Origin: Alphaproteobacteria bacterium
GTDB lineage: Bacteria; Pseudomonadota; Alphaproteobacteria; UBA2966
Reading direction: 5' to 3'
Length of the DNA stretch: 64,000 nt
Assembly: GCA_965242505.1 (NCBI GenBank)
Contig: OZ251449.1
Span: 2,803,843-2,867,842 of the forward strand
Position 1 is the stretch's first letter. Each line of letters starts with the position of its first letter. Shown here one piece after another: positions 1 through 64,000 of this stretch. The position numbers and the translations under genes are program-made. Under the pieces are notes generated by a model that saw only the letters and a list, made by a program, of their open reading frames with translations, was not told where the DNA came from and did no database searches.

Positions 1-2404
1 GGCGCCGCCACAGCTCCTCGGCGATATGGGGCATCATGGGTCCGATCAGCCGGACCAGGGTCTCCAGGGCCTCCCGGAGCGCGGCGGCGGCGTCCGGCCG
101 TTCCTCTCCGTCCGGCGGCGTCCACGAACCCAGGACGTTGACGAACTCGTGGATCCGCGCCACCGCCTTGTTGAAGCGGAACGCCTCGATGTCGGCGCCG
201 ACCGCCGCGATCGTCCGGTGGGCGGCGCGGCGCAGCTCGCCGTCGGGGCCGTCCCCGGCGGCCGCCGGCCGGCCGCTCCCGGCCTCGCCGGCGTGGACGC
301 CCAGTTCCCGCGCCAGCCGCCACACCCGCTGCGTGAAGCGCCAGGCGCCCGCCACCCCGGCGTCCGTCCATTCCAGGTCGCGCTCCGGCGGACTGTCGGA
401 CAGCACGAACCAGCGGGCCGTATCGGCGCCGTACCGGTCGATGATGGAGCCCGGGTCGACGACGTTCTTCCTGGACTTGCTCATCGACTCCGAGCGGCCG
501 ACCTCGACGGGCGCGCCCGACTCCGCGAGCGCCGCCCGGCCGTCCGGGCTCCGCGCCACCTCCTCGGGATAGCGCCAGTTCCCGTCCCCGTCCCGATAGG
601 TCTCGTGGCAGACCATCCCCTGGGTGAACAGCCCCGCGAAGGGCTCGTCGAACCCGAGGTGGCCGCGGTCCTTCATGGCCCGCATGAAGAACCGGGAATA
701 CAGCAGGTGGAGGATGGCGTGCTCGATCCCGCCGACGTACTGGTCCACCGGCATCCAGTAGCGGATCGCGTCCCGGTCGACGGGGGCGTCGGCGCGCGGG
801 CAGCAGAAGCGGGCGAAGTACCACGACGAGTCCACGAAGGTGTCGAGGGTGTCCGTTTCGCGCAGGGCCGGCTTCCCGCACGCCGGACAGTCCACCCGCC
901 GCCAGGCCATGTGGTCGTCGAGGGGGTTTCCGGGCCTGTCGAAGGTGACGTCCTCCGGCAGGGCGACGGGCAGGTCCTGCTCGGGGACCGGCACGACGCC
1001 GCAGCCGTCGCAGTGGATCATGGGGATCGGGCAGCCCCAGTACCGCTGCCGGGACACTCCCCAGTCGCGGAGGCGGTAGTTGACCGCGCGCCGCCCCCTG
1101 CCCGCCCGTTCGAGCCTTTCGGCGACCGCCTCCTTCGCCGCGTCCACGGAGAGGCCGTCGAGGAACCGGGAATTGGCGAGGACGGCGCCGTCGGTCTCGA
1201 GGAAGGCCTCGCCGCCGACCCGGAACCGGGCGGCGTCCGCATCCTTGGGGACGACGACCGGCAGCACGGGAAGCCCGTACGCGCGCGCGAAGTCCAGGTC
1301 CCGCTGGTCGTGCGCGGGACAGCCGAAGACGGCCCCCGAGCCGTACTCCATCAGCACGAAGTTGGCGATGTAGACGGGCAGCTCCCTGCCTTCGTCGAAG
1401 GGGTGGCGGACCCGGAGGCCGGTGTCGCAGCCCTTCTTCTCGGCGGTCTCGACGGCTTCCTCGCTGGTTCCCATGCGGCGGCACTCGGCGACGAACGCCG
1501 CCGCCTCGGGGTCGCGCTCCGCCGCCTCGGAGGCGAGCGGGTGGTCGGCCGACAGGGCCATGAAGCTGGCGCCGAAGATGGTGTCGTGCCGCGTCGTGTA
1601 GACGTCGAGGACGTCGTCCCGCCCGACGATCTCGAAGGACATGGCGAGGCCCTCGGAACGGCCGATCCAGTTCCGCTGCATGGTCCGCACCCGGGGCGGC
1701 CAGCGGTCGAGCGCGTCGAGGGCCTCCAGGAGCTCGTCGGCGAACGCGGTGATCCTGAAGAACCACTGGCTCAGCCTGCGCTTCTCGACGGGAGCGCCGG
1801 ACCGCCAGCCGCGGCCGTCGATCACCTGCTCGTTCGCCAGCACCGTGCGGTCCGCCGGGTCCCAGTTGACCCACGATTCGCCCCGGTACGCGAGGCCGGC
1901 CTCGTACATGTCGAGGAACAGCTTCTGCTGGTGGGCGTAGTATCCGGGATGGCAGGTGGCCAGCTCCCGCGACCAGTCGAGCGACAGCCCCATCGCCTTG
2001 AGCTCGTCGCGCATGGTGGCGATGTTGCCGTAGGTCCACGCCGCCGGATGGACGTTCTGCTCCCGCGCCGCGTTCTCGGCGGGCAGGCCGAAGGCGTCCC
2101 AGCCCATGGGGTGCAGGACGCTGAACCCCATGGCCCGCTTGTGCCGCGCGACCACGTCCCCCAGCGTGTAGTTGCGGACGTGTCCCATGTGGATGCGCCC
2201 GGAGGGGTACGGAAACATCTCGAGGACGTAGTACTTCGGCTTGCCGGGGTCTTCGCGGGCCTCGAACGTGCGGCGCTCGGCCCAGATCCGTTGCCACTTC
2301 GCCTCCGTCCGCCGGGCGTCGTACCGGTCGCCGCGGGGGGCGGGCGGGTCCGCGGCGCCGGTCGGCGGGGCGTCGGCGGCCGCGGTCTCGGGGAGCGCCG
2401 TCAC
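1..2404 (-). CDS. leuS: Leucyl-tRNA synthetase, N-terminal about 800 aa; gene continues beyond the left window edge
   Basis: Reverse-strand translation gives [56 protein letters not shown] and the (E)SMSKS(R)KN motif, all class I LeuS signatures. It is absent from the ORF track because no stop falls in the window. The GTG start near 2404 gives [28 protein letters not shown]. The 1029-aa plus-strand ORF at 26..3115 is its antisense shadow. Confidence 0.9.
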
Positions 2405-2460
2405 GGGGAGGAGCGTTCCGCGGGCGCCGTCACGCCGGCGTCCTCCGCTCCGCCGTCCGC

Positions 2461-2523
2461 CTCCGGCGAAACCTCCGCCGTTCGCCTCCGGCGAAACCTC
2501 CGCCGTTCGCCTCCGGCGAAACC
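2461..2523. repeat. 25-bp direct tandem repeat (2.5 copies), ctccggcgaaacctccgccgttcgc, between the leuS start and the downstream small gene
   Basis: Read directly in sequence at 2461-2485, 2486-2510 and a partial copy at 2511-2523. Confidence 0.6.
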
Positions 2524-2526
2524 CGT

Positions 2527-2925
2527 TCACGCCGCGTCCTTCCGGCCGGTCACGGCGTCGCGCAGGCCGTCGATCAGGCCTTCGAGCCGGGCCATGCGCT
2601 GCTCGACGCCACCCATGCGCTGTTCGAGGCCGCCCATCCGTTGTTCGAGGCCATCCATGCGCCGCTCGAGACCGTCCATGCGCTGTTCGAGGCCGTCCAT
2701 GCGCCGCTCGAGGCCGTCGATGCGCTGGCCGAGGCCGTCGATGCGTTGCTCAAGGCCGTCGATGCGCTGGCCGAGGCGCTGTTCGAGACCGCCCATGCGC
2801 TGCTCGACGCCGTCGATGCGCTGGCCGAGGCGCTGCTCGATCTTGCCCACGTCCGCCCGCAGCCAGGCGAAGACGGCGACGATCAGGGTCGCCAGACCGA
2901 GGAGGCCGCCCAGTTCCGGGGTCAT
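2527..2925 (-). CDS. Small membrane-anchored protein (132 aa): N-terminal TM helix followed by about 12 degenerate octad repeats (Q/R)R(M/I)DGLEQ
   Basis: ORF starts [22 protein letters not shown] (hydrophobic helix) then runs ([11 protein letters not shown] / LEQRMDG) repeats. GGAG sits about 12 nt upstream of the ATG. An underlying 24-nt DNA periodicity is visible at 2590-2860. It follows the lipoprotein gene on the same strand. Confidence 0.5.
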
Positions 2926-2934
2926 GGCGGTTCC

Positions 2935-3486
2935 CTACTCCGGCGGAACGGCGTTCGCGCGCAGCTCGCGCGCGCGGGTGAGGATCGCGTTCTCCAGGTC
3001 CGTCGCCGTTCCGTCGCCCACGCCGCCGTCGACCCAGCGGTCGCCCGCCGCGAGCCGCTGCCGGAACACCGACACCTTCACGCCGTCCGCGCGCAGCTGG
3101 CGGTCGAGGATGTAGACCGTCATCTTGAAGCGTTCCGAGGGCGTCTCGGGAGGCGAGTACCAGTCGGTGATGATCACGCCGCCGAAGGGGTCGGCGGACG
3201 AGAGCGGCATGAACGAGACGGTGTCGAGCGAGGCCCGCCAGAGGAACGCGTTGACGCCGATGCCCCCGCCGTCCGACGACCGGGCGTCCGGGCCCCCGAA
3301 GAGGGGGATCCCGCCGCCGAACAGCCCGCCACCGTCGTCACCCTCGAACCGGGCCTTCCTGGGATCGTTGTCGACGTCGCCGACCTCCTCGATCGTCGGG
3401 TTCCCGCATCCGGCGGCGAGCAGCAGGACGCCGCCGAGAACGCCGGCCAGCAGGGGCCGCCCGCGCCGGGGTCCGAACGTCTTCAT
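2935..3486 (-). CDS. DUF3576-like lipoprotein (183 aa) with lipobox LAAGC
   Basis: Internal start MKTFGPRRGRPLLAGVLGGVLLLAAGCGNPT is a SPII signal with a Cys lipobox. GGGAGAcgccc-ATG is the RBS. The C-terminal GIGVNAFLWRASLDTVSFMPLSSADPFGGVIITDWY matches the DUF3576 family as I remember it. The longer N-terminal extension of the track ORF is Arg-rich and unlikely to be translated. Confidence 0.7.
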   Translation of the reverse strand: MKTFGPRRGRPLLAGVLGGVLLLAAGCGNPTIEEVGDVDNDPRKARFEGDDGGGLFGGGIPLFGGPDARSSDGGGIGVNAFLWRASLDTVSFMPLSSADPFGGVIITDWYSPPETPSERFKMTVYILDRQLRADGVKVSVFRQRLAAGDRWVDGGVGDGTATDLENAILTRARELRANAVPPE

Positions 3487-3737
3487 GGGCGTCTCCCGTC
3501 CCTGGGGTTCCGAATCCGTATCCGTCCACGGACGGCCTGCGGCGGCCGGAGCGCGCCGACGGCCAGGCCGGCGTCGGCGCGTTCTTCCCCGCGGGGCCCG
3601 ATTGTGCGACGGCCGGCCCCGGCGCGCAACCGGCTTGTCCTCGTTCAGGACATTCGCATCGTTCCCGCCCGACCCCCGCCCCCGACGCGACCCCCCCTTC
3701 CGTAGCGCGCGCGGCCGGCGGGGGGATGGGGCGCGGG

Positions 3738-4199
3738 TCAACCGGCGGCGGGGAGCAGCAGCTTGAGCAGGCCGAAGGTCAAGCCGGCGTTGGCGAGCAC
3801 GATCCCGACGGCGATGCCGACGAAGCGGACCGTCAACCGCGTTTCGAGGTTGGCCACGTCGGTCTTGAGTTCGGCCTTCGCTTCAGCGAGCTCGGCCTTC
3901 ACTTCGGCGAGCTCGGCCTTCGTCGCCATCCTGTTCTCGACGCGGGCGATGTCGGCTTTGACGGCGGCGAGTCCATTGTCCAGGTCGGTCCTGAGCGCGG
4001 TGAGGCCGGTATCGAGGTCCACCTTGGCGGCGGCGAGTCCCTTGTCGAGGTCGTCCTTGGTGGCGACGCCTTCCGCCACGGCGTCGCGGACGGCCTCGGC
4101 GTGCGCTTCGGCCTGGGCCTCGTCCACGCCGGCCGCCTTGAGGCGACGCGCGTAGGACAGCGTGTCGAAGCCGGTGGCGTGCGTGATCTTCATGGCCAT
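3738..4199 (-). CDS. DUF1640-family coiled-coil protein with C-terminal TM anchor (paralog 1, about 153 aa)
   Basis: MAMKITHATGFDTLSYARRLKAAGVDEAQAEAHAEAVRDAV... followed by K/E-rich coiled coil and the C-terminal hydrophobic RFVGIAVGIVLANAGLTFGLLKLL. The start was set at the MAMK motif shared with the paralog. Confidence 0.7.
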   Translation of the reverse strand: MAMKITHATGFDTLSYARRLKAAGVDEAQAEAHAEAVRDAVAEGVATKDDLDKGLAAAKVDLDTGLTALRTDLDNGLAAVKADIARVENRMATKAELAEVKAELAEAKAELKTDVANLETRLTVRFVGIAVGIVLANAGLTFGLLKLLLPAAG

Positions 4200-4615
4200 G
4201 GGGCCGAGGCTACACCGTCGCGGGGCCGTCCGCAAGCGCGCGTCCATGCGGACCCCCCTCCCCCCTCGTGTTTCTCCCTCCCCCCTGCCAGGGGGGAGGA
4301 GTGTGGATGGTCAGGGGGGAGGAGTGCGCGGGGCGAGGGTCGTTCGGCGGGTTCGGCTGGCGGTCCGGGCCTCGCGCGCCGCCATGGCCTCCTCCTGGCG
4401 GCGGAGCCTCTCCTCCTCGTAGCGGCGTTCGTCTCGGCCTCGCGTTTCCGCCTCATGTCTTCGTTGAAGCGGTCCATCCCGCGGAGGTCACGGCAGATGC
4501 CGATGATGATGATGACGTAGACGGCGACGGCGGCGGCCGCGATCCAGACGCCGGCGGTCGAGATCCAGTGGATCGTGTGTTGCGCGGTGAGGATGGCCTG
4601 TTCGGGCTCGGTCAT
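4190..4615 (-). CDS. Small membrane protein (the first 70 aa or so are convincing); the C-terminal tail is read-through of the REP element
   Basis: AAGGGAGAcgccc-ATG RBS. MTEPEQAILTAQHTIHWISTAGVWIAAAAVAVYVIIIIGICRDL is a TM helix. Downstream residues (PPDHPHSSPLAGG) are a typical REP translation, so the true stop and extent are uncertain. Confidence 0.4.
   Translation of the reverse strand: MTEPEQAILTAQHTIHWISTAGVWIAAAAVAVYVIIIIGICRDLRGMDRFNEDMRRKREAETNAATRRRGSAARRRPWRRARPGPPAEPAERPSPRALLPPDHPHSSPLAGGREKHEGGGGSAWTRACGRPRDGVASAPWP
4255..4340. repeat. REP-like palindromic elements (type A core CTCCCCCCTG(C/T)CAGGGGGGAG), 2 copies
   Basis: ctcccccctgccaggggggaggagtgtggatggtcaggggggaggagtgcgcgggg. 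The same family recurs across the window. Confidence 0.7.
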
Positions 4616-4654
4616 GGGCGTCTCCCTTCAGGCCAGGATGCTGCCGGATTGCCG

Positions 4655-4712
4655 CGAAGGCGGGAACCCCCCTCCCGGCCTCCCCCGCCAGGGGGGAGGG
4701 GCGCGTCGGGGC
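4655..4712. repeat. REP-like element (type A) immediately 3' of DUF1640 paralog 2
   Basis: cccctcccggcctcccccgccaggggggaggggcgcgtcggggcgcggg. Confidence 0.65.
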
Positions 4713-4717
4713 GCGGG

Positions 4718-5218
4718 TCAACCGGCGGCGGGGGGCAGCAGCTTGAGCAGGCCGAACGCCAAGCCGGCGTTGGCGAGCACGATCCCGACGGCGATGCCGA
4801 CGAAGCGGACCGTCAACCGCGTTTCGAGATTGGCCACGTCGGTCTTCGTCGCCATCTTGTCCTCGATGCGTTCGACCCTGCCTTCGAGGCGGGCGACGTC
4901 GGCCTTGAGCTCGGCCTTCACTTCGGCGAGCTCGGCCTTCGTCGCCATCCTGTCCTCGACGCGGGCGATATCGGCCCTGGTGGCGGCGAGTCCATTGTCC
5001 AGGTCGGTCCTGAGCGCGGTGAGGCCGGTATCGAGGTCCACCTTGGCGGCGGCGAGTCCCTTGTCGAGGTCGTCCTTGGTGGCGACGCCTTCCGTCACGG
5101 CGTCGCGGACGGCCTCGGCGTGCGCTTCGGCCTGGGCCTCGTCCACGCCGGCCGCCTTGAGGCGGCGCGCGTAGGTCAGCGTATCGAAGCCGGGAACGGG
5201 CGCGATCTTCATGGCCAT
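4718..5218 (-). CDS. DUF1640-family coiled-coil protein with C-terminal TM anchor (paralog 2, about 166 aa)
   Basis: MAMKIAPVPGFDTLTYARRLKAAGVDEAQAEAHAEAVRDAVTEGV... The N-terminal 70 aa and C-terminal 40 aa are almost identical to paralog 1 at both DNA and protein level, and the central coiled coil carries an extra repeat. The upstream part of the track ORF reads into the IS. Confidence 0.7.
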   Translation of the reverse strand: MAMKIAPVPGFDTLTYARRLKAAGVDEAQAEAHAEAVRDAVTEGVATKDDLDKGLAAAKVDLDTGLTALRTDLDNGLAATRADIARVEDRMATKAELAEVKAELKADVARLEGRVERIEDKMATKTDVANLETRLTVRFVGIAVGIVLANAGLAFGLLKLLPPAAG

Positions 5219-5271
5219 GGGGGCGAAGCTACACCGTCGCGGGGCTGTCCGCAAGCGCGCATCCATTGAGC

Positions 5272-6128
5272 AACCGGATAGATGGGTAACACTATAGACC
5301 GGATACATGGGTAACAGTGTTCCCGGTCTGTCCCGCTTCCGTGCGGCCCGGCCGGGCCGCACGGAAGCGGTGTAGCTTCTTCGACCTCCGATCGATGATC
5401 CCGAGGTCGACATCCGCGAAGCGGACGATCCAGTCGCCCCCGTCAGTCTCGGCCACGCCCACAGGCTCACCCCTCAGCGTCTCGCTGACGAAGACCAAGT
5501 CGCCGCCCCACTTGATGGAGCCATCGGTGCGGACCCGGCGCATCGCGTGCTCGGCATCGTACCAGGGCTCCTCCAGGCGCTCGGGATGACGCCGCGACGA
5601 CGACCGGTAGAACGCCGCAGGCGGCCTCTGCCCCAAGGCCTCATGCGGACGATGGACGTTGAAGTCCTGGCGGAAGCGGTCGAAGCGGGCCTGTTGCGCG
5701 TCCGCCGTCGCCGCCGGCGGCGTCGCGGTCTCGGCCTTCAACGTCCGATGCATCCGCTCATGCCTCCCGTTCTGCTGCGGCTGACCCCGCGCAATCCGCT
5801 CCACCGCGATCCCGGCCTTGATCCATTCCACCGACAGACGCGACAGACCCCCAGCCCCCGGACCGGCGAACGGCGCCCCGTTGTCCGAACGGATGGCCTC
5901 GGGAACCCCGTAGCGCCGGAACACCCGCCCCACCGCCGCCCCCACCGCAGCGGTCTGCGGCGGGACGATGACGCACGCCAACAGAAAGCGGCTGTAGGCG
6001 TCGGTGATCGTCAGCGGATCGCAGCGGACGCCGTCGCGGGTGCGAAACCACCCCTTGAAGTCGATGCACCACACGTCGTTGGGAGCCGCCACAGAGCGGA
6101 ACGGACGACACGTGCGTGGCCGAAACAT
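5272..6128 (-). mobile_element. 5'-truncated IS481-family IS copy (one terminal IR plus the C-terminal 278 aa of the transposase), inverted relative to the intact copy at about 14424-15748
   Basis: The ORF 5292..6128(-) product is 95% or more identical to residues about 134-411 of the transposase at 14491..15726 (CIDFKGWFRTRDGVRCDPLTITDAYSRF... DDE/rve domain). The terminal sequence gagcaaccggatagatgggtaacactatagaccggatacatgggtaacag at 5272-5320 is the reverse complement of the intact copy's right end. The N-terminal HTH part is missing. Confidence 0.85.
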
Positions 6129-6849
6129 GGGGCGGGGCCAGTTTCGGAAAATCCAGAACTGGATCGGCGCCCCGGGCTCCCCGATAGGAAAGGCCGATTT
6201 CGTCCCGCCGGCCCCGGAGACCCTGATGCCCGAACTGGATGCGTGGGAGAAGTACTATCACGCGGAATCCCCCGACGGACTCGTCCAAATGGCCGTGGTC
6301 CACGCTCAGTTCGAAATCATCCATCCCTTCCTGGACGGCAACGGGCGTATCGGACGCATTCTGATACCGCTGTTTCTCGCGGAGAAGAAACTCCTTTCGC
6401 GCCCGATGTTCTATCTATCGTCGTACCTTGAACGACACAGGGACGAATACGTCTCGGGGCTGCGCGCCCTCAGCCGACGGAACGATGGCTGGAACCTCTG
6501 GATAGGCTTCTTTCTGCGCGCGGTCGAGGAGGAAGCGCGAGCGAACGCCGACAAGGCGAAAGCGATCATCGACCTCTACGCGGACCTGAAGGAGAGGGTG
6601 CTGGCTCTCACGCACTCACAATACGCCATCCCGCTCCTCGACCAGATGTTCGAGCGCCCGTTGTTCCGGAGCGCGATGCTTCGGTTTCCCGACGGTCTCG
6701 CGCCGAGTCGGCAGGCCGTGTCCCATCTGCTTCGTCAGTTGCGCAGCAGCGGCATCCTGAAGGTCCTGCGAGAAGGTCGGGGAAGACGCGCCCAAATCCT
6801 GGTCCTGGCCGAGCTCGTCAACATCTGCGAGGGCGAGGAGATCGTTTAG
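6129..6849 (+). pseudogene. Fic/DOC family protein (AMPylase-type), 5'-truncated at the junction with the IS fragment
   Basis: Canonical Fic motif HPFLDGNGRIGR in ...AVVHAQFEIIHPFLDGNGRIGRILIPLFL. The homologous reading frame begins abruptly at about 6128 (..QNWIGAPGSPIGKADFVPP..) with no N-terminal about 100 aa and no own start. Upstream residues of the track ORF are antisense IS sequence. Confidence 0.7.
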
Positions 6850-6892
6850 GCCGCATTTCTCATACCGGCAGGGATCGGAGATTGCGCGGCGT

Positions 6893-6960
6893 TGCGGGGC
6901 CGCGGACCCCCCTCCCGACCTCCCCCCTGCCAGGGGGGAGGAGTGCGCGGGGCGGGGGTC
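6893..6960. repeat. REP-like element (type A)
   Basis: cccccctcccgacctcccccctgccaggggggaggagtgcgcggggcggggg. Confidence 0.7.
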
Positions 6961-7010
6961 GTTCGGCGGCGGGGGAGCAGCAGCTTGAGCAGGCCGAACG
7001 CCAAGCCGCC
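6961..7010 (-). pseudogene. About 45-bp remnant of a DUF1640 gene 3' end (third, fragmentary copy)
   Basis: ggcggcgggggagcagcagcttgagcaggccgaacgccaagccg nearly matches the 3' ends of the paralogs at 3738-3790 and 4718-4770 (encoding ..GLAFGLLKLLPPAAG). As with those paralogs, it sits right beside a REP. Confidence 0.55.
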
Positions 7011-7191
7011 TGCGCCGGGTGTGGCGAAAAAGCCACATTCCGTGTCGTTCTCGCCCGCGGCGCGCGGTTCCGCCGCCGAACCCGCGGATTCCCGTTGATT
7101 CGGCGGAACGGCGCGTGCTTACGTTGAAGGGCGCAAAGACGCGTCGTATGGTTTTTGGCCAAACAACCCTGTTGGTTACGGAGGATCACGA

Positions 7192-8289
7192 ATGAAAACG
7201 CACAAGAGCAGGCTTCTCGCCACCAGCGCTCTGGCGGGCGCCGGGATGGCGCTTCCGGGCGTCGCGGCGGCCGAGATGATGAAGCCGGCCCTCTCGGTGG
7301 GCGGCTACCTCTGGCACGACACCCACTTCGCCAGCCAGGACATGGACGAGAACAAGAGCTCCGTCCTGCACCATGTCGACTCCGAGGTCCACTTCAAGCT
7401 GGCCGGCGAGCTCGACAACGGCCTCAAGATCGGCGGGCGCATCGAGCTCGAGAGCCAGACCGGCGGCGACCAGATCGACGAGACCTGGCTCGACCTTTCG
7501 GGCGCGTGGGGGATGCTCAGGTTCGGGAACAAGAACTCCGGGCGCTACGTCCACAGCTGGTCGGCGACGGGCCCGAACGTGTCCCACGGCGTCACCTCGG
7601 GCGTGACGACGGAATGGCTGGTTCTCCCTGAGGGTGTCGGCGCTGGCCTCTTCTTCCGCAAGCCGCTCGGCTCGGCCCACCCCGACGTCTCGAACGACGA
7701 CCCGGCCCTCACCTACTTCACGCCGCGCTTCAACGGCTTCCAGATCTCGGTGACCCACCGCCCCGAAATCCAGAACACGGGCGGCAAGAACATCGGGACG
7801 AGCGGGTCGGACGACACGGCGAACTACACCAACGCGCTCGACGGCTCGGTCCAGTACTCCGGCGACGTGGGCGGCATGAAGGTCGCCCTCGTGCTCGGCG
7901 CGGGCTCGGCCGGCGGTCCGGACGGCGCGGAGGACTACCAGGTCGTCAACGGCGGCGCCAAGGTCACCGCCAGCGGCTTCAGCTTCGGCGGCCACATGGC
8001 CGACGTGGAAGACGACATGAACAACGCCACCGGCACGGCGTACAGCGTCGGCGCGAGCTACGGGCAGGGCCCGTGGGCGGTGAGCGCGACGTTCCACGAT
8101 GGCGAGGTCGACGGCACCGTCGCCGACCCCGACAGCAGCGAGTTGTCGGTGTGGGCCCTGGGCACGAAATACACCCTCGGTCCGGGCGTGCGCCTCCTGG
8201 CGTCGTACCAGAACGCGGAGGTGACCTCGGAGCTCGGCGGCAGCAACGAGGGTTCGGCATTCACCGCGGGCGTCGCGGTCAACTTCTGA
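7192..8289 (+). CDS. Outer-membrane porin (alphaproteobacterial general porin type), 365 aa
   Basis: GGAGG RBS 7 nt upstream. Signal peptide MKTHKSRLLATSALAGAGMALPGVAAA. Gly/Ser/Thr-rich amphipathic beta-strand composition and a C-terminal ...AGVAVNF ending in Phe. The strong hairpin terminator follows. Confidence 0.8.
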   Translation: MKTHKSRLLATSALAGAGMALPGVAAAEMMKPALSVGGYLWHDTHFASQDMDENKSSVLHHVDSEVHFKLAGELDNGLKIGGRIELESQTGGDQIDETWLDLSGAWGMLRFGNKNSGRYVHSWSATGPNVSHGVTSGVTTEWLVLPEGVGAGLFFRKPLGSAHPDVSNDDPALTYFTPRFNGFQISVTHRPEIQNTGGKNIGTSGSDDTANYTNALDGSVQYSGDVGGMKVALVLGAGSAGGPDGAEDYQVVNGGAKVTASGFSFGGHMADVEDDMNNATGTAYSVGASYGQGPWAVSATFHDGEVDGTVADPDSSELSVWALGTKYTLGPGVRLLASYQNAEVTSELGGSNEGSAFTAGVAVNF

Positions 8290-8291
8290 CC

Positions 8292-8347
8292 CGGCTTCCG
8301 GCGGAAGCCGCCAGGGGCGGGGGGCCATCCCCCGCCCCTTTTCTTTG
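8292..8347 (+). terminator. Rho-independent terminator of the porin gene
   Basis: Hairpin cggcttccg-g-cggaagccg, then ggggcgggggg-ccat-cccccgcccc followed by ttttctttg. Confidence 0.65.
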
Positions 8348-8496
8348 CCGCGCCGGCGCGGGCCGCCGTCCGGTCCACCGGCGGGCGCGACCGAATGGCA
8401 CCGTCGTATCCGCGGGGCTTGGCGCGGCGCGCGGGCCGCGGTAGTCTCCGGACCGGTGGAGATGGGCGAGACCTGCATTTCCCGGAAGAGTCCCTG

Positions 8497-8760
8497 ATGC
8501 CGACATATCTCATCGCCTTGAATGCGCCGGATTCCGCGGTGTGGAAACGAGTCGAGTCGGTTTGGCCCGACGACCATTTCCTTCTCACGGATTGCCTGGC
8601 ATTCGTGTCCGAGGATGATCCCAACCTTCTTACGCAGGACATCGCCGAAAACCTGGGGATGACCGCGGAGGGGAACGTTCTCGGCCTGGTGACGGAGGTG
8701 AAAGGCCTGGCGGGACGCAACTCCACGTCGTTTGCCGAGTGGTTGAGTAAACGCTCATGA
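8497..8760 (+). CDS. Small acidic hypothetical protein (87 aa); first gene of a low-GC two-gene cassette
   Basis: MPTYLIALNAPDSAVWKRVESVWPDDHFLL... GGAAGAG lies upstream. Local GC is about 55-58% against about 70% for the flanks. The stop overlaps the next start (ATGA). Confidence 0.5.
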   Translation: MPTYLIALNAPDSAVWKRVESVWPDDHFLLTDCLAFVSEDDPNLLTQDIAENLGMTAEGNVLGLVTEVKGLAGRNSTSFAEWLSKRS

Positions 8761-9071
8761 GCGACCGCAGCGAAAACGTGGTGGATCTGGAAAAGAATCC
8801 CAGGAATCTCCAAGGGTCAGGCAGTGGCGGCGGGAACGGAAACCTCACACGGCACAGGCTGAACGACCTGGAACGCCGCATGGAGAAGCTGGAAAGCAAG
8901 GTGGATGATCTGATCGGTCTTTGCGCCAGGATCGACGAGAAACTGAATGAAGTCGCGAGCAAGAGTTACGTCTTGCGGATCCTGTGCGTAACCGTAGTGG
9001 TAACCATAGGGGGTTCACTCGCGACCGTCATCGTCCATGCCATCATGAGAACCTTGGTCCCTGTTTCCTGA
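8757..9071 (+). CDS. Tail-anchored coiled-coil membrane protein (104 aa; N-terminal coiled coil and C-terminal TM, XhlA/holin-accessory-like architecture)
   Basis: ..LTRHRLNDLERRMEKLESKVDDLIGLCARIDEKLNEVASKSYVLRILCVTVVVTIGGSLATVIVHAIM. Same low-GC islet, translationally coupled to the upstream gene. The family assignment is architectural only. Confidence 0.45.
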   Translation: MSDRSENVVDLEKNPRNLQGSGSGGGNGNLTRHRLNDLERRMEKLESKVDDLIGLCARIDEKLNEVASKSYVLRILCVTVVVTIGGSLATVIVHAIMRTLVPVS

Positions 9072-9258
9072 ACCCGTTCATCCATGAAAGCCCGCCGGGG
9101 TGGAGGATTTTCGCGGCGCTCCCGACCGGAACGTCATGGCGGCGGTTCCCCGGCCGGCGTCGGCGTCGGCGGGCGCGATCATGGTGCCGGCGCGGGCCGA
9201 AACGGCTTCCCGTTCGCGCGGAAATCCGGTAGCGTCCCGGCCTGAAGGGAGAGCCGCC

Positions 9259-9630
9259 ATGGACGAATACCAGGCCGCCACGCTTGCGATCCGGACCTAC
9301 GCCCTCTGGGCCGCCTACGGACAGGTCGCCGCCACCCTCGTGATCGGCAGCGGCCAGATCGCCGTCGTCTTGTACGGCATCCGCGCCATGATCCGCGCCA
9401 ACAGGGAACGCGCCGTCATCCTCGACCAACAGCATCAGGCCGACGACAAGCGCCACGAGGAGGCCATGGCCGAGGGGGCCCGCCGCCACGAGGAGGCCAT
9501 GGCGGCGCTCGCCGAACTGGTCCGGGACGGCCGGCGCCAGACCGCCGCCCTCGACGAATCGATCCGGGCCAGCCAACGCCAGACCGCGGCCCTCGACGAA
9601 CTGCTCCGCCGCTCCGCGCCCGCCGAGTGA
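9259..9630 (+). CDS. Small membrane protein (123 aa): N-terminal TM helix plus a cytoplasmic coiled coil with internal duplications (HEEAMA x2, RQTAALDE x2)
   Basis: AAGGGAGAgccgcc-ATG RBS. MDEYQAATLAIRTYALWAAYGQVAATLVIGSGQIAVVLYGIRAMI... The upstream part of the track ORF has no RBS. Confidence 0.5.
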   Translation: MDEYQAATLAIRTYALWAAYGQVAATLVIGSGQIAVVLYGIRAMIRANRERAVILDQQHQADDKRHEEAMAEGARRHEEAMAALAELVRDGRRQTAALDESIRASQRQTAALDELLRRSAPAE

Positions 9631-9654
9631 CGCTCCGAAGCGAAGGCGGGGGCG

Positions 9655-9720
9655 GTCCGCCCCCCTCCCGACCTCCCCCCTGTTAGGGGGAGGAGTATTG
9701 GGTGGTCAGGGGGGAGAGGC
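9655..9720. repeat. REP-like element (type A variant, ctcccccctgttagggggaggag)
   Basis: cccccctcccgacctcccccctgttagggggaggagtattgggtggtcaggggggagagg. Confidence 0.6.
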
Positions 9721-9746
9721 GTCGGGGAGGAGAGCGCGGGGGGCGT

Positions 9747-11003
9747 TCAGGTGTTCATCGAGTCGAAGAAGTCGGAGTTGTTCTTCGTCTGCTTGAGCTT
9801 GTCGAGCAGGAACTCCATGGCGTCCGTAATTCCCATCGGCATCAGGATGCGCCGCAACACCCACATCTTCGAGAGCGCCGCCTTGTCGACGAGCAGCTCC
9901 TCCTTGCGGGTGCCGGACTTGGTGACGTCCATCGCCGGCCACGTCCGCTTGTCGGAGAGCTTGCGGTCCAGGATGATCTCGGAATTCCCCGTCCCCTTGA
10001 ACTCCTCGAAGATGACCTCGTCCATCCGGCTGCCGGTGTCGACCAGCGCGGTGGCGACGATGGTCAGCGAGCCGCCCTGCTCGATGTTGCGGGCCGCGCC
10101 GAAGAACCGCTTCGGCCGTTGCAGGGCGTTGGCGTCCACGCCGCCGGTCAACACCTTGCCCGACGAGGGAACGACCGTGTTGTAGGCGCGGGCCAGACGG
10201 GTGATCGAATCCAGCAGGATCACCACGTCCCGCTTGTGCTCGACCAGACGCTTGGCCTTGGAGATCACCATCTCCGTGACCTGCACGTGCCGGGACGCCG
10301 GCTCGTCGAAGGTCGAGCTGATCACCTCGCCGTCGACCGACCGCTGCATGTCGGTCACCTCCTCGGGCCGCTCGTCTATCAGGAGGACGATGAGATAGAC
10401 CTCCGGATGGTTGGCGGTGATCGAGTGGGCGATGTTCTGCAACATCATCGTCTTGCCCGTCCGGGGCGGCGCCACGATGAGCGCCCGCTGCCCCTTCCCC
10501 AGCGGCGCGATCAGGTCGATCACCCGCGAGCTCATGTCCTGGCCCGCGGGATCTCCGGTCTCCAGGTTGACCTTCTCCTCCGGATACAGCGGCGTGAGAT
10601 TGTCGAAGTTGACCTTCTGCCGACCCTTCTCCGGGGCCTCGAAGTTGACGTCGTTGACCTTCAGCAGCGCGAAGTAACGCTCGCCGTCCTTCGGAGCCCT
10701 GATGGGCCCCGCCACCGTGTCTCCCGTCCGCAGGGCGAAACGCCGGATCTGGCTGGGCGAGACGTAGATGTCGTCGGGGCCGGGAAGGTAGTTGGCCTCC
10801 GGCGACCGGAGGAACCCGAAACCGTCCTGCAGGATCTCGAGCACCCCGCCTCCCGAGATCTCCTCGTCCTTGTCCGCGAGCTGCTTGAGGATCGCGAACA
10901 TCATGTCCTGCGTCCGCATCGCGCTCGCGTTCTCGACCTCGAGCTCCTCCGCGAACGCGAGGAGATCGGTGGGCGACTTCTTCTTCAGTTCCTGTAGATG
11001 CAT
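9747..11003 (-). CDS. rho: Transcription termination factor Rho (418 aa)
   Basis: [41 protein letters not shown] (N-terminal domain), Walker [13 protein letters not shown], and the C-terminus ...DFFDSMNT. Start was taken at MHLQ; the first 68 aa of the track ORF are upstream read-through. Confidence 0.95.
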
Positions 11004-11239
11004 GGCCAGCCTATTCGGACTCGACGGTCGCGCGCGAGGCCTCGGGTTCGATGACAGGATACGCGTCGATCGATGCCGGGACGGGCGGATGTCTGAGAGA
11101 TTCGGGGCGGGAGCGGATTGCCCAGCCATCCCGCCGAAGATCGGCCCGACAGGGTTAACCGAAGACGACGCGGGAGTCAAAAGGAAAATTCGGCCCGCGT
11201 TTTTCATGTCGGCGCTGGCGGAGAATCGAGGAGCGCGGC

Positions 11240-11440
11240 GTTGCGGGACCCCCCTCCCGACCTCCCCCCTGCCAGGGGGGAGGAGTATCAGTGGGGCTCC
11301 CCCCTGTCATGGGGGAGGAGTATGAATGGCCAGGGGGAGGAGCGCCGACGGCTCCTCCCGTCCTCCTCGTTCTCCCTCTCCCTGGCAGGGGGAGGGTCGG
11401 GGTGGGGGTCGCGCCAGGGGGGAGGAGCATGGATGGCTCC
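11240..11440. repeat. Cluster of REP-like elements (type A x3 and type B ccctccccctgccagggggaggg) in the rho upstream / hemJ downstream spacer
   Basis: ctcccccctgccaggggggaggagtatcagtggggctcccccctgtcatgggggaggagtatgaatggccagggggagg... ccctggcagggggagggtcggggtgggggtcgcgccaggggggagg. Confidence 0.7.
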
Positions 11441-11441
11441 G

Positions 11442-11888
11442 TCACCACGGTTTGACGACGACGACGACGACGGTCGCGATCAGGAGCAGCGTGGGGACCT
11501 CGTTCGCCGCGCGGTAGAAGTTCCGCGAACGGCGGTTGGCGTCGTCCGCGAAGCGCCTCCGCCACCGGGCGAAAAGCCCGTGGACGGCCGTCATGGCGGC
11601 GATCAGCGCCGCCTTCGCCCAGGGCCACGCGTCCGACCAGTCGACGACCCCCGGAGTCACGGCCAGCGCGCCGCCGAACAGGAAAGCGCAGAGCATCGCC
11701 GGGTTCATGACGCCCCGCAGCAGCCTGCGCTCCATCGTCTTGAAGGTCTCCGACTGCGCGGACCCCGCCTCCGCGTCGCAGTGATAGACGTAGAGGCGCG
11801 GCAGGTAGAGCATGCCCGCCATCCACGCGATCACCGAAACGACGTGGAGGGCCTTGATCCACAGGTAGGCGCCGGCGAGCCAGGTCAC
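11442..11888 (-). CDS. hemJ: Protoporphyrinogen IX oxidase HemJ (148 aa)
   Basis: ..AYLWIKALHVVSVIAWMAGMLYLPRLYVYH.. is the HemJ signature. The GTG start overlaps the hemH stop (GTGA). It is the third gene of the hemE-hemH-hemJ unit. Confidence 0.8.
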   Translation of the reverse strand: MTWLAGAYLWIKALHVVSVIAWMAGMLYLPRLYVYHCDAEAGSAQSETFKTMERRLLRGVMNPAMLCAFLFGGALAVTPGVVDWSDAWPWAKAALIAAMTAVHGLFARWRRRFADDANRRSRNFYRAANEVPTLLLIATVVVVVVKPW

Positions 11889-12964
11889 GCGCCGCCCCCC
11901 TCGCCGGCCGCGGCCATGGCGCAGCGGACGAAGGCCCCGGGGCACGTCCGGCCGCCGGTCGCCGACCGGATCCGGCGGACCGGACCGGCCGCGCCGGCGC
12001 CGTCCTCCGGCGGGCCGGCGGCCAGCGCGGCCAGCCCCTCCATGAACTTCGGGTGGGTCCGGACCGCGGCCGCCCGTTCGTAGGCCGGCGCGCCGGCCGA
12101 TTCGGCCAGCCGCCGATACTGGATATCGAGCTCCACGAGAGTCTCCGAATGTTCGGAGACGAACGAGACGGGGACGACGACGATCGGCAGGCCCTCCGCC
12201 CCGGCGCGCTCGGTCTCCGCCGCCGTGTCCGGTCCGATCCATCGCAGCGGACCCACGCGGCTCTGGTAGCACACGACCCAGGACCCCGCCGCGACGTTCG
12301 CCTTCCCGGCCACCGCCGCCGCCGTCCGCTCGACCTGCCACCGGTACGGGTCGCCGCCGGCGACGACCCGCCGCGGCAGGCCGTGCGCCGAGAACAGGAC
12401 GCGCGGTTCCCGCCCGCCGCTCGCCAGGGCGCACCGCGACATCGCTTCCGCAAGGGTCTCCGCCTGGGCCGAGACGAAGCCCTCGTCGGTCGGGTAGCAG
12501 CACACGGCCGTCGTGGGCGCGTCGATCCCCGCGGCCCGCGCGGCCCGCCGCCACGCCTCCAGCGCCGACGCCGTCGTCGTCGTCGAGAACTGCGGGTAGA
12601 GGGGCAGCAGGCGCACCCGGTCGGGCGCGTAGCGGGCCACGTCGCGCGCCGCCTCCTCGCTGAAGGGACGCCAGTGGCGCATCGCGACGAAGACGCGGTA
12701 CTCCCCGCGCCCGTCCAGAACGCCCTGCAACGCCTGCGCCTGCGCCCGGGTCTCCTTGAGGATCGGCGACGCGCCGCCCAGCTCGGCGTAGATCCGGGCC
12801 GCCTCGGGCGCCCTGCGCCTCGCGATCCACCGCGCGAGCGGAACCCGCAGGGGACCCGGCATCCGCAGGATCGCGGGATCCGCGAAGAGGTTGGCCAGGA
12901 AGGGGCGCACGGCCGCAGGACCGTCCGGCCCGCCCAGATTGAACAGGACCACCGCCGTCTTCAA
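11885..12964 (-). CDS. hemH: Ferrochelatase (359 aa)
   Basis: (M)KTAVVLFNLGGPDGPAAVRPFLANLFADPAIL..., ...YQSRVGPLRWIGPDT... The probable TTG start overlaps the hemE stop (TTGA), and there is no in-frame ATG or GTG nearby. Confidence 0.85.
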   Translation of the reverse strand: MKTAVVLFNLGGPDGPAAVRPFLANLFADPAILRMPGPLRVPLARWIARRRAPEAARIYAELGGASPILKETRAQAQALQGVLDGRGEYRVFVAMRHWRPFSEEAARDVARYAPDRVRLLPLYPQFSTTTTASALEAWRRAARAAGIDAPTTAVCCYPTDEGFVSAQAETLAEAMSRCALASGGREPRVLFSAHGLPRRVVAGGDPYRWQVERTAAAVAGKANVAAGSWVVCYQSRVGPLRWIGPDTAAETERAGAEGLPIVVVPVSFVSEHSETLVELDIQYRRLAESAGAPAYERAAAVRTHPKFMEGLAALAAGPPEDGAGAAGPVRRIRSATGGRTCPGAFVRCAMAAAGEGGGA

Positions 12965-14025
12965 GACGCGCGCACCGCCGCCACCAGGTCCGCGACGTGC
13001 CCGGGCGGCGTCGTCTTGAGCACGCCATGCCCCAGGTTGAAGACGAACGGCCCCCGGCCGAGAACGGACACGATCTCCCGGGCGCGCGCGGCCATCGCCT
13101 CCCCGCCCTCCAGCAGCGCAACGGGATCGAGGTTCCCCTGCACGGCGCAGACGCCCTGAAGGACGTCCGCCGCCCAGCACAACGGAACCGAGCCGTCGAT
13201 GCCGACCGCGTCGACGCCCGTCGCCCTGGCATAGGCCTCGTATCCCGTCCCGGCGCCGCGCGGGAACCCGATGACGGGAACTCCGGGGCATCGCCGGCGC
13301 ACGCGCGAAACGATCTCCGCGACCGGCTCCACGCACCAGCGGACGAACTGCGCCGGCGGCAGGACCCCCGCCCAGGTGTCGAATATCTGGAGGACGTCGG
13401 CCCCGGCGTCGGCCTGGGCGGCGAGGTGCTCGGCGGTCGCGTCGACGAGGACGTCGACGAGCTCGCCGAACCCCCCTTCGTCAGAGAAGGCCCAGCCCTT
13501 CACGGCGGCGAAGTCGCGGCTGCTTCCCCCTTCCACCATGTAGGTCGCGACGGTCCACGGAGCGCCGGCGAACCCGATCAACGGGACCGCGTCCGGCAAC
13601 ACGAGGGACACCCGCTCCAGAACGGCGTACACGAACGACAGGCGCTCGCCGAGGCCGTCCCGGTCGAGACTCTTCAACCGTTCGCGCGAGCGGATGGCGT
13701 CCAGGACCGGGCCTCTCTCCTCCTCGAACCTCACGCCCTGCCCCAGGGCGTGGGGGACGACCAGGATGTCGGAGAAGACGATCGCGGCGTCCAGCCCGAA
13801 CCGCCGGACGGGCTGGAGCGTCGCCTCGGTCGCGAGCTCCGGCGAGCGGCACAGCGCGAGAAAGCCGCCGGCCGCCTTCCTGAGCTCCCGGTATTCGGGC
13901 AGATACCGGCCGGCCTGCCGCATCAGCCAGATGGGCGGCGGCGAGACGGCCTCGCCGCCGAGCGCCCTCAGGAGCGGCCCGCCGCGGTTCCCGGCGCGCG
14001 CGTTCGAACGAGCAGGCGTGTTCAT
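12961..14025 (-). CDS. hemE: Uroporphyrinogen decarboxylase (354 aa)
   Basis: MNTPARS...PPIWLMRQAGRYLPEYRELR... Upstream residues of the 836-aa track ORF are REP read-through and antisense IS. Confidence 0.9.
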   Translation of the reverse strand: MNTPARSNARAGNRGGPLLRALGGEAVSPPPIWLMRQAGRYLPEYRELRKAAGGFLALCRSPELATEATLQPVRRFGLDAAIVFSDILVVPHALGQGVRFEEERGPVLDAIRSRERLKSLDRDGLGERLSFVYAVLERVSLVLPDAVPLIGFAGAPWTVATYMVEGGSSRDFAAVKGWAFSDEGGFGELVDVLVDATAEHLAAQADAGADVLQIFDTWAGVLPPAQFVRWCVEPVAEIVSRVRRRCPGVPVIGFPRGAGTGYEAYARATGVDAVGIDGSVPLCWAADVLQGVCAVQGNLDPVALLEGGEAMAARAREIVSVLGRGPFVFNLGHGVLKTTPPGHVADLVAAVRAS

Positions 14026-14039
14026 CCATCGCAGGGTAA

Positions 14040-14410
14040 CGGTCGCGCGCCTGCTCCTCCAGCGGCTTCGTTCGCGCCCCGCTCCGCCGCCGCGACCCCC
14101 ACCCCGACCCTCCCCCTGCAAGGGGGAGGGAAAACGATCAGGGAAGGGAGGGGGAGGAGCCGTTGACGATGACGCCTCTCCCCCCCTGACCATTGATACT
14201 CCTCCCCCCTGACAGGGGGGTCCGCGCGGCCCCGCGACGCCGTTCGCGCTTCGCTCCACCGCCGTGACCCCCACCCCGACCCTCCCCCTGCAAGGGGGAG
14301 GGAGAACGATTGGGGAGGGAAAAGGGAAGGGGCCGTTGACGATGACGCCTCGCCCCCCCCCCTGACCATTCATACTCCTCCCCCCTGACAGGGGGGAGGT
14401 CGGGAGGGGG
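14040..14410. repeat. Cluster of 6 or more REP-like elements (types A and B alternating) between hemE and the IS
   Basis: gacccccaccccgaccctccccctgcaagggggagggaaaacg..., ctcccccctgacaggggggtccgcg..., repeated twice with about 170-bp periodicity. Confidence 0.75.
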
Positions 14411-14423
14411 GTCCGCGGGGTAC

Positions 14424-15748
14424 AGACCGGATAGAAAGGTAACAGTTCAGACCGGATACATGGGTAACAGGTTAGAGGGTTGGTCGGGAGGTGCGGGAGG
14501 TGCGGCCGATGCCTTGGAAGGAGACCTGTCCGATGGACGAGAAGCTGGTTTTCGTTGCCGATTATCTGCGTGGCGAGTGGTCGATGACGGCGCTGTGCGA
14601 GCACTACGGCATCAGTCGCAAGACCGGGTACAAGTGGCTTGGACGGTATCGCGGCGACGGCCCGGAGGGTCTGGTCGAGCGGTCGCGTGCGCCGCGTCGC
14701 CATGGTCGGTCGATGGCGCCGTCGGTGGCCGAGGCGATCGTCGCCTTGCGCCGCACGCGTCCGCACTGGGGTCCGCGCAAGCTGCGGGCGGTGTTGGTGA
14801 GTCAGCGCCCCGAGGTGGCGTGGCCGGCGGCCAGCACGATGGGCGACCTGCTGCGCGCGGAGGGTCTGGTGGCGCGCCGTCGCCGGCGCCGTCGGATGGC
14901 GGCTCCGTGTCGTCCGTTCCGCCCTGTGGCGGCCCCTAACGACGTGTGGTGTATCGACTTCAAGGGGTGGTTTCGCACCCGCGACGGCGTCCGCTGCGAT
15001 CCGCTGACGATCACCGACGCCTACAGCCGCTTTCTGCTGGCGTGCGTCATCGTCCCGCCGCAGACCGCAGCAGTGGGGGCGGCGGTGGGGCGGGTGTTCC
15101 GGCGCTACGGGGTTCCCGAGGCCATCCGTTCGGACAACGGGGCGCCGTTCGCCGGTCCGGGGGCTGGGGGTCTGTCGCGTCTGTCGGTGGAATGGATCAA
15201 GGCCGGGATCGCGGTGGAGCGGATTGCGCGGGGTCAGCCGCAGCAGAACGGGAGGCATGAGCGGATGCATCGGACGTTGAAGGCCGAGACCGCGACGCCG
15301 CCGGCGGCGACGGCGGACGCGCAACAGGCCCGCTTCGACCGCTTCCGCCAGGACTTCAACGCCCATCGTCCGCATGAGGCCTTGGGGCAGAAGCCGCCTG
15401 CGGCGTTCTACCGGTCGTCGGAGCGGCGTCATCCCGAGCGCCTGGAGGAGCCTTGGTACGATGCCGAGCACGCGATGCGCCGGGTCCGCACCGATGGCTC
15501 CATCAAGTGGGGCGGCGACTTGGTCTTCGTCAGCGAGACGCTGAGGGGCGAGCCGGTGGGCGTGGCCGAGACTGACGGGGGCGACTGGATCGTCCGCTTC
15601 GCGGATGTCGACCTCGGGATCATCGATCGGAGGTCGAAGAAGCTACACCGCTTCCGTGCGGCCCGGCCGGGCCGCACGGAAGCGGGACAGACCGGGAACA
15701 CTGTTACCCATGTATCCGGTCTATAGTGTTACCCATCTATCCGGTTGC
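14424..15748 (+). mobile_element. Intact IS481-family insertion sequence (about 1.3 kb) with terminal inverted repeats of about 45-50 bp
   Basis: IRL about 14426-14472 (cagaccggatagaaaggtaacagttcagaccggatacatgggtaacag) and IRR about 15700-15746 (its near-perfect reverse complement). A single transposase ORF lies between them. Confidence 0.85.
14491..15726 (+). CDS. IS481-family transposase (N-terminal HTH plus DDE/rve integrase core), 411 aa
   Basis: ..LCEHYGISRKTGYKWLGRYR (HTH), ..VWCIDFKGWFRTRDGVRCDPLTITDAYSRF..SDNGAPF..MHRTLK (rve). A second start at M7 is possible. Confidence 0.9.
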   Translation: MREVRPMPWKETCPMDEKLVFVADYLRGEWSMTALCEHYGISRKTGYKWLGRYRGDGPEGLVERSRAPRRHGRSMAPSVAEAIVALRRTRPHWGPRKLRAVLVSQRPEVAWPAASTMGDLLRAEGLVARRRRRRRMAAPCRPFRPVAAPNDVWCIDFKGWFRTRDGVRCDPLTITDAYSRFLLACVIVPPQTAAVGAAVGRVFRRYGVPEAIRSDNGAPFAGPGAGGLSRLSVEWIKAGIAVERIARGQPQQNGRHERMHRTLKAETATPPAATADAQQARFDRFRQDFNAHRPHEALGQKPPAAFYRSSERRHPERLEEPWYDAEHAMRRVRTDGSIKWGGDLVFVSETLRGEPVGVAETDGGDWIVRFADVDLGIIDRRSKKLHRFRAARPGRTEAGQTGNTVTHVSGL

Positions 15749-16172
15749 TCACGGCCTCGCGACGCCGTTTGCGCTCCGCTCCTCCGGCATGACCAAAACA
15801 GAATCAGATAGAATAAAAGAGATAGTGGCTGTAGATGCGCGGTGATCCATGGGGATTCTTTTCGGTTCGGGACTTGTCCAGCGGCCGGTCGGGACGCGGT
15901 TCGGGGCGGCGGGCTCCGCGGGAGTCCGCGTGGATATCTTCCGGGAGCCGCGGAACGGGAGGCGGGAGCGGGCGCGTGAAATCCGGTGACAACGTGAACG
16001 CGGTTCGCGGCCCGGCGGGTCGTTCACGTATTCGGATGCGTACGGGACGTTCCGTCCACAGCTTGACGGACCGGGGAGAGGATTCGCGCGTCCGGGGATC
16101 GATTCGCCGGCGGCCCGGCCCGGCGGAGTTGTCCCGATCTTCCGGGCCGGTTGTCCACGGCCCGCGTCTCCC

Positions 16173-17009
16173 ATGCCGAACGGGGCCCGCGCCGCGGTGA
16201 CGACGTTCCATCTGCATCTGGTGTCCGACGCGACCGGCGAGACGCTCATCGGCCTCGCCCAGGCCGTGGTCGCGCAGTTCGACGGCGCGCGGCCGGCGCA
16301 GCACCTGTCGACGCTGGTGCGGAGCGCCGAGCAGGTCGACAAGGTGCTGGCGGAGGTGGACGCCAATCCGGGGATCGTCCTGTTCACCCTGGTCGACGCC
16401 GGGATGCGGGACGCCCTGATCGAGGGCTGCCGGAAGCTCCAGGCGCCGTGCGTCCCGGTCCTGGAGCCGCTGTTCGCGGCGTTCAGCCAGTTTCTCGGCC
16501 AGCAGCCCCGGCACCTGCCGGGCCTTCAGCACGCGCTCGACTCGACCTACTTCGACCGCATCGCGGCGATGGGGTTCTGTCTCGCGCACGACGACGGACA
16601 GTCGCTCGAGACGTTGCGGGAGGCGGACATCGTCCTGGTGGGCGTTTCCCGGACCTCCAAGACGCCCACGTCGGTCTATCTGGCCAACCGGGGCCTGAAG
16701 GTCGCCAACGTTCCCCTGGTTCCCGGCATCCCGGAGCCGCCGGAGCTCGCGGCGCTCGACGGACCCGCCGTCATCGGCCTGACGACCAACCCCGACCGTC
16801 TGGTCCAGCTGCGCCTGAACCGGCTCTCGGTGCTCAACCGCGACGAGGAGACGGACTACGTCGCGCTGGATTCGGTCCGGGAGGAGGTGTCCCGGGCGCG
16901 GAGGATCTTCGCCCGCCACGGCTGGCCGGTCATCGACGTGACGCGGCGGTCCATCGAGGAGACGGCGGCCACGGTCCTGAACATCCACAACGAACGGCGG
17001 CCGGCGTGA
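16173..17009 (+). CDS. ppsR: Pyruvate,phosphate dikinase / PEP synthetase regulatory protein (bifunctional kinase/phosphotransferase, DUF299), 278 aa
   Basis: FHLHLVSDATGETL..., ..VGVSRTSKTPTSVYLANRGLKVANVPLVPG.. (P-loop). Confidence 0.85.
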   Translation: MPNGARAAVTTFHLHLVSDATGETLIGLAQAVVAQFDGARPAQHLSTLVRSAEQVDKVLAEVDANPGIVLFTLVDAGMRDALIEGCRKLQAPCVPVLEPLFAAFSQFLGQQPRHLPGLQHALDSTYFDRIAAMGFCLAHDDGQSLETLREADIVLVGVSRTSKTPTSVYLANRGLKVANVPLVPGIPEPPELAALDGPAVIGLTTNPDRLVQLRLNRLSVLNRDEETDYVALDSVREEVSRARRIFARHGWPVIDVTRRSIEETAATVLNIHNERRPA

Positions 17010-17605
17010 GCGCGCGCCGCGCTCTCGTGCTCGCCAGCGCGAGCGCCGTCAGGCGCCGCCTCCTCGGGAACGCGGGCCTCGCCTTCGAGGTCGACCCCGC
17101 CGGGATCGACGAGTCCGGGATCAAGGCGGAACGCCGCGCCGCGGCCGCGCCGGAGGTCGCGAAGGCGCTCGCCGAAGCCAAGGCGCTGGCCGTGTCGCGC
17201 CGCCGGCCCGAGGCCTGGGTGATCGGCGCCGACCAGGTCCTGGCGTTCCAGGGTGCCTTCCTCGACAAGCCCCGGGACATGGCGGAGGCCGCGTCCCGCC
17301 TGCGCCGCTTCCGGGGCCGGTCCCACGATCTCGTAAGCGCGGTCTGCGTGGCGTCCGGAGGGCGGCCGCGGTGGCTGTATTCGGAGGCCGCCACGCTGCA
17401 CGTCCGGGACTTCTCGGACGCCTTCCTCGATGCGCACATCGCCGACGCCGGCGAGGGCGTCCTCGCCTCGGTCGGCGCCTACCGGCTGGAGGGGCCGGGC
17501 GCGCAGCTGTTCTCCAGGATCGACGGGGACTACTTCACCGTGCTGGGGCTCCCGCTGCTGCCGCTCCTCGGCTTCCTGCGCGGGGCGGGGGCGGTCGCGG
17601 CATGA
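17006..17605 (+). CDS. maf: Maf-like nucleoside-triphosphate pyrophosphatase (199 aa)
   Basis: GTG start overlaps the ppsR stop (GTGA). LVLASASAVRRRLLGNAGLAFEVDPAGIDES..., ..VIGADQVLAF..KP... It is the C-terminal portion of a 484-aa composite track ORF. Confidence 0.8.
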   Translation: MSARRALVLASASAVRRRLLGNAGLAFEVDPAGIDESGIKAERRAAAAPEVAKALAEAKALAVSRRRPEAWVIGADQVLAFQGAFLDKPRDMAEAASRLRRFRGRSHDLVSAVCVASGGRPRWLYSEAATLHVRDFSDAFLDAHIADAGEGVLASVGAYRLEGPGAQLFSRIDGDYFTVLGLPLLPLLGFLRGAGAVAA

Positions 17606-18471
17606 GGAACTCCGCCGCGGGACGGATCGCCGGCATCTTCGGCTGGCCCGTCGCGCACTCGCGCTCGCCGGTCCTTCACGGGTTCTGGCTGGACCTGCAC
17701 GGAATCGACGGCGCCTACGTGCCGCTCGCCGTCGCGCCGGAGCACTTCGAGCAGGCGCTCCGCGTCCTGCCGAAGCTGGGGTTTGCCGGCGCCAACGTCA
17801 CCGTCCCGCACAAGGAAGCGGCCCTGGCGGCGGTGGACGAGGCGGACGAGGCGGCCCGGAGGATCGGCGCCGTCAACACCGTCGTGGTCCGCGGGGACGG
17901 CAGCCTCCGCGGATCGAACACCGACGGCTTCGGGTTCCTCGAGAACCTGCGCGAGTCGGCGCCGGAGTGGACGCCGGCCGGCGGCCCCGCGGTCGTCGTC
18001 GGCGCCGGCGGCGCGGCGCGGGCCATCGCGTTCGCGCTCGCCGACGGCGGCGCGCCCGAGGTCAGGATCGTCAACCGGTCGGCGGCGCGGGCCGACGCCC
18101 TGGCCGGCGAACTGGGACCCGCGGCGCGGGCGTGGCCGTGGGCCGACCGCGCCGGGGCGCTGAACGAAGCCGGGCTGCTGGCCAACGCCACGAAGCTCGG
18201 CATGAAGGGCGAAGCGCCCCTCGACCTGCCGCTCGACGCTCTGCCGCGGGAGGCCGTCGTCACCGACGCCGTCTACGTCCCCCTGCATACCGCTCTTCTC
18301 GCCGGGGCGGCGGCGCGCGGCAACCGCGTCGTCGACGGGCTGGGGATGTTGCTGCACCAGGCGCGGCCGGGATTCGAGGCCTGGTTCGGGGTGGCGCCCG
18401 CGGTCACCGGCGAACTGCGCGCCCGCGTCGAGGCCGACCTGGCCCGCGTTTCTCATGCTCCTTCCCTCTGA
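17602..18471 (+). CDS. aroE: Shikimate dehydrogenase (289 aa)
   Basis: The ATG overlaps the maf stop (ATGA). ..IFGWPVAHSRSPVLHGFW..., ..NVTVPHKEAA.., VVVGAGGAARAIAFAL.. Confidence 0.9.
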   Translation: MRNSAAGRIAGIFGWPVAHSRSPVLHGFWLDLHGIDGAYVPLAVAPEHFEQALRVLPKLGFAGANVTVPHKEAALAAVDEADEAARRIGAVNTVVVRGDGSLRGSNTDGFGFLENLRESAPEWTPAGGPAVVVGAGGAARAIAFALADGGAPEVRIVNRSAARADALAGELGPAARAWPWADRAGALNEAGLLANATKLGMKGEAPLDLPLDALPREAVVTDAVYVPLHTALLAGAAARGNRVVDGLGMLLHQARPGFEAWFGVAPAVTGELRARVEADLARVSHAPSL

Positions 18472-18477
18472 CGCCGC

Positions 18478-18545
18478 GACCCCCACCCCGACCCTCCCCC
18501 TGCAAGGGGGAGGGAGAACGTATGGGAGAGGTCGGGAGGGGGGTG
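18478..18545. repeat. REP-like element (type B)
   Basis: gacccccaccccgaccctccccctgcaagggggagggagaacg. Confidence 0.7.
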
Positions 18546-18582
18546 GGCCGCGGCCGCGCGGCGCCGCGCGATCGTCGATCCC

Positions 18583-19215
18583 GTGATCGTGCTCGGCCTC
18601 ACCGGCTCGATCGGCATGGGCAAGACCGCCGCCGCCGCCGCCTTCCGCCAGGTCGGGGCGCCCGTGTTCGACGCGGACGCGGAGGTCCATCGCCTGCTGG
18701 CCGGGGGCGGCGCCGCGGCGGAGGTGGCGGCCGCGTTCCCGGGCGTCGTTCGCGGCGGCGCCGTCGATCGCGAGGCGCTGGGACGGCGGGTGTTCGGCGA
18801 TGCGGAGGCCCTCGCGAGGCTCGAGGGCATCGTCCATCCGAAGGTCCGCGCGGCGCGGGCCCGGTTCGTCCGTCTGGCCGGGTCCCGCGGCGAACGCCTG
18901 GTCGTGCTCGACGTCCCGTTGCTGTTCGAGACCGGCGGGGAGGCGGAGTGCGACTTCGTCTGCGTGGTGAGCGCCCCGCGGTTCGTGCAGGCGGGCCGCG
19001 TGCTGCGGCGTCCCGGCATGACGCCCGAGAAGTTCGCGGGCGTCCTGGCGCGCCAGACGCCGGACGCCGAGAAGCGGCGGCGCGCCGACTTCGTCGTTCC
19101 GACCGGGAACGGAAAGCGCCACGCCTTGCGGCGGATCGGATCCATCGCCACACTGCTGCGGCGGCGCGCCGGAGCCGGACGCGCGCGGCCGCCGATGCGG
19201 CACCGCCTGGCCTGA
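18583..19215 (+). CDS. coaE: Dephospho-CoA kinase (210 aa)
   Basis: GTG start. (M)[14 protein letters not shown]... is the P-loop. Confidence 0.85.
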
Positions 19216-19219
19216 ACGA

Positions 19220-19885
19220 ATGCGTGAGATCGTCGTCGACACCGAAACCACGGGGCTGAACCCCGAGGCCGGGCACCGGGTCATCGAGATCGGGTGCATC
19301 GAGCTCGTCAACCACGTGCCCACGGGCGCGGTGTTCCACGAGTACCTGAACCCGGAACGGGACGTGCCGGAAGAGGTCGTGCGGATCCACGGCCTCACGG
19401 GCGAGTTCCTGGCCGGGAAGCCGCCGTTCGAGTCGGTCGCCGACGCCTTTCTGGACTTCGTGGGCGACTCCCGGCTGGTCATCCACAACGCCGAGTTCGA
19501 CCTCGGTTTCCTGAACGCCGAGCTGGCGCGCGCGGGCCGGGACGCCCTGCGGAACGGCGTGGTCGACACCGTCGCCCTGGCGCGCAGGAAGTATCCCGGC
19601 GCGCCGGCCAACCTGGACGCGCTGTGCCGGCGGTTCGACGTCGACAACTCGGAACGGGTCCAGCACGGCGCCCTGCTGGACGCCGAGCTGCTGGCGGAAG
19701 TGTATCTGGAGCTGATCGGCGGGCGGCAGCCGGGCCTGACGTTCGGAACCCGCGCGGCCGCCGCGGCGGCCGGCCGCGGCGCCGCGGCGGCGTGGACGCC
19801 GCGCCGCCACGAGCCGACGGCGGCGGAGGCCGAGGCTCACGAGGCGTTCCTGGACACGCTGCCGAACCCGATCTGGCGCCGGTAG
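19220..19885 (+). CDS. dnaQ: DNA polymerase III epsilon subunit (3'-5' exonuclease), 221 aa
   Basis: [15 protein letters not shown] (Exo I), ..[13 protein letters not shown].. (Exo II), ..[14 protein letters not shown] (Exo III). Confidence 0.9.
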
Positions 19886-19904
19886 CCCGCGCGCTCCCCC
19901 CGGC

Positions 19905-20290
19905 GGCGCGACCCCCGCCCCGGTTCTCCCCCTGACGCGATCCACGCTCCTCCCCCTGGCCGTCCATACTCCTCCCCCCTGACAGGGGGGAGGTCGGGAG
20001 GGGGGTCCGCGGCCCCGCGACGCCGTTCGCGCTCGGCTCCACCGGCGTGACCCCCACCCCGACCCTCCCCCTGCAAGGGGGAGGGAGAAGAGAGGGGCGC
20101 CGGAGAGTCCGTCGGCGTTCCTTCCCGCTGACCGTTCATACTCCTCCCCCCTGACAGGGGGGAGGTCGGGAGGGGGGTCCGCGGCCCCGCGACGCCGTTC
20201 GTGATCGGCTCCACCGGCGTGACCCCCACCCCGACCCTCCCCCTGCAAGGGGGAGGGAGAAGAAAGGGGAGGGGGAAGGGGGACGGAGGG
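19905..20290. repeat. Cluster of about 6 REP-like elements (types A and B alternating, 2 composite units)
   Basis: ctcccccctgacaggggggaggtcgggagggggg...gacccccaccccgaccctccccctgcaagggggagggagaag... repeated. Confidence 0.75.
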
Positions 20291-20477
20291 GGGTGGACCG
20301 CGGCGTTCGGCGCGATTCCCGATTCTCCGGATCCGGGGGGTGCGGGAAGCGGAAAACCCGCATAGAGTAGGGCGCTCGATCGGAGCGGTCGGCCATCCGC
20401 CGGAACGACGGCGGGCCGGCGACGTTCATCAACTTACGCCCGGAGTCGTCCGGAGCGCATGGAGGGGAGGAGTACGG

Positions 20478-21647
20478 ATGTCGAAGTTCGAAGGTCTCCG
20501 CAAGGAGAAGAGAAAGGCCGCGGGCGCGGGCGGGGATCGCCGCCGCTTTCTGAAGGGCGGCGCGGCGGCCGCCGCGGCGGCGACCGCGGTCGCGGCGTTC
20601 CCGCAGGTCTCCAGGGCCCAGACGGCGACCCTGAAGATGCAGACGTCGTGGGGCGCGACCAGTCCGTTCCAGGAAATGGCCAAGCAGTACGTCGACCGCG
20701 TCGAGGCGATGGCCGGCGGCCGGCTGAAGATCGACCTGTTGCCGGCGGGCTCCGTCGTCAAGGCGTTCCAGGTGCAGGACGCCTGCCACAGCGGCGTGCT
20801 CGACGCCACCCACACGGTGACGGCCTACTGGTACTCGAAGAACAAGGCCGCGTCCCTGTTCGGCACCGGCCCCGTGTTCGGCGCCAACGCCGCGCAGATC
20901 CTGGCCTGGATCCACTACGGCGGCGGCAAGGAGCTGCTGACGGAGCTGCAACGGGACATCCTCAAGCTCGACATCCTCAGCTTCTTCGCCATGCCCATGC
21001 CGACGCAGCCGCTGGGCTGGTTCAAGGAGCACATCGAGAGCGTCGAGCAGCTCAAGGGCCTCAAGTACCGCACGGTGGGCCTCGCCACCGACATCATGCA
21101 GGGCATGGGCCTCAAGGTGACCCAGCTCCCCGGCGGCGAGATCATGCCGGCCCTGGAGAAGGGCGTGATCGAGGCGTTCGAGTTCAACAACCCGACGGCC
21201 GACAGCCGCTTCGGAGCGCAGGACGTCTCCAAGCACTACCACATGGGCAGCTACCATCAGGCGGCGGAGTTCTTCGAGCTCATCTTCAACAAGACGAAGT
21301 TCGACTCGCTGCCGAAGGAGCACCAGGCGATCCTCGAGTACGGCGCCGAGGCCGCGAACACGGCCAACTACGGCTGGGCCATGGACCAGTACTCCAAGGA
21401 CCTCCAGTGGCTCATGGCCGACCCGCAGAACGTCAACGTCTATCGCACCGACCAGTCGATCATGAACGCCCAGCTCGACTCCTGGGACAAGGTGCTCGGC
21501 AAGCTCATGGAGCAGGACCCCTTCTTCAAGAAGGTGGTCGAGAGCCAGAGGGCGTGGTCGGAACGGGTGGCGTTCTACGACCTCGTGAACTCGGCCGACT
21601 ACAAGCTCGCCTACGAACACTACTTCCCGGGCAAGCTGCCCTTCTAG
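20478..21647 (+). CDS. TRAP transporter solute-binding protein (DctP family) with a Tat-type signal
   Basis: GGAGGAG RBS. MSKFEGL...GGDRRRFLKGGAAAAAAATAVAAFPQVSRA is a twin-arginine signal. ..LKMQTSWGATSPFQEMAKQYVDRVE.. places it in the DctP family. Confidence 0.9.
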   Translation: MSKFEGLRKEKRKAAGAGGDRRRFLKGGAAAAAAATAVAAFPQVSRAQTATLKMQTSWGATSPFQEMAKQYVDRVEAMAGGRLKIDLLPAGSVVKAFQVQDACHSGVLDATHTVTAYWYSKNKAASLFGTGPVFGANAAQILAWIHYGGGKELLTELQRDILKLDILSFFAMPMPTQPLGWFKEHIESVEQLKGLKYRTVGLATDIMQGMGLKVTQLPGGEIMPALEKGVIEAFEFNNPTADSRFGAQDVSKHYHMGSYHQAAEFFELIFNKTKFDSLPKEHQAILEYGAEAANTANYGWAMDQYSKDLQWLMADPQNVNVYRTDQSIMNAQLDSWDKVLGKLMEQDPFFKKVVESQRAWSERVAFYDLVNSADYKLAYEHYFPGKLPF

Positions 21648-21674
21648 GCGGGGGATCGAGGAGCGCGCGGCGGC

Positions 21675-21790
21675 GCGGGACCGCGTTCGCCCCCCTCCCG
21701 GCCTCCCCCCTGTTCAGGGGGGAGGAGCGCGGACGCTCCCTCCCCCTTGCGGGGGAGGGCCGGGGCGGGGGCCGCCGCCCGCCGCGACGG
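21675..21790. repeat. REP-like elements (type A variant and type B variant)
   Basis: cccccctcccggcctcccccctgttcaggggggaggagcgcggacgctccctcccccttgcgggggagggccgggg. Confidence 0.65.
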
Positions 21791-21809
21791 GCGTCTCCGG
21801 GGCTTCGGC

Positions 21810-22418
21810 ATGGACCGGTTCATCCTCTTCGTGGACGGCTTCACCGCCTGGGTGGGCAAGGCCTTCGCCTGGTGCATCCTCATCCTGACGTTCGGCGTCG
21901 CCTACGAGGTCTTCGTGCGCTACGCGCTGCGCGACCCGACGTCGTGGGCGTTCGACCTCAGCTACATGATGTACGGCACCCTGTTCATGATCGGCGGCGC
22001 CTACACGCTGGCGCGCGACGGCCACGTGCGCGGCGACGTCCTGTTCCGGCTGTGGAAGCCGAAGGTCCAGGCGGCCATCGAGCTCGTCCTCTACTTCCTG
22101 TTCTTCTTCCCCGGCATCCTCGCGTTCATCGTCGCCGGCGCCGACTACGCGGCCGAGTCCTGGTCCTACAACTACGGAAGGGGCGAGGTCAGCATCAACA
22201 GCCCGGCCAACGTGCCGATCTCGCAGTTCAAGACGATCATTCCCGTCGCCGGCGCGCTGCTGCTCCTTCAGGGCGTCGCCCAGGTGCTCCGCTGCGTCGT
22301 CTGCCTGCGCACGGGGGCGTGGCCGACCCACCTCGAGGACGTCGAGGAGCTGGAGAAGGTGCTGCGGGAGCGGCGCGAGGAGGAGCTGCGCGAAGCGGCC
22401 GACGGAGGCGCCCGATGA
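21810..22418 (+). CDS. TRAP transporter small permease (DctQ family), 202 aa
   Basis: MDRFILFVDGFTAWVGKAFAWCILILTFGVAYEVFVRY... with 4 predicted TM helices. The stop overlaps the large-permease start (ATGA). Confidence 0.85.
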   Translation: MDRFILFVDGFTAWVGKAFAWCILILTFGVAYEVFVRYALRDPTSWAFDLSYMMYGTLFMIGGAYTLARDGHVRGDVLFRLWKPKVQAAIELVLYFLFFFPGILAFIVAGADYAAESWSYNYGRGEVSINSPANVPISQFKTIIPVAGALLLLQGVAQVLRCVVCLRTGAWPTHLEDVEELEKVLRERREEELREAADGGAR

Positions 22419-24256
22419 GCAATCCCGAAATCGCGGTGGTCATGCTCGGCATCTTCATCCTGACCATCATGCTGGGGTTCCCGATCTGCTTCACCCTGAT
22501 GGCGATGGGCATCTTCTTCGGCTACTACGCCTACTACGATCCGGAACGGATGCAGAGCGTCTTCGACAACCGGGTCTTCGACCTGCTCGTCAACCAGACC
22601 TACTCGGTGATGGCCAACGACGTGCTCGTGGCCGTGCCCCTGTTCCTGTTCATGGGCTACATCGTCGAGCGGGCGAACCTCGTCGACCGCCTGTTCTTCA
22701 CCCTTCAGATCGCCGCCCGCCACATGCCGGGGTCCATGGCGATCGCGGCGCTCGTCACCTGCACGCTGTTCGCCACGGCCTCGGGCATCATCGGCGCGGT
22801 GGTGACGCTGATGGGCCTGCTGGCCTTCCCGGCGATGCTGAAGGCGCGGTACGACACCGGCTTCTCCTCCGGCGTGATCTGCGCCGGCGGCTGCCTCGGC
22901 ATCCTCATCCCGCCGTCGATCATGCTGATCGTCTACGCCGCGGCCGCCAGCATGTCGGTCGTGCGGCTCTACGCGGGCGCCATCCTGCCGGGCCTGCTGC
23001 TGGCCGGACTCTACGTCCTCTACGTCTCGGGCCGGGCCATGCTGAACCCGAAGATCGCCCCGCCGCCGCGCCCGGAGGACGTCGAGGCCATGCGCACCGG
23101 CAACATCGTCGTCATGATGATGACCTCGTTCTTCCCGCTGGCCTTCCTCATCCTCTCGGTGCTCGGCGCCATCCTGTTCGGGCTGGCGACGCCGACCGAG
23201 GCCGCCTCGATGGGGGCGGCCGGCGGGCTGGTCCTGGCGGCCGGATACCGCATCGCCGAGATCCGCGCGGGGAAGGCCAGACCCGAGTGGGTGGACGCCG
23301 ACGGCGCCGCGCGGCCCGAAGACCCGTGGCGCTACGCCATCGGCGCCGGCGGGGTCCTGACCGTCGCCCTGTACGCGGCCTATTTCCTGATCCGGTTCCT
23401 GGCCAACTGGGCCTTCGACGCGCCGCTGCCGGCGGAGCGCACGCTGCCCTTCGCGCCCGGCGTCGCCGTGGGCATCGCCCTCGCCCTCGCCGCGGCGATC
23501 CGCCTCGGCGGCGGGCGCTGGCCCCTGATCGCGGTCCTGCACCCCCGGGTCCCGGCGCTGAAGCCCCTCTACGCCTACGGCGGCGAGGGCGCCCTGTTCG
23601 GCCTCGCGGTGGGCGCGGTCTACCTGTTGATGTTCCCGGTCCTGGGGCTGAACGAGGCCTTCGCCGAGCACGAGCACAGCCATTGGGCCCTGGACGTGGG
23701 CTTCTTCACGGCCCTGCTCGGCCACATGGCCTGGCGCGGCATCGACAAGGAGGCGCTCAAGGAGTCCGTCTACCTGACGGTCCGCACGTCGGCCATGGTG
23801 TGCTGGCTGTTCGTGGGCTCCTGGACCTTCTCCTCGGTGTTCTCGTACCTCGGCGGGCACGCGCTGATCGAGGAGTTCGTGCTCGGGCTGAACCTGTCCC
23901 CGATCACGTTCCTGATCCTCGCCCAGGTCATCATCTTCCTGCTCGGCTGGCCGCTCGAGTGGTCGGAGATCATCATCATCTTCGTGCCCATCTTCCTGCC
24001 CCTGCTGCCCCACTTCGGCATCGACCCGCTGTTCTTCGGCATTCTGGTGGCGCTCAACCTGCAAACGTCGTTCCTGACGCCGCCCATGGCGATGGCGGCG
24101 TACTACCTCAAGGGGGTGGCGCCGCCGCACGTCCAGTTGATCCAGATATTCAAGGGTTGTATGCCGTTCCTGTCGATGGTCTTCCTGGCGATGATCATCC
24201 TCTACGCGTTTCCGGAGATCGCCCTGTGGCTGCCCGAGATCGTCTACGGCAGGTGA
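22415..24256 (+). CDS. TRAP transporter large permease (DctM family), unusually long at 613 aa with a central insertion of about 180 aa
   Basis: MSNPEIAVVMLGIFILTIMLGFPICFTLMAMG..., ..ILIPPSIMLIVYA.. are DctM hallmarks. Residues about 270-450 (..EIRAGKARPEWVDADGAARPEDPWRY.. and extra helices) have no counterpart in canonical DctM of about 430 aa. Confidence 0.85.
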   Translation: MSNPEIAVVMLGIFILTIMLGFPICFTLMAMGIFFGYYAYYDPERMQSVFDNRVFDLLVNQTYSVMANDVLVAVPLFLFMGYIVERANLVDRLFFTLQIAARHMPGSMAIAALVTCTLFATASGIIGAVVTLMGLLAFPAMLKARYDTGFSSGVICAGGCLGILIPPSIMLIVYAAAASMSVVRLYAGAILPGLLLAGLYVLYVSGRAMLNPKIAPPPRPEDVEAMRTGNIVVMMMTSFFPLAFLILSVLGAILFGLATPTEAASMGAAGGLVLAAGYRIAEIRAGKARPEWVDADGAARPEDPWRYAIGAGGVLTVALYAAYFLIRFLANWAFDAPLPAERTLPFAPGVAVGIALALAAAIRLGGGRWPLIAVLHPRVPALKPLYAYGGEGALFGLAVGAVYLLMFPVLGLNEAFAEHEHSHWALDVGFFTALLGHMAWRGIDKEALKESVYLTVRTSAMVCWLFVGSWTFSSVFSYLGGHALIEEFVLGLNLSPITFLILAQVIIFLLGWPLEWSEIIIIFVPIFLPLLPHFGIDPLFFGILVALNLQTSFLTPPMAMAAYYLKGVAPPHVQLIQIFKGCMPFLSMVFLAMIILYAFPEIALWLPEIVYGR

Positions 24257-24305
24257 CCGGAAGGAGCGCCCGGCGGGCCTCGCCGCCGGCGTCGGCGCGG
24301 CCGGC

Positions 24306-25643
24306 GTGAGCCTCGCGGACCTCGCCGCCGAAGAGGCCGCCGCCGGCGCCGCGGCCGGCGCGTTCGGCGCCGTCGAGCTCGTCGAGGCCTGCCTCGAGCG
24401 GGTGGCGGAGCGCGACGGCGACGTCGGGGCGTGGGCGCACCTCGACCCGGACTACGCCCTCGCGCAGGCGCGCGAGCGCGATGCCGACCGCGCCGCCGGC
24501 CGGGCCCTGGGGCCGCTCCACGGGGTTCCCGTCGGCGTCAAGGACGTCGTCGACACCCGCGATCTGCCGACGGAGAACGGCACCGTCCTCGACGCCGGGC
24601 GCCGCCCGCCGCGCGACGCCCGCGTCGTCGCCCTGCTCAGGGAGGCCGGCGCCGTGATCATGGGCAAGACCGTGACCACCGAGCTCGCCGCCCTGGCGCC
24701 GGGCAAGACCCGCAACCCCCACGACCGGGAGCGCACGCCGGGCGGCTCGTCCAGCGGCTCGGCGGCGGCGGTGGCCGCCGGCATGGTCCCGCTCGCCGTC
24801 GGCACGCAGACGAACGGCTCCATCGTCCGTCCGTCCGCCTATTGCGGCGTCGTCGGGTTCAAGCCCACCCACGGGACGATATCCCGCCGCGGCGTGCTGG
24901 CCCAGTCGCGCCCGCTCGACACCGTCGGCGTCATGGCGCGCACGGTGGCGGACGCGGCGCTCATCGCCGACGCGCTCGCGGTCTACGACGACGGCGACCC
25001 CGACATGACCGTCCGCGCGCGTCCGCGGCTGGCCGGGACGGCCGCCGCGGACCCGCCGCTGCCGCCCACGTTCGCCTTCGTCCGCACCCCCGTCTGGGAC
25101 GAGGCCGACGAGGAGACCCGCGCCGCCTTCGAGGAGCTCGCCGCGTTCCTGGGAGAGGCCTGCGACGAGGCGCCCCTGCCCGAGCCGTTCGACCGCGCCG
25201 TCGGCTGGCATCGCGCGGTGATGTGCGCGGACCAGGCGAAGAACTACGCCGCCTACTACGAACGCGGCAAGGCGGAGTTGAGCGGCGTCCTGCGCGGCAT
25301 GATCGAGGAGGGGCGGGAGACGACGGCGGTCGACTACAACCGCGCCGTCGAATGGCGCGACGTGCTGAACGCGGGCCTCGACAGGATCTTCGACCGCTAC
25401 GACGCGATCCTGACGCCGGCCGCGACCGGCGTCGCGCCCGCCGGCCTCGACTCGACGGGAAGCCCCGTCTTCTGCACGCTCTGGACCTTCTGCGGCGCGC
25501 CGGCGGTCTCGCTGCCGCTCCTCGAGGGGCGCGACGGGCTGCCGCTCGGCGTCCAGCTCGCGGGACGCCGCGGCGACGACGCCAGGCTGTTGCGGACTGC
25601 CCGCTGGCTGGCCGATCGAGTCGCCGGGGAGGCGGACGGATGA
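24306..25643 (+). CDS. Amidase-signature family amidase (445 aa)
   Basis: GTG start. ..GGSSSGSAAAVAAGMVPLAVGTQTNGSIVRPSAYCGVVGFKPT.. is the AS signature with the Ser-cisSer-Lys triad context. Confidence 0.85.
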   Translation: MSLADLAAEEAAAGAAAGAFGAVELVEACLERVAERDGDVGAWAHLDPDYALAQARERDADRAAGRALGPLHGVPVGVKDVVDTRDLPTENGTVLDAGRRPPRDARVVALLREAGAVIMGKTVTTELAALAPGKTRNPHDRERTPGGSSSGSAAAVAAGMVPLAVGTQTNGSIVRPSAYCGVVGFKPTHGTISRRGVLAQSRPLDTVGVMARTVADAALIADALAVYDDGDPDMTVRARPRLAGTAAADPPLPPTFAFVRTPVWDEADEETRAAFEELAAFLGEACDEAPLPEPFDRAVGWHRAVMCADQAKNYAAYYERGKAELSGVLRGMIEEGRETTAVDYNRAVEWRDVLNAGLDRIFDRYDAILTPAATGVAPAGLDSTGSPVFCTLWTFCGAPAVSLPLLEGRDGLPLGVQLAGRRGDDARLLRTARWLADRVAGEADG

Positions 25644-25673
25644 GGAGTCTCGCGGACGGCGACGGAGGCTGAC

Positions 25674-25874
25674 GTGCTGGACAGGATATTCGCCGCGGCC
25701 GGGATGCTGGGCCTCGCCGCCTTCATGGGCATCGTCGCCGTCTACGTGATGGAGCCGGCCCTCTGGCTCGTCGTCTTCGTCGGGGTGTCCATCGCCGTCT
25801 TCTTCGTCTGGCGCGACGCCGCGGCGGCGGGGAACGGACCCGGCGGGCCGCGCGGGGACGGGGACGGCGCATGA
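25674..25874 (+). CDS. Small two-TM membrane protein (66 aa)
   Basis: GGAGG-N5-GTG. (M)LDRIFAAAGMLGLAAFMGIVAVYVMEPALWLVVFVGVSIAVFFVW. The stop overlaps the next ATG (ATGA). Confidence 0.5.
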   Translation: MLDRIFAAAGMLGLAAFMGIVAVYVMEPALWLVVFVGVSIAVFFVWRDAAAAGNGPGGPRGDGDGA

Positions 25875-26809
25875 GCGTCGGAATCGGAGTCGGCCTGAGC
25901 GAGTTTCCGTTCGAGACGGCGCGGGGGTTCTGGCGCTGGATCGAGGCGTGCGAGGACTCGGCCGTCGATTCGGTCTGGCAGACCGACCGGCTGATCACCG
26001 ACGCCCCGATGCTGGAGAGCCTGACCACGATGGCCGCCGTCGCCGGCGCGACCAGGCGCCTCAAGTTCGGCATGAACGTCGTCGCGCTCGGCTGGCGCGA
26101 CCCGCTGGTCGTCGCCAAGCAGTGCGCCTCGATCGACTTCCTCAGCGGGGGCCGCCTGTTGCCCGCCTTCGGGATCGGCGCCTCCCGCGGCGAGGAGTGG
26201 CGGGCGACGGGCCGCGACGCCGGGAGGCGCGGCGCGCGGACCGACGAGGCGCTCGACGTCATCGCCCGCCTGTGGGCCGGGGAGAGCGTGGATCACGACG
26301 GCGAGCACTTCCGCTACTGCGGGGTCCGGATCTCGCCGTTGCCGGTCCAGAAGCGCCTGCCGCTGTGGATCGGCGGCGGCAGCAAGGCCGCCGTCCGCCG
26401 CGCCGCCCGCGTCGGCACCGGCTGGCTGGGCGGCTTCCAGTCCCCGGACGAGGCGGCGCCGGTGGTGGCCGCCATCAAGGCCGCCGCCAGGGAGGCGGGA
26501 CGGCGCATCCCCGACGACCATTACGGCGCCGGCTTCCACTTCCGCTTCGGCTCCTGGGACGACGCTCCCGTGGCGCCGCGGGCGGAGGCCGTCGCCAGGC
26601 GCAACGCGCGGAAACCCGAGGACTGCATGGTCGTCGGCGGGGCCGCCGACGTGGTGGAGAGGCTCCGGCGGTTCATCGCCGGCGGGGTCTCGAAGTTCGT
26701 GCTCCAGCCGATCGCGGCCGGCGACGAGGACACCCTCGACCAGACCCGACGCCTGATCGGCGAAGTGCTGCCCGAGACGCCGAGCCTCGACGAACTGGCG
26801 CGGGGCTGA
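25871..26809 (+). CDS. LLM-class (luciferase-like) flavin-dependent oxidoreductase, 312 aa
   Basis: MSVGIGVGLSEFPFETARGFWRWIEACEDSAVDSVWQTDRL..., ..LWIGGGSKAAVRRAARVGTGW.. is the TIM-barrel LLM pattern. Confidence 0.8.
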   Translation: MSVGIGVGLSEFPFETARGFWRWIEACEDSAVDSVWQTDRLITDAPMLESLTTMAAVAGATRRLKFGMNVVALGWRDPLVVAKQCASIDFLSGGRLLPAFGIGASRGEEWRATGRDAGRRGARTDEALDVIARLWAGESVDHDGEHFRYCGVRISPLPVQKRLPLWIGGGSKAAVRRAARVGTGWLGGFQSPDEAAPVVAAIKAAAREAGRRIPDDHYGAGFHFRFGSWDDAPVAPRAEAVARRNARKPEDCMVVGGAADVVERLRRFIAGGVSKFVLQPIAAGDEDTLDQTRRLIGEVLPETPSLDELARG

Positions 26810-26849
26810 CCGCGGTGCCGGAGCGTCGGCGCGGCGTTGCGGGACCGCG

Positions 26850-26925
26850 GTCCGCCCCCCTCTTCTCCCTCTCCCTTGCAGGGGGAGGGTCGGGGTGGGG
26901 GTCGCGTCGAGGGGAAGGAGCATGA
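26850..26925. repeat. REP-like element (type B variant) between the LLM gene and tRNA-Gly
   Basis: cccctcttctccctctcccttgcagggggagggtcggggtgggggtcgcg. Confidence 0.65.
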
Positions 26926-26947
26926 ACGGGGCCGGCTGTCCCGTCGC

Positions 26948-27022
26948 TGGAGCGGGCGAAGGGATTCGAACCCTCGACTTCGACCTTGGCAAGGTCGCGC
27001 TCTACCCCTGAGCTACGCCCGC
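26948..27022 (-). tRNA. tRNA-Gly (anticodon GCC), 75 nt including the encoded CCA
   Basis: Reverse complement is GCGGGCGTAGCTCAGGGGTAGAGCGCGACCTTGCCAAGGTCGAAGTCGAGGGTTCGAATCCCTTCGCCCGCTCCA. The cloverleaf is complete, the anticodon loop is TTGCCAA, and the T-loop is TTCGAAT. Confidence 0.9.
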
Positions 27023-27299
27023 GTTCCGGCGACGACGGCCGCCATGGCGTCGGCGGCGCGCGACCGCAACCATACCCGGGCGCGGCGCAAGCGGCAAGGG
27101 ACGCGGGTGGTGTCTCAATCTGAAAGCCTCGTTCCTGCGGTAGCGGCGGGAGTGCGCGCCGGCCCCGGCCGCCACCCGGGAAGAGGCGGCGTTGACGGCG
27201 ACGGTCGTTTTCGACTATGGGTCAAGGGGTTCGGGCGCACGGCGAGAGGAAGCGGCGCGCCCCGGCCCGGACGCGCACTCACCCGGAGGACTCGAGCCC

Positions 27300-27779
27300 G
27301 TGAACGCGCGCGACTTGATGGCGGCCGCCTGCGCCTTGGCCGAATCCGGCCGCGGGAACCCTTCGCAGGCGCGGCTCCGCCGCGCCGTCAGCACCGTCTA
27401 CTACGCGATGTTCCACTGCCTGGCGGCGACGGCGGCCGACCTGTTGATCGGCCCGGCGCGCGGCCCGGCATGGCATCGGGTGTACCGCGCATTGGAGCAC
27501 GGCAGGGCCAGGGGCGCGTGTCGGCAAGGACAGACGATGCGGGAGTTTCCGGCGGAGGTCCGCAACTTCGCCGAGACGTTCGTCGTGTTGCAGAAGGTGC
27601 GGCAGCAGGCCGACTATGCGCTGGACGTGGAGGCTTACCGGACGTCCGACGTTCTGGAATACATTGCCTCCGCAGAGCGCGCCATCGACCGGTTCGAGCA
27701 GGTGGACGCCGCGGCCAGGCGCGCCTTCGCCGCTCATGCGCTGTTCAGGCAACGATCGCCCCAGGAGATTCCGGGATGA
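27300..27779 (+). CDS. Hypothetical all-alpha protein (about 159 aa), first gene of a tRNA-adjacent two-gene module
   Basis: GGAGG-N10-GTG. (M)NARDLMAAACALAESGRGNPSQARLRRAVSTVYYAMFHCLAATAADLL... Conserved-looking R..x..YYAxFH and RN..E motifs faintly resemble HEPN-type toxin folds. No confident family assignment. Confidence 0.5.
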   Translation: MNARDLMAAACALAESGRGNPSQARLRRAVSTVYYAMFHCLAATAADLLIGPARGPAWHRVYRALEHGRARGACRQGQTMREFPAEVRNFAETFVVLQKVRQQADYALDVEAYRTSDVLEYIASAERAIDRFEQVDAAARRAFAAHALFRQRSPQEIPG

Positions 27780-28075
27780 ACGAGCAGCAGGTTCGCGAGA
27801 TCGCGGAGGCGGCCTTCAAGGCCCGCTTCGCCGACATCCCCATCGTCAGCGTCGACGTCGAGCCCGGCTTCGACCACTACGACGACCCCATGCTGGACGT
27901 GAAGATCGTCTACGACGGCGAGGTCGAGCAGTTGATCGGCCGAGGGCGCTCGATGGAGGTGCGCTCGGAGATCATCGAGAAGGTGTGGTGGAAAGCCGAG
28001 GATTCCCCTGTCTGGCCGTTTGTCCACTTCATCGCCAGATCCGACCTCGAGCAACCCGACCCGGCCGCCGCCTGA
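27777..28075 (+). CDS. Hypothetical protein (99 aa), second gene of the module, with ATGA overlap onto the upstream gene
   Basis: MNEQQVREIAEAAFKARFADIPIVSVDVEPGFDHYDDPMLDVKIVYDGEVEQLIGRGRSMEVRSEIIEKVWWKAEDSPVWPFVHFIARSDLEQPDPAAA. It is the C-terminal part of a composite 412-aa track ORF. Confidence 0.5.
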
Positions 28076-28206
28076 TCCCCATCCCTGCGGAGGCGGGCGC
28101 CGCGCGCCTGCGCCGCCGTTACCGGGACGCGACTCGCGACGCTTGGCCGCCCCCTCCGCGTCGGCTATCGTCGCGCCTGCACCGGCCGCCTGCCGACGAT
28201 GGGACC

Positions 28207-28719
28207 ATGCCCGCGACCGAGCGCGACCTGTACGACCGCCTTGCGGAACTCGACATCGCATGCGCGACGCGCCGCCATCCCGCGTTGCGGACGGTCGAGG
28301 AGAGCAGGCGTCTGCGCGGCGACCTGCCCGGCGGTCACTGCAAGAGCCTGTTCCTGAAGGACAAGAAGGGCGCGGCGTACCTCCTGGTCGCCCTGGAGGA
28401 CCGCGGGATCGACCTGAAGCGTCTGCGCCGGGCGATCGGAGCGGCGCCGCTTTCGTTCGGACGGCCCGAACTGCTGATGGAGCTCCTCGGCGTGATCCCC
28501 GGAGCGGTCACGCCGTTCGGGCTGATCAACGACGCGGACGCCCGGGTGCGCGTGGTTCTCGACAGGGAGATGCTGGAACGGGACCCGCTCAACTACCACC
28601 CGTTGACCAACGAGGCGACGACGGCCATCGCGCCGGGCGACCTGTTGAAGTTCATCCGCGCCTGCGGCCACGAGCCGCGAATACTGGATTTCGGGACGCT
28701 GGACGACTCCGGCGGCTGA
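28207..28719 (+). CDS. YbaK/ProX-type aminoacyl-tRNA deacylase (prolyl-tRNA synthetase-associated editing domain protein), 170 aa
   Basis: ..GGHCKSLFLKDKKGAAYLLVALEDRGIDLKRL...PGAVTPFGLINDADARVRVVLD.. is the ProX/PrdX family pattern. Confidence 0.8.
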   Translation: MPATERDLYDRLAELDIACATRRHPALRTVEESRRLRGDLPGGHCKSLFLKDKKGAAYLLVALEDRGIDLKRLRRAIGAAPLSFGRPELLMELLGVIPGAVTPFGLINDADARVRVVLDREMLERDPLNYHPLTNEATTAIAPGDLLKFIRACGHEPRILDFGTLDDSGG

Positions 28720-28810
28720 GATTCCGACTCCGCCCGCGCCGGGCGTGCTATCATGCCCGGCGAGCCGCGGCTTCGGGGGCCGCGCGCCGACGACGAGCCG
28801 AAGGGACATC

Positions 28811-29728
28811 ATGGAACAGATCATCGGGGGCGAAGGACCGCCCGGTCCGGGCGGCAACGGGTCGCTGGTCAAGGACGGCGACGCCGCGTCCTTCGGCGAG
28901 GACGTCATCCAGGCCTCAATGGCGGCGCCCGTCGTCGTCGACTTCTGGGCGCCCTGGTGCGGCCCCTGCAAGCAGCTCGGGCCGGCGATCGAAAAGGTGG
29001 TGAAGGCCGCCGCGGGCGCCGTGAAGCTCGTCAAGATCAACGTCGACGAGAACCAGCAACTCGCCGCGCAACTGCGCGTGCAGTCCATTCCGGCGGTGTT
29101 CGCCTTCAAGGACGGAAGGCCGGTCGACGGCTTCGTCGGCGCCCTGCCCGAGAGCCAGATCAAGGCGTTCGTCGAGCGCCTCGCCGGCAAGATCGGCCCG
29201 TCCCCCGTGGAAGAGGCGATCGCCCAGGCGCGGGCGCTTCTCGAGGGCGGCGATGCCGCGTCCGCGGCGGGGCTGTTCGGCGAGGCGCTGAAGGCCGAAC
29301 CCGGAAATCCCGACGCGGCGGCCGGACTGGCCAGGTGCCATCTGGAGAACGGCGACCCCGAACGGGCGCGCCAGACCCTGTCGGTGGTGGCGCCGGAGCA
29401 TCGCAACCATGCCGAGGTCCGCGGCGTCGAGGCGGCGCTGAAACTGGCGGAGAACGCCGGGGATACGGGTGACGTCCAGGATCTGCGCGCCCGGCTCGCC
29501 GCCGACCCGGCGGACCATCGGGCGCGCTTCGAGCTGTCGGAGGCGCTGATCGCGGCGGGGCGGCGCGAAGAGGCGGTGAACGAACTCCTCGAGATCGTTC
29601 GCCGGGACCGCAACTGGAACGACGAGGCGGCCAGGAAGCAGCTCGTCACGCTCTTCGAGGCCTTCGGGCCGACGGACGAGCTCACCGTCGGCGGTCGCCG
29701 CCGGCTGTCGTCCCTCCTGTTCTCGTGA
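28811..29728 (+). CDS. Thioredoxin-domain protein with C-terminal TPR repeats (YbbN/CnoX-like chaperedoxin), 305 aa
   Basis: GAAGGGA RBS. MEQIIGGEG..VVVDFWAPWCGPCKQLGPAIE.. is the CGPC thioredoxin motif, followed by a TPR-like helical C-terminus. Confidence 0.85.
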   Translation: MEQIIGGEGPPGPGGNGSLVKDGDAASFGEDVIQASMAAPVVVDFWAPWCGPCKQLGPAIEKVVKAAAGAVKLVKINVDENQQLAAQLRVQSIPAVFAFKDGRPVDGFVGALPESQIKAFVERLAGKIGPSPVEEAIAQARALLEGGDAASAAGLFGEALKAEPGNPDAAAGLARCHLENGDPERARQTLSVVAPEHRNHAEVRGVEAALKLAENAGDTGDVQDLRARLAADPADHRARFELSEALIAAGRREEAVNELLEIVRRDRNWNDEAARKQLVTLFEAFGPTDELTVGGRRRLSSLLFS

Positions 29729-30387
29729 ACACGCCGCCGGCGACCGCGCCGGACACGCTGTCACCCACCATCCCGGTGTTTCCGTTGCCCGGCGCGCTGC
29801 TGTTGCCGCGCGGCGAGCTCCCCCTCCACATCTTCGAGCAACGCTATCGCGACATGGTGCGTGACAGCGCCTCCAGCCACGGCCTCATCGGCATGATCCA
29901 GCCGACGCGGCCCGAATCGACGGCGGACCGCTCCGACCTCTACGGGACCGGCTGCGTGGGCCGCATGTCCGGCCTGCGCCGAACGGACGACGGCCGGTAC
30001 TACCTGACGCTGGTCGGGCTGTGCCGGTACGACGTCGCGGAAGAGCTTCCGATGACGCACGCCTATCGCGAGGTCGTCGCGGACTATCGGCGATATCTCT
30101 CCGACATCGACCCGGCCGAGCCGGCCGCGACGGACCGCGAGAGGCTTCTGTCCGCCCTGCGGAGCTACCTCGACGCGCGGGACATGGAAACGGACTGGGA
30201 CCGGTTGCACCGGGTCGACGAGGAAACGCTCGTCAATGCGCTGGCCATGATGTGCCCGTTCGATCCCCGCGAGAAGCAGGCGCTTCTGGAGGCGGCGGAC
30301 GTCCGCGAGCGTTCCGAGATCCTGACGTCCCTGTTCACGATGGGCGGTCTCGCCGCGCGCGGAACGGCGCCGTCCTCCATGCAGTAA
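29725..30387 (+). CDS. LON N-terminal (substrate-binding) domain protein, 220 aa
   Basis: GTG overlaps the upstream stop (GTGA). ..[30 protein letters not shown].. is the LON N-domain signature. Pairing with the Trx-TPR gene is conserved in alphaproteobacteria. Confidence 0.8.
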
Positions 30388-30439
30388 CCCGCGTCGGGAC
30401 GCATGGCCGAGCCACGCCCGCGGGACGCCGGAGCGCGCG

Positions 30440-30661
30440 ATGGACGATAGCGAAGGCGCGATCGACCCCAAGCTCCTGGAGATCCTGGTCTGTCCGCTGA
30501 CCAAGGGGCCCCTGCGTTACGACCACGCGGCGCAGGAGCTCGTCAGCGAGCAGGCGGGGCTGGCCTATCCCGTTCGCGACGGCATTCCCATCATGCTCGT
30601 CGACGAGGCCCGGCGGCTCGACGACGGGGAGGACGTCCGAAACCCGTCCCGCGAACGATGA
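30440..30661 (+). CDS. Trm112-family (UPF0434) small protein, 73 aa
   Basis: ..[47 protein letters not shown]. Confidence 0.8.
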
Positions 30662-31032
30662 GCGAGCGGTCGAGGCCGGTTCCGAGACCCACCGAGGTCC
30701 GGCTCAGGAAGGAGGAGAAGGCGCTCGAGATCGATTTCGACGACGGGAGTTCGTTCCGCTATCCGGCGGAGTTCCTTCGCGTCGAAAGCCCGTCGGCGGA
30801 AGTCCAGGGGCATGGCCCCGACGGGAAGGTCGTCGTCTCCGGCCGCCGGAAGGTGGGGATACTCGAGCTGGAGCCGGTCGGCCGCTACGCGCTGAGAATA
30901 AGGTTCGACGACCTCCACGATACCGGCATCTATTCGTGGGAATACCTCTACGGCCTGGGCCGCGACCGGGACGAGATCTGGCGGCGTTACCTGGACGCCC
31001 TGGAATCCCGGGGCCTCGACCGCGACCCGTGA
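30658..31032 (+). CDS. DUF971 (gamma-butyrobetaine hydroxylase-like N-terminal domain) protein, 124 aa
   Basis: ATGA overlap. ..[21 protein letters not shown]...[24 protein letters not shown]. Confidence 0.75.
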
Positions 31033-31060
31033 ACCGGGGATCCGGTCCCGCGAAGGGGTC

Positions 31061-32296
31061 TCACGGCGCCGCCCCGCGCAGCATCCGCGGCAGCTTGCCC
31101 ACCGTGCCCCGCGCGTGGCGCATGAAGAACCTCTTCAGCGGCGGCATCCGGTTCACGGCGGCCAGGCCCGCGTCCCGCGCCATCCTGACGGCGCCGACGT
31201 CGTTGGAGAACAGGCGGTTGAGTCCGTCGGTGACGGCGAGGAGCGTCATGGAGTCGAACCGCCGCCAGGCCTCGTAACGGGAGAGGACGTCCGGGCCGCC
31301 GACGTCGAGGCCGAGACGCGCGGCGTCGACGACGACTTCCGCCAGCGCCGCGACGTCGCGAAACCCGAGATTGAGGCCCTGTCCGGCAATGGGGTGCATC
31401 GCGTGCGCGGCGTCTCCGACGAGCGCCAATCGTCGGCCGCGGTACGTTTCGGCGTTGTGCAGCGCGAGCGGATAGCTCCAGCGCGGGCCGACGCTCGCGA
31501 CGCGTCCGAGGAAGTCTCCGAACCTGTCCCGCATCTCGTCGTCGAAGGCGGGCTTGTCCAGCCCGAGCAGTCGGGCGGCCGCGGCCGGGGGTTCGGTCCA
31601 CACGAGCGACGAACGGTTGCCGGCCAGGGGCAGGATGGCGAACGGCCCGGCGGGGAAGAACCGTTCGTGGGCGATGCCGCGGTGGGGACGTTCGTGGGCC
31701 ACCGTGCAGACGATCCCGGACTGCGCGTAGGACCAGCCATGGACGCGGATGCCCGCCGCCTGGCGGAGCGGCGAGGCGCGGCCGTCGGCCGCGGCCGCCA
31801 GACGGCCGCGCAGGACCTCGCCGCCGGCGAGGCGGGCGACCGCGGTCGTCCCGGACCGGTCCAGGGCGCTCAGTTCGACGGGCGCGAACAGCTCGACGTT
31901 CGCGGTCGCCGATATCGCGGCGCCCAGTCCCCGCCGCAGGTGGCGGTTCTCCAGCATGAACCCCAGGGGGCCATCGCCCAGCTCGCGGTGGTCGTAATGC
32001 AGGAACAGGGGCGAGTCGCCCTCGCTGACCCGAATGCCGAGAATGGGTTGCGCGTCGTCCGCCAGATGCTTCCAGACTCCGATCGCGTCCAGGGCGCGGC
32101 GGCTCGCATGGGAAACGGCCGATGCCCGCCCGTCGAACGGCTCGTCGGCCATGGCGGACGGATCCAGCCGGTCCATCAGCGCCACGCGGAGCCCGGCCCC
32201 GCCCAGCGCCACGGCGAGCGTGGACCCGATCAACCCGCTCCCGACGATGACGACGTCGAAGTCCCGTTCGATCGCGTTGCGCTTCGCCGCGGCCAT
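31061..32296 (-). CDS. UbiH/UbiF/VisC/COQ6-family FAD-dependent ubiquinone-biosynthesis hydroxylase, 411 aa
   Basis: MAAAKRNAIERDFDVVIVGSGLIGSTLAVAL (FAD GxGxxG), ..LALVGDAAHAMHPIAGQGLNLGFRDVAAL.. (conserved DAAH/GxGxN motif). Confidence 0.85.
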   Translation of the reverse strand: MAAAKRNAIERDFDVVIVGSGLIGSTLAVALGGAGLRVALMDRLDPSAMADEPFDGRASAVSHASRRALDAIGVWKHLADDAQPILGIRVSEGDSPLFLHYDHRELGDGPLGFMLENRHLRRGLGAAISATANVELFAPVELSALDRSGTTAVARLAGGEVLRGRLAAAADGRASPLRQAAGIRVHGWSYAQSGIVCTVAHERPHRGIAHERFFPAGPFAILPLAGNRSSLVWTEPPAAAARLLGLDKPAFDDEMRDRFGDFLGRVASVGPRWSYPLALHNAETYRGRRLALVGDAAHAMHPIAGQGLNLGFRDVAALAEVVVDAARLGLDVGGPDVLSRYEAWRRFDSMTLLAVTDGLNRLFSNDVGAVRMARDAGLAAVNRMPPLKRFFMRHARGTVGKLPRMLRGAAP

Positions 32297-32339
32297 GGAC
32301 CCAACGTCGCGCTTCCGGCGCGCGGTGTCCAGCCCGGAC

Positions 32340-32515
32340 GAGTCGCGCGCGCCCCCCTCCCGACCTCCCCCCTGTCAGGGGGGAGGAGCGTGGATGACTC
32401 CCTCCGGGACAGGGGGGGGGGAGCGCGCGGGGCAGCGCGTCCCCCTCGTTCTCCCTCCCCCTTGCAGGGGGAGGGTCGGGGTGGGGGTCGCGCCAGGGGG
32501 GGGGATATGAGAAAC
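32340..32515. repeat. Cluster of REP-like elements (type A x2, type B x1)
   Basis: ctcccccctgtcaggggggaggagcgtggatgactccctccgggacagggggggggag...ccctcccccttgcagggggagggtcggggtgggggtcgcg. Confidence 0.7.
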
Positions 32516-32556
32516 GCGGGTCGATCTGCAAGGATGATCCGCGGGCCGGGGAACGG

Positions 32557-33342
32557 ATGCCGTCCCGTGGAGCCCGTCGGAGCGACATGCAGGATCCACC
32601 CGTTGCCGGCTTCGCGCGGCATCCCGGAATCGCGGCGGAAGACGAGGCGCTGCTGGCCGGCGTTCCGCTGTTCTCGGGGATCCCGCGCGACTCCCTGCGG
32701 GCGCTGCTCGCCGACGCCCGGGTCTGCCGCCGTCCGCGCCACGCCGTGCTGTTCCTGCAAGGGGAGCCCGCCGGGCGCTTCTACGTCGTGCTGGACGGGT
32801 GGGTGAAGTTGTTCCGCTCGACGCCGGACGGACAGGAGACGGTCATCGCCGCGATCGCGCGCGGCGAATCCTTCGCCGAAGCCGCGAGTTTCGCCGAAGG
32901 GGTCTTCCCCGTCGGGGCGCAGGTCGCCGAGGCGGCGCGCCTGCTGGTCGTTCCCGCGCTCTCGTTCACCGACCAGTTGAAGCGAAACCCGGCGTTGGCG
33001 ATCAACATGCTGGCCGGGATGTCCCGCCATCTGCGCGGCCTGGTGGAGGAAATCGAACAGCGGACCGTCAAGTCCGCCGCGCAGCGGCTCGGCGCGTTCC
33101 TGCTGAAACGGTGCCCCGACGGACGCGAGGCGGCCGTGATCGACCTTCCCACCGACAAGAGTCTGGTCGCGGCGCGTCTGGGAATGCGTCCGGAAACGCT
33201 CTCGCGCGCGCTCGGGAAACTCCGGGCGGTCGGAGTGTCCACCCGCGACCGCCGGGTCGCGGTCTCCGACGTCGGCGCGCTGCGCCGCTACGCCGAAGAC
33301 GGGCCCGACGGCGCCGACCGACCGCGCTCCCTCCCGTCTTGA
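32557..33342 (+). CDS. Crp/Fnr-family transcriptional regulator (NnrR/Dnr-like; cNMP-binding fold plus C-terminal HTH), about 250-261 aa
   Basis: ..LFLQGEPAGRFYVVLDGWVKLFRSTPDGQETVIAAIARGESFAEAA.. is the effector domain. ..LPTDKSLVAARLGMRPETLSRALGKLRAVGV.. is the HTH. It sits directly upstream of the NO reductase. An alternative start is at M11. Confidence 0.8.
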   Translation: MPSRGARRSDMQDPPVAGFARHPGIAAEDEALLAGVPLFSGIPRDSLRALLADARVCRRPRHAVLFLQGEPAGRFYVVLDGWVKLFRSTPDGQETVIAAIARGESFAEAASFAEGVFPVGAQVAEAARLLVVPALSFTDQLKRNPALAINMLAGMSRHLRGLVEEIEQRTVKSAAQRLGAFLLKRCPDGREAAVIDLPTDKSLVAARLGMRPETLSRALGKLRAVGVSTRDRRVAVSDVGALRRYAEDGPDGADRPRSLPS

Positions 33343-33352
33343 CCACGATCAA
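33339..33352 (+). promoter_or_regulatory. FNR/NnrR-type box TTGAC-N4-ATCAA upstream of the NO reductase gene
   Basis: ttgaccacgatcaa is a near-perfect dyad matching the FNR/Dnr/NnrR consensus TTGAT-N4-ATCAA. It lies about 55-70 bp upstream of the norZ ATG and overlaps the regulator's stop codon. Confidence 0.6.
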
Positions 33353-33407
33353 GGCGAGGACGCGACCGCGGGTCTACGAAACCGGGACGGACCCAGGGAG
33401 GCGCGTC

Positions 33408-35699
33408 ATGACCTACCGCGAAGTCTTCACGCTCAAGAGGCTCTGGATTTCGTTCGGCGCCTTGCTCGCCGTGACGTTCGGAGTCCTGCTGCTGGTCGGC
33501 GGACGAGCGTTCCAGGAAGCGCCGCCCCTGCCGGCGACGGTGGCGGTGGTGGACGGCGGGACGTCCTCCACGCTGTTCGACGCCGACGACATCCACGACG
33601 GGCGCGACGTCTGGCGCCGCCTGGGCGGCATGCAGCTGGGGTCGGTGTGGGGGCACGGAGGCTATCTGGCGCCCGACTGGACGGCCGACGCGCTGCATCG
33701 CGAAGCGCTGGCCATGCTCGACGCGGACGGCGACTTCGCCGCGCTCTCTCCCCCGGACCGGGCGGCGCGGATCGCGGCCCTCGCCGCGCGCATCCGCGTC
33801 AACACCTACGACGCCGAGAGCGGGCGGATCGCGATCTCGCCGGATCGCGCGCGGGCCATCGAAGCGGTCGTGGCCCATTACACGGCGTTGTTCGGCGGAA
33901 CCGGCGACGGCCCCGAGGCGGCGGCCCTGCGCGAGGCCTACGCGATTCCGGAACGGCCGCTCGGCCCCCGGCCCGACGCCGAGATTCGCAAGCTCGTCGC
34001 CTGGTGGTGGTGGACGGCCTGGGCGGCGGTGACGCTGCGTCCCGACGACGGCGTCACCTACACCAACAACTGGCCGCACGAGCCGCTGGTCGGCAACCGG
34101 CCGAGCGCCGCGACGTTCGTCTGGACGTTCGTGTCGGTGGTCCTGCTGATCGCCGCGACGGGCGCGCTGTGCTGGTTCTTCCTGCGCGAACGCGACGAAT
34201 GGCGAAAGGACACCGAGCCTCCGGCGGGCTATCCGGAGGCCAACCCGATCGACGCGGCGCGCCCCACCGCTTCGATGCGGGGCGTGATCAAGTACATCTG
34301 GATCGTCGCCGTTCTGCTCACCCTCCAGATCGCCTGCGGAGCGGCGACCGCGCACTTCGCCGTCGAAGGCCAGGACTTCTACGGCCTGCCGTTGTCCGAG
34401 ATCGCCCCCTACGCGCTGACCCGCACGTGGCACGTGCAGCTCGCGGTGCTGTGGATCGCGACCGCGTGGCTCGGCGCGGGGCTCTATCTCGCGCCGATGA
34501 TCGCGGGGTTCGAACCGCGCTGGCAGCGGCTCGGCGTGGACGCGCTGTGGGCGGCGCTCGTCATCGCCGTTCTGGGCTCCCTGTCCGGCGAGTGGCTCGT
34601 CCTGACCGGACGCATGACCGATCCGACGCTGGTCTACTGGTTCGGGCATCAGGGCTACGAGTTCCTCGACATGGGACGCTTCTGGCAGGCGCTGATCTTC
34701 GTCGGCCTGCTCTTCTGGCTGGTCCTGATGACGCGCTGCCTCGCGCCCGCCATCCGCAAGGCGGGCGAGGATCGGCACCTGCTCATCCTGCTTCTGCTTT
34801 CCTCGGCCGGCATCGCCGTGCTGTTCGGAGCCGGGTTCCTCTACGAAAGGGACACCCACCTCACGATCGCCGAATACTGGCGGTGGTGGGTCGTGCATCT
34901 GTGGGTGGAGGGCGTGTTCGAGGTGTTCGCGACCGCGTGGGTGGCGTGGGCCTTCGTGCACATGCGGCTGCTGCGGCCCTCGGCGGCCGCGGTCTACACC
35001 ATGTTCTCGGCGATGATCTTCCTCGGCGGCGGAGTTCTCGGAACCTTCCACCACCTGTATTTCGCCGGAATGCCGGAATCGGTGCTGGCGCTCGGCGCGG
35101 TGTTTTCGGCCCTCGAGGTCGTGCCGCTGGCGCTGATCGCCTTCGAGGCTCACGACCATTGGCGGGCGGAACGAAAGGCGCCCTGGACGCGCCGCTACCA
35201 CATGCCGCTGATGTTCTTCCTGGCGGTCGCGTTCTGGAACCTGGTCGGCGCGGGGGTGCTCGGTTTCCTGATCAACCCGCCGTTGTCGCTCTACTACCTG
35301 CAGGGGCTGCTGACCACCCCGGCGCACGGCCATGCGGCGCTGTTCGGGGTGTACGGCATGCTCGGCATCGGCCTCCTCCTGCTGTGCCGCCGCGACCTGC
35401 CGCAGGCCGCGGGGGCATGGTCCGACCGGACCCTGCGGTGGGTGTTCTGGCTGTTCAACGGCGGGCTCGCCCTGATGGTCTTCGGTTCGCTGCTGCCGCA
35501 GGGCATCATCCAGGCGCTGGTCTCGTTCGACCGGGGTTACTGGCACGCGCGCGCGCCCGACCTCCTGCATTCGCCGCTCATGGAGACGCTGGTCTGGCTG
35601 CGCGTGCCGGGCGACGTCGTGTTCGCGCTCGGAGCGCTGCTGCTGCTCGTCTTCCTGGCGCGGATCGAGTTCGGGCCGCGCGCGGCGCGCGACTCCTGA
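33408..35699 (+). CDS. norZ: Nitric-oxide reductase, quinol-dependent single-subunit type (qNOR large subunit with N-terminal extension), 763 aa
   Basis: AGGGAGG RBS. ..GSVWGHGGYLAPDWTAD.. is the N-terminal periplasmic extension typical of qNOR. 12 or more TM helices with conserved His ligands (..WVVHLWVEGVFEVFA.., ..GTFHHLYFAG.., ..HGHAALFGVYG..). The symbol follows common usage for qNOR genes (norZ/norB). Confidence 0.9.
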   Translation: MTYREVFTLKRLWISFGALLAVTFGVLLLVGGRAFQEAPPLPATVAVVDGGTSSTLFDADDIHDGRDVWRRLGGMQLGSVWGHGGYLAPDWTADALHREALAMLDADGDFAALSPPDRAARIAALAARIRVNTYDAESGRIAISPDRARAIEAVVAHYTALFGGTGDGPEAAALREAYAIPERPLGPRPDAEIRKLVAWWWWTAWAAVTLRPDDGVTYTNNWPHEPLVGNRPSAATFVWTFVSVVLLIAATGALCWFFLRERDEWRKDTEPPAGYPEANPIDAARPTASMRGVIKYIWIVAVLLTLQIACGAATAHFAVEGQDFYGLPLSEIAPYALTRTWHVQLAVLWIATAWLGAGLYLAPMIAGFEPRWQRLGVDALWAALVIAVLGSLSGEWLVLTGRMTDPTLVYWFGHQGYEFLDMGRFWQALIFVGLLFWLVLMTRCLAPAIRKAGEDRHLLILLLLSSAGIAVLFGAGFLYERDTHLTIAEYWRWWVVHLWVEGVFEVFATAWVAWAFVHMRLLRPSAAAVYTMFSAMIFLGGGVLGTFHHLYFAGMPESVLALGAVFSALEVVPLALIAFEAHDHWRAERKAPWTRRYHMPLMFFLAVAFWNLVGAGVLGFLINPPLSLYYLQGLLTTPAHGHAALFGVYGMLGIGLLLLCRRDLPQAAGAWSDRTLRWVFWLFNGGLALMVFGSLLPQGIIQALVSFDRGYWHARAPDLLHSPLMETLVWLRVPGDVVFALGALLLLVFLARIEFGPRAARDS

Positions 35700-35787
35700 G
35701 GGTCGTCCGCGCGACGCGGACGCCGGGGCCGGACCGCAGGGGCGCGCCGTTGTCGGCGCCGGGCCGGCCGGGTACGCTCGCGGCGTT

Positions 35788-37146
35788 ATGAGCGCATGGC
35801 GCGAAATGACCGCCCTGGAACTGGGGGCCGGTATCGCGGACGGCGGGATCGACGCGGTCGAACTCGCCGAGCACTTCCTCGACAGGATCGAGCGGGAGGA
35901 CGCGGACCGCGACGTCTACATCCGGGCGACCCGCGAGCGGGCGGTCGCGGAGGCGACCGCGGCCCGGAGCCGCGCGAGGGCCGGGCTGCGCCGGGGTCCG
36001 CTCGACGGGGTCCCCATGTCCTGGAAGGACCTGGTCGCCATGGCGGGCGAACCCACGACCGGCGGATCGCCCCTGTTCGCGCAACGGCCGCCGGCGGCCC
36101 GGGACGCGCCGCTCCTGGCGCGCGCCGCCCGCGCGGGGATGGTGTGCCTGGGGCGGACCAACCTGCCCGAGTTCGCGTTCTCCGCCATGGGAATCAACCC
36201 CCATTTCGGAACGCCCCCGAACCCCTTCGATCCGGATATTCCCCGCCTGCCCGGCGGTTCGTCTTCCGGCGCGGCCGTCTCGGTCTCGCGCGGGTTGGCG
36301 CCGGCCGCGATCGGGTCCGACACCGGCGGTTCGGTGCGCGTTCCCGCCGCCTGGAACGGTCTGGTCGGCCTCAAGACGACCGCCGGCGTCCTGCCGAACG
36401 ACGGCGTGTTGCCGCTGGTCCGACATCTCGACACCGTCGGCCCCCTGACTAGGGACGTCGCCGACGCCGCGGCGATCTTCGCGGTTCTCGCGGCGGAGGA
36501 TCCGGTCGATCTTCGGGGCGCCTCCGTCCGGAACGCGCGCTTTCTGCTCCCGGAGATGCTGTGGCGCGACGTCGCCGACGACGTCGCCGGGGTCATGGCG
36601 CGGGCGCTCGAGCGCCTCGAGGCCGCCGGCGCCCGGATCGTCCGCGAGGAAGTCCCGGAGCTCGACGAGGCGACGGAGATATTCCTCTCTTTCGGCGACC
36701 TGTTCAGCGCGAGCGCCTACGCCGAGCTCCGGGAGGAGGTCGATGCCCGGCCCGATCTGGTCTACGAACAGATACTCCGGCGCCTCCGTCTGTCCGCCGG
36801 CGCGGCGGCCGTCGACGTCCTTCACGCCTGGTCGGAGATCGACCGCCTCGCCGCGGCGTATCACGCCCGGACGGCCCCCTACACCGCGGCGCTGTGCCCG
36901 ACCAGCGCGATCTCTCCGCCGGCCATCTCCGAGGTGGAGAACGACGCCGAGGCCTACGCCGACGCGCAGCGGCGGATCCCCGTCAACACCAGAATCGGAA
37001 ACCTGCTGCGGCTGTGCGCGGTGACGACGCCGGCCGGCCTCGCGAACGGCCTCCCCGCGGGCCTGATGATCTACGGCCCGCCCAACCGGGACCGCTACGT
37101 CCTGCGGGTGGCGAAGGGGGTGGAAGAGGCGCTTCGCGCCGCCTGA
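35788..37146 (+). CDS. Amidase-signature family amidase (second paralog), 452 aa
   Basis: ..GGSSSGAAVSVSRGLAPAAIGSDTGGSVRVPAAWNGLVGLKTT.. Confidence 0.85.
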   Translation: MSAWREMTALELGAGIADGGIDAVELAEHFLDRIEREDADRDVYIRATRERAVAEATAARSRARAGLRRGPLDGVPMSWKDLVAMAGEPTTGGSPLFAQRPPAARDAPLLARAARAGMVCLGRTNLPEFAFSAMGINPHFGTPPNPFDPDIPRLPGGSSSGAAVSVSRGLAPAAIGSDTGGSVRVPAAWNGLVGLKTTAGVLPNDGVLPLVRHLDTVGPLTRDVADAAAIFAVLAAEDPVDLRGASVRNARFLLPEMLWRDVADDVAGVMARALERLEAAGARIVREEVPELDEATEIFLSFGDLFSASAYAELREEVDARPDLVYEQILRRLRLSAGAAAVDVLHAWSEIDRLAAAYHARTAPYTAALCPTSAISPPAISEVENDAEAYADAQRRIPVNTRIGNLLRLCAVTTPAGLANGLPAGLMIYGPPNRDRYVLRVAKGVEEALRAA

Positions 37147-37209
37147 CTTTTGGGCGATTTCCCCGCATTTCCCATGCTGGCGGGGATCGAGGAGCGCGCG
37201 GCGTCGTGG

Positions 37210-37335
37210 GGCCGCGGCCCACCCCCCTCCCGACCTCCCCCCTGTCAGGGGGGAGGAGTGTGGATGGCGCCCTCCGTCCTCCTCGTTCTCCCTCTCCCTT
37301 GCAGGGGGAGGGTCGGGGTGGGGGTCGCGCCAGGG
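37210..37335. repeat. REP-like elements (type A and type B)
   Basis: cccccctcccgacctcccccctgtcaggggggaggagtgtggatgg...ccctctcccttgcagggggagggtcggggtgggggtcgcgccagggggg. Confidence 0.7.
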
Positions 37336-37391
37336 GGGATACGAGACGCGCGGTCCATGTCTCCCTTTTCGAGGGCCGACGCGCGGCTTGA

Positions 37392-37814
<423 letters not shown>

Positions 37815-37823
37815 GAGCCGGAC

Positions 37824-39113
37824 ATGACAAGACTCGTACGAAGCGTTTCCACCTTGGCGGCCGCTGTCGGCGCGGCGGCGACGGCCGGTCCGGCATTCGC
37901 CCAGGACGACGGGCTCAGCTCGGGCGATACGGCCTGGATGCTGACGTCGACGGTCATCGTCCTGATGATGACCATTCCCGGCGTCGCCCTTTTCTACGGC
38001 GGCATGGTGCGCAAGAAGAACGTGCTCGGCACCGTGATGCACAGCTTCGCGGCGGCCTGCCTGATCACGGTGGTGTGGATGATCGCCGGATACAGCCTCG
38101 CGTTCGCGGAGGGCGCCGCCTACGTCGGAGGGCTGGGCAGACTGTTCCTTCACGGCATGGCCGTGGACTCCATGAACGGCTCGATCCCGGAATCGGTCTT
38201 CATGACCTTTCAGATGACCTTCGCGATCATCACGGCGGCATTGATCGCGGGCGCGGTCGCCGAACGGATGAAGTTCTCGGCCCTGCTGTTGTTCCTCGGC
38301 CTGTGGTCGATTCTCGTCTACTCGCCCATCTGCTATTGGGTGTGGGGCGGCGGATTTCTGGGCGACGCGGGCGTCCTGGATTTCGCGGGCGGCACCGTCG
38401 TGCACATCAACTCCGGCGTCGCGGCGTTGGTCGCCGCCATCGTGCTGGGCAAACGGGTGGGCTACGGCCGCGAGAATCTCGCTCCGCACAACGTCGTGCT
38501 GACGGTGGTCGGCGCATCGTTCCTGTGGGTCGGATGGTTCGGATTCAACGGCGGTTCGGCCGTCGCCGCGAACGGCGCGGCCGGCATGGCGATGGCGGTC
38601 ACGCAGATCGCGGCGGCGGCGGCGGCGCTCGCCTGGATGTCCGCCGAATGGTTGACGCGCGGAAAGCCGAGCGTCCTCGGGATCGCGTCCGGCGCCGTCG
38701 CGGGCCTCGTCGCGATCACGCCGGCCTCGGGATTCGTCGGACCCGGCGGCGCCCTCGCGATCGGCCTGGTCGCGGGCGTGGCGTGTTTCTGGGGCGCGAC
38801 GTGGCTGAAACGCAGGATCGGCTACGACGATTCCCTCGACGTCTTCGCCGTTCACGGCCTCGGCGGCATCGTCGGGGCGATCCTGACGGGCGTCTTCGCC
38901 GTCGAGGCGATCGGCGGCGCAGCGGGAGCGCTCGAAGGCAACGTCGCGCAGATCGGCGCGCAGATATATGGAATCGCCGTGACGATCGTCTATTGCGCCG
39001 TGGTCTCCTTGGTCCTGCTCAAGGTCATCGACGCGACGATCGGTCTCCGCGTCAACGAGGAACAGGAACGGGAGGGCCTGGATATCGCCCTCCACGGCGA
39101 AAGCGTCTCGTAA
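37824..39113 (+). CDS. amtB: Ammonium transporter AmtB (429 aa) with signal peptide
   Basis: ..DTAWMLTSTVIVLMMTIPGVALFYGGMVRKKNVL.., ..FAGGTVVHINSGVAALV.., ..FAVHGLGGIVGAILTGVFA.. are Amt/MEP signatures. Confidence 0.95.
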   Translation: MTRLVRSVSTLAAAVGAAATAGPAFAQDDGLSSGDTAWMLTSTVIVLMMTIPGVALFYGGMVRKKNVLGTVMHSFAAACLITVVWMIAGYSLAFAEGAAYVGGLGRLFLHGMAVDSMNGSIPESVFMTFQMTFAIITAALIAGAVAERMKFSALLLFLGLWSILVYSPICYWVWGGGFLGDAGVLDFAGGTVVHINSGVAALVAAIVLGKRVGYGRENLAPHNVVLTVVGASFLWVGWFGFNGGSAVAANGAAGMAMAVTQIAAAAAALAWMSAEWLTRGKPSVLGIASGAVAGLVAITPASGFVGPGGALAIGLVAGVACFWGATWLKRRIGYDDSLDVFAVHGLGGIVGAILTGVFAVEAIGGAAGALEGNVAQIGAQIYGIAVTIVYCAVVSLVLLKVIDATIGLRVNEEQEREGLDIALHGESVS

Positions 39114-39417
39114 GGTCCGGGTTTTTCCGAGCCTTCCCCGCGCCCGGGGCGGCCTCGCGCCGCCTCGGGCGCGTTCTCGTTCGACCGCCCCGGCGGCCGG
39201 GGCCGCGCTCTCCGAATTTCTCCGGGAATGGATCGGCCCGGGCTATTGCGCCTGTAATCTCGTTTCAATATCCTGTAGGTTCAGGAGAATTCGGAACCAG
39301 ACCTTGCGCCCGCGCGCCTCCGATCCGTCATGACGCGCCAACGCGTGCGCCTGTCGGAGACCATGACCGAAACATCCGGGCGCGTCGTCGATGCCCGGTC
39401 GCCGACGTGATTCGACC

Positions 39418-41811
39418 ATGACGCAGACATCCAACGTCCACGGCAAGGCCCCGATCCTGCCTCGGGGGTTGGCCGACGTCGTCTGGCGGCGCGCCGTGGA
39501 GGCCGCCGGCCTGGGCCTGTTGATCGTCGCCGTCGGCTTCGCGTTGTCGTTGCTTTCCTATGCGCCCGAAGACCCGAACTTCAACCACGCGACGGCGAGG
39601 CCCCCCGAGAACCTTCTCGGTCTTCCCGGCGCCCACGTGGCCGACTTCTCGTTGCAGACGCTCGGCGTCATGGGCGGATTGGCGGCGCTCGTCCTCGCCT
39701 GCTGGTCGTGGCGCCTCGTTTCCGATCACCGGGTTCCCCGGTTCTGGTTGCGTCTGACCTTGCTGCCCGTCGTGCTGGTCTTTTCCGCGATCGCGGCCGC
39801 CAACGTCGAGCCGCCCGGCGCCTGGCCGCTCTCGACCGGTCTGGGCGGAGTGATCGGAGAGGAAATCGACAGCCGGATCGCGGAGGCCGGACGCGCGTAT
39901 CTTCCGGCCCTGCCGTCGGGTTTCCATGCGATCGCGTTCGGGCTTCTGGCGCTGTTCTCGCTCGTCTTCGTCATGGGTCTGACCGTCGCCGAGTGGCGCG
40001 CGATGTGGCGTCGGGGGGCGCTCGTCGCGATGGGCGCGCTGCGGGCGGTCGGCGCCCTCGGACGCGCCGGAGAGTGGCTGAGCTTCCGGCGCCGGTCGCG
40101 CGGGGCGCGGAACGACCCGCTCGAACGAAGCGAGCCGGCCTTGGAGCGCGGGGCCGCGGACGCCGCGGACGATACGCGGTCCGGAGACGGCGATCGGGAA
40201 GACGACGACGCCGCAGCGCCGCAGCGCGTGCGCAAGCGGATGGCCAAACCCAGGCAAGGCAAGCGCACCGGCGCCGAACGCCAGCCGACGCTGGATCTGG
40301 TCCCGACGAACGAATATCAGTTGCCCGCCCTGTCGCTGCTGTCCTCGCCGCCGGCGGGCGGGTCTTCCCGCGCCGTGAGTGACGAGGCGCTCGAACAGAA
40401 CGCGCGCCTGCTCGAGTCCGTTCTGGAGGAATTCGGGGTCAAGGGACAGATCAGCGAGGTTCGGCCGGGGCCGGTCGTGACGCTTTACGAGCTCGAGCCG
40501 GCGCCGGGCACGAAGACCTCGCGCGTCATCGGCCTCGCCGACGACATTGCGCGATCCATGAGCGCCGTGTCGGCCCGGATCGCCGTGGTCCAGGGCAAGA
40601 ACGCCATCGGGATCGAGCTCCCGAACAGCGACCGGGAGACCGTTCACCTTCGCGAGCTTCTCTCCTCGGCGGCCTACGAGAGCACGGCGGCGCACCTGAC
40701 CCTCGCCCTGGGAAAGGACATCGCCGGCGCCCCGGTGACCGTCGATCTGGCGCGCATGCCGCACCTGCTGGTCGCCGGCACGACCGGGTCCGGCAAATCG
40801 GTCGGGATCAACTCGATGATCCTGTCGTTGCTGTATCGCCTCCCTCCGGACCGGTGCAAGCTGATCCTGATCGATCCGAAGATGCTCGAGCTCTCCGTTT
40901 ACGACGACATCCCGCATCTGCTGACGCCCGTCGTCACGGAACCCGGAAAGGCCGTCGTCGCCCTGAAGTGGGCCGTGCGCGAGATGGAGAACCGCTACCG
41001 CGCCATGTCCCAGCTCGGGGTCCGGAACATCACGGGATACAACCAGCGCATGACGGAGATCCTCGCCAAGGGCGACGGGCTCAAGCGCACCGTGCAGACC
41101 GGTTTCGACACCGAGAGCGGCGAGCCGGTGTTCGAGGACCAGGAACTCGACCTCCAGCCGTTCCCCTACGTCGTGGTCGTGGTCGACGAGATGGCCGATC
41201 TCATGCTGGTGGCGGGGAAGGAGATCGAAGGAGCGATCCGCCGTCTGGCGCAGATGGCGCGCGCCGCGGGAATCCACCTGATCATGGCCACGCAGCGGCC
41301 ATCGGTGGACGTCATCACCGGAACGATCAAGGCGAACTTCCCCTCGCGGATCAGTTTCCAGGTCACCTCGAAGATCGACAGCCGGACGATTCTCGACGAG
41401 CAGGGCGCCGAGCAACTGCTGGGCGCCGGCGACATGCTCTACCAGGCGAGCGGCGGCCGCGTGCAACGGGTGCACGGACCTTTCGTTTCCGACGGAGAGG
41501 TCGAGAACATCGCCGCGGCGTTGAAAAAACAAGGCAGTCCCGAGTACCTCGACGCCGTGACGGAGGACGTCGAGGCGGGCTTCGAGTCGCAGGAAGGCGA
41601 CGCGAACGGCGACGAGCTCTACGACCAGGCCGTGGCGCTCGTGAAGCGGGAACACCGCGCCTCCACCAGCTTCATCCAGCGCCATTTGCAGATCGGCTAC
41701 AACCGGGCGGCGCGCATCATCGAACAGATGGAGGCGCAAGGCGTCGTGTCGCCGGCGGACCGCGTGGGCAAACGCGAGGTTCTGACGCCCGACGGCGGCG
41801 GCTTCGAATAG
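39418..41811 (+). CDS. ftsK: DNA translocase FtsK (about 797 aa; the alternative upstream start at 39391 gives 806 aa)
   Basis: N-terminal 4-TM domain. ..LLVAGTTGSGKSVGINSMILSLLYRL.. is the Walker A. The C-terminal gamma domain is ..SFIQRHLQIGYNRAARIIEQMEAQGVVSPADRVGKREVL. Confidence 0.9.
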   Translation: MTQTSNVHGKAPILPRGLADVVWRRAVEAAGLGLLIVAVGFALSLLSYAPEDPNFNHATARPPENLLGLPGAHVADFSLQTLGVMGGLAALVLACWSWRLVSDHRVPRFWLRLTLLPVVLVFSAIAAANVEPPGAWPLSTGLGGVIGEEIDSRIAEAGRAYLPALPSGFHAIAFGLLALFSLVFVMGLTVAEWRAMWRRGALVAMGALRAVGALGRAGEWLSFRRRSRGARNDPLERSEPALERGAADAADDTRSGDGDREDDDAAAPQRVRKRMAKPRQGKRTGAERQPTLDLVPTNEYQLPALSLLSSPPAGGSSRAVSDEALEQNARLLESVLEEFGVKGQISEVRPGPVVTLYELEPAPGTKTSRVIGLADDIARSMSAVSARIAVVQGKNAIGIELPNSDRETVHLRELLSSAAYESTAAHLTLALGKDIAGAPVTVDLARMPHLLVAGTTGSGKSVGINSMILSLLYRLPPDRCKLILIDPKMLELSVYDDIPHLLTPVVTEPGKAVVALKWAVREMENRYRAMSQLGVRNITGYNQRMTEILAKGDGLKRTVQTGFDTESGEPVFEDQELDLQPFPYVVVVVDEMADLMLVAGKEIEGAIRRLAQMARAAGIHLIMATQRPSVDVITGTIKANFPSRISFQVTSKIDSRTILDEQGAEQLLGAGDMLYQASGGRVQRVHGPFVSDGEVENIAAALKKQGSPEYLDAVTEDVEAGFESQEGDANGDELYDQAVALVKREHRASTSFIQRHLQIGYNRAARIIEQMEAQGVVSPADRVGKREVLTPDGGGFE

Positions 41812-41855
41812 CCCCGGGTCCCCCGGCGAACCGCCCCTCCGTCGCCCGGAACCCG

Positions 41856-42491
41856 ATGGCCGCAGGACTCCGCTTGCCCCTCGCGGTTGCCGTACTGGCC
41901 GCCGCCGTTTGCGCGCGCGACGCCGGGGCGGCGGAGCTCTCGTCCCAGGACCGGCGGGACATCCGCCGGATCGAGGCGCACCTCAACGACATTCGCACGC
42001 TCTCCGCCGACTTCATCCAGATCGCTCCGGACGGTTCCATCGCCCGCGGGCGCTTCTATCTCAAGCGCCCCGGCCGTCTGCGTTTCGAATACGAGCCGCC
42101 TGCGCCCGTCCTGGTCGTCGCCGACGGAACCTACGTGAACTACTTCGACGCCGAACTGGGCCAACTCAGCCAGATCGGGGTCTATTCCACCCCGCTCGGC
42201 GCGGTCGTCGCCCGGGAAGTCCGGTTGAGCGGCAGGATCGCGGTCACCTCGGTCGAACGCGGGTCCGCAGTCGTCTCGCTGCGGACCATCGACACCGAGG
42301 AACCGGACCGCGGAACGCTGACCCTGATATTCGGCGAACGTCCTCTCGAACTCAGGAAATGGGAGGTGACCGACTCCCAGGGACTGACGACCACGATCGC
42401 CCTCGACGACCTGTTGATCAATCCCGACCTCGATCCGGAACTGTTCGTCTTCCGGCAACCCGGCGTCGAGGACGGCTTGGGCGGCGATTGA
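41856..42491 (+). CDS. lolA: Outer-membrane lipoprotein carrier protein LolA (211 aa)
   Basis: Signal MAAGLRLPLAVAVLAAAVCARDAGA. ..LNDIRTLSADFIQ...GRFYLKRPGRLRFEYEPP.. are LolA family motifs. The ftsK-lolA pairing is conserved. Confidence 0.8.
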   Translation: MAAGLRLPLAVAVLAAAVCARDAGAAELSSQDRRDIRRIEAHLNDIRTLSADFIQIAPDGSIARGRFYLKRPGRLRFEYEPPAPVLVVADGTYVNYFDAELGQLSQIGVYSTPLGAVVAREVRLSGRIAVTSVERGSAVVSLRTIDTEEPDRGTLTLIFGERPLELRKWEVTDSQGLTTTIALDDLLINPDLDPELFVFRQPGVEDGLGGD

Positions 42492-42623
42492 GCGTCGGCC
42501 CGGAGCGCGTCGCCTCGCGATCGAACTGGACGGGAGCGAACGGCGCGTCTAAACAACGTGTCGTCGATCGCCGGCGTCCGGGAGATTCGGGGGCCGGAGA
42601 GGCAAGGCGAGGCATAGCGACGG

Positions 42624-43388
42624 ATGGCGCGAAAGAGCCGGCCCGCGGTCGTGGGCATTCCCGCGAGCGTCAGGCGCGTGAACGGAAACGAGTTTCACGC
42701 GGTCGCGACCCGCTATATCGAGACGGTCGCCCGCACTACGGGGGCGGAACCGGTCCTCGTTCCCGCCATCGGGGACCGTCTCGACTTCACGGATCTGACG
42801 CGGCGGGTCGACGGCCTCCTCTTCACCGGGTGTCCGTCCAACGTCGAGCCCCGTCACTACGACGAACCCGTCAACCTCACTCCCGACAAGCGCGACCCCG
42901 ACCGCGACGCCACGACCCTGCCGTTGATCCGGGCTGCGCTCGCCGACGCGGTCCCCCTGTTCGCCATCTGCCGGGGCTTCCAGGAGTTGAACGTCGCGCT
43001 CGGCGGCAGCCTCCACCAGCTTCTGCACGAGGTTCCCGGGAAATGGGACCACCGGGGCGGCGGCGACAAGCCGCTGGCCGAGCGGTTCGCCCCCCGGCAT
43101 CACGTTTCCCTGACTCCGGGGGGCCGGCTCGCCGACCTCGCGGGGTCGTCGCGGATCGTGGTGAACTCGCTCCACGGTCAAGGCGTCGATCGCCTGGGAT
43201 GCGGTCTGCGCGTCGAGGCCATCGCCGACGACGGCACCGTCGAGGGGTTCCGGGTGGACGGGGCGGAAGCGTTCGCGCTGGGCGTCCAGTGGCATCCGGA
43301 GTGGCGCACGGAAGAAACGCCCCACTACGGTGCCCTGTTCGGCGCCTTCGGCGCCGCCGTCAGGGAACGGGCCCTCGCCCGTCGATGA
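42624..43388 (+). CDS. Class I glutamine amidotransferase-like hydrolase (gamma-glutamyl-GABA hydrolase PuuD / peptidase C26 family), 254 aa
   Basis: ..LLFTGCPSNVEPRHY.., ..LFAICRGFQELNVALGGSL.. has the catalytic Cys in the CRG context, and ..GVQWHPEW.. provides the His. Confidence 0.8.
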   Translation: MARKSRPAVVGIPASVRRVNGNEFHAVATRYIETVARTTGAEPVLVPAIGDRLDFTDLTRRVDGLLFTGCPSNVEPRHYDEPVNLTPDKRDPDRDATTLPLIRAALADAVPLFAICRGFQELNVALGGSLHQLLHEVPGKWDHRGGGDKPLAERFAPRHHVSLTPGGRLADLAGSSRIVVNSLHGQGVDRLGCGLRVEAIADDGTVEGFRVDGAEAFALGVQWHPEWRTEETPHYGALFGAFGAAVRERALARR

Positions 43389-43984
43389 GCGCCGCCGTCA
43401 GGGACCTTGGCGACCTCGGGTCTTCGCACCCCGACGACTTTCCCACGCTTCGGGCGGTGGCGCGGTTCGCGCGAGCGGCGCCGCACGTGTCCTGGTTCCT
43501 GCGCCTCGGCGAGCCGTTGACGGAAGAGGTCCGCCGGACCGGCGATTCCTACGTCCACGCCCTGGGATTTCCCAGTTGCGCGGTCGCCGCCATCGGCGAC
43601 TGGGAAGAGGCCGCGGCCGCGGCCGAGGATTCCGGCTTCGACGAGCCCTCGTGGGACGCCGAGGAGCAGCTCACCGCGGGGCTCATGGACGAAGCCCTCG
43701 CCGTCGTCGAGCGGGAGGAGCTGGCGGCCGCGCTGGCGCACGTCTCGGCGGCCGCGGGCGTCGCCGCGAAGCTGGCGATAGAGGAGGCGGCCGCGCGCGC
43801 CGGGCATTCCGACCCCGCGCTTCTCGACGCGGCTGCGGGCGCCGCGACGAAAGCCTGTTATCAGGCGGCCCTGCTGCTGGCCGGCGGCGGAGACGAGGAT
43901 CACGCCGTGGCTTTCAAGTACCGGCTGTTCGAGAGCGGCCGCTGGCCCCTCGGCGTCATCGGCGGCACCTTCAACATATTCTGA
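43385..43984 (+). CDS. Hypothetical protein (199 aa), translationally coupled (ATGA) to the upstream GATase gene
   Basis: MSAAVRDLGDLGSSHPDDFPTLRAVARFARAAPHVSWFLRLGEPL.. No motif recognised. Codon usage is consistent with its neighbours. Confidence 0.5.
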   Translation: MSAAVRDLGDLGSSHPDDFPTLRAVARFARAAPHVSWFLRLGEPLTEEVRRTGDSYVHALGFPSCAVAAIGDWEEAAAAAEDSGFDEPSWDAEEQLTAGLMDEALAVVEREELAAALAHVSAAAGVAAKLAIEEAAARAGHSDPALLDAAAGAATKACYQAALLLAGGGDEDHAVAFKYRLFESGRWPLGVIGGTFNIF

Positions 43985-44031
43985 TTCCGGGCCGCCCTCT
44001 CCGGGCGCTTGGTGGAGAGAGGCCCAGGGGC

Positions 44032-44478
44032 TCAGGAACCGAGCGTCCGGGTCAACTGGCCGGTCGTCCTCTCGAGGCGGGTCGCGAGCTCGCGCATGAT
44101 TTCGACCGCCATCCGCGGGAATTCCTCCACCATGCGGAAGAACAGTTCCTTGGAAATCTTCAGGACCTCGACGTCCCGGTCCGCGACCACCGTGGCCGTC
44201 CGCGGGACGTCGCAGAGAATGGCGATCTCGCCCACGATGTCGTTCTCCCGCGCCTCGGCGACCCTCGCGTCGCCGTTGGGCGTCGAGACCATGATCCCGA
44301 CGGAACCCTCGATGATGATGTAGGCGGAATCGCCCACGTCGCCCTGGCGGCAAAGCTCGGCGCCCTTCCTGAAGGTCAGGCGTTCGCTCGCGAAAGCCAG
44401 GAGCTTGAGCTTCGACGGCTCGATGTTCGAGAACAGCGGAATCCGCCGCAGAAGATCGACCTCCTCGTTCAGGCTCAT
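44032..44478 (-). CDS. Stand-alone cyclic-nucleotide-binding domain protein (148 aa)
   Basis: ..IPLFSNIEPSKLKLLAFASERLTFRKGAELCRQGDVGDSAYIIIEGSVGI.. is the cNMP-binding beta-roll with the GE..FGEIAIL-type phosphate-binding cassette (..VGEIAILCDVPRTATVVA..). It is 17 bp downstream of, and co-oriented with, the ABC gene. Confidence 0.75.
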   Translation of the reverse strand: MSLNEEVDLLRRIPLFSNIEPSKLKLLAFASERLTFRKGAELCRQGDVGDSAYIIIEGSVGIMVSTPNGDARVAEARENDIVGEIAILCDVPRTATVVADRDVEVLKISKELFFRMVEEFPRMAVEIMRELATRLERTTGQLTRTLGS

Positions 44479-44495
44479 CGTTTCCGTCCCGTCGG

Positions 44496-47153
44496 CTATC
44501 GAGCGCTGTCGAGCAGCCGCCTGAAATGCGACCCGTCCCGGTCGAGCTCCTCGAACGCGCCCTCCTCCACGATCCTTCCCGACCGCATCACGAGCACGCG
44601 ATCGAACCCCTTCGCCAGATCCGCCTTGTGCAGCGCCCAGATCAACCCGCGACCGGCGAACTCTTCAAGCAGGTTGCCCATTATCAGCCCCTGACTCGCG
44701 GTGTCCAGCGCGGCCGTCGCCTCCGCGAGGAACAGTATGTCGGGCCGCTTCAGAACGCTGCGCGCGATCGCGAGTTTCTGCCGCTGTCCCGATGACAGCC
44801 GCGAACCGGATACGCCGACGTCATACCCCAATCCGACCTCGACGATCGTGTTCCTGAGGCCGAGTTCCGAGATGACCTCCGTGATCAGCGCGCCGACGCG
44901 GTCCGCGGCCTCGGGCCGTCCGTAGGCGATCTTCCCGAAAAGGATGTTGTCCTGAATGCTCGCCGTGCTCGCGTAGGCGTCGGGGTCCAGGAATTCGACG
45001 GAGGTTCCGATTTCCTCGGGAAGGTTCCTGGCGAACGCCTCGCGGGCGTCCAGCAGCCTGGCCTGAACGTCGTCGTCGATCATGCCCAGGCGGTGCCGCG
45101 CGGGAACGAGCTTGAACGGCAGCGACATGATCGGGGCGCGCTCCTCGACCGACAGGTCCTCCAGCCTCTCTCGGTCGACTCGCGTGAGCCACTGCTGGAG
45201 CTCGCCCAGCTCCTCCGCCGATACGAAGCTGTACCGCTGGAACAGTTCGTGGTCGGGTGGCACGTCGGCGAAAATTTCGACCATGGTGGCGGCCGTGTCG
45301 TACCCGATCCGCAGGATGGCCTCCGTCAGGCCGACCCTTTTCAGAATTTCCAGGACGTACGGATCCTCGCCGAGCCGGTTCATGTCGAAGGCGTCTCCGA
45401 CGACGTTGCCGAACAGAAGGTTCTCCCCGACGGTCGCGTTGGCGTTGTAGGCGGACCGGTCGAACGCTTCGACCAGGTCCGCCATGCCCTCCTCGTCGAC
45501 CAGGCGTTCACGGAATGCCGCGCGGGCGCGAAGAATCGCGTCCGCCGTGTCGCCGTGCGTCTCGGGATCGATGGTTCCCCGGAGTCCCAGCCGGTACACC
45601 TCGTCGTCCAGACCCACCATTTCGAGGACGCGAAGCCCCTGCGCCCGGAGGGCTTCGGGCGTGTCGGCGCCGGCGGACTCCATGTCCATCCAGTCCGCCT
45701 TGACGTCGAGGGTCGTGTTGCCGGCGGCCCGCGCCTCGTTCTCGTGCCAGCGGCGTTGGCGCATGGCGTCGTCGTCGTACTCGAACTCGCGCACGGGACG
45801 GTGCTTCAGGCCGTAGAACAGGTTGGAGCCCAGAGAACCGGCGAAGACGTACCCCTGCTGGCCTACGTAGGCGAGCCGACGCCCCGTGATCGCCTCCGGC
45901 AGACCCGCGAGCTCCAGTCCGCCGATCGAGACGCCTCCTCGCGTCGGATACAGGAGCCGGCTCAGCAGCTGCGCCAGATCGGTCGCGCCGCTTCCGGACT
46001 CGCCGACGACGGCGACTCGCGACGGCATCGACAGCCTCAGCGAAACACGGTCGACGACGTTCTCCCCGACTTCGTCGGTCAGCGTCAGGTTGGCGGTCGC
46101 CAGGTCGCCGGTCAGCGGATCGATGGACTCCGGTTCCTCCGTCTGCACGCTCTCGTCCGGCATCCCGACCGGGTCGAACTGACTGACGACCTGTTCGTAC
46201 TTGATCTTCGCGTCCTCCCGCCTCTGGTAGAACGCGAGGAGTTCCTTCCAGGGCGCCCCCAGGTCCTTGTGCGCCGCGATCGCGGCGACCAGCGTCCCCA
46301 TTTCCAGAGATCCGACGATGACGAGGTAACCGCCCAACGAATAGAAGAAGAACGGTCCGAGCTGCTGGATGAAGTTGTTGATGAACTTGATGACGAACTT
46401 CTGGCGGTAGATGCGATACCGCACATGGAAGATTCGTCCCAGCCGATCGGAGAAATCGGCCAGCGCGAACCGCGACGTGTCGTGGATGTGGACCTCGGGA
46501 GCTCCCTGGACCGTCTCGCCGATACGGTCCGACAGGCGGCGCACCAGACGCACCCTTTCCTTGCCCAAGGCGTTCACGCGCTTTTGCATGCGCGGGATCA
46601 GGTACAGCTGGATGGGGTAGAGCGCGACGGCCGCCGCCGCCATGATCCAGTTCTGGTAGAACAGGAACGCCAGGATGACGATGAGCGTGCCTCCCTGGAA
46701 CACCGGCAGCGCGAAGGCCTCGCCGATGAATCCGCCCAGAGGCTCCACCTCCGAGGTGATCATCGGAATGATCTCGCCCTGGGACACGTTCCTGAAGGTC
46801 GGCTGCGGGAAGCGGAGCACCCGGCCGAACAGTTGATACCGCAGCCGACGCAGCATCCGCTCGCCGGTCAGGCCCTGGTAGACGTTGATGTAGTATTTGA
46901 ATGCCTGGTTTATCAGGACGAGGATCAGAAAGACCGCGCACAGGAGGAACAGGTAGCCGGTCCGGTCGAACTCGACCCCCAGAAGGCCGACGGGGAAGTC
47001 TTCCGGGTTCCCCTGGATCGCGCCGTTTATGATGCGCTTCGGCAGCTCGTAGAAGGCGTACAGGAAGGGGAACGACAGGGCGGCGAGGGCGGTGAGCCAG
47101 ACCTGTTGCCGCAGACTGTGGCGAATCAGGTATCTGTAGACGGTTTTTTCCAT
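44496..47153 (-). CDS. ABC-type protein with N-terminal 6-TM permease domain and a long, non-canonical nucleotide-binding domain (885 aa)
   Basis: TMD about residues 1-330. The Walker A-like VAVVGESGSGATDL lacks the invariant Lys (GSGAT rather than GKS/T). The signature LSSGQRQKLAIARSV is present. The Walker B-like ILFLAEATAALD has Asp replaced by Ala. About 400 aa are inserted between Walker A and the signature motif. The start was taken at MEKTVYRYLIRH; the first 40 aa of the track ORF are Arg-rich. Confidence 0.75.
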   Translation of the reverse strand: MEKTVYRYLIRHSLRQQVWLTALAALSFPFLYAFYELPKRIINGAIQGNPEDFPVGLLGVEFDRTGYLFLLCAVFLILVLINQAFKYYINVYQGLTGERMLRRLRYQLFGRVLRFPQPTFRNVSQGEIIPMITSEVEPLGGFIGEAFALPVFQGGTLIVILAFLFYQNWIMAAAAVALYPIQLYLIPRMQKRVNALGKERVRLVRRLSDRIGETVQGAPEVHIHDTSRFALADFSDRLGRIFHVRYRIYRQKFVIKFINNFIQQLGPFFFYSLGGYLVIVGSLEMGTLVAAIAAHKDLGAPWKELLAFYQRREDAKIKYEQVVSQFDPVGMPDESVQTEEPESIDPLTGDLATANLTLTDEVGENVVDRVSLRLSMPSRVAVVGESGSGATDLAQLLSRLLYPTRGGVSIGGLELAGLPEAITGRRLAYVGQQGYVFAGSLGSNLFYGLKHRPVREFEYDDDAMRQRRWHENEARAAGNTTLDVKADWMDMESAGADTPEALRAQGLRVLEMVGLDDEVYRLGLRGTIDPETHGDTADAILRARAAFRERLVDEEGMADLVEAFDRSAYNANATVGENLLFGNVVGDAFDMNRLGEDPYVLEILKRVGLTEAILRIGYDTAATMVEIFADVPPDHELFQRYSFVSAEELGELQQWLTRVDRERLEDLSVEERAPIMSLPFKLVPARHRLGMIDDDVQARLLDAREAFARNLPEEIGTSVEFLDPDAYASTASIQDNILFGKIAYGRPEAADRVGALITEVISELGLRNTIVEVGLGYDVGVSGSRLSSGQRQKLAIARSVLKRPDILFLAEATAALDTASQGLIMGNLLEEFAGRGLIWALHKADLAKGFDRVLVMRSGRIVEEGAFEELDRDGSHFRRLLDSAR

Positions 47154-47341
47154 GTGACCCGCACGTCGCCGGATAGCGAACCGGAGGACGATCCCGGACG
47201 CCGGAATCGCCGGCCCGGGAGTTTTCGGCGCTCCCCGCCTTCGACCGTGCCGGAAAACGCGGGGCCAAGGCAACCCGGAAAGTTGGCGCGCGGCGCAATC
47301 CGCGCTTTCTCGCCGGCGATCCGTATGCGAGAGTCGCCGCC

Positions 47342-48604
47342 ATGTCGCGGGGAACCCACGATCCCGTGATGGCTTCGCGAGCCGGTCGTGGCGCCCGGGT
47401 GTTGATTTACAGCCACGACACCTTCGGGCTGGGCCATCTACGCCGCTGTCGGACGATCGCCCACTCGCTGGTCGAGACCCGCGAGGATCTGTCCGTACTG
47501 ATATTGTCCGGTTCGCCCATCCTCGGCAGTTTCGATTTCCGGCGCCGCGTGGATTTCGTTCGCGTGCCGGGCGTCATCAAGCTGCGCAACGGAGAATACA
47601 CGTCGCTCAATCTCCAGTTGCAACTGGAGGAGACCCTCTCGATGCGGTCCTCCATCATCAAGCACACCGCCGACATTTTCGATCCCGACGTGCTCATCGT
47701 GGACAAGGAGCCGTTGGGGCTGCGCGGAGAGATGCAGGGCGCCCTGGAAATGCTGCGCGCCCGAGGGAAGCGCCTCGTGCTCGGATTGCGGGACGTGCTT
47801 GACGACCCGGACACCCTGTCCGTCGAGTGGGAACGCAAGAACGCCCTTCCCGCGCTCGAGGAGTTCTACGACGAGATCTGGGTCTACGGCTTGCCGCAGA
47901 TGTGCGAGCCCCTGGAGGGTCTGCCGCTGACCGAGGACATGCGGCGCAAGGTCACCTATACGGGCTACCTGCCGATCGTCGTTCCCGAGACCGCGTTCCC
48001 CGCCGAGGTCCCGGAGATCACCAACCGTCCGTTCCTGCTGGTCACGACGGGCGGCGGCGGAGACGGAGACGTCCTGATCGAGTGGGTGTTGCGCGCCTAC
48101 GAGTCGGAACGGATGCTGCCCTATCCGGCGCTGCTCGTCCTGGGACCGTTCCTTCAGCCGGAAAAGCAATTGCAGTTCATGGCGCGCGCCGCCAGGCTCG
48201 ATGCCGTCGAGGCGATCGTCTTCAACCCGTGTATCGAGCGGCTCGAAGAAAATGCGGCGGGGATCGTCGCCATGGGAGGATACAACACCTTCTGCGAGAT
48301 CCTGTCGCTCGACAAGCGGGCGGTCGTCGTTCCCCGGACGGCGCCGCGTCGGGAACAGTCGATCCGAACGTCCCGGGCGCAGGAACTCGGCCTCGTGCGC
48401 ATGCTCGAGGACGACGGTCGCATGGACCCGGAGGAGATGGCCCAAGCGTTGCGGGACCTGCCGCGCCAGCCGAAGCCTTCGGAAACGATCGTGCCCGGTT
48501 TGCTGGAAGGACTGATCAACGTGAACCGGTTGATCGGTCCCTGGCTCGATCGCCGGCCGACGCCCGAAATGGGGAATATCGTTACGGCGCTTCGCCCCAC
48601 CTGA
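47342..48604 (+). CDS. Glycosyltransferase (GT-B fold, MGT/UDP-glycosyltransferase-like), 420 aa, divergent from the ABC gene
   Basis: ..RVLIYSHDTFGLGHLRRCRTIAHSL.. (N-terminal GT-B domain), ..LLVTTGGGGDGDVL.., ..VAMGGYNTFCEILSLDKRAVVVPR.. (nucleotide-sugar binding C-domain). Confidence 0.75.
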   Translation: MSRGTHDPVMASRAGRGARVLIYSHDTFGLGHLRRCRTIAHSLVETREDLSVLILSGSPILGSFDFRRRVDFVRVPGVIKLRNGEYTSLNLQLQLEETLSMRSSIIKHTADIFDPDVLIVDKEPLGLRGEMQGALEMLRARGKRLVLGLRDVLDDPDTLSVEWERKNALPALEEFYDEIWVYGLPQMCEPLEGLPLTEDMRRKVTYTGYLPIVVPETAFPAEVPEITNRPFLLVTTGGGGDGDVLIEWVLRAYESERMLPYPALLVLGPFLQPEKQLQFMARAARLDAVEAIVFNPCIERLEENAAGIVAMGGYNTFCEILSLDKRAVVVPRTAPRREQSIRTSRAQELGLVRMLEDDGRMDPEEMAQALRDLPRQPKPSETIVPGLLEGLINVNRLIGPWLDRRPTPEMGNIVTALRPT

Positions 48605-48664
48605 GCCAGACCCGTTCCCGCTTGTCCGCAGGACTCGTCCAGAGACGGGGGCGCCGCAGGGTCC

Positions 48665-48730
48665 GTTCGCGCTCCTCTCCCCTGGCCCGGCCCCCACCCC
48701 GACCCTCCCCCTGCCAGGGGGAGGGAGAAC
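48665..48730. repeat. REP-like element (type B variant)
   Basis: cccccaccccgaccctccccctgccagggggagggagaacgtaggggg. Confidence 0.65.
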
Positions 48731-49019
48731 GTAGGGGGACGGCTAACCCTGCCGCGCCTTGAATCGCCGGTTCGTCTTGTTGATCACGTACACGCGGCCG
48801 CGGCGGCGCACCACCCGGCAGTTGCGGTGCCGCTTCTTCGCGGTCTTCAGCGACTTGAGAACCTTCATGCGCTCACGGGGTCCCGGCGGCGTCCAAGTGG
48901 GCGCGATACATAGGCCGGGACGGCGGGGCCTGTCAAGTTCACGTCCTCGTTCGATACGTCATGAGGCGCCGCGCGCCCCGAGGGGAACGCGGCGGACCAT
49001 TCCGCCCGGACGGGCGGCT

Positions 49020-51602
49020 TCAGTTCGACGGCGCCGTCACGCGGCACTCCTCCGCCTGGCAGGCGCCGAAGCTGCCGAACGCGGCCACACGCCGGTTCTG
49101 GTGGGTGGAGTCCGTCTCGATGCGCCACCAGCCGGCGGTTTCGAGCTTGTCCGCGGGACCGTAGAGGGCGCCGCCGTACTCGCCCTTGTTCCACGACGTA
49201 TCCCACGGGTCCGCATGGCCCGTGTAGCTGCCGTCGGCTGCGATGTCGCCCTCCGCCAACAGGATCGCGAACCCTTCATGGGAATGGCCATCCCCTCCGT
49301 TTCTGAGGAACTGGTTCTTCTGCCAGATGCCGTTTTCGAGCGCTTGCAGGTTGGCGACGTTACCCATGATCTTGTTGGCGCCGGTGGGAATGCCTTCGCC
49401 CGTGCAGGCGCCGGCGCCGATGCAGGCGTTGAGGGTCACGTCGCCCCGCAGGCGGGCGAAGTGGAGGACGTGCGGCGCGCTTTCGCTGCCCACCGAATTG
49501 CTCCTGGGATGCAGGATCATCCCCATGGTCCTGCCCCGGAACGTGGCCTCGATCGAGGTCGCGCGGTCGGTCGTCTTCGCGTCGTCCGCGTCGCGGAAGG
49601 CGTCGTAGCCGAAGTGGAAGCCCTGCAAGAGGCCCGGCCGGGGATACTCGTCGATGTAGTCGGTGTACATGAACAGGCCGTAGGCCGCATAGGACAGGTA
49701 ACGGTCGGCGTCGTCGCCCGCATCGTCCGCATCCGCGCCCGCGTCGAGGCCGCCATGGTTCGACAGCCAGACCCGGAGGTCGCCCAGCGCGCCATGGGCG
49801 GCGAGGCGGCGGCCGTCGCTGTCTTCGGGGTCGGGCTGGGGCTGGTTTCCGCTCAACCCGTAGCGCGAGGCCCAGTAGTAGTTGGGTTCGCCGTCGGGGT
49901 CGGCGTAGGGCGCGCCCCAGGAGATCTCCGCGTCGCTGCGGTTGAAGTCGTAGCAATACGCCGGATAGGCCCCGCTGCAATCGTCCGACATCACGTTGTT
50001 CCCGGAGTCCTGCGTCCCCCAGGCGCCCGGCGAGTTGATCCCGTCCCGGCCCCGGCTCGACGACCTGTCGAGGTCGTGCTTGAAGAGGCTCATGACGGCG
50101 CCTTCCCCGCCGGTCCTGAAGACCATGCCGTCGGGCGTGAAGCGGACCGAGCTGGTCACCGGATTCAGGTAATGGCGTTGGTAGCTACCCGACGGGGTGA
50201 TGGCGTTGCCGTCGGTGTCGGTCGTCGCGCCCTGGACGACCGGGATCTTCGGCGTGGCGCCGCCTTCGTCGTCGGTGGCGCCTTCGGGGCTGGGCCTGAT
50301 GTCGCCGCGCATGGAGACCGCCCGCAGCGGGAAGTGATCGCTCTCGCCCGTCGCGGCGGGCGAGAGCACCGTCTTGCCGGCGGCCCAGGCGACCGCCTCC
50401 GTCTGGATGTCCAGTCCGTTCGGGTTCGGGCAGGGCATGTTCACGGTGCAGTCGGCGAACGCCGCCTCCCTGGGCGTGAGCGTGACCCGCGCGGTGAAGG
50501 GCGCGCCCCCCGTCTGTCCGGGGGGGACCTGGTTCAGGATCGAGGGAGGGGCCGCCAACCCGGGGTCGGCGGCGATGCGGGTGGCGGCCCAGGCGCGCGT
50601 CGCGGTCTCGGCCGCCATCGCCGCCGCCGCCCCTGCGTCGGCCTCCGTCCGCTGGTCGTCCGTGGCCGCCGCGGCCAGAGCCGAGGCGGCAGCCGTTGCG
50701 AGCGCCGCCGCGGCCGTCCTCTCCGCCTCGCGCGCATTCACGAAGGCCGTCTGCGCGGCCGCCAGCGCCGTCTGCGCCGCCTGTCTCCGCGTCTGGGCGG
50801 CCTCGCGGTCCGCCGTTTTCCGTTCGTCCGTGGTGTCGCCGTCCCAGGCCGCGGCGGTCGCCTGGAAGTCCGCCTCCGCCTTCTCCAGGGCCGCCTGGGC
50901 CGCCGCCAGCGCCGTCCCGGCCTGCCCGGTCGCGGCCTGCGCCGCCGTCAAACCGGTCTGCGCCGAACGCAACGCCTCCTCCTCCGCTGTCGGAGTCGGC
51001 GGCTCCGGCGCCGCCGGCGGTCGCGCTCGCGCTTCGGCCAGTTCCTCGCGCAGCAGCGGCACCAGGGAGACTTGAGCGGTGGTCAGCAAGCCCTGGGCCT
51101 GCAACAGCACGGTTTCGACCGCGTCGGTGGGGTTGGCCTCCAGCGCCGCGGTTATCTGGGTCTGGGCGGCGTCCAGCGCCGCCTGCGCCTGGTCCAGCGA
51201 CGTGTGCGCGCTGTCGAAGGAAACGGTCCCCCCCGACCCGAACGCCGTATTGGTCGTATCCAGGGCCGCGATGACCGCCCCCAAGGCGTTGTCGACCACC
51301 ATCAGCACCGTGCGGACATTCTCCGGCAGCTGCGGCAGATTATCCCGGAGATTATCCCGGCCCTCGTTCAGCTTCTCGCGGGCTTCCGGGCGCCGTTCGG
51401 GGTTGGTGGCCGCCGCCAGCGAGTCGCGAAGGTCCGCCAGCGCGGTTTCGGCGGCTGCCGTCTTCTGCCTCTCGGCCTCGAGGGTGTCCTCGCCGATGCG
51501 CACCGTCCTGGTTTCGGTGCAGGCGCCCAGCGCCAGAGCCATGCCGCAAATCAACACCGCCGTAAGTCTGGAGATCGTCATCGAACGGGAACCCCCCCTC
51601 AT
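49020..51602 (-). CDS. Large surface-type lipoprotein (about 853-860 aa): signal/lipobox, Ala-rich coiled-coil N-terminal half, C-terminal TbpB/fHbp-like beta-barrel domain
   Basis: (MRGGSRS)MTISRLTAVLICGMALALGAC has the lipobox LGAC. Residues about 30-330 are Ala/Gln/Thr-rich helical repeats. The C-terminal about 250 aa (..GFAILLAEGDIAADGSYTGHADPW..YGGALYGPADKLETAGWWRIE..AAFGSFGA) resemble the 8-strand barrel or handle of TbpB/HpuA/fHbp-type surface lipoproteins (family recalled from memory). A 958-aa antisense shadow ORF lies opposite. Confidence 0.7.
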   Translation of the reverse strand: MRGGSRSMTISRLTAVLICGMALALGACTETRTVRIGEDTLEAERQKTAAAETALADLRDSLAAATNPERRPEAREKLNEGRDNLRDNLPQLPENVRTVLMVVDNALGAVIAALDTTNTAFGSGGTVSFDSAHTSLDQAQAALDAAQTQITAALEANPTDAVETVLLQAQGLLTTAQVSLVPLLREELAEARARPPAAPEPPTPTAEEEALRSAQTGLTAAQAATGQAGTALAAAQAALEKAEADFQATAAAWDGDTTDERKTADREAAQTRRQAAQTALAAAQTAFVNAREAERTAAAALATAAASALAAAATDDQRTEADAGAAAAMAAETATRAWAATRIAADPGLAAPPSILNQVPPGQTGGAPFTARVTLTPREAAFADCTVNMPCPNPNGLDIQTEAVAWAAGKTVLSPAATGESDHFPLRAVSMRGDIRPSPEGATDDEGGATPKIPVVQGATTDTDGNAITPSGSYQRHYLNPVTSSVRFTPDGMVFRTGGEGAVMSLFKHDLDRSSSRGRDGINSPGAWGTQDSGNNVMSDDCSGAYPAYCYDFNRSDAEISWGAPYADPDGEPNYYWASRYGLSGNQPQPDPEDSDGRRLAAHGALGDLRVWLSNHGGLDAGADADDAGDDADRYLSYAAYGLFMYTDYIDEYPRPGLLQGFHFGYDAFRDADDAKTTDRATSIEATFRGRTMGMILHPRSNSVGSESAPHVLHFARLRGDVTLNACIGAGACTGEGIPTGANKIMGNVANLQALENGIWQKNQFLRNGGDGHSHEGFAILLAEGDIAADGSYTGHADPWDTSWNKGEYGGALYGPADKLETAGWWRIETDSTHQNRRVAAFGSFGACQAEECRVTAPSN

Positions 51603-51605
51603 TAC

Positions 51606-51886
51606 GTGAAGAGGCCCCGTGAAGAGGCCCCGTGAAGAGGCCCCGTGAAGAGGCCCCGTGAAGAGGCCCCGTGAAGAGGCCCCGTGAAGAGGCCCCGTGA
51701 AGAGGCCCCGTGAAGAGGCCCCGTGAAGAGGCCCCGTGAAGAGGCCCCGTGAAGAGGCCCCGTGAAGAGGCCCCGTGAAGAGGCCCCGTGAAGAGGCCCC
51801 GTGAAGAGGCCCCGTGAAGAGGCCCCGTGAAGAGGCCCCGTGAGGCCCCGTGAAGAGAGGCCCCGTGAAGAGGCCCCGTGAAGAGT
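51606..51886. repeat. 13-bp perfect tandem repeat gtgaagaggcccc, about 18 perfect copies plus about 3 degenerate copies, immediately 5' of the lipoprotein gene start
   Basis: Read directly in sequence. Perfect copies run from 51606 to about 51842, then the variants gtgaggcccc / gtgaagagaggcccc / gtgaagaggcccc / gtgaagag. The unit length is not a multiple of 3. Confidence 0.95.
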
Positions 51887-52029
51887 ATGACCCTATCCTA
51901 TCACGAACGACGCCGCAAGGTCAAGATTCGTCCCGGTTCAATACATAAACATACGAACATATGAGACGCCGCGCAGGCCGCATTGTCTCATGCCGGGGGT
52001 GGGCCGAGGATCGCGCGGCGTTGCGGGGC

Positions 52030-52100
52030 GACGGAGACCCCCCTCCCGACCTCCCCCCTGTCAGGGGGGAGGAGTGTGGATGGTCAGGGGGGAGGAACGC
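52030..52100. repeat. REP-like element (type A)
   Basis: cccccctcccgacctcccccctgtcaggggggaggagtgtggatggtcaggggggagg. Confidence 0.7.
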
Positions 52101-52169
52101 CGCTGGACCCCCGCGGGCCGGTCCGGCATTATCGACCGCGAACGGACTGCGCAGGGAGGACTGGCGGCC

Positions 52170-52943
52170 ATGGCGAGGCTGGACGGAAAGGTCGCGCTGA
52201 TCACCGGCGCGGGGGCGGGCATCGCGCGCGAGGCGTGCCGCCTCTTCGCGAACGAGGGCGCCGGGGTCGGCGTCGTCGAGATCGACCCGGAGACGGGCGG
52301 ACGGACCGCCGACGCGATCAGGGCGGACGGCGGCAGGGCGGTGGCCATCCAGGCCGACGTCACCCTGCCCGACGACGTCGAGCGCGCCGTCGCGCGGACC
52401 GTCGAGGCCTTCGGCAGGCTCGACGTCCTCTACAACTGCGCCGGCGGCTCCGCGCCCCCCGACGACTCCGTGACCGAGATGCCGATCGAGGCCTGGGACC
52501 GCAGCATCAGGCTGGACCTCTACGGCACGTTCCTCGGCTGCCGCTTCGGCATCCCGGAACTGAGGAAGGTCGGCGGCGGCTCGATCATCAACATGAGCTC
52601 GGTGATGAACTTCCTCGGCGAGATGCGCGGCTTCCCGCCGCGGCATTCCTATTCCGCCGCCAAGGGCGGCGTTTCGGCGCTCACCCGCTGCGTCGCGGCC
52701 GAGTACGCCAGGGACAACATCCGCTGCAACGCCATCGCGCCCTGTTTCGTGGAGACCGACCGCAACGTCGCGGTGAAGGCGGGCTGGACCAACGAGACGA
52801 CCGCCACCGTTCTCCGCCAGCACCCCCTGGGCGCCGGCCGGCCGATCGACATCGCCAACGCGGCGCTGTACCTGGCCTCCGACGAGTCGCGTCTGGTCAA
52901 CGGCGTCATCCTTTCCGTCGACGGCGGCATGGTGGTGACCTGA
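52170..52943 (+). CDS. SDR-family oxidoreductase (257 aa)
   Basis: GGGAGG RBS. MARLDGKVALITGAGAGIAREA.. is the TGxxxGxG motif. ..NCAG.. and ..YSAAKGGV.. form the YxxxK catalytic pair. ..PCFVETD.. Confidence 0.85.
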   Translation: MARLDGKVALITGAGAGIAREACRLFANEGAGVGVVEIDPETGGRTADAIRADGGRAVAIQADVTLPDDVERAVARTVEAFGRLDVLYNCAGGSAPPDDSVTEMPIEAWDRSIRLDLYGTFLGCRFGIPELRKVGGGSIINMSSVMNFLGEMRGFPPRHSYSAAKGGVSALTRCVAAEYARDNIRCNAIAPCFVETDRNVAVKAGWTNETTATVLRQHPLGAGRPIDIANAALYLASDESRLVNGVILSVDGGMVVT

Positions 52944-53006
52944 AACGTTCCCGTCGGGACCGACGGTCCAAAGGGTGAGGTCGTGAAACGCCTCGCCGCC
53001 GCCGCA

Positions 53007-53639
53007 TCACCGTGAAACAGCCTCCCGCACGGGCCGGAACGAACGCCGGTGGTGAGGGGTCGGCCCGAGGGCGTCGAGCGCCCGGGCGTGTTCCGGCGCG
53101 CCGTAGCCGGCGTTGCGTTCCCAGCCGTAGCCGGGATACAGCCGCGCCAGCCGCCGCATGATCCGGTCGCGGGTCTCCTTGGCGACGATCGACGCCGCCG
53201 CGATGGAGAGCGAGCGTGAATCGCCGCCGACGACCGCCCGGGCGGGGCAGGCGAGAACCGGCAGGCGGTTGCCGTCCACCAGGGCGTAGGAGGGCGGCGT
53301 CGCGAGCGCCTCGACGGCCCGCCGCATGGCCAGCATCGTGGCCTGGAGGACGTTCAGGGAGTCGATCTCGCCGACGCTGGCCTCGCCGACGCCGACGGTC
53401 GCCGACGCCCGGATTCGCTCGCACAACTCGGCCCGGCGTTCGCGCGACAGGCGTTTGGAATCGTCGATCCCGTCCGGCGCGCGGTCCGCGGGAAGGATCA
53501 CGGCGGCGGCGACGACCGGTCCGGCCCAGGGGCCCCGTCCGGCCTCGTCGATGCCGGCGACGGGCGGCGGCAGGGAAGCCTCCAGGGAGAGATCGGGCGC
53601 GGCGCGCGGCGGGGGCGCATCCACCGTCGCCGTGACCAT
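53007..53639 (-). CDS. rnhB: Ribonuclease HII (about 210 aa)
   Basis: ..[35 protein letters not shown]...[18 protein letters not shown]... are RNase HII catalytic DEDD-context motifs. The start was taken at MVTATV; the ORF is continuous in frame with the upstream domain. Confidence 0.8.
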
Positions 53640-54194
53640 CGCCGCCGCGTCCGGGGCGCGCGCCGCGATGGCCACCGTCGCCGTCACCGCTCCGGGCGCG
53701 GCGTCCGTCACCGTCATCGTCTCCATCGCCGGGGCCGGGGCCGCGAGAGGCCCCCGCTCCGCCTCGCCGCGGAACCTCCGGGCCGCAGCCGGGAACATGT
53801 CCGCCGCAGCGGCCTCCGGAGCCGGGGTCGGCGCCGGAGGCCGGTAGTTGTCGCGGTAGCGTTCCGGGCGGTGGGCCTTGAGCAGGAACATGGCCAGGGC
53901 GTCCGAATAGTGGCGCGTCGTCCCCACCTGCTCCCCCTTATGCCAGACCGGCTTCTCCACCCCCTCGAAGGCGCGGCGGTGGAGCATGGCCTCCAGCAGG
54001 TCGATGCCGTCGTCGAGGGCGTCGTTCCACCTGCGGGCGAAGTCGGGGTCGGCGTCGCGCCAGTCGTAGACGGTGCGTCTGGGGACGCCGGCGTCGCGGC
54101 AGGCGGCGGCGACGTTGACGGTGTCGGCGAGGGCGTGGAGGAAGGCGCGTTTGCGGCGCGGGCGTTTGTCGGCGGCGGCGGTGTCGTCGTGCAT
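53640..54194 (-). CDS. Terminase-small-subunit-like HTH domain protein, in frame with rnhB (no intervening stop) through a Pro/Ala-rich linker
   Basis: The RBS GGGAGAcgacccc-ATG is the motif shared by other genes here. [91 protein letters not shown].. resembles phage small-terminase / homeodomain-like HTH proteins. It is not clear whether this is a real fusion or an independent gene. Confidence 0.4.
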
Positions 54195-54299
54195 GGGGTC
54201 GTCTCCCGTTCCGGTGTGGAAACAATATGGGAACATACGCGATGCGAGTCAAGAGGAAAATTCCGATATGGAGAAAAAATCTCTACGGCCGTGATTCGT

Positions 54300-54770
54300 C
54301 TCCGTTGGGGGGCGGGTTCGGCGCGCCGATCCGCACACTTCGCACACCTTCCGGGACCTCGTTCTCCCTCTCCTGTTCTCCCTCTCCCTTCCAATCCGCA
54401 CACCTCGCACACCGGCAGGGACCCCCCTCCCGACCTCCCCCCTGCCAGGGGGGAGGAGTTTGAAAGGGGATCCGCACACTCCGCACACCCTCCCGTCCTT
54501 TTTATTTCTCCCTCTCCCTTGCAGGGGGAGGGTCGGGGTGGGGGTCACCGGCGTTGCGGCGGGGCGCGTCCATCCGGACCCCCCTCCCGACCTCCCCCCT
54601 GTCAGGGGGGAGGAGTATGGATGGGCAGGGGGAGAAGTGTGGATGGGCAGGGGGGAGGAGTTTGAAAGGGGATCCGCACACTCCGCACACCCTCCCGTCC
54701 CTTTTATTTCTCCCTCCCCCTGGCAGGGGGAGGGTCGGGGTGGGGGTCGCGCCGATCCGCACACTCCGCA
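54300..54770. repeat. Cluster of 7 or more REP-like elements (types A and B), including a duplicated block of about 170 bp
   Basis: tctccctctcccttcc..., cccctcccgacctcccccctgccaggggggaggagtttgaaaggggatccgcacactccgcacaccctcccgtcc...ccctctcccttgcagggggagggtcggggtgggggtc; the block at 54400-54560 recurs at 54590-54760. Confidence 0.75.
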
Positions 54771-54854
54771 CACCGTCGGGGCGCCTCGCGGATTGCGGCG
54801 CGTCCCGGGTCCGTGGTATACGTCGCGGACGACGCCATCAAGGAGGAAGAGGAC

Positions 54855-55259
54855 ATGCCGTTCGTCAGAGTCGACGTTCCCGAGGGCCTGAGCCGGGAGA
54901 GCAAGGCGCGGATCCGCGAGGGTCTCCACGACGCCATCGCCAGGAGCTGGTTCAAGGAACACATCTGGATCGCCATCCGCGACATGTACGCCGAACCCGG
55001 CGACAAGACCGTGCTGCTGTCCTGCGGCGTGCGTCCCGGGCGCGGCCAGGAGGCCGAACGGACCAAGGCCCTCTTCGACTACGCCCACAAGGTCATGGAG
55101 AAGGAGATCGGCACCTCGCCCGAGGAAATGATCTGCATGACGCACGAGTTCGAGCAGCACATGTGCATCTCCGGCGGCGGCCAGCTGCCGCCGCTCGGCG
55201 AAGGAACGCCGGCGCTCGAAAGAGCCTCCGAACCCGAAAGGGTCCTCGAACCCGCGTGA
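54855..55259 (+). CDS. Tautomerase-superfamily protein (4-oxalocrotonate tautomerase-like, N-terminal Pro1), 134 aa
   Basis: GGAGGAAGAGGAC-ATG. MPFVRVDVPEGLSRESKARIREGLHDAIARSW.. gives Pro1 after Met removal and the beta-alpha-beta tautomerase fold pattern. Confidence 0.7.
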   Translation: MPFVRVDVPEGLSRESKARIREGLHDAIARSWFKEHIWIAIRDMYAEPGDKTVLLSCGVRPGRGQEAERTKALFDYAHKVMEKEIGTSPEEMICMTHEFEQHMCISGGGQLPPLGEGTPALERASEPERVLEPA

Positions 55260-55309
55260 CCGCGAGGCGCGGCGCCGCCGCCCGCGCGAAGGCGGAAGGG
55301 GCGCCCGCT

Positions 55310-56167
55310 TCAGGCGGCGGCGACGACCGCGTCCCCGGTCACCTGGGTCCGGTGCATCGTCCGGCGCGACTCCGCGGGAAAGGCGTTGCGGCGGTGCATG
55401 ACGCAGCGGTTGTCCCAGACGATCAGGTCGCCGACCCGCCATTCGTGGGTCCACACGTACTTCCGCTGGGTGGCGTGCGCCCACAGCGCGTCGAGCAGCG
55501 CCTCGCCGTCCTCCTCGTCCATGCCGACGACGTACTGCCCGGGCCGGCGCCCCAGATAGAGCACCGGCCGGCCCGCGCCGGGGTGAAGGCGCATCAGCGG
55601 GTGCCGCGCGTGCGGCGGCTCCGTCCGCGCGCCCGCCACTTCCACCGCGCGCTGAGGGGCGCCGGCGCTGTCGCAGGAGCCGTCGTGGTGCGCCCACGCG
55701 CCCGCGACCGCCGAGCGCAGGCGCGCGGGCAGGTCCGCCGTGGCCGCGTGCATGTTGCAGAATTCGGTCTCGCCGCCCTCCGACGATACCTCCAGGGCAT
55801 GGAGGATGCTGGCCTTGGGCGGCGTCGGGTGGTTGGACATGTCCGTGTGCCAGCGCAGCTCGCCGTCGCCCAGGCTGCCCAGCGGCTCGCCGTCGACGAC
55901 GACGTTGGAAACGACGACGAGTTCCGGGTGCTCCGCCGAATACTGCTTCCCCGTCGCGTTGGGAGGGCAGAGGTCGAGATCGCCGAAATGGCGGCTGAAC
56001 GCGATCAGTTCCGGATCGGAGACTGACTGGCCGCGAAAGAGCAGAACGAGATGCTCGGACCAGGCGTCCAGCATCGCCCCGACGTCCGCCGGGTCGAGCG
56101 CCCGCGAGAGGTCCGCGCCGCGAATCTCGGCCCCCAGCGCCTTGCCGGTGGGAACGACTTCGATCAT
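55310..56167 (-). CDS. TauD/TfdA-family Fe(II)/2-oxoglutarate-dependent dioxygenase (285 aa)
   Basis: ..LRWHTDMSNHPTPPKASILHALEV.. holds the HxD iron ligands, and ..VWDNRCVMHRR.. holds the distal His/Arg. This is the TauD family. Confidence 0.85.
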   Translation of the reverse strand: MIEVVPTGKALGAEIRGADLSRALDPADVGAMLDAWSEHLVLLFRGQSVSDPELIAFSRHFGDLDLCPPNATGKQYSAEHPELVVVSNVVVDGEPLGSLGDGELRWHTDMSNHPTPPKASILHALEVSSEGGETEFCNMHAATADLPARLRSAVAGAWAHHDGSCDSAGAPQRAVEVAGARTEPPHARHPLMRLHPGAGRPVLYLGRRPGQYVVGMDEEDGEALLDALWAHATQRKYVWTHEWRVGDLIVWDNRCVMHRRNAFPAESRRTMHRTQVTGDAVVAAA

Positions 56168-56284
56168 GACCCTGCCCCGTGACGGTCGCGGCGGCCGGCG
56201 CGCGACGCTCGACCCGCACCCTACCCGAACCCGGCGGTCGGGGGAAGGGATCGCGCGCCGGAGCGGCGGACGGCGCCCTCAGTC

Positions 56285-56440
56285 GTCCAGGGTCCGTTCG
56301 CGCTCCTCTCCCCCGGCGCGACCCCCACCCCGACCCTCCCCCTGCAAGGGGGAGGGAGAACGAGGGGGACGGGGGGCCGTTGACGCTCCTCCCCCCTGAC
56401 AGGGGGGAGGTCGGGACGGGGGTGGATCGCGATCCCGCAA
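56285..56440. repeat. REP-like elements (type B, type A)
   Basis: gacccccaccccgaccctccccctgcaagggggagggagaacgagggggacgg...cctcccccctgacaggggggaggtcgggacggggg. Confidence 0.7.
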
Positions 56441-56482
56441 CACCGCGCAATCCTCGATCCCTGCCGGCATGAGAAATGCGGG

Positions 56483-58009
56483 TCAGTCGTCCAAGGTCCG
56501 CGCGACGCGGAACCCGAAGTTGTCGTTGCGGTACTCCAGCGGGAACCGGACCCGCTTGGCGGAGCGGACGTCCTTCGGATGGCTCCTCCAGGAACCGCCG
56601 CGCATGACGCGATGCCCGCAGTTTCCGCTCAACCTCGGCGATCCGTCGGCGGGCGCGCCCCGGTAGCTGTCGTTCCAGCAGTCCTCGACCCACTCCCAGG
56701 CGTTTCCGTGAACGTCGTGCAGTCCGAAGGCGTTCGGCGGGAACCCGCCGACGGGCAGCGTCCGCTTCCGGTACGCGCCCGTCCCGCCCTCTCCATACGA
56801 CGACGTCCCGTTGTAGTTCGCCTGGTCCGGCGTGATCGTCGAACCCGTGTGGAACGGCGATCGACCGCCCGCCCGGGCGGCGTATTCCCATTCCGCTTCG
56901 CTGGGCAGGCGATAGGCCCGGCCCGTCTTCTCGCCGAGCCACGCGGCGTAGGCCCGCGCCGTGTTCCAGTCGACGCAGACGGCGGGATCGTCCTCGCCCT
57001 GCGGATATCCGGGATCGCGCCAGCTCTTCGAGGAGTCCCGGCGTCCGCCCGAGCCGGTTCGCACGTAGCAGGAATCTCCCGCGTCGTGCCCCGTCTCCTC
57101 GACGAAGGCCGTGAACTCCCTTCGCGTCACCTCGAACCGGCCGATGGCGAACGCGGCCACGGCGACCTCGCGCGCCGGTCCCTCCGCGGCGTCGCGGGCC
57201 GATTCGCCCGGCGGCGAACCCATGACGAACGCGCCGCCCGGCGCCGTCACCATCTCCGGACACGTCTCGCAGTCCCTGAACGCCGCGCCCGGCGGCCGGT
57301 CCGGCAACGACAGCATCAGGAAGGCCGCGAGGCCGCCGAGGGCCAGGAGCGACGCGCCCGACCATGCGAGCCGCCACCCGGGGATACGGACGGGTCCCGC
57401 GGCCAGGGGGACGAGGTCCCGCGCGCCGGCGGCCGGGACGGCCGCGGGCTCCAGCCCCACGTGGCGCAGGACCTCGTTGGCGTCGCGGACGCCCAGGACC
57501 TCGCCGATGCCGGACGCGCCGTGATCGGCGGCGTCTTCCAGGTTCGCCGCGGGAACGACCAGCGTCACGGGAGCGGAGCCTTCCGCGGCGCGGCCGGCGA
57601 AACGCTCCCGCGTCGCGCGGAGCTTCTCCCCGACGAAATCCACCTCCCCCACCCGCAGATCGACGTCGACGGTCCCCGTGGCCCACAGGACCGCGTCCGC
57701 GCTTTCGCCGGGCCCCGCCAGGCGCCCCGCCCGGTCCAGCGCGTGCGCGACCAGTACGGACAGCTGCCAGGAGTGGCCGTCGCCGATCTCGCCGGAGGCG
57801 TCCAGCCGGAAGCCGCCGGGCCCGAAGGGGCCCAGGGCCCGCTCGATCACGCCCGAGGGCTGGCGCACGAACGCGTCGTAGTCGGCGCTGATGGGCAGGA
57901 CCGACGTCGTCCGGCCCAGGCAGATCTGCGAGACGGGCGCCGCCTCGCGCGTGATCCGCTCGATCTGAACGGGTCCCCTGGTGGTCGCGGCGAAGACGTG
58001 GACCTTCAT
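56483..58009 (-). CDS. Membrane protein: cytoplasmic N-terminal domain of unknown type (about 250 aa), single TM helix, and a periplasmic FGE-sulfatase (SUMF1/EgtB/PvdO-type) domain; 508 aa; third gene of an uncharacterized operon
   Basis: MKVHVFAATTRGPVQIERIT..GDGHSWQLSVLVAHAL.. is the N-domain, with no family recognised. WSGASLLALGGLAAFLMLSL is the TM helix. ..FVMGSPPGE...FAIGRFEVTRREFTAFV..AVCVDWNTARAYAAWL..YRLPSEAEWEYAARAG..GNAWEWVEDCW..RVMRGGSW.. is the FGE-sulfatase fold. The ATG overlaps the upstream stop (ATGA). Confidence 0.7.
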   Translation of the reverse strand: MKVHVFAATTRGPVQIERITREAAPVSQICLGRTTSVLPISADYDAFVRQPSGVIERALGPFGPGGFRLDASGEIGDGHSWQLSVLVAHALDRAGRLAGPGESADAVLWATGTVDVDLRVGEVDFVGEKLRATRERFAGRAAEGSAPVTLVVPAANLEDAADHGASGIGEVLGVRDANEVLRHVGLEPAAVPAAGARDLVPLAAGPVRIPGWRLAWSGASLLALGGLAAFLMLSLPDRPPGAAFRDCETCPEMVTAPGGAFVMGSPPGESARDAAEGPAREVAVAAFAIGRFEVTRREFTAFVEETGHDAGDSCYVRTGSGGRRDSSKSWRDPGYPQGEDDPAVCVDWNTARAYAAWLGEKTGRAYRLPSEAEWEYAARAGGRSPFHTGSTITPDQANYNGTSSYGEGGTGAYRKRTLPVGGFPPNAFGLHDVHGNAWEWVEDCWNDSYRGAPADGSPRLSGNCGHRVMRGGSWRSHPKDVRSAKRVRFPLEYRNDNFGFRVARTLDD

Positions 58010-58557
58010 CCGTCGATGAATATCTCGCTTCCGGGGTCGCGAAGCGCCGCCAGCACGTCCGACCCGTTCTCGACGAGGATCTGGATCGTTCCGGCATGGG
58101 GCTCCGGCAGCGCGATCCGGCGGCACGTGTCGTCGCCGACGAACACCGCCAGCCATCTCGGATGACGGCCCGGCTCGTCCAGGGAGATGACGACGTAGGT
58201 CTGCGCCGGTTCGGCGCGCGACTGCTCGAAGCGGATGCGGCAGCCGGGGGCGGCGCGGCGCGCGACGGTCCCCGCCGCCGCCGCCGCGAGCTCGGGGATG
58301 CGATAGCCGGCGATCTTTCCGGTGAGGCGCCGCAGTTCGGCGCGAAGCGCGGGACTCTCGCGCAGCGCGGCCTCGAGGCCCGGGTCTTCGGCGCGCGCGC
58401 CGGTGACGTAGAGGTACAGGCGCCGCGGGGTGACGCGCCCGCCGGGCGCCGCGCCGGCGGCGGGGCTGCCCAGCGACGCTTCCGCCACGAGCGCGTCGAA
58501 CACGCGTTCCGCGACCGCGAGGGCGTCGTCTCCGGGCGTCTCGATCCGTTCGTTCAT
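58006..58557 (-). CDS. Hypothetical protein (183 aa), middle gene of the operon
   Basis: MNERIETPGDDALAVAERVFDALVAEASLG..RLYLYVTGARAEDPGLEAALRESPALRAELRRLTG..YVVISLDEPGRHPRWLAVFVGDDTCRRIALPEPHAGTIQILVENGSDVLAALRDPGSEIFIDG. It is the C-terminal part of a 690-aa, otherwise Arg-rich, track ORF. ATGA overlaps at both ends. Confidence 0.5.
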   Translation of the reverse strand: MNERIETPGDDALAVAERVFDALVAEASLGSPAAGAAPGGRVTPRRLYLYVTGARAEDPGLEAALRESPALRAELRRLTGKIAGYRIPELAAAAAGTVARRAAPGCRIRFEQSRAEPAQTYVVISLDEPGRHPRWLAVFVGDDTCRRIALPEPHAGTIQILVENGSDVLAALRDPGSEIFIDG

Positions 58558-60065
58558 CGCGCGACTCCGTAGATGCGGGCGAACTGTTCGCTGAACACGC
58601 CGCGGTCGCGGGCGAACCGGCCGTCGAGACCGGCCTCGTCCTCCTCCGCCCGTTCGGATACCCGCAGGAATGCGCGGATCTGGTCGCTGATCGTCGCCAG
58701 CGCCCCGGCGCCGGCCTCGTACAGGGCGTCCGATCCGGGCCGGCCCACGACCGTGTTCTCGAATCCCTTGCGCGAGAGTCCCGCGAAGGCGCGCTTCGCG
58801 AGGTCGCGCGCGACCCGCGACCGCTCGTCCCCGGGAACCCGTTCCGCGTCCTCGTCCGCCCGCAGCGCCACGTGCAGCGCCGCGCGCAGCGCGTCGTTGA
58901 CGCGCGCGTCCAGCGCGGCGAGCCGCTGGCGCCATTCCCGGTACGTCTCGGCGCCGGCGCAGGCGACGAGCTCGTTCAGGGCGTCGCCGGCGTCCCGCCG
59001 CCTCGCGGCCTGCGACAGCCGGGCCTGGACGTCTCCGAAGACCTCGGCGCGCATCAGGGACCACGGCAGCCGGCGCGCCCGCGGGCCGTGCTCCATCAGA
59101 CGGTCCAGGGCGGCCAGGTCCACCTTGTTCAGGAACCGGACGCCATCGAGAGGCTGCTCCCGCAGGAGCGAAAGCGGGGACGCCCACGCGGCGGTCGTCT
59201 CCGCGTCGTCCAGGAGCCGGGCGACGTCGACCTCGCCCGCCTCGCGGTCGGGGCCGACCGGACGGGCGCGTTCGACGGCCTCGCGGTCCATCGCGACGTC
59301 GAGGGCCGAAAGGAACGCCATGTAGGCGTCGAACACGCTTCGGAACAGACGGAAGTTCCTCGCCTCGTCGTCCACGGACTTCTCCCGCCAGAACGCCAGG
59401 ACCGTGGCGTCCTCGACGACCAGCGTCGCCGCCCCGGACCTCGCGTAGTCGAGCAGCTCCCGGAACTTGCCCTGCGTCTGGATGCTCGGCAGGTGCTCCC
59501 TCAGGTACGCGTACAGGCGCCGTTCGATCCCGTTCGCCGCGTCCCGGACACCGCTGCCCGTCACCGGCGGCTTCAGCATGGCCTGGAACTCGTCGTCGAC
59601 GGCGGCGTAGCCGACGGCGCCGCAGAGGAACTCGAACAGGGCGGCGAGGACCGGCATCCCGGAGAAGCCGACGTTGAAGACGCCGTCGTCGTAGCGCGCG
59701 GCGACCCCCTCCGCCGTCAGCTCGCATCCGGGACGCCGCCAGCCCGAGGCGGCCACGGCGTTCTCTATCCAGCCCCGGAACCCGGGACCGGTGGCGCGTT
59801 CCGGCCCCAGCAGCAGATGTTCGTAGGAACCGCGGCGCGGCGCGCACGAGTCGGCCACGTTGACCAGGTGGCACAGTTGCAGGACGGGCGCGGCGTAGGA
59901 CCGGCAGACGATCAGCCGGTTGAGGCGGCGGCACGCCCTGGCGGAATAATGGGCGGCGCCGTCCGGGGTCGTGGAGTCCGCCACCGCGCGGAGGGCGGCG
60001 CGCAACTCGCCGCTCTGTCCCGCCTCCAGGACGAGGCTCGCCGCGCGTTTCACTTCGAGCGACAT
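58554..60065 (-). CDS. Hypothetical protein (503 aa), first gene of the operon
   Basis: MSLEVKRAASLVLEAGQSGELRAALRAV... Composition and codon usage are normal (not an Arg/Pro shadow). No Walker or other motif was recognised. The stop overlaps the next ATG. Confidence 0.6.
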   Translation of the reverse strand: MSLEVKRAASLVLEAGQSGELRAALRAVADSTTPDGAAHYSARACRRLNRLIVCRSYAAPVLQLCHLVNVADSCAPRRGSYEHLLLGPERATGPGFRGWIENAVAASGWRRPGCELTAEGVAARYDDGVFNVGFSGMPVLAALFEFLCGAVGYAAVDDEFQAMLKPPVTGSGVRDAANGIERRLYAYLREHLPSIQTQGKFRELLDYARSGAATLVVEDATVLAFWREKSVDDEARNFRLFRSVFDAYMAFLSALDVAMDREAVERARPVGPDREAGEVDVARLLDDAETTAAWASPLSLLREQPLDGVRFLNKVDLAALDRLMEHGPRARRLPWSLMRAEVFGDVQARLSQAARRRDAGDALNELVACAGAETYREWRQRLAALDARVNDALRAALHVALRADEDAERVPGDERSRVARDLAKRAFAGLSRKGFENTVVGRPGSDALYEAGAGALATISDQIRAFLRVSERAEEDEAGLDGRFARDRGVFSEQFARIYGVAR

Positions 60066-60249
60066 GTCCGCGTTTCACCTCGGCGCTCTCGATACCGACG
60101 GGACCGCAGAGTACAGGAACCGGGCGGACGTGTGGCGTCGAAGATCGGAAACCCGCGCGCCTGGCGCGACCGCCGCCGGTGGGTTAACTTCGGCGCCCGG
60201 GGCGCGGCCCGCGCCGCGTCCGGGCCGGAAGGCCCCGGAGGGAGCATCC

Positions 60250-60498
60250 ATGCCGTTCTACAAACCGGACCTCGGCGCCAACCCCGACGACCCGTTCGCC
60301 CGCGACGCCGACGGCAGGCTGGTCAGGCGGACGTTCTGGCTCGACATGAGCGACCGCTCCCTGGCGCTCGCCATGACCCGGGGGGTCGGCGCCGCTCTGA
60401 CCGCGGCGGAGAAGCGCGCCCATCTCGAGGACGTCGGCCGTTCCCACCTGATCGACGAGGTCTGCGCGCCGGAGATCCTGCCGCCCGAGCGCGGCTGA
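60250..60498 (+). CDS. Small hypothetical protein (82 aa), divergent from the operon
   Basis: GGAGGGAGCATCC-ATG. MPFYKPDLGANPDDPFARDADGRLVRRTFWLDMSDRSLALAMTRGVGAALTAAEKRAHLEDVGRSHLIDEVCAPEILPPERG. Confidence 0.45.
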   Translation: MPFYKPDLGANPDDPFARDADGRLVRRTFWLDMSDRSLALAMTRGVGAALTAAEKRAHLEDVGRSHLIDEVCAPEILPPERG

Positions 60499-60519
60499 CG
60501 CGGCGCGGCGGGCCGGGGC

Positions 60520-61660
60520 CGTATGCGCTCCTCTCCCCTGCCGTGACCCCCACCCCGACCCTCCCCCTGCAAGGGAGAGGGAGAACAAGAGGGGACGGGA
60601 AAGGGCCATTGACGCTCCTCCCCCCCTGACCATCCATACTCCTCCCCCCTGACAGGGGGGAGGTCGGGAGGGGGGTCCGCGGCCCCGCAACGCCGTTCGC
60701 GCTCCGCTCCCCTGGCGTGACCCCCACCCCGACCCTCCCCCTGCAAGGGGGAGGGAGAAGAAGGGGGGACGCGGAGGGAGCCGTCGACGCTCCTCCCCCC
60801 TGACAGGGGGGAGGTCGGGAGGGGGGTCCGCGGCCCCGCAACGCCGTTCGCGCTCCGCTCCCCTGGCGCGACCCCCACCCCGACCCTCCCCCTGCAAGGG
60901 GGAGGGAGAACGTAAGGGGACGCGGAGGGAGCCGTCGACGCTCCTCCCCCCTGACCATCCATGCTCCATCCCCCCCTGCCCCCCTGACCATCCATACTCC
61001 TCCCCCCTGACAGGGGGGAGGTCGGGAGGGGGGTCCGCGGCCCCGCAACGCCGCCGTTCGCGCTCCGCTCCTCTGGCGTGACCCCCACCCCGACCCTCCC
61101 CCTGCAAGGGAGAGGGAGAACAAGAGGGGACGGGAAAGGGCCATTGACGCTCCTCCCCCCTGACCATCCATGCTCCATCCCCCCTGACCATCCATACTCC
61201 TCCCCCCTGACAGGGGGGAGGTCGGGAGGGGGGTCCGCGGCCCCGCAACGCCGCCGTTCGCGCTCCGCTCCCCTGGCGCGACCCCCACCCCGACCCTCCC
61301 CCTGCAAGGGAGAGGGAGAACAAGAGGGGACGGGAGGAGGGCGGACCGCGGCCCCGCAACGCCGTTCGCGCTCCGCTCCCCTGGCGGGACCCCCACCCCG
61401 GCCCTCCCCCTGCAAGGGAGAGGGAGAACAAGAGGGGACGGGAGGGGGGTGGACGCGGCCCGCAACGCCGTTCGCGCTCCGCTCCTCTGGCGTGACCCCC
61501 ACCCCGGCCCTCCCCCTGCAAGGGAGAGGGAGAAGAAGGGGGGAGGTCGGGAGGGGGGTGGACGCGATCCTGCAACGCCGTTCGCGCTCCGCTCCCCTGG
61601 CGTGACCCCCACCCCGACCCTCCCCCTGCAAGGGGGAGGGAGAACGTAAGGGGATGGAGG
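60520..61660. repeat. About 1.1-kb tandem array of 7 or more composite REP/BIME-like units (each about 110-210 bp, holding one type B and one type A palindrome plus a conserved linker ccgcggccccgcaacgccgttcgcgctccgctcccctggcg)
   Basis: The units start at about 60523, 60675, 60826, 61039, 61237, 61348, 61448 and 61570. Some carry an extra insert, ctgaccatccatgctccatcccccctgaccatccatactcc. No unique spacers are present. Confidence 0.85.
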
Positions 61661-61694
61661 GGTGGACCGCGGTTCTGCGACGCCGCGCGGTCGC

Positions 61695-64000
61695 CTACCG
61701 CGCGGCGGCGAGCAGGATGCCGGTGGCTTCCGCGGTGGCGATGGTGATGGAGCGCAGGTCCTCGGGCTCGATGTTGTGGACGTTCGTCTTGCCGGCGCAG
61801 CGCGCCATCATCGAGCACTCGCTGTTGGACGCCTTGAGGTAGTTGGCGGCGCCCGCGCGCAGCTCCTCGCGCGTCAGGTCGGGCGGGAAGACGATGGCCT
61901 GGCGGTTTCCCGACGGCGCGATCTCGCCGCCGAGCGCGAGCCCCATCGAGACGCCGACGATGCCGACGCGGCAGCCGAGCCCGAGCAGCTTGGCGAGGTC
62001 GGTCCCCGACCGGATGCCGCCGAAACAGGCGATCTCGATGTCGCCCTCGCGCTTCAGGGCGCGCAGCCTGCGCACCGTGTCGCGCACCGCCGACAGGTCG
62101 GGAGCGCCTTCGAGCTCGGGCCACTCGCTCTCGATTCCGATCGTCGAGTCGACGACCAGAAGATCGAAGCCGTTGTCGAGGGCGAACGGGACCGCCGCGT
62201 CGACGTTGGATGCGCGGACCACGAGCCCGAGGGCCTGTCCCTCCCGCGCCCGCACCGCCGGCGGCGGGCGGAAGGCCTCGCCGGTCACGTGGACGACGGC
62301 GGCGGCGTCCGGGTCCGGCGCGCTCTCGCCGGGCGCGGCGAGCTGCAACCAGGGGACGTCCCGATGCAGGCGGCGGAAGCCCACGTAGGCGACGCCGGAG
62401 TCCACCATGCCGGCGGCCAGTCCCTCGCGGACCTCGTCGGGGGCGCCGTCGAAGCCGGTCGCCATCAGGGGGTACTTCATCGTCAGGGACCCGCCCGCGA
62501 CGCCGGTTTCCGTGACGCACGAGTCGCGGTAGGGGTCGATCACGAGGCGCGACAGGTTGGCCGAGAGGAACACCAGGTCGTCGATCGTCGGCGGGCGGTC
62601 CTCCGGGAACGGGTTCTCGCGGTTCTGCATGCGCTTGAACAGCATGGCCCGCTGTCCGGCCTCGTCGGACGGCTCCATGCGCGCCATGGCGAAGATGTCC
62701 TCGCGGTTCCACACCGTGTAGTCGGCCGAGCCGTTCTCCGCGTCGCAGCGGTAGCAGCGCGCCGCCTCGTCGCGCGCCGTCCGGGCGTCGTAGCGCGACT
62801 CGATCTCCGGGAACGCCGCCGGGTTCTCGCCGAGGCCGTGGAACTCCTGCTCCTGGCGCGGAAAGAGCTCCCACTTGGGATCCTGGGCGACGGGCGCGCG
62901 CCGCGTGCGATAGGGGGTGCGGTAGGGCGCGGGGTTCTCGTCGCCTTCCAGATACGCCTTGACGTAGTAGGCCGCGCGATGGCCGTGGTTCATGGCCATG
63001 ACGATGGTCGAGCCCCCGAAGGCGCCGTCCCCGGCCGCGAAGACGCCGGCGTCCGCCGTGCGCATCGAATCGAAGTCGGCGCGGACGCGGTCCCGGTCCA
63101 TGAGGCCGAGGCGGTCGAGGTGGCCGCTCTCCGCCTGCTGGCCGACCGCGGAGATCACCATGCCGCAGGGGATGTCGCGCTCCGTCCCCGCCACGGGGAT
63201 GGCCCGGCGGCGGCCGTCCTCCTCCGGGTCTCCCATCCTGGTGATGACGCACCGCAGCGCGATCTCGTTGCCGCTTTTCACCACGGCGACCTGCTGGGTG
63301 TTGTAGACGAACTCGACGCCTTCCTTGACGGCGCCGTGGAGCTCGTCCTTGCGGGCGGGGATCTGCTCCGGTCCCCGGCGATAGACGACCTTGACGCGCT
63401 TGCAGCCGGGCAGGCGCCTGGCCACGCGGCAGGCGTCCATGGCGACGTCGCCGCCGCCGACGACCACGACGGTCTCGGGCAGCTCCGGCCGCTCGCCCCC
63501 GTTGACGCGCCGCAGGAAGGACACGCCGTCGACGACGCGCGGGTCGTCGTCGCCGGGCACGCCCATGGTCTTGCCCCACCAGGAGCCGATGCAGAGCAGC
63601 ACCGCGTCGTGCCGTTCCTTGAGCTGGTCGAGGGTCACGTCGCGTCCGAGCGCGGCGCCGAGGTGGACCTTGACCCCTGGACAGCGGTCGAGGATCCGGT
63701 CCATGTCCTCCTGGATGATCCCCGCCGGAAGCCGGAAGGCCGGGATGCCCCAGACCATCATGCCGCCGAGGCGGTCGGTCATCTCGTAGAGGTGGACTTC
63801 GTAGCCCGCCTCGGCCAGGTCCTGCGCGGCGGTCATGCCGGCCGGTCCCGAACCGACGATGCCCACGGTCTCGTCCCTGGTGACGGCGACGGGGGGCTGG
63901 CGGCGGTCCCTTCCGAGCTGGTCCATGACGAAACGCTTGAGGTTGCGGATGGCCAGGGGGCCGTCGGAGTCGGCGCGGCGGCAGGCCGGCTCGCACGGGG
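61695..64000 (-). CDS. Fused GltD-like (Fe-S/FAD/NAD(P)H) oxidoreductase plus glutamate-synthase FMN-domain-like protein; the N-terminus continues beyond the right window edge
   Basis: ..VGIVGSGPAGMTAAQDLAEAGYEVHLYE.. (FAD), ..VVVVGGGDVAMDACRVA.. (NAD(P)H), and the C-terminal ..GFDLLVVDSTIGIESEW...IACFGGIRSGTDLAKLLGLGCRVGIVG.. (glutamate-synthase FMN/TIM-barrel family). The in-frame sequence upstream of the listed Met (..PCEPACRRADSDGPLAIRNLKRFV) has no stop and Cys spacing typical of an Fe-S region, so the real start is off-window. Confidence 0.8.
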   Translation of the reverse strand, partial: PCEPACRRADSDGPLAIRNLKRFVMDQLGRDRRQPPVAVTRDETVGIVGSGPAGMTAAQDLAEAGYEVHLYEMTDRLGGMMVWGIPAFRLPAGIIQEDMDRILDRCPGVKVHLGAALGRDVTLDQLKERHDAVLLCIGSWWGKTMGVPGDDDPRVVDGVSFLRRVNGGERPELPETVVVVGGGDVAMDACRVARRLPGCKRVKVVYRRGPEQIPARKDELHGAVKEGVEFVYNTQQVAVVKSGNEIALRCVITRMGDPEEDGRRRAIPVAGTERDIPCGMVISAVGQQAESGHLDRLGLMDRDRVRADFDSMRTADAGVFAAGDGAFGGSTIVMAMNHGHRAAYYVKAYLEGDENPAPYRTPYRTRRAPVAQDPKWELFPRQEQEFHGLGENPAAFPEIESRYDARTARDEAARCYRCDAENGSADYTVWNREDIFAMARMEPSDEAGQRAMLFKRMQNRENPFPEDRPPTIDDLVFLSANLSRLVIDPYRDSCVTETGVAGGSLTMKYPLMATGFDGAPDEVREGLAAGMVDSGVAYVGFRRLHRDVPWLQLAAPGESAPDPDAAAVVHVTGEAFRPPPAVRAREGQALGLVVRASNVDAAVPFALDNGFDLLVVDSTIGIESEWPELEGAPDLSAVRDTVRRLRALKREGDIEIACFGGIRSGTDLAKLLGLGCRVGIVGVSMGLALGGEIAPSGNRQAIVFPPDLTREELRAGAANYLKASNSECSMMARCAGKTNVHNIEPEDLRSITIATAEATGILLAAAR

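Follow-up and report, generated by a model that had tools for sequence, protein, structure and literature searches.

Gene organisation of the locus

Within the window—the whole 64-kb stretch of DNA analysed here—three adjoining genes lie on the minus strand. Gene A (58554..60065) encodes a cytoplasmic, mostly helical protein of 503 aa from an orphan family, gene B (58006..58557) a protein of 183 aa, and gene C (56483..58009) a single-pass membrane protein of 508 aa, made up of a Lon-fold domain, a transmembrane helix and an FGE-fold domain. The start of gene C was placed at the ATG at 58009, within a longer ORF of 557 aa. At the A|B junction, gcgcgATGAacg, the stop codon of A overlaps the start codon of B in an ATGA, and the stop of B overlaps the start of C in the same way at the B|C junction, gacggATGAaggtc. 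Analyses of ORFs and sequence confirmed the strand, gene lengths and double ATGA overlap reported in a first-pass annotation of this DNA and supported its statement that none of the three proteins matches a housekeeping family. A promoter and terminator scan, together with Rfam, revealed no signals within or around the operon.

REP elements occur on both sides of the operon, as a 1.2-kb array upstream of A (60444..61659) and a cluster downstream of C (56219..56423), and belong to the context rather than to the module. The bracketing of the operon by REPs described in the annotation is present but non-specific: the REP palindrome CCCCCTGNNAGGGGG gave 49 strand-hits, with about 17 intergenic sites across the whole window, where 0 were expected. 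The suggestion that they betray accessory or recently rearranged DNA did not hold, as REPs are found everywhere in the window and relatives down to about 70% DNA identity keep the locus in synteny together with its TauD neighbour; with REPs so abundant and the flanks syntenic, we rejected REP arrays as markers of mobile DNA. The small divergent gene noted upstream of A is indeed there, as an 82-aa ORF on the plus strand (60250-60498) with GGAGGGAG as its ribosome-binding site. Its conservation extends no further than the two closest relatives and it has no Pfam match, and we place it outside the module because it is lineage-specific and lacks such a match. Flanking genes examined in the window encode TauD, a tautomerase, RNase HII and an FAD oxidoreductase.

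Conservation of the trio

A-B-C is a widely conserved, previously undescribed module of Alphaproteobacteria. The gene order was constant in 25 of the 28 loci compared and in three others (L029, L030 and L031), that is, in all loci with enough sequence, and B homologues were found between A and C at every locus. Both junctions carry 4-nt NTGA or 1-nt TGATG overlaps in nearly all A-B-C loci. The idea of a co-expressed module, which was to be abandoned if A and B fell into ordinary metabolic families and the trio was not syntenic elsewhere, or if the overlaps were not conserved, was therefore strengthened, with order and stop/start overlaps kept in essentially all related loci.

Identity among relatives of the trio runs from about 27-35% up to 91%, and dN/dS values of 0.15-0.67 for the trio genes indicate purifying selection; on both counts, these are more than chance ORFs. 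Family A comprises 897 cluster representatives (full HMMER search, clusters at 50% identity). We found the trio in three cultured organisms: Magnetospira sp. QH-2; Nisaea acidiphila, in which a bare trio sits amid housekeeping genes; and Methylobacterium aquaticum MA-22A, which holds a remote homologous trio on a megaplasmid.

Proteins A and B

Protein A represents an orphan family and fold: it gave no domain match in Pfam, NCBIfam or PADLOC, no PDB-sequence relative and no fold relative, while no sigma-factor similarity was detected and two homologues showed no hydrophobic segment. Searches with B returned no significant Pfam, PADLOC or PDB-profile match and no NCBIfam match; its sequence pattern suggests helix in the N-terminal part of B and strand in the C-terminal part.

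Residues 90-96 of B (LAAAAAG; 58270..58290, minus strand) form a conserved Ala-rich linker and putative cleavage site, with the family consensus [VL]AAA[SA][ST]G. Within it A92 and A93 never vary, and 24 loci at 30-45% overall identity retain the motif; one homologue (L022) has a four-residue insertion directly after the linker, and the remote Methylobacterium homologue keeps it as AAAASDG. CalpL, a protease with a Ser154/Lys195 dyad, cuts CalpT in the sequence LAAA, between A204 and A205, and it is by resemblance to this site that we propose the linker as the place where B may be cleaved. The source genome is 73% G+C and Ala-rich stretches are common in its proteins, which counts against the linker as evidence of cleavage.

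A Lon-fold domain in protein C

The first-pass annotation had credited C with a cytoplasmic domain of 250 aa without recognisable motif; in its place we found a Lon-protease fold with a conserved Ser/Lys pair. Residues 1-183 (57461..58009, minus strand) adopt the fold that defines the Lon proteolytic domain (MEROPS S16) and constitute a cytoplasmic domain without an AAA+ module, with no ATPase domain found in C by Pfam or in the AlphaFold model. Pfam, NCBIfam and PADLOC gave nothing for residues 1-249, and Pfam (including Lon_C) and the NCBIfam Lon models did not match C at E ≤ 1; profile matches to PDB Lon chains were marginal (E 0.0038-0.7).

The candidate nucleophile, Ser80 (codon TCC, 57770..57772, minus strand), lies within the DGxS motif of GDGHSWQL, where a helix starts, and Lys129 (codon AAG, 57623..57625, minus strand) is the candidate general base. 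Ser80, His89 and Lys129 are invariant in alignments of 40 and 24 sequences and are retained in the remote Methylobacterium homologue; Thr111-Gly112 is also invariant. The alignment pairs Lys129 with the Lys of GGVTQK of A. fulgidus Lon, the catalytic residue in the Lon family, and T111-G112 with the Lon 'TG'. From fold and position, rather than from a residue-level HMM alignment, we infer that Ser80 is the equivalent of the Lon catalytic Ser.

Protein C is probably a sensor-protease, with predicted Ser/Lys activity, rather than a plain sensor. Lon-fold domains also exist as non-proteolytic modules, for example in RadA and ComM, which counts against the protease reading.

Known Lon-fold proteins differ from C in architecture. 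LonA, membrane-anchored archaeal LonB and LonC all have an AAA+ or AAA-like module, whereas C has none, and the protease domain of C, compared with that of Lon holoenzymes, is N-terminal and precedes the membrane helix, with only marginal sequence similarity (best E 0.0038). The Lon-fold domains of RadA/Sms, ComM and BrxL are C-terminal appendages of DNA-acting ATPases or helicases, and RadA is not known to retain the catalytic pair; C is without an ATPase, and its Ser and Lys are invariant. Birnavirus VP4, which may offer a parallel in its cleavage site, is a protease for self-processing of a viral polyprotein, and its similarity to C is much weaker than that of cellular Lon.

The membrane helix and outer domain of protein C

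A single transmembrane helix spans residues 211-234 of C (57308..57379, minus strand), according to the AlphaFold model and hydrophobicity, the flanking charge being +1 before the helix and −1 after it; three homologues (L004, L005 and L029) have a hydrophobic segment in the same place. Beyond the helix, residues 250-504 (56498..57262, minus strand) form a periplasmic, non-catalytic, PvdO-like FGE-fold domain, in agreement with the earlier call of an FGE-type domain behind one helix. The Pfam FGE-sulfatase model (PF03781) matches these residues with an E-value of 1.5e-64 over model positions 2-255 of 255, and the best solved relative of residues 241-506 is PvdO (5hha, E 3.3e-60). PvdO acts in the pyoverdine pathway as a free protein of the periplasm, whereas the domain of C is tethered to a putative membrane protease; C scores 246 bits with the NCBIfam PvdO model (NF051459) against an equivalog cutoff of 500, and no pyoverdine genes were seen among the flanking genes examined.

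The annotation had proposed a check of the FGE Cys ligands, and its outcome speaks for binding only: in the alignment with human FGE (1y1e), Cys336 is replaced by Ser (ggsymC against ggswrS) and Cys341 falls in a gap. We reject FGE catalysis by the domain because both catalytic cysteines are absent. With the helix, and the periplasmic location of its closest solved relative PvdO, as evidence of topology, the domain is best read as a periplasmic binding domain on a single-pass membrane protein; a role in binding has been put forward for non-catalytic FGE-fold ('FGS', C-type-lectin-like) domains (PMC7159879).

Among the loci compared, C carries the FGE domain only in the window and in L007, L008 and L009. 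Across lineages the outer domain differs on a constant scaffold, being FGE, DUF4384 or a Cys-containing domain without a family match, and this periplasmic domain is the only part of the trio that varies between lineages. The FGE domain is thus a trait of the window's lineage and not the defining feature of the system. FGE and DUF4384 domains recur in genes adjoining the trio at other loci, a recurrence that ties them functionally to C. A diverged DUF4384 was also considered as the common periplasmic domain of C homologues and was rejected (hhalign probability 0.2%).

A proposed proteolytic switch

We tentatively propose, with confidence a little short of even, that A-B-C is a self-contained, co-translated, transmembrane proteolytic switch of the Calp kind, built on C as a membrane-anchored, ATPase-less Lon-fold Ser/Lys protease. 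The periplasmic domain of C would bind a ligand or partner in the envelope, and binding outside would activate the protease in the cytoplasm, for instance through clustering; the protease would then cut B at AAA|(A/S)(S/T)G, and cut B would free or activate the orphan-fold protein A. Such a relay would be the transmembrane counterpart of CalpL (the Lon protease), CalpT (the cleaved adaptor) and CalpS (the released factor). Of the first-pass proposal of a candidate novel signalling or defence module, the signalling part is the one that persists, with a proteolytic signalling switch as the best reading in view of the Lon fold and the Calp precedent.

The two systems are not alike in their parts. 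The sensor of CalpL is a cytoplasmic, cA4-binding SAVED domain, whereas C has a membrane helix and a periplasmic domain, and no SAVED domain was found in C by Pfam or PADLOC. CalpT and B have no detected sequence similarity, although the LAAA of CalpT is comparable to the [VL]AAA[SA][ST]G linker at which B would be cut. CalpS is an ECF sigma factor, whereas A is a 500-aa orphan fold without sigma-factor similarity. The Calp relay belongs to a type III CRISPR context, whereas none of the called genes at the listed loci, nor any of the window ORFs examined, was a cas gene.

If the mechanism is true, ATPase-less Lon-fold proteases would act as transmembrane signal switches; their role as signal switches is so far documented for CRISPR-associated Calp. 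It would also offer a first way into the function of two sizeable orphan families, A by itself counting about 900 clusters at 50% identity, and the cultured carriers in Magnetospira, Nisaea and Methylobacterium make the hypothesis directly testable.

An extended envelope operon and alternative roles for the trio

In 13 of the loci compared (12 distinct: L004, L005/L006, L010, L011, L013, L015-L018, L020, L022 and L027), the trio is held in a tightly packed, same-strand envelope operon of 12-13 genes; Magnetospira (L030) also has this extended operon, and the tight packing of genes was read in L018. Its members include a small TM protein, an SLT, A, B, C, an OmpA/DUF4384 protein, two lipoproteins, a coiled-coil periplasmic protein, a 4-TM MotA/ExbB-like protein and a Pro-rich bitopic protein, and its products have signal peptides, lipoboxes or TM segments. 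In about 17 loci the SLT lies directly upstream of A. The finding points to a conserved, undescribed dozen-gene envelope operon in marine and freshwater Alphaproteobacteria. With the trio lying within a much larger operon in about half of the loci, it may be one component of a machine instead of a relay that works on its own.

Caspase, trypsin and subtilase genes, including one for a periplasmic caspase-SH3-FGE protein, lie beside the trio at several loci. This company, together with the lytic transglycosylase, OmpA/DUF4384 protein and lipoproteins, suggests that the cell wall or envelope is what is monitored. It is possible, if rather unlikely, that A-B-C is the control unit of a new trans-envelope system, in which the membrane Lon-fold protease would sense a periplasmic or peptidoglycan event by way of its interchangeable outer domains, cut the adaptor and release the 500-aa effector, often wired to the 12-13-gene machine, whose envelope proteins are nearly all unannotated, and possibly to a MotA/ExbB-like motor.

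Alternatively, the trio may sit at the base of a larger trans-envelope apparatus, as its cytoplasmic and inner-membrane part, with the Lon-fold domain as an assembly ring or processing protease and the window copy as a reduced remnant or one whose partners lie elsewhere, a reading that we judge unlikely. The packed operon, the exported or membrane-bound nature of its products and the SLT next to A all fit it, as do the rings formed by Lon-fold domains in Lon, RadA and ComM, but the invariant Ser/Lys pair argues for catalysis. A motor is suggested by matches of PF01618 (MotA_ExbB) to three of eight members of the 4-TM family, yet the best of these (E 0.047) is below threshold, the 4-TM protein had no PDB profile match, and the ExbD-like and TonB-like partners are putative, assigned from architecture or by eye. 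Moreover, the extra operon genes are absent from the 64-kb window, and from within 8-10 kb of the trio in L007 and L008, while the bare trio of N. acidiphila indicates that A-B-C persists without adjacent partners.

Compared with the proteolytic switch, an anti-phage or conflict system would use the Lon-type protease as effector (as in CalpL and BrxL), the FGE ('FGS') domain as trigger and A as toxic effector; this we consider quite improbable. Lon-fold proteases do function in CRISPR-Calp and BREX, and FGS domains and caspases recur in predicted conflict systems (PMC7159879), which we counted in favour of defence along with the protease genes beside the trio and the lineage-dependent outer domain, but a periplasm-facing sensor would be unusual for phage sensing. 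In PADLOC-DB 2.0, the best matches of A, B and C reached E 0.05-0.07 at 10-11 bits, none significant. The Methylobacterium copy is on a megaplasmid, yet A was found in 0 of 72,556 plasmids searched, and the C N-domain had a single weak plasmid match, to the remote homologous trio. No relatives of the trio were found in IMG/VR viral contigs, and PHROGs matched neither the A and B homologues of L004 nor the extended-operon genes scanned. With metabolic or housekeeping neighbours in the window and at most loci, and synteny across relatives, the defence part of the first-pass proposal was not upheld.

Least probable by far is that C acts mainly as a periplasmic enzyme through its FGE-fold domain, by formylglycine generation (itself largely refuted), PvdO-type chromophore oxidation or EgtB-like sulfoxide synthesis, with A and B as accessories: the strong FGE-sulfatase and PvdO matches favour it, but the catalytic cysteines are missing, the equivalog cutoffs for PvdO, EgtB, SenA, OvoA and GldK are missed by wide margins, and in most homologues unrelated domains replace the FGE domain, with no such change in A, B or the Lon domain.

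Conservation of the A-B-C module

Three overlapping minus-strand genes, A (58554-60065, 503 aa), B (58006-58557, 183 aa) and C (56483-58009, 508 aa), share an ATGA overlap at both the A-B and B-C junctions in the window. The open reading frame (ORF) of C extends upstream of 58009, but its homologues share the ATG at 58009, which was taken as the start. At a G+C content of ~73%, long spurious ORFs are abundant in the window; despite this, A, B and C stand out, and their dN/dS against the closest relatives is 0.15-0.67. The sole Pfam match in the trio is FGE-sulfatase, the formylglycine-generating-enzyme (FGE) fold, at residues 250-504 of C (E 1.5e-64); A, B and residues 1-249 of C gave no significant match in Pfam, NCBIfam or PADLOC.

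A word-indexed search returned 34 homologues of A, and a full HMMER search of 1.84 billion cluster representatives recovered 897 relatives at E ≤ 1e-3 (490 at E ≤ 1e-30), the best 150 of the 897 being mostly ~500-560 aa long. Loci were fetched via A homologues; a further 22 came from a genome scan that started from the conserved N-terminal domain of C, and these are exclusively alphaproteobacterial, most of them in Rhodospirillaceae-like MAGs. A, B and the C N-domain are adjacent and in constant order in 25 of 28 loci, that is, in every locus with enough sequence, the remaining three being truncated contigs. Junctions in nearly all loci are 4-nt NTGA or 1-nt TGATG overlaps, and protein identities range from ~30% to 91%. 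A-B-C is a strictly co-occurring, translationally coupled module of real genes. The first-pass annotation, which had proposed co-expression and named missing synteny or unconserved overlaps as grounds against it, is borne out on both counts; ORF, Pfam and palindrome scans likewise agree with its account of the three genes, their overlaps, the FGE domain, the flanking REPs and a divergent ORF.

Cultured carriers are Magnetospira sp. QH-2 (locus L030, 8008-11119; FO538765.1), Nisaea acidiphila (L031, 7717-10981; CP102480.1) and Methylobacterium aquaticum MA-22A, whose megaplasmid bears a remote trio (L029, 6033-9149, equivalent to NZ_AP014706.1 410480-413596; hhalign probabilities of 99.6% for A, 97.3% for B and 98.7% for C). 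The MA-22A trio is flanked by caspase-Sel1, Trypsin_2 and OmpA genes. Trio products are hypothetical or uninformatively named in all records examined, bar a ‘DUF4384 domain-containing protein’ (the Magnetospira C homologue) and an evident JGI misannotation, ‘ThiS’.

A predicted transmembrane Lon-fold protease

For residues 1-238 of C, an AlphaFold model built on a 40-sequence alignment reached a pLDDT of 92 and in structural comparison scored highest against Lon from M. jannaschii (15.3) and E. coli (14.9), followed by RadA (14.7), BrxL (12.9), ComM (12.7), CalpL (10.8) and birnavirus VP4 (8.1). When a profile of the C N-domain family was run against PDB sequences, all 20 of 20 matches were Lon proteases (best E 0.0038), and the alignment paired T111-G112...K129 of C with the Lon ‘TG...GGxxxK’ segment, which in the Lon family carries the catalytic lysine. 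Ser80 lies in GDGHSWQL, at a helix N-terminus in the model and in a DGxS context as in Lon. Ser80, His89, Gly112 and Lys129 are invariant in every aligned homologue, and the remote Methylobacterium C retains Ser80 and Lys129. No AAA+ module was found in C. Its single hydrophobic helix (residues 211-234) has a charge of +1 before and -1 after it, and the closest solved relative of its C-terminal domain is PvdO (5hha; E 3.3e-60), a periplasmic protein. The Lon fold, Ser/Lys conservation, lone helix and PvdO-like domain together argue that C is a single-pass membrane protein, predicted N-in/C-out, whose cytoplasmic domain is probably an active Lon-fold protease.

The Lon domain and membrane helix are constant across loci, and the outer domain varies. 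An FGE outer domain occurs on C only in the window, its closest relatives (L007 and L008) and L009; Magnetospira C carries DUF4384, and most other homologues carry an unassigned ~180-aa domain with conserved cysteines (xCAAVxF...LCGL). DUF4384 was not detectable in this last domain (hhalign probability 0.2%). FGE and DUF4384 also occur in separate genes directly after or close downstream of C in other loci: caspase-SH3-FGE proteins near C in L001-3, two adjacent ORFs (caspase; SH3-FGE) in L024, and DUF4384-OmpA and DUF4384 proteins in L018 and L024. This recurrence beside C argues for a functional tie between the FGE domain and C, and the pattern, as read from sequence, is what a domain exchanged for input or targeting would be expected to show.

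A candidate proteolytic relay

B has no relatives outside its own family in Pfam, NCBIfam, PADLOC or the PDB profile search. Its alignment is helix-like in the N-terminal half and strand-like in the C-terminal half, and a strongly conserved Ala-rich motif, [VL]AAA[SA][ST]G (LAAAAAG at residues 90-96 in the window), connects the two; an insertion directly after the motif in one lineage fits an exposed linker. Lon-related birnavirus VP4 cleaves at A-x-A|(S/A)-G-type sites. In the CRISPR-associated CalpL-CalpT-CalpS relay, the site in CalpT is LAAA, where CalpL, a Lon protease with a Ser154/Lys195 dyad, cuts between two alanines (bioRxiv 10.1101/2024.05.08.593097).

With direct support for the architecture of C, its catalytic-type residues, the co-occurrence and coupling of A-B-C, the B linker and outer-domain swapping, we tentatively propose that the outer domain of C binds an envelope ligand or partner; that binding would switch on the cytoplasmic protease, probably through clustering of the kind found in filaments of CalpL; that the protease would then cut B at its Ala-rich linker; and that cleavage would release or activate A. 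We put the relay as a whole at slightly under even chances. CalpL-CalpT-CalpS is the nearest known system, alike in logic and protease fold; sensor, partner proteins and context differ, so we claim no Calp membership for A-B-C. Signalling by Lon-fold proteases is already known from Calp; the transmembrane form proposed here would be new, and we found no description of the module in the literature searched. Two orphan families come with the trio, as does an envelope operon that lacks annotation.

In the L005 lineage, the A homologue (3657-5756; P0032, P0107) has a DnaG-type CHC2 zinc ribbon at its N-terminus (Pfam E 1.5e-35), the sole domain fusion observed in family A.

Envelope operon and genomic setting

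In 12 distinct loci and Magnetospira, the trio forms part of an operon of 12-13 tightly packed genes, all on the same strand (for example, L018 6264-17912; L004 7041-16921; L005 2047-12558; L030 6707-15803). These encode, in order, a 140-aa TM protein, a lytic transglycosylase (SLT), A, B, C, often an OmpA/DUF4384 protein, a 190-aa lipoprotein, a 300-aa coiled-coil secreted protein, a 130-aa secreted protein, a 170-aa four-TM protein, a 160-230-aa bitopic protein, a 300-410-aa Pro-rich bitopic protein of TonB-like architecture and a 220-240-aa lipoprotein. SLT, OmpA and DUF4384 excepted, the products gave no significant Pfam or PHROG match, MotA_ExbB matches to the four-TM protein (3 of 8 members) all being sub-threshold. 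Such company would suit a structural or processing role for the trio within a larger envelope machine. The 64-kb window has none of the extra genes, L007 and L008 have none within 8-10 kb, and Nisaea has the bare trio; the trio is therefore a conserved core able to stand alone, and we consider the machine-component role unlikely.

A conflict or defence role appears rather improbable. Genes for trypsin-like, subtilase and caspase proteins often lie close to the trio. REP-type palindromes flank it at 56219-56423 and 60444-61659, a setting from which the first-pass annotation had suspected accessory or recently rearranged DNA and a signalling or defence module. These REPs, of two alternating types based on CCCCCTG(NN)AGGGGG, recur throughout the window, with 49 strand-hits at ~17 intergenic sites (including 4281, 6923, 14112-14395, 19975-20253, 54438-54730 and 60645-61636) against none expected; the array at 60444-61659 is the largest, at ~1.2 kb. 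Synteny of the flanks extends to relatives with as little as ~70% DNA identity, window neighbours are metabolic or housekeeping genes (TauD-family dioxygenase, tautomerase, RNase HII, FAD oxidoreductase), and searches found no relative of the C N-domain among viral contigs and no A in the plasmid collection. On these grounds the accessory or defence-island reading is unsupported.

An enzymatic role for the FGE domain is barely credible: the catalytic Cys pair is lost (Ser at the human Cys336 position, a gap opposite Cys341), C falls below every NCBIfam equivalog cutoff checked (PvdO, GldK, EgtB, SenA, OvoA), and its outer domain, predicted to be periplasmic, has the FGE fold but is not an FGE.

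The divergent ORF (60250-60498, plus strand, 82 aa), preceded by a strong ribosome-binding site (GGAGGGAG), is conserved only in L007 and L008 (88-93% protein identity), has no Pfam match and was not found beside A-B-C in other lineages. L008, the closest relative, carries an insertion of ~2.6 kb between C and the TauD gene (L008 11539-14169) as compared with L007 and the window. Two large candidate minus-strand ORFs, at 49020-51602 (860 aa) and 51921-52823 (300 aa), have no Pfam match at E ≤ 0.01. A 409-aa minus-strand ORF at 53007-54236 joins an N-terminal HTH like that of the phage Sf6 small terminase subunit (residues 24-129) to RNase HII (residues 227-402) through an Ala/Pro-rich linker; it may be a genuine fusion or, in such high-GC DNA, an ORF called too long.

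Follow-up and report, generated by a model that had tools for sequence, protein, structure and literature searches.

The 64-kb window (the whole stretch of DNA analyzed here, 64,000 nucleotides) contains a tandem array of palindromic units that is quite probably a non-coding cluster of the REP/REPIN type, amplified in situ, made mosaic by recombination and mainly selfish or neutral. It is an ordinary kind of bacterial junk or mobile repeat cluster, and the REP-type family from which it is built is itself undescribed and recently active.

An initial annotation had placed the array at 60520-61660 and described seven or more head-to-tail units, each with a type B and a type A palindrome. TRF and a repeat search both find a head-to-tail tandem repeat at about this location, but its true limits are 60519-61694, its units number eight, and the A palindrome occurs only in units 1-4 (at 60641, 60792, 60999 and 61199), whereas the B palindrome is present in all eight. 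TRF reports three overlapping tandem arrays with periods of 151 (97% matches), 200 (92%) and 108 (90%), and the repeat search recovers eight copies spaced 174, 151, 210, 200, 108, 106 and 110 bp apart. The unit borders given here were set by cutting the array at a conserved anchor.

60519-61694, plus strand: whole array, a non-coding REPIN-like mosaic repeat (TRF periods, register, unit alignment and codon-position GC)
60524-60697, plus strand: unit 1, long, 174 bp; B at 60559-60581, A at 60641-60663, one extra 24-bp sub-repeat
60698-60848, plus strand: unit 2, the simplest long unit, 151 bp; B at 60733-60755, A at 60792-60814
60849-61058, plus strand: unit 3, long, 210 bp; B at 60884-60906, A at 60999-61021, sub-repeats at 60946-61007
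61059-61258, plus strand: unit 4, long, 200 bp; B at 61094-61116, A at 61199-61221, sub-repeats at 61149-61211
61259-61366, plus strand: unit 5, short, 108 bp; B at 61294-61316, A palindrome absent, A head remnant present
61367-61472, plus strand: unit 6, short, 106 bp; B at 61402-61424
61473-61582, plus strand: unit 7, short, 110 bp; B at 61508-61530, junction GGGGGGAGGTCGGGAGG
61583-61690, plus strand: unit 8, short and last, 108 bp; B at 61618-61640, tail ending 4 nt short of the 844-aa gene's stop codon

The extra inserts that had been noticed in some units are found in units 1, 3 and 4, where a 24-bp sub-repeat (CTGACCATCCATRCTCCWTCCCCC), a duplicate of the A 5' arm and its adjoining flank, is present in one to about 2.5 copies. 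The array fills about 1.2 kb between two convergent genes, and its edges lie 21 nt and 4 nt from their respective stop codons.

60250-60498, plus strand: left flanking gene, 82 aa, converging on the array (codon-position GC 0.72/0.51/0.94)
61695-64000, minus strand: right flanking gene, a GltD-like FAD/NAD(P) oxidoreductase of 844 aa (Pfam), converging on the array, with its 5' end beyond the window
61678-61710, unstranded: 14-nt inverted repeat, one arm in the tail of unit 8 and the other in the final codons of the 844-aa gene

The stop codon of the right flanking gene (61695-61697) falls within the 5-nt loop of this inverted repeat, and the length of 844 aa is that of its full-length homologues. 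The 82-aa protein is found unchanged in 12 metagenome contigs and has no match in Pfam, PADLOC or NCBIfam; in the neighboring operon, PADLOC and NCBIfam likewise return nothing for the 183-, 503- and 82-aa proteins.

Both palindrome types derive from one monomer of about 40 nt, in which a C-rich head (GACCCCCNNCCCGAC) is followed by a short, GC-rich imperfect palindrome of 23 nt with a 9-bp stem and a 5-nt loop, as is characteristic of REP and BIME sequences. The stems begin with CCC or CCT, the four bases before the stem are CCGA or CGAC in all copies, and the other flank is AGAA or AGTA. The reverse complement of A aligns with B throughout, including the 14-nt C-rich head, and on this alignment type B is the plus-strand monomer and type A is a diverged minus-strand copy. 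This makes a long unit an inverted REP doublet of REPIN or BIME character. Matches to the monomer profile within the array (eight on the plus strand and four on the minus strand) alternate between B and A across units 1-4, with conserved linkers, and keep a single orientation in units 5-8. A short unit consists of B and a remnant A head, and was most likely produced by a deletion between G-runs. The unit 7 junction also looks like a deletion between G-runs, and junctions of this type recur at the single elements of two conspecific contigs (L007 and L009).

With B followed by an inverted A and both heads facing outward, the long unit is predicted to be capable of forming a single long hairpin. 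The computed RNA fold of the long unit, taken from unit 2, has a free energy of -92 to -95 kcal/mol, and in the minus-strand fold B and A join in one long hairpin. The structure z-scores are modest (-0.9 to -2.2), and C- and G-run sequences of this kind fold well regardless. No compensatory stem variation occurs among the palindrome copies. The only common stem variant, the imperfect B form ...GGGAGAGGG, is present in 8 of 21 B copies, including five of the eight in the array, and it breaks one plus-strand pair. Conservation is higher in the head plus 5' arm (GGGGGAGGGTCGGGGTGGGGG), a predicted strong G-quadruplex or i-motif sequence, than in the 3' arm of the hairpin.

60547-61626, minus strand: eight G-quadruplex motifs of the form GGGGGAGGG(T/C)CGGGGTGGGGG, one per B monomer (regex scan)

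Each of these motifs is the complement of the head plus 5' arm of a B monomer. The same scan places 30 of the 35 G-quadruplex motifs of the window inside element loci, which cover 6% of its bases.

The element family is dispersed throughout the window. With up to three mismatches allowed, 34 and 35 palindrome strand-matches are found, compared with none in 100 shuffles, and the window contains 40 palindrome sites; the monomer profile finds about 44 monomers in it. Every one lies outside the genes called here. The array holds 12 of the 40 sites and is indeed the largest concentration of the family in the window. Doublets, or inverted pairs with conserved linkers, are the commonest arrangement, and the relative arrangement is identical in all of the dozen or so B+A pairs. 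The original description of the elements as REP/BIME-like is borne out by their 9-bp stem and 5-nt loop palindromes, their high copy number, their restriction to the spaces between called genes, and their inverted pairing across conserved linkers. A search of genome contigs with the B monomer found at least two loci, which only samples the taxonomic spread of the family, and 71 kb of sister-species DNA contains no palindromes. In a plasmid database, distant-mode blastn gives only four partial matches of about 40 nt, and the seven matches of a 22-mer spanning the tandem junction in JGI metagenomes are all chance matches in coding DNA without palindromes. Rfam at gathering thresholds reports only a tRNA elsewhere, and a permissive scan adds only sub-threshold matches to miRNA-like or generic hairpins.

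A sign of recent movement is a solo composite outside the array.

56297-56482, plus strand: solo 186-bp B+A composite (blastn and site sequences)

This composite is missing from six relatives that are 95-98% identical, which indicates that the family has moved recently. An 18-bp direct repeat (TCAGTCGTCCAGGGTCCG, at 56279-56296 and 56483-56500, with one mismatch) borders it on both sides, and the target of the insertion carries CAGGGTCCG, a 9-mer that also precedes the left end of other copies. A second filled/empty pair, at 51960-52105, occurs without a long flanking duplication. A 16-nt motif (CCCGCRTTTCTCATGC) lies at the left end of two copies and, inverted, at the right end of four or five, and it is never clearly present at both ends of one copy. 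An element inserted near a gene end can supply its last few codons together with the stop, as in the tail of aroE at 18440-18471. The ATG in the right-end motif CATGAGAAATGCGGG was considered as an element-carried gene start and rejected, since in most copies the frame runs on into DNA that is antisense or non-coding. The roughly 50 ORFs that cover the window include no RAYT or Y1 transposase (PF01797), and no transposase able to mobilize the family was found within it. Two IS481-like elements are also present in the window, with ends unrelated to the family.

These observations, together with the lack of GTAG and CGTC tags, allow a more novel reading, in which the family is an undescribed, currently active REPIN-like element that spreads independently of a RAYT, uses targets resembling its own terminus, creates a long target duplication, and multiplies into arrays through its internal direct repeats, with these arrays then rearranging chromosomes in natural populations. 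The combination of terminus-like targets and a long duplication would fit template switching or microhomology better than a transposase. We consider this reading doubtful. If the G-quadruplex-forming head or duplication-generating insertion proved to be general, it would widen the view of how REP-like sequences spread without a RAYT.

Mobility of the family also raises the question of whether the array itself was built by repeated independent insertions beside or into existing copies rather than by local duplication. Elements may home to end-like sequence, given that the 9-mer CAGGGTCCG found at the 56297-56482 target precedes the left ends of other copies, and unordered clusters in Pseudomonas fluorescens SBW25 form when REPINs insert into or next to other REPINs (PMC3116915). 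Independent insertions would not readily explain why all seven inter-unit junctions are identical in sequence and in register, why adjacent units have long blocks of 97-99% identity across the junctions, or why the unit alignment reveals no target duplication for individual units. That inter-unit junction recurs at 14.1 kb and 20.0 kb, in arrays of two units. The segments 60979-61135 and 61179-61335 are 99% identical, unit 4 is similar to unit 1 in its left part and to unit 3 in its right part, and the B tails match between units 2 and 7 and between units 3 and 8. This mosaic of variants common to different units points to unequal recombination, and unequal crossing-over fits it better than self-targeting does. 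Self-targeted insertion as the origin of the array is consequently rather unlikely.

Amplification in situ probably began from a solo element. Such an element has a 22-bp motif, L1 (TTCGCGCTCCKCTCCCCTGGCG), at its left and a similar, L1-like copy at its right. Unequal recombination between these direct repeats, or slippage during replication, would have multiplied the resident element, and later recombination between units would have generated the present mosaic. Ectopic recombination between dispersed copies would in addition have joined two regions of the chromosome at the array. The resulting DNA would be mainly selfish or neutral, which is the weakest step of this proposal. As by-products, about 1.2 kb of hairpins together with the minus-strand G-quadruplex motifs would probably hinder read-through and 3' exonucleases, and the site would tend to rearrange and to interrupt sequence assemblies.

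A comparison of the array between strains, one of the checks proposed at the outset, reveals variation. Four conspecific contigs (L006-L009) encode an identical 82-aa protein and have a single element at the array site, consisting of B only, or of B+A in L008, followed by htpG or a methyltransferase gene. Another contig (L014) has the array-type left junction, yet its first unit is like unit 3 rather than unit 1. Short-read contigs break at both array edges: L011 ends within the first B palindrome, and L003, which comes from the same sample and is 99.0% identical, ends at window position 61691. In two further contigs (L004 and L005, with 844-aa proteins that are 92% and 89% identical), a GS-like gene lies downstream of the 844-aa gene, and past the stop codon of the 844-aa gene they have nothing in common with the window. 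The single elements, the contig breaks and the GS-like gene in relatives together indicate that the array sits at a strain-variable rearrangement junction; in this unrooted comparison, the change may be amplification here or collapse in the other strains. The array and single-element haplotypes have different spacers between stop codon and L1, and the two may therefore not go back to one insertion. The earlier suggestion that such an array is a recombination hotspot thus gains indirect support from the synteny break exactly at the array, the strain differences and the mosaic units.

The position of the array exactly between two convergent 3' ends is also what would be expected of a selected transcription barrier or mRNA 3'-end stabilizer (or a Rho or ribosome trap) between the 82-aa and 844-aa genes, with its copy number under selection. 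REPs in E. coli stabilize upstream mRNA and can attenuate transcription. The predicted hairpins here are very stable, and one of them has the stop codon of the 844-aa gene in its loop. A scan found no intrinsic (U-tract) terminators and no sigma-70 promoters. A single element suffices at the same site in conspecific strains, the homologous regions of the sister species have no elements at all, and eight copies offer no obvious gain over one. Within the window, the B monomers have no consistent orientation with respect to neighboring genes or their transcription, which argues against a function at the RNA level. A selected barrier is therefore highly improbable.

Short palindromic repeats at roughly regular spacing explain why a CRISPR finder might flag this site, but a CRISPR or other spacer-acquiring locus can be dismissed with near certainty, in agreement with the initial annotation, because the segments between palindromes are repeats of one another (about 90-99% identical) instead of unique spacers, the spacing varies from 106 to 210 bp with "spacers" of 83-187 bp, the same units are found singly all over the window, and none of the approximately 50 ORFs scanned contains a Cas domain. 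It is just as implausible that the array encodes a repetitive Pro/Gly/Arg-rich protein, even though long ORFs (175-457 aa) cross it on both strands: codon-position GC is flat in all six frames (0.72-0.75, compared with 0.72/0.50/0.94 in the flanking genes), units of 151, 200, 106 and 110 bp shift the frame, and long stop-free stretches are expected at 70% GC. The 1270-aa minus-strand ORF at 60184-63996 that had been called fake exists as described and overlaps the real 844-aa gene in a different frame.

Recognizing the array as a non-coding REP/REPIN-type cluster accounts for spurious long ORFs in a 70% GC genome and for the breaks in short-read assemblies of the population at this site. The family provides a clean natural case of REP-type expansion within one species-level lineage of an uncultured alphaproteobacterium, where it was still moving after the divergence of strains that are 95-98% identical to this genome. 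It also marks junctions that vary between strains: a rearrangement at the array, and a methyltransferase gene that only some strains have.

Several known repeat systems resemble this family in part. Bacterial MITEs (such as Correia/NEMIS, RUP and ERIC) are similar in their length of 130-190 bp, internal hairpins and insertion at gene ends, and the insertion with a flanking direct repeat and the 16-nt end motif CCCGCRTTTCTCATGC would also be compatible with a MITE. However, no copy here has clean terminal inverted repeats at both ends, the 51960-52105 pair lacks a long duplication, and the ends of the IS481-like elements are unrelated.

CGTC-tagged REPs occur mostly in Alphaproteobacteria, usually as head-to-head dimers, and seldom form clusters (Di Nocera et al. 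2013, PMC3733652). The family described here has in common with them an alphaproteobacterial host, stem and loop dimensions (9 bp and 5 nt, compared with 8-9 bp and 4-5 nt) and the lack of an evident dedicated transposase. It differs in that no CGTC, TGTC or CCTC abuts the stem, which is flanked by CCGA or CGAC, and in that the first two stem positions are C/G rather than A/T. Its dimers have their heads facing outward, and its clusters are common.

The BIME-2 elements of E. coli are tandem mosaics in which two types of palindromic unit alternate in orientation, joined by conserved linkers, in up to about a dozen units. They were reportedly described by Gilson et al. in 1991 and by Bachellier et al. 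The array is likewise a two-type tandem mosaic; such mosaics lie outside genes, and often at gene 3' ends. The sequences of the two are unrelated, the linkers are longer here (54-121 bp between B and A starts), and units 5-8 all have one orientation.

REPINs of P. fluorescens SBW25 form ordered tandem clusters, including tandem arrays of 12 REPs (Bertels & Rainey 2011, PMC3116915). The GTAG/CTAC tag of the SBW25 sequences is absent from all copies here, and no RAYT is seen in the 64 kb. The apparent 18-bp target duplication of the one clean insertion may be a further difference, as IS200/IS605-type Y1 transposition makes none. One monomer has been lost in half of the array units, and the host is an uncultured alphaproteobacterium with 70% GC. 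In other respects the two are alike. Both consist of inverted REP doublets able to form a long hairpin, both repeat ordered doublets head to tail together with flanking sequence, and both have spread in a lineage-specific manner. Cluster sizes are also similar, with as many as 12 REPs or over 700 bp in SBW25 and 12 monomers in 1.2 kb here.

The region at positions 60519-61694 is a tandem array with overlapping periods of 151 (97% matches), 200 (92%) and 108 (90%) in the output of Tandem Repeats Finder. A repeat search places eight copies in register at spacings of 174, 151, 210, 200, 108, 106 and 110 bp, and splitting at the conserved anchor CGCGCTCCGCTCCCCTGGCG yields eight units of 174, 151, 210, 200, 108, 106, 110 and 108 bp. 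The tandem array described in the initial annotation is therefore borne out, with its count of "seven or more" units corrected to exactly eight. Its statement that each unit has both palindromes is wrong for half of the array, because the type B palindrome (CCCTCCCCCTGCAAGGGRGAGGG) is present in all eight units and the type A palindrome (CCTCCCCCCTGACAGGGGGGAGG) is restricted to units 1-4. The extra inserts that it saw in some units are present in units 1, 3 and 4 as one to about 2.5 copies of a 24-bp sub-repeat, which duplicates the A 5' arm and its left flank. The array holds 12 of the 40 palindrome sites found at about 17 loci in the window, and neither palindrome occurs in 100 dinucleotide-preserving shuffles. 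Two genes flank it:

60250-60498, + strand: 82-aa ORF with a real codon signal (left flank)
61695 to beyond 64000, - strand: gene for an 844-aa GltD-like FAD oxidoreductase, converging on the array (right flank)

The stop codon of the 82-aa ORF lies 21 nt before the array, and that of the 844-aa gene 4 nt beyond its other end. There, a 14-nt inverted repeat is made up of the end of the last unit and the final codons of the 844-aa gene, whose stop codon falls in the loop. Elsewhere the window is unremarkable alphaproteobacterial chromosome (70.5% GC) with genes that include leuS, rho, hemH, hemE, aroE, coaE, dnaQ, dctPQM, ftsK and amtB; the nearest named relatives of its DnaQ are Rhodospirillales-type MAGs and Magnetospirillum (62-66% identity). 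At 56483-60498 lies a strain-conserved, uncharacterized gene set that includes the divergent 82-aa ORF. Its other products are a 508-aa protein whose C-terminal domain is FGE-sulfatase/PvdO-like and two proteins (183 aa and 503 aa) without a match in Pfam, PADLOC or NCBIfam.

Other identities for the array were rejected. A CRISPR, already doubted from the sequence, is contradicted by the segments between palindromes, which are themselves repeated at ~90-99% identity, and no Cas domain occurs in the ~50 ORFs scanned in the window. Coding DNA is rejected because GC by codon position is flat in the array (0.72-0.75 in all six frames); in the real 82-aa, 503-aa and 844-aa genes it is 0.72/0.50/0.94. 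A coding repeat fails because the unit lengths cause frame shifts. The 1270-aa ORF across the array, which runs in a different frame from the real gene, is the artifact it was suspected to be. At gathering thresholds the sole Rfam match in the window is a tRNA (26951-27022), a permissive scan of the array returns only sub-threshold miRNA-type hairpin matches, and the array has no intrinsic terminator or promoter pattern.

When all A and B copies are aligned together with their flanking sequence, the reverse complement of A proves homologous to B, and the homology extends through a 14-nt C-rich head:

B monomer: GACCCCCACCCCGAC-CCTCCCCC-TGCAA-GGGGGAGG
A monomer, reverse complement: GACCCCCCTCCCGAC-CTCCCCCC-TGTCA-GGGGGGAG

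A monomer profile search finds about 44 monomers across the window and, within the array, eight matches on the + strand and four on the - strand. Because of this homology and strand distribution, the long unit is an inverted doublet with its heads outward. In the minimum-energy fold of the minus strand, A pairs with B to form one long hairpin (-95 kcal/mol for a 150-nt unit). Short units keep a remnant of the A head (…GGGAGGGGGGTGGAC…) and are missing the A palindrome. The unit 7 junction is GGGGGGAGGTCGGGAGG, and the single elements of two metagenome contigs (L007 and L009) have a near-identical junction that is one G shorter (GGGGGAGGTCGG…). A junction of this type reads as a putative deletion between G-runs. 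Among B copies, the head and 5' arm are invariant in 18 of 21 and the 3' arm is variable in 8 of 21. On the minus strand, each B monomer contains a canonical short-loop G4 motif, and element loci hold 30 of the 35 G4 motifs of the window in 6% of its bases. Degenerate monomers at 21647-21775, 9660-9696 and 4666-4699, one pair of them at the dctP/dctQ junction, escaped the palindrome search and were found only by the profile and by blastn against the MAG chromosome L001.

Every array unit starts with L1, a 22-bp motif. In solo elements, L1 stands at the left and an L1-like copy at the right, so that the element is bracketed by direct repeats, a classical substrate for tandem amplification. The array junction sequence recurs in arrays of two units, at 14.1 kb and 20.0 kb, and tandem growth is therefore a property of the family. 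When the units are aligned, variant sites are distributed as a mosaic: the left two-fifths is common to units 1 and 4, the right half to units 3 and 4 (99% over 157 nt) and the linker to units 2 and 3, and the B-tail types of units 1-8 run a-b-c-a-a-a-b-c. Repeated unequal crossing-over or gene conversion produces such a mosaic.

The exact 82-aa protein occurs in 12 metagenome contigs, which also have the left-hand genes of the window. Four of these (L006-L009) read through the site, each with one element, which is B only but B+A in L008; next comes htpG, or a methyltransferase gene and then htpG. This N6/N4 DNA methyltransferase gene is in L006 (8562-9488) and L009 and missing from L007 and L008. 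It directly adjoins the single element that follows the 82-aa gene, which makes this the second junction beside an element that varies between strains.

The array-type left junction of the window is also present in L011, which ends inside the first B palindrome, and in L014, which extends one unit further; that unit resembles unit 3 of the window, not unit 1. Sequence L003, which shares its sample with L011, matches window 61691-64000 at 99.0% identity and ends at the base that immediately borders the array. These ends and junctions indicate that the arrangement is natural, is strain-variable and interrupts short-read assemblies at either side. In two other relatives, L004 and L005, whose 844-aa proteins are 92% and 89% identical, a GS-like gene lies downstream of the 844-aa gene, and nothing past the stop codon matches the window. 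The array position is an exact synteny break, which, with the unit mosaic and the strain differences, indirectly supports the proposal that the locus is recombination-prone.

A sister species (L023 and L024) keeps the gene order, with an 88% identical DnaQ. No A or B palindrome occurs in 71 kb from L004, L005 and this sister species, versus 40 in the 64-kb window. The repeat family is older or wider than the species of the window: among the matches listed, the MAG chromosome L001 (66% GC) carries a B+A composite with 72-94% identity to window copies and unrelated flanks. A search of the JGI metagenome collection gave no true copy of the 22-mer tandem junction; its seven matches, all in coding DNA, were rejected as chance.

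A 186-bp B+A composite at 56297-56482 is missing in six relatives (95-98% identity), and this clean filled/empty pair shows that the family is mobile and that the insertion was recent. Its flanks (56279-56500) carry an 18-bp direct repeat with one mismatch (TCAGTCGTCCAGGGTCCG), an apparent target duplication. The composite sits just 3' of the stop of the FGE-sulfatase-domain gene, and the repeat re-creates the last five codons and the stop. The insertion target contains CAGGGTCCG, identical to the 9-mer found just before the left end in other copies. In a second filled/empty pair, an A-only element at ~51960-52105 is missing in L006, with no long duplication. The empty site there (ATGAGACGCCTTACGGGCC) is like the right-end motif of this element, inverted. 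Because the 18-bp repeat occurs in one pair and no long duplication in the other, these sites do not support a fixed-stagger transposase as the insertion mechanism. Microhomology-guided joining is possible, as is gene conversion from a paralogous locus.

Several other loci vary or carry repeats. Between the RNase HII-fusion and tautomerase genes, 54355-54754 is hypervariable compared with L006, L009 and L010; the number and order of its A and B monomers are strain-dependent, and each is bracketed by a GATCCGCACACTYCGCACACC motif (9-bp repeat TCCGCACAC). The element at 18440-18583 between aroE and coaE provides the final codons and stop of aroE (…EADLARVSHAPSL, then stop); in L023 the two genes overlap (…EADLKGLSRP, then stop) and no element is there. 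An IS481-family DDE transposase element has copies at 14421-15750 and 5270-6254. The first splits a repeat-element tail (TCCGCGG / IS / CGGCCTCGCGACGCCGTTTGCGCTCC), so the repeats act as IS targets, as REPs are known to do. Two paralogous CCDC90-like genes at 3738-5473, with 33-bp internal repeats (3947-4065 and 4971-5084), are duplicated beside an IS481-like element and the type A palindrome at 4277. The 5' end of a long stop-free ORF (49020-51920, - strand) with no Pfam match carries a 13-bp tandem repeat at 51605-51885 (CGTGAAGAGGCCC, 21.7 copies, 96% matches). Since L006 begins inside this repeat, it also breaks assemblies.

The array places about 1.2 kb of very stable predicted hairpins between convergent genes. 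These hairpins and the G4 motifs could hinder polymerases or exonucleases and favor recombination. Conspecific strains that have one copy only, sister species without any, and an inconsistent orientation relative to transcription argue against a selected role. The most economical reading is that the repeats are selfish or neutral DNA whose structure has side effects.

E. coli BIME-2 arrays are similar in plan to this array. Inverted A/B doublets, together with a geometry and organization common to BIME-2 and the REPIN clusters of P. fluorescens SBW25, support the REP/BIME-like classification made at the outset. For SBW25, ordered clusters of tandem REPINs and arrays of 12 REPs are on record (PMC3116915). 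The REPIN-RAYT system has a GTAG tag, whereas the window family does not, and none of the ~50 ORFs in the 64-kb window is a RAYT. The CGTC superfamily of REPs is mostly alphaproteobacterial, but the window family has neither its CGTC tag nor its A/T-first stems (PMC3733652). MITE features are partial: some copies have a 16-nt motif at one terminus or the other, and a single insertion shows a flanking duplication. The family is new but of the established REP/REPIN-like type, and its recent activity, its rearrangement junction, its G4-forming head and its lack of the known REP tags add somewhat to an otherwise modest interest.
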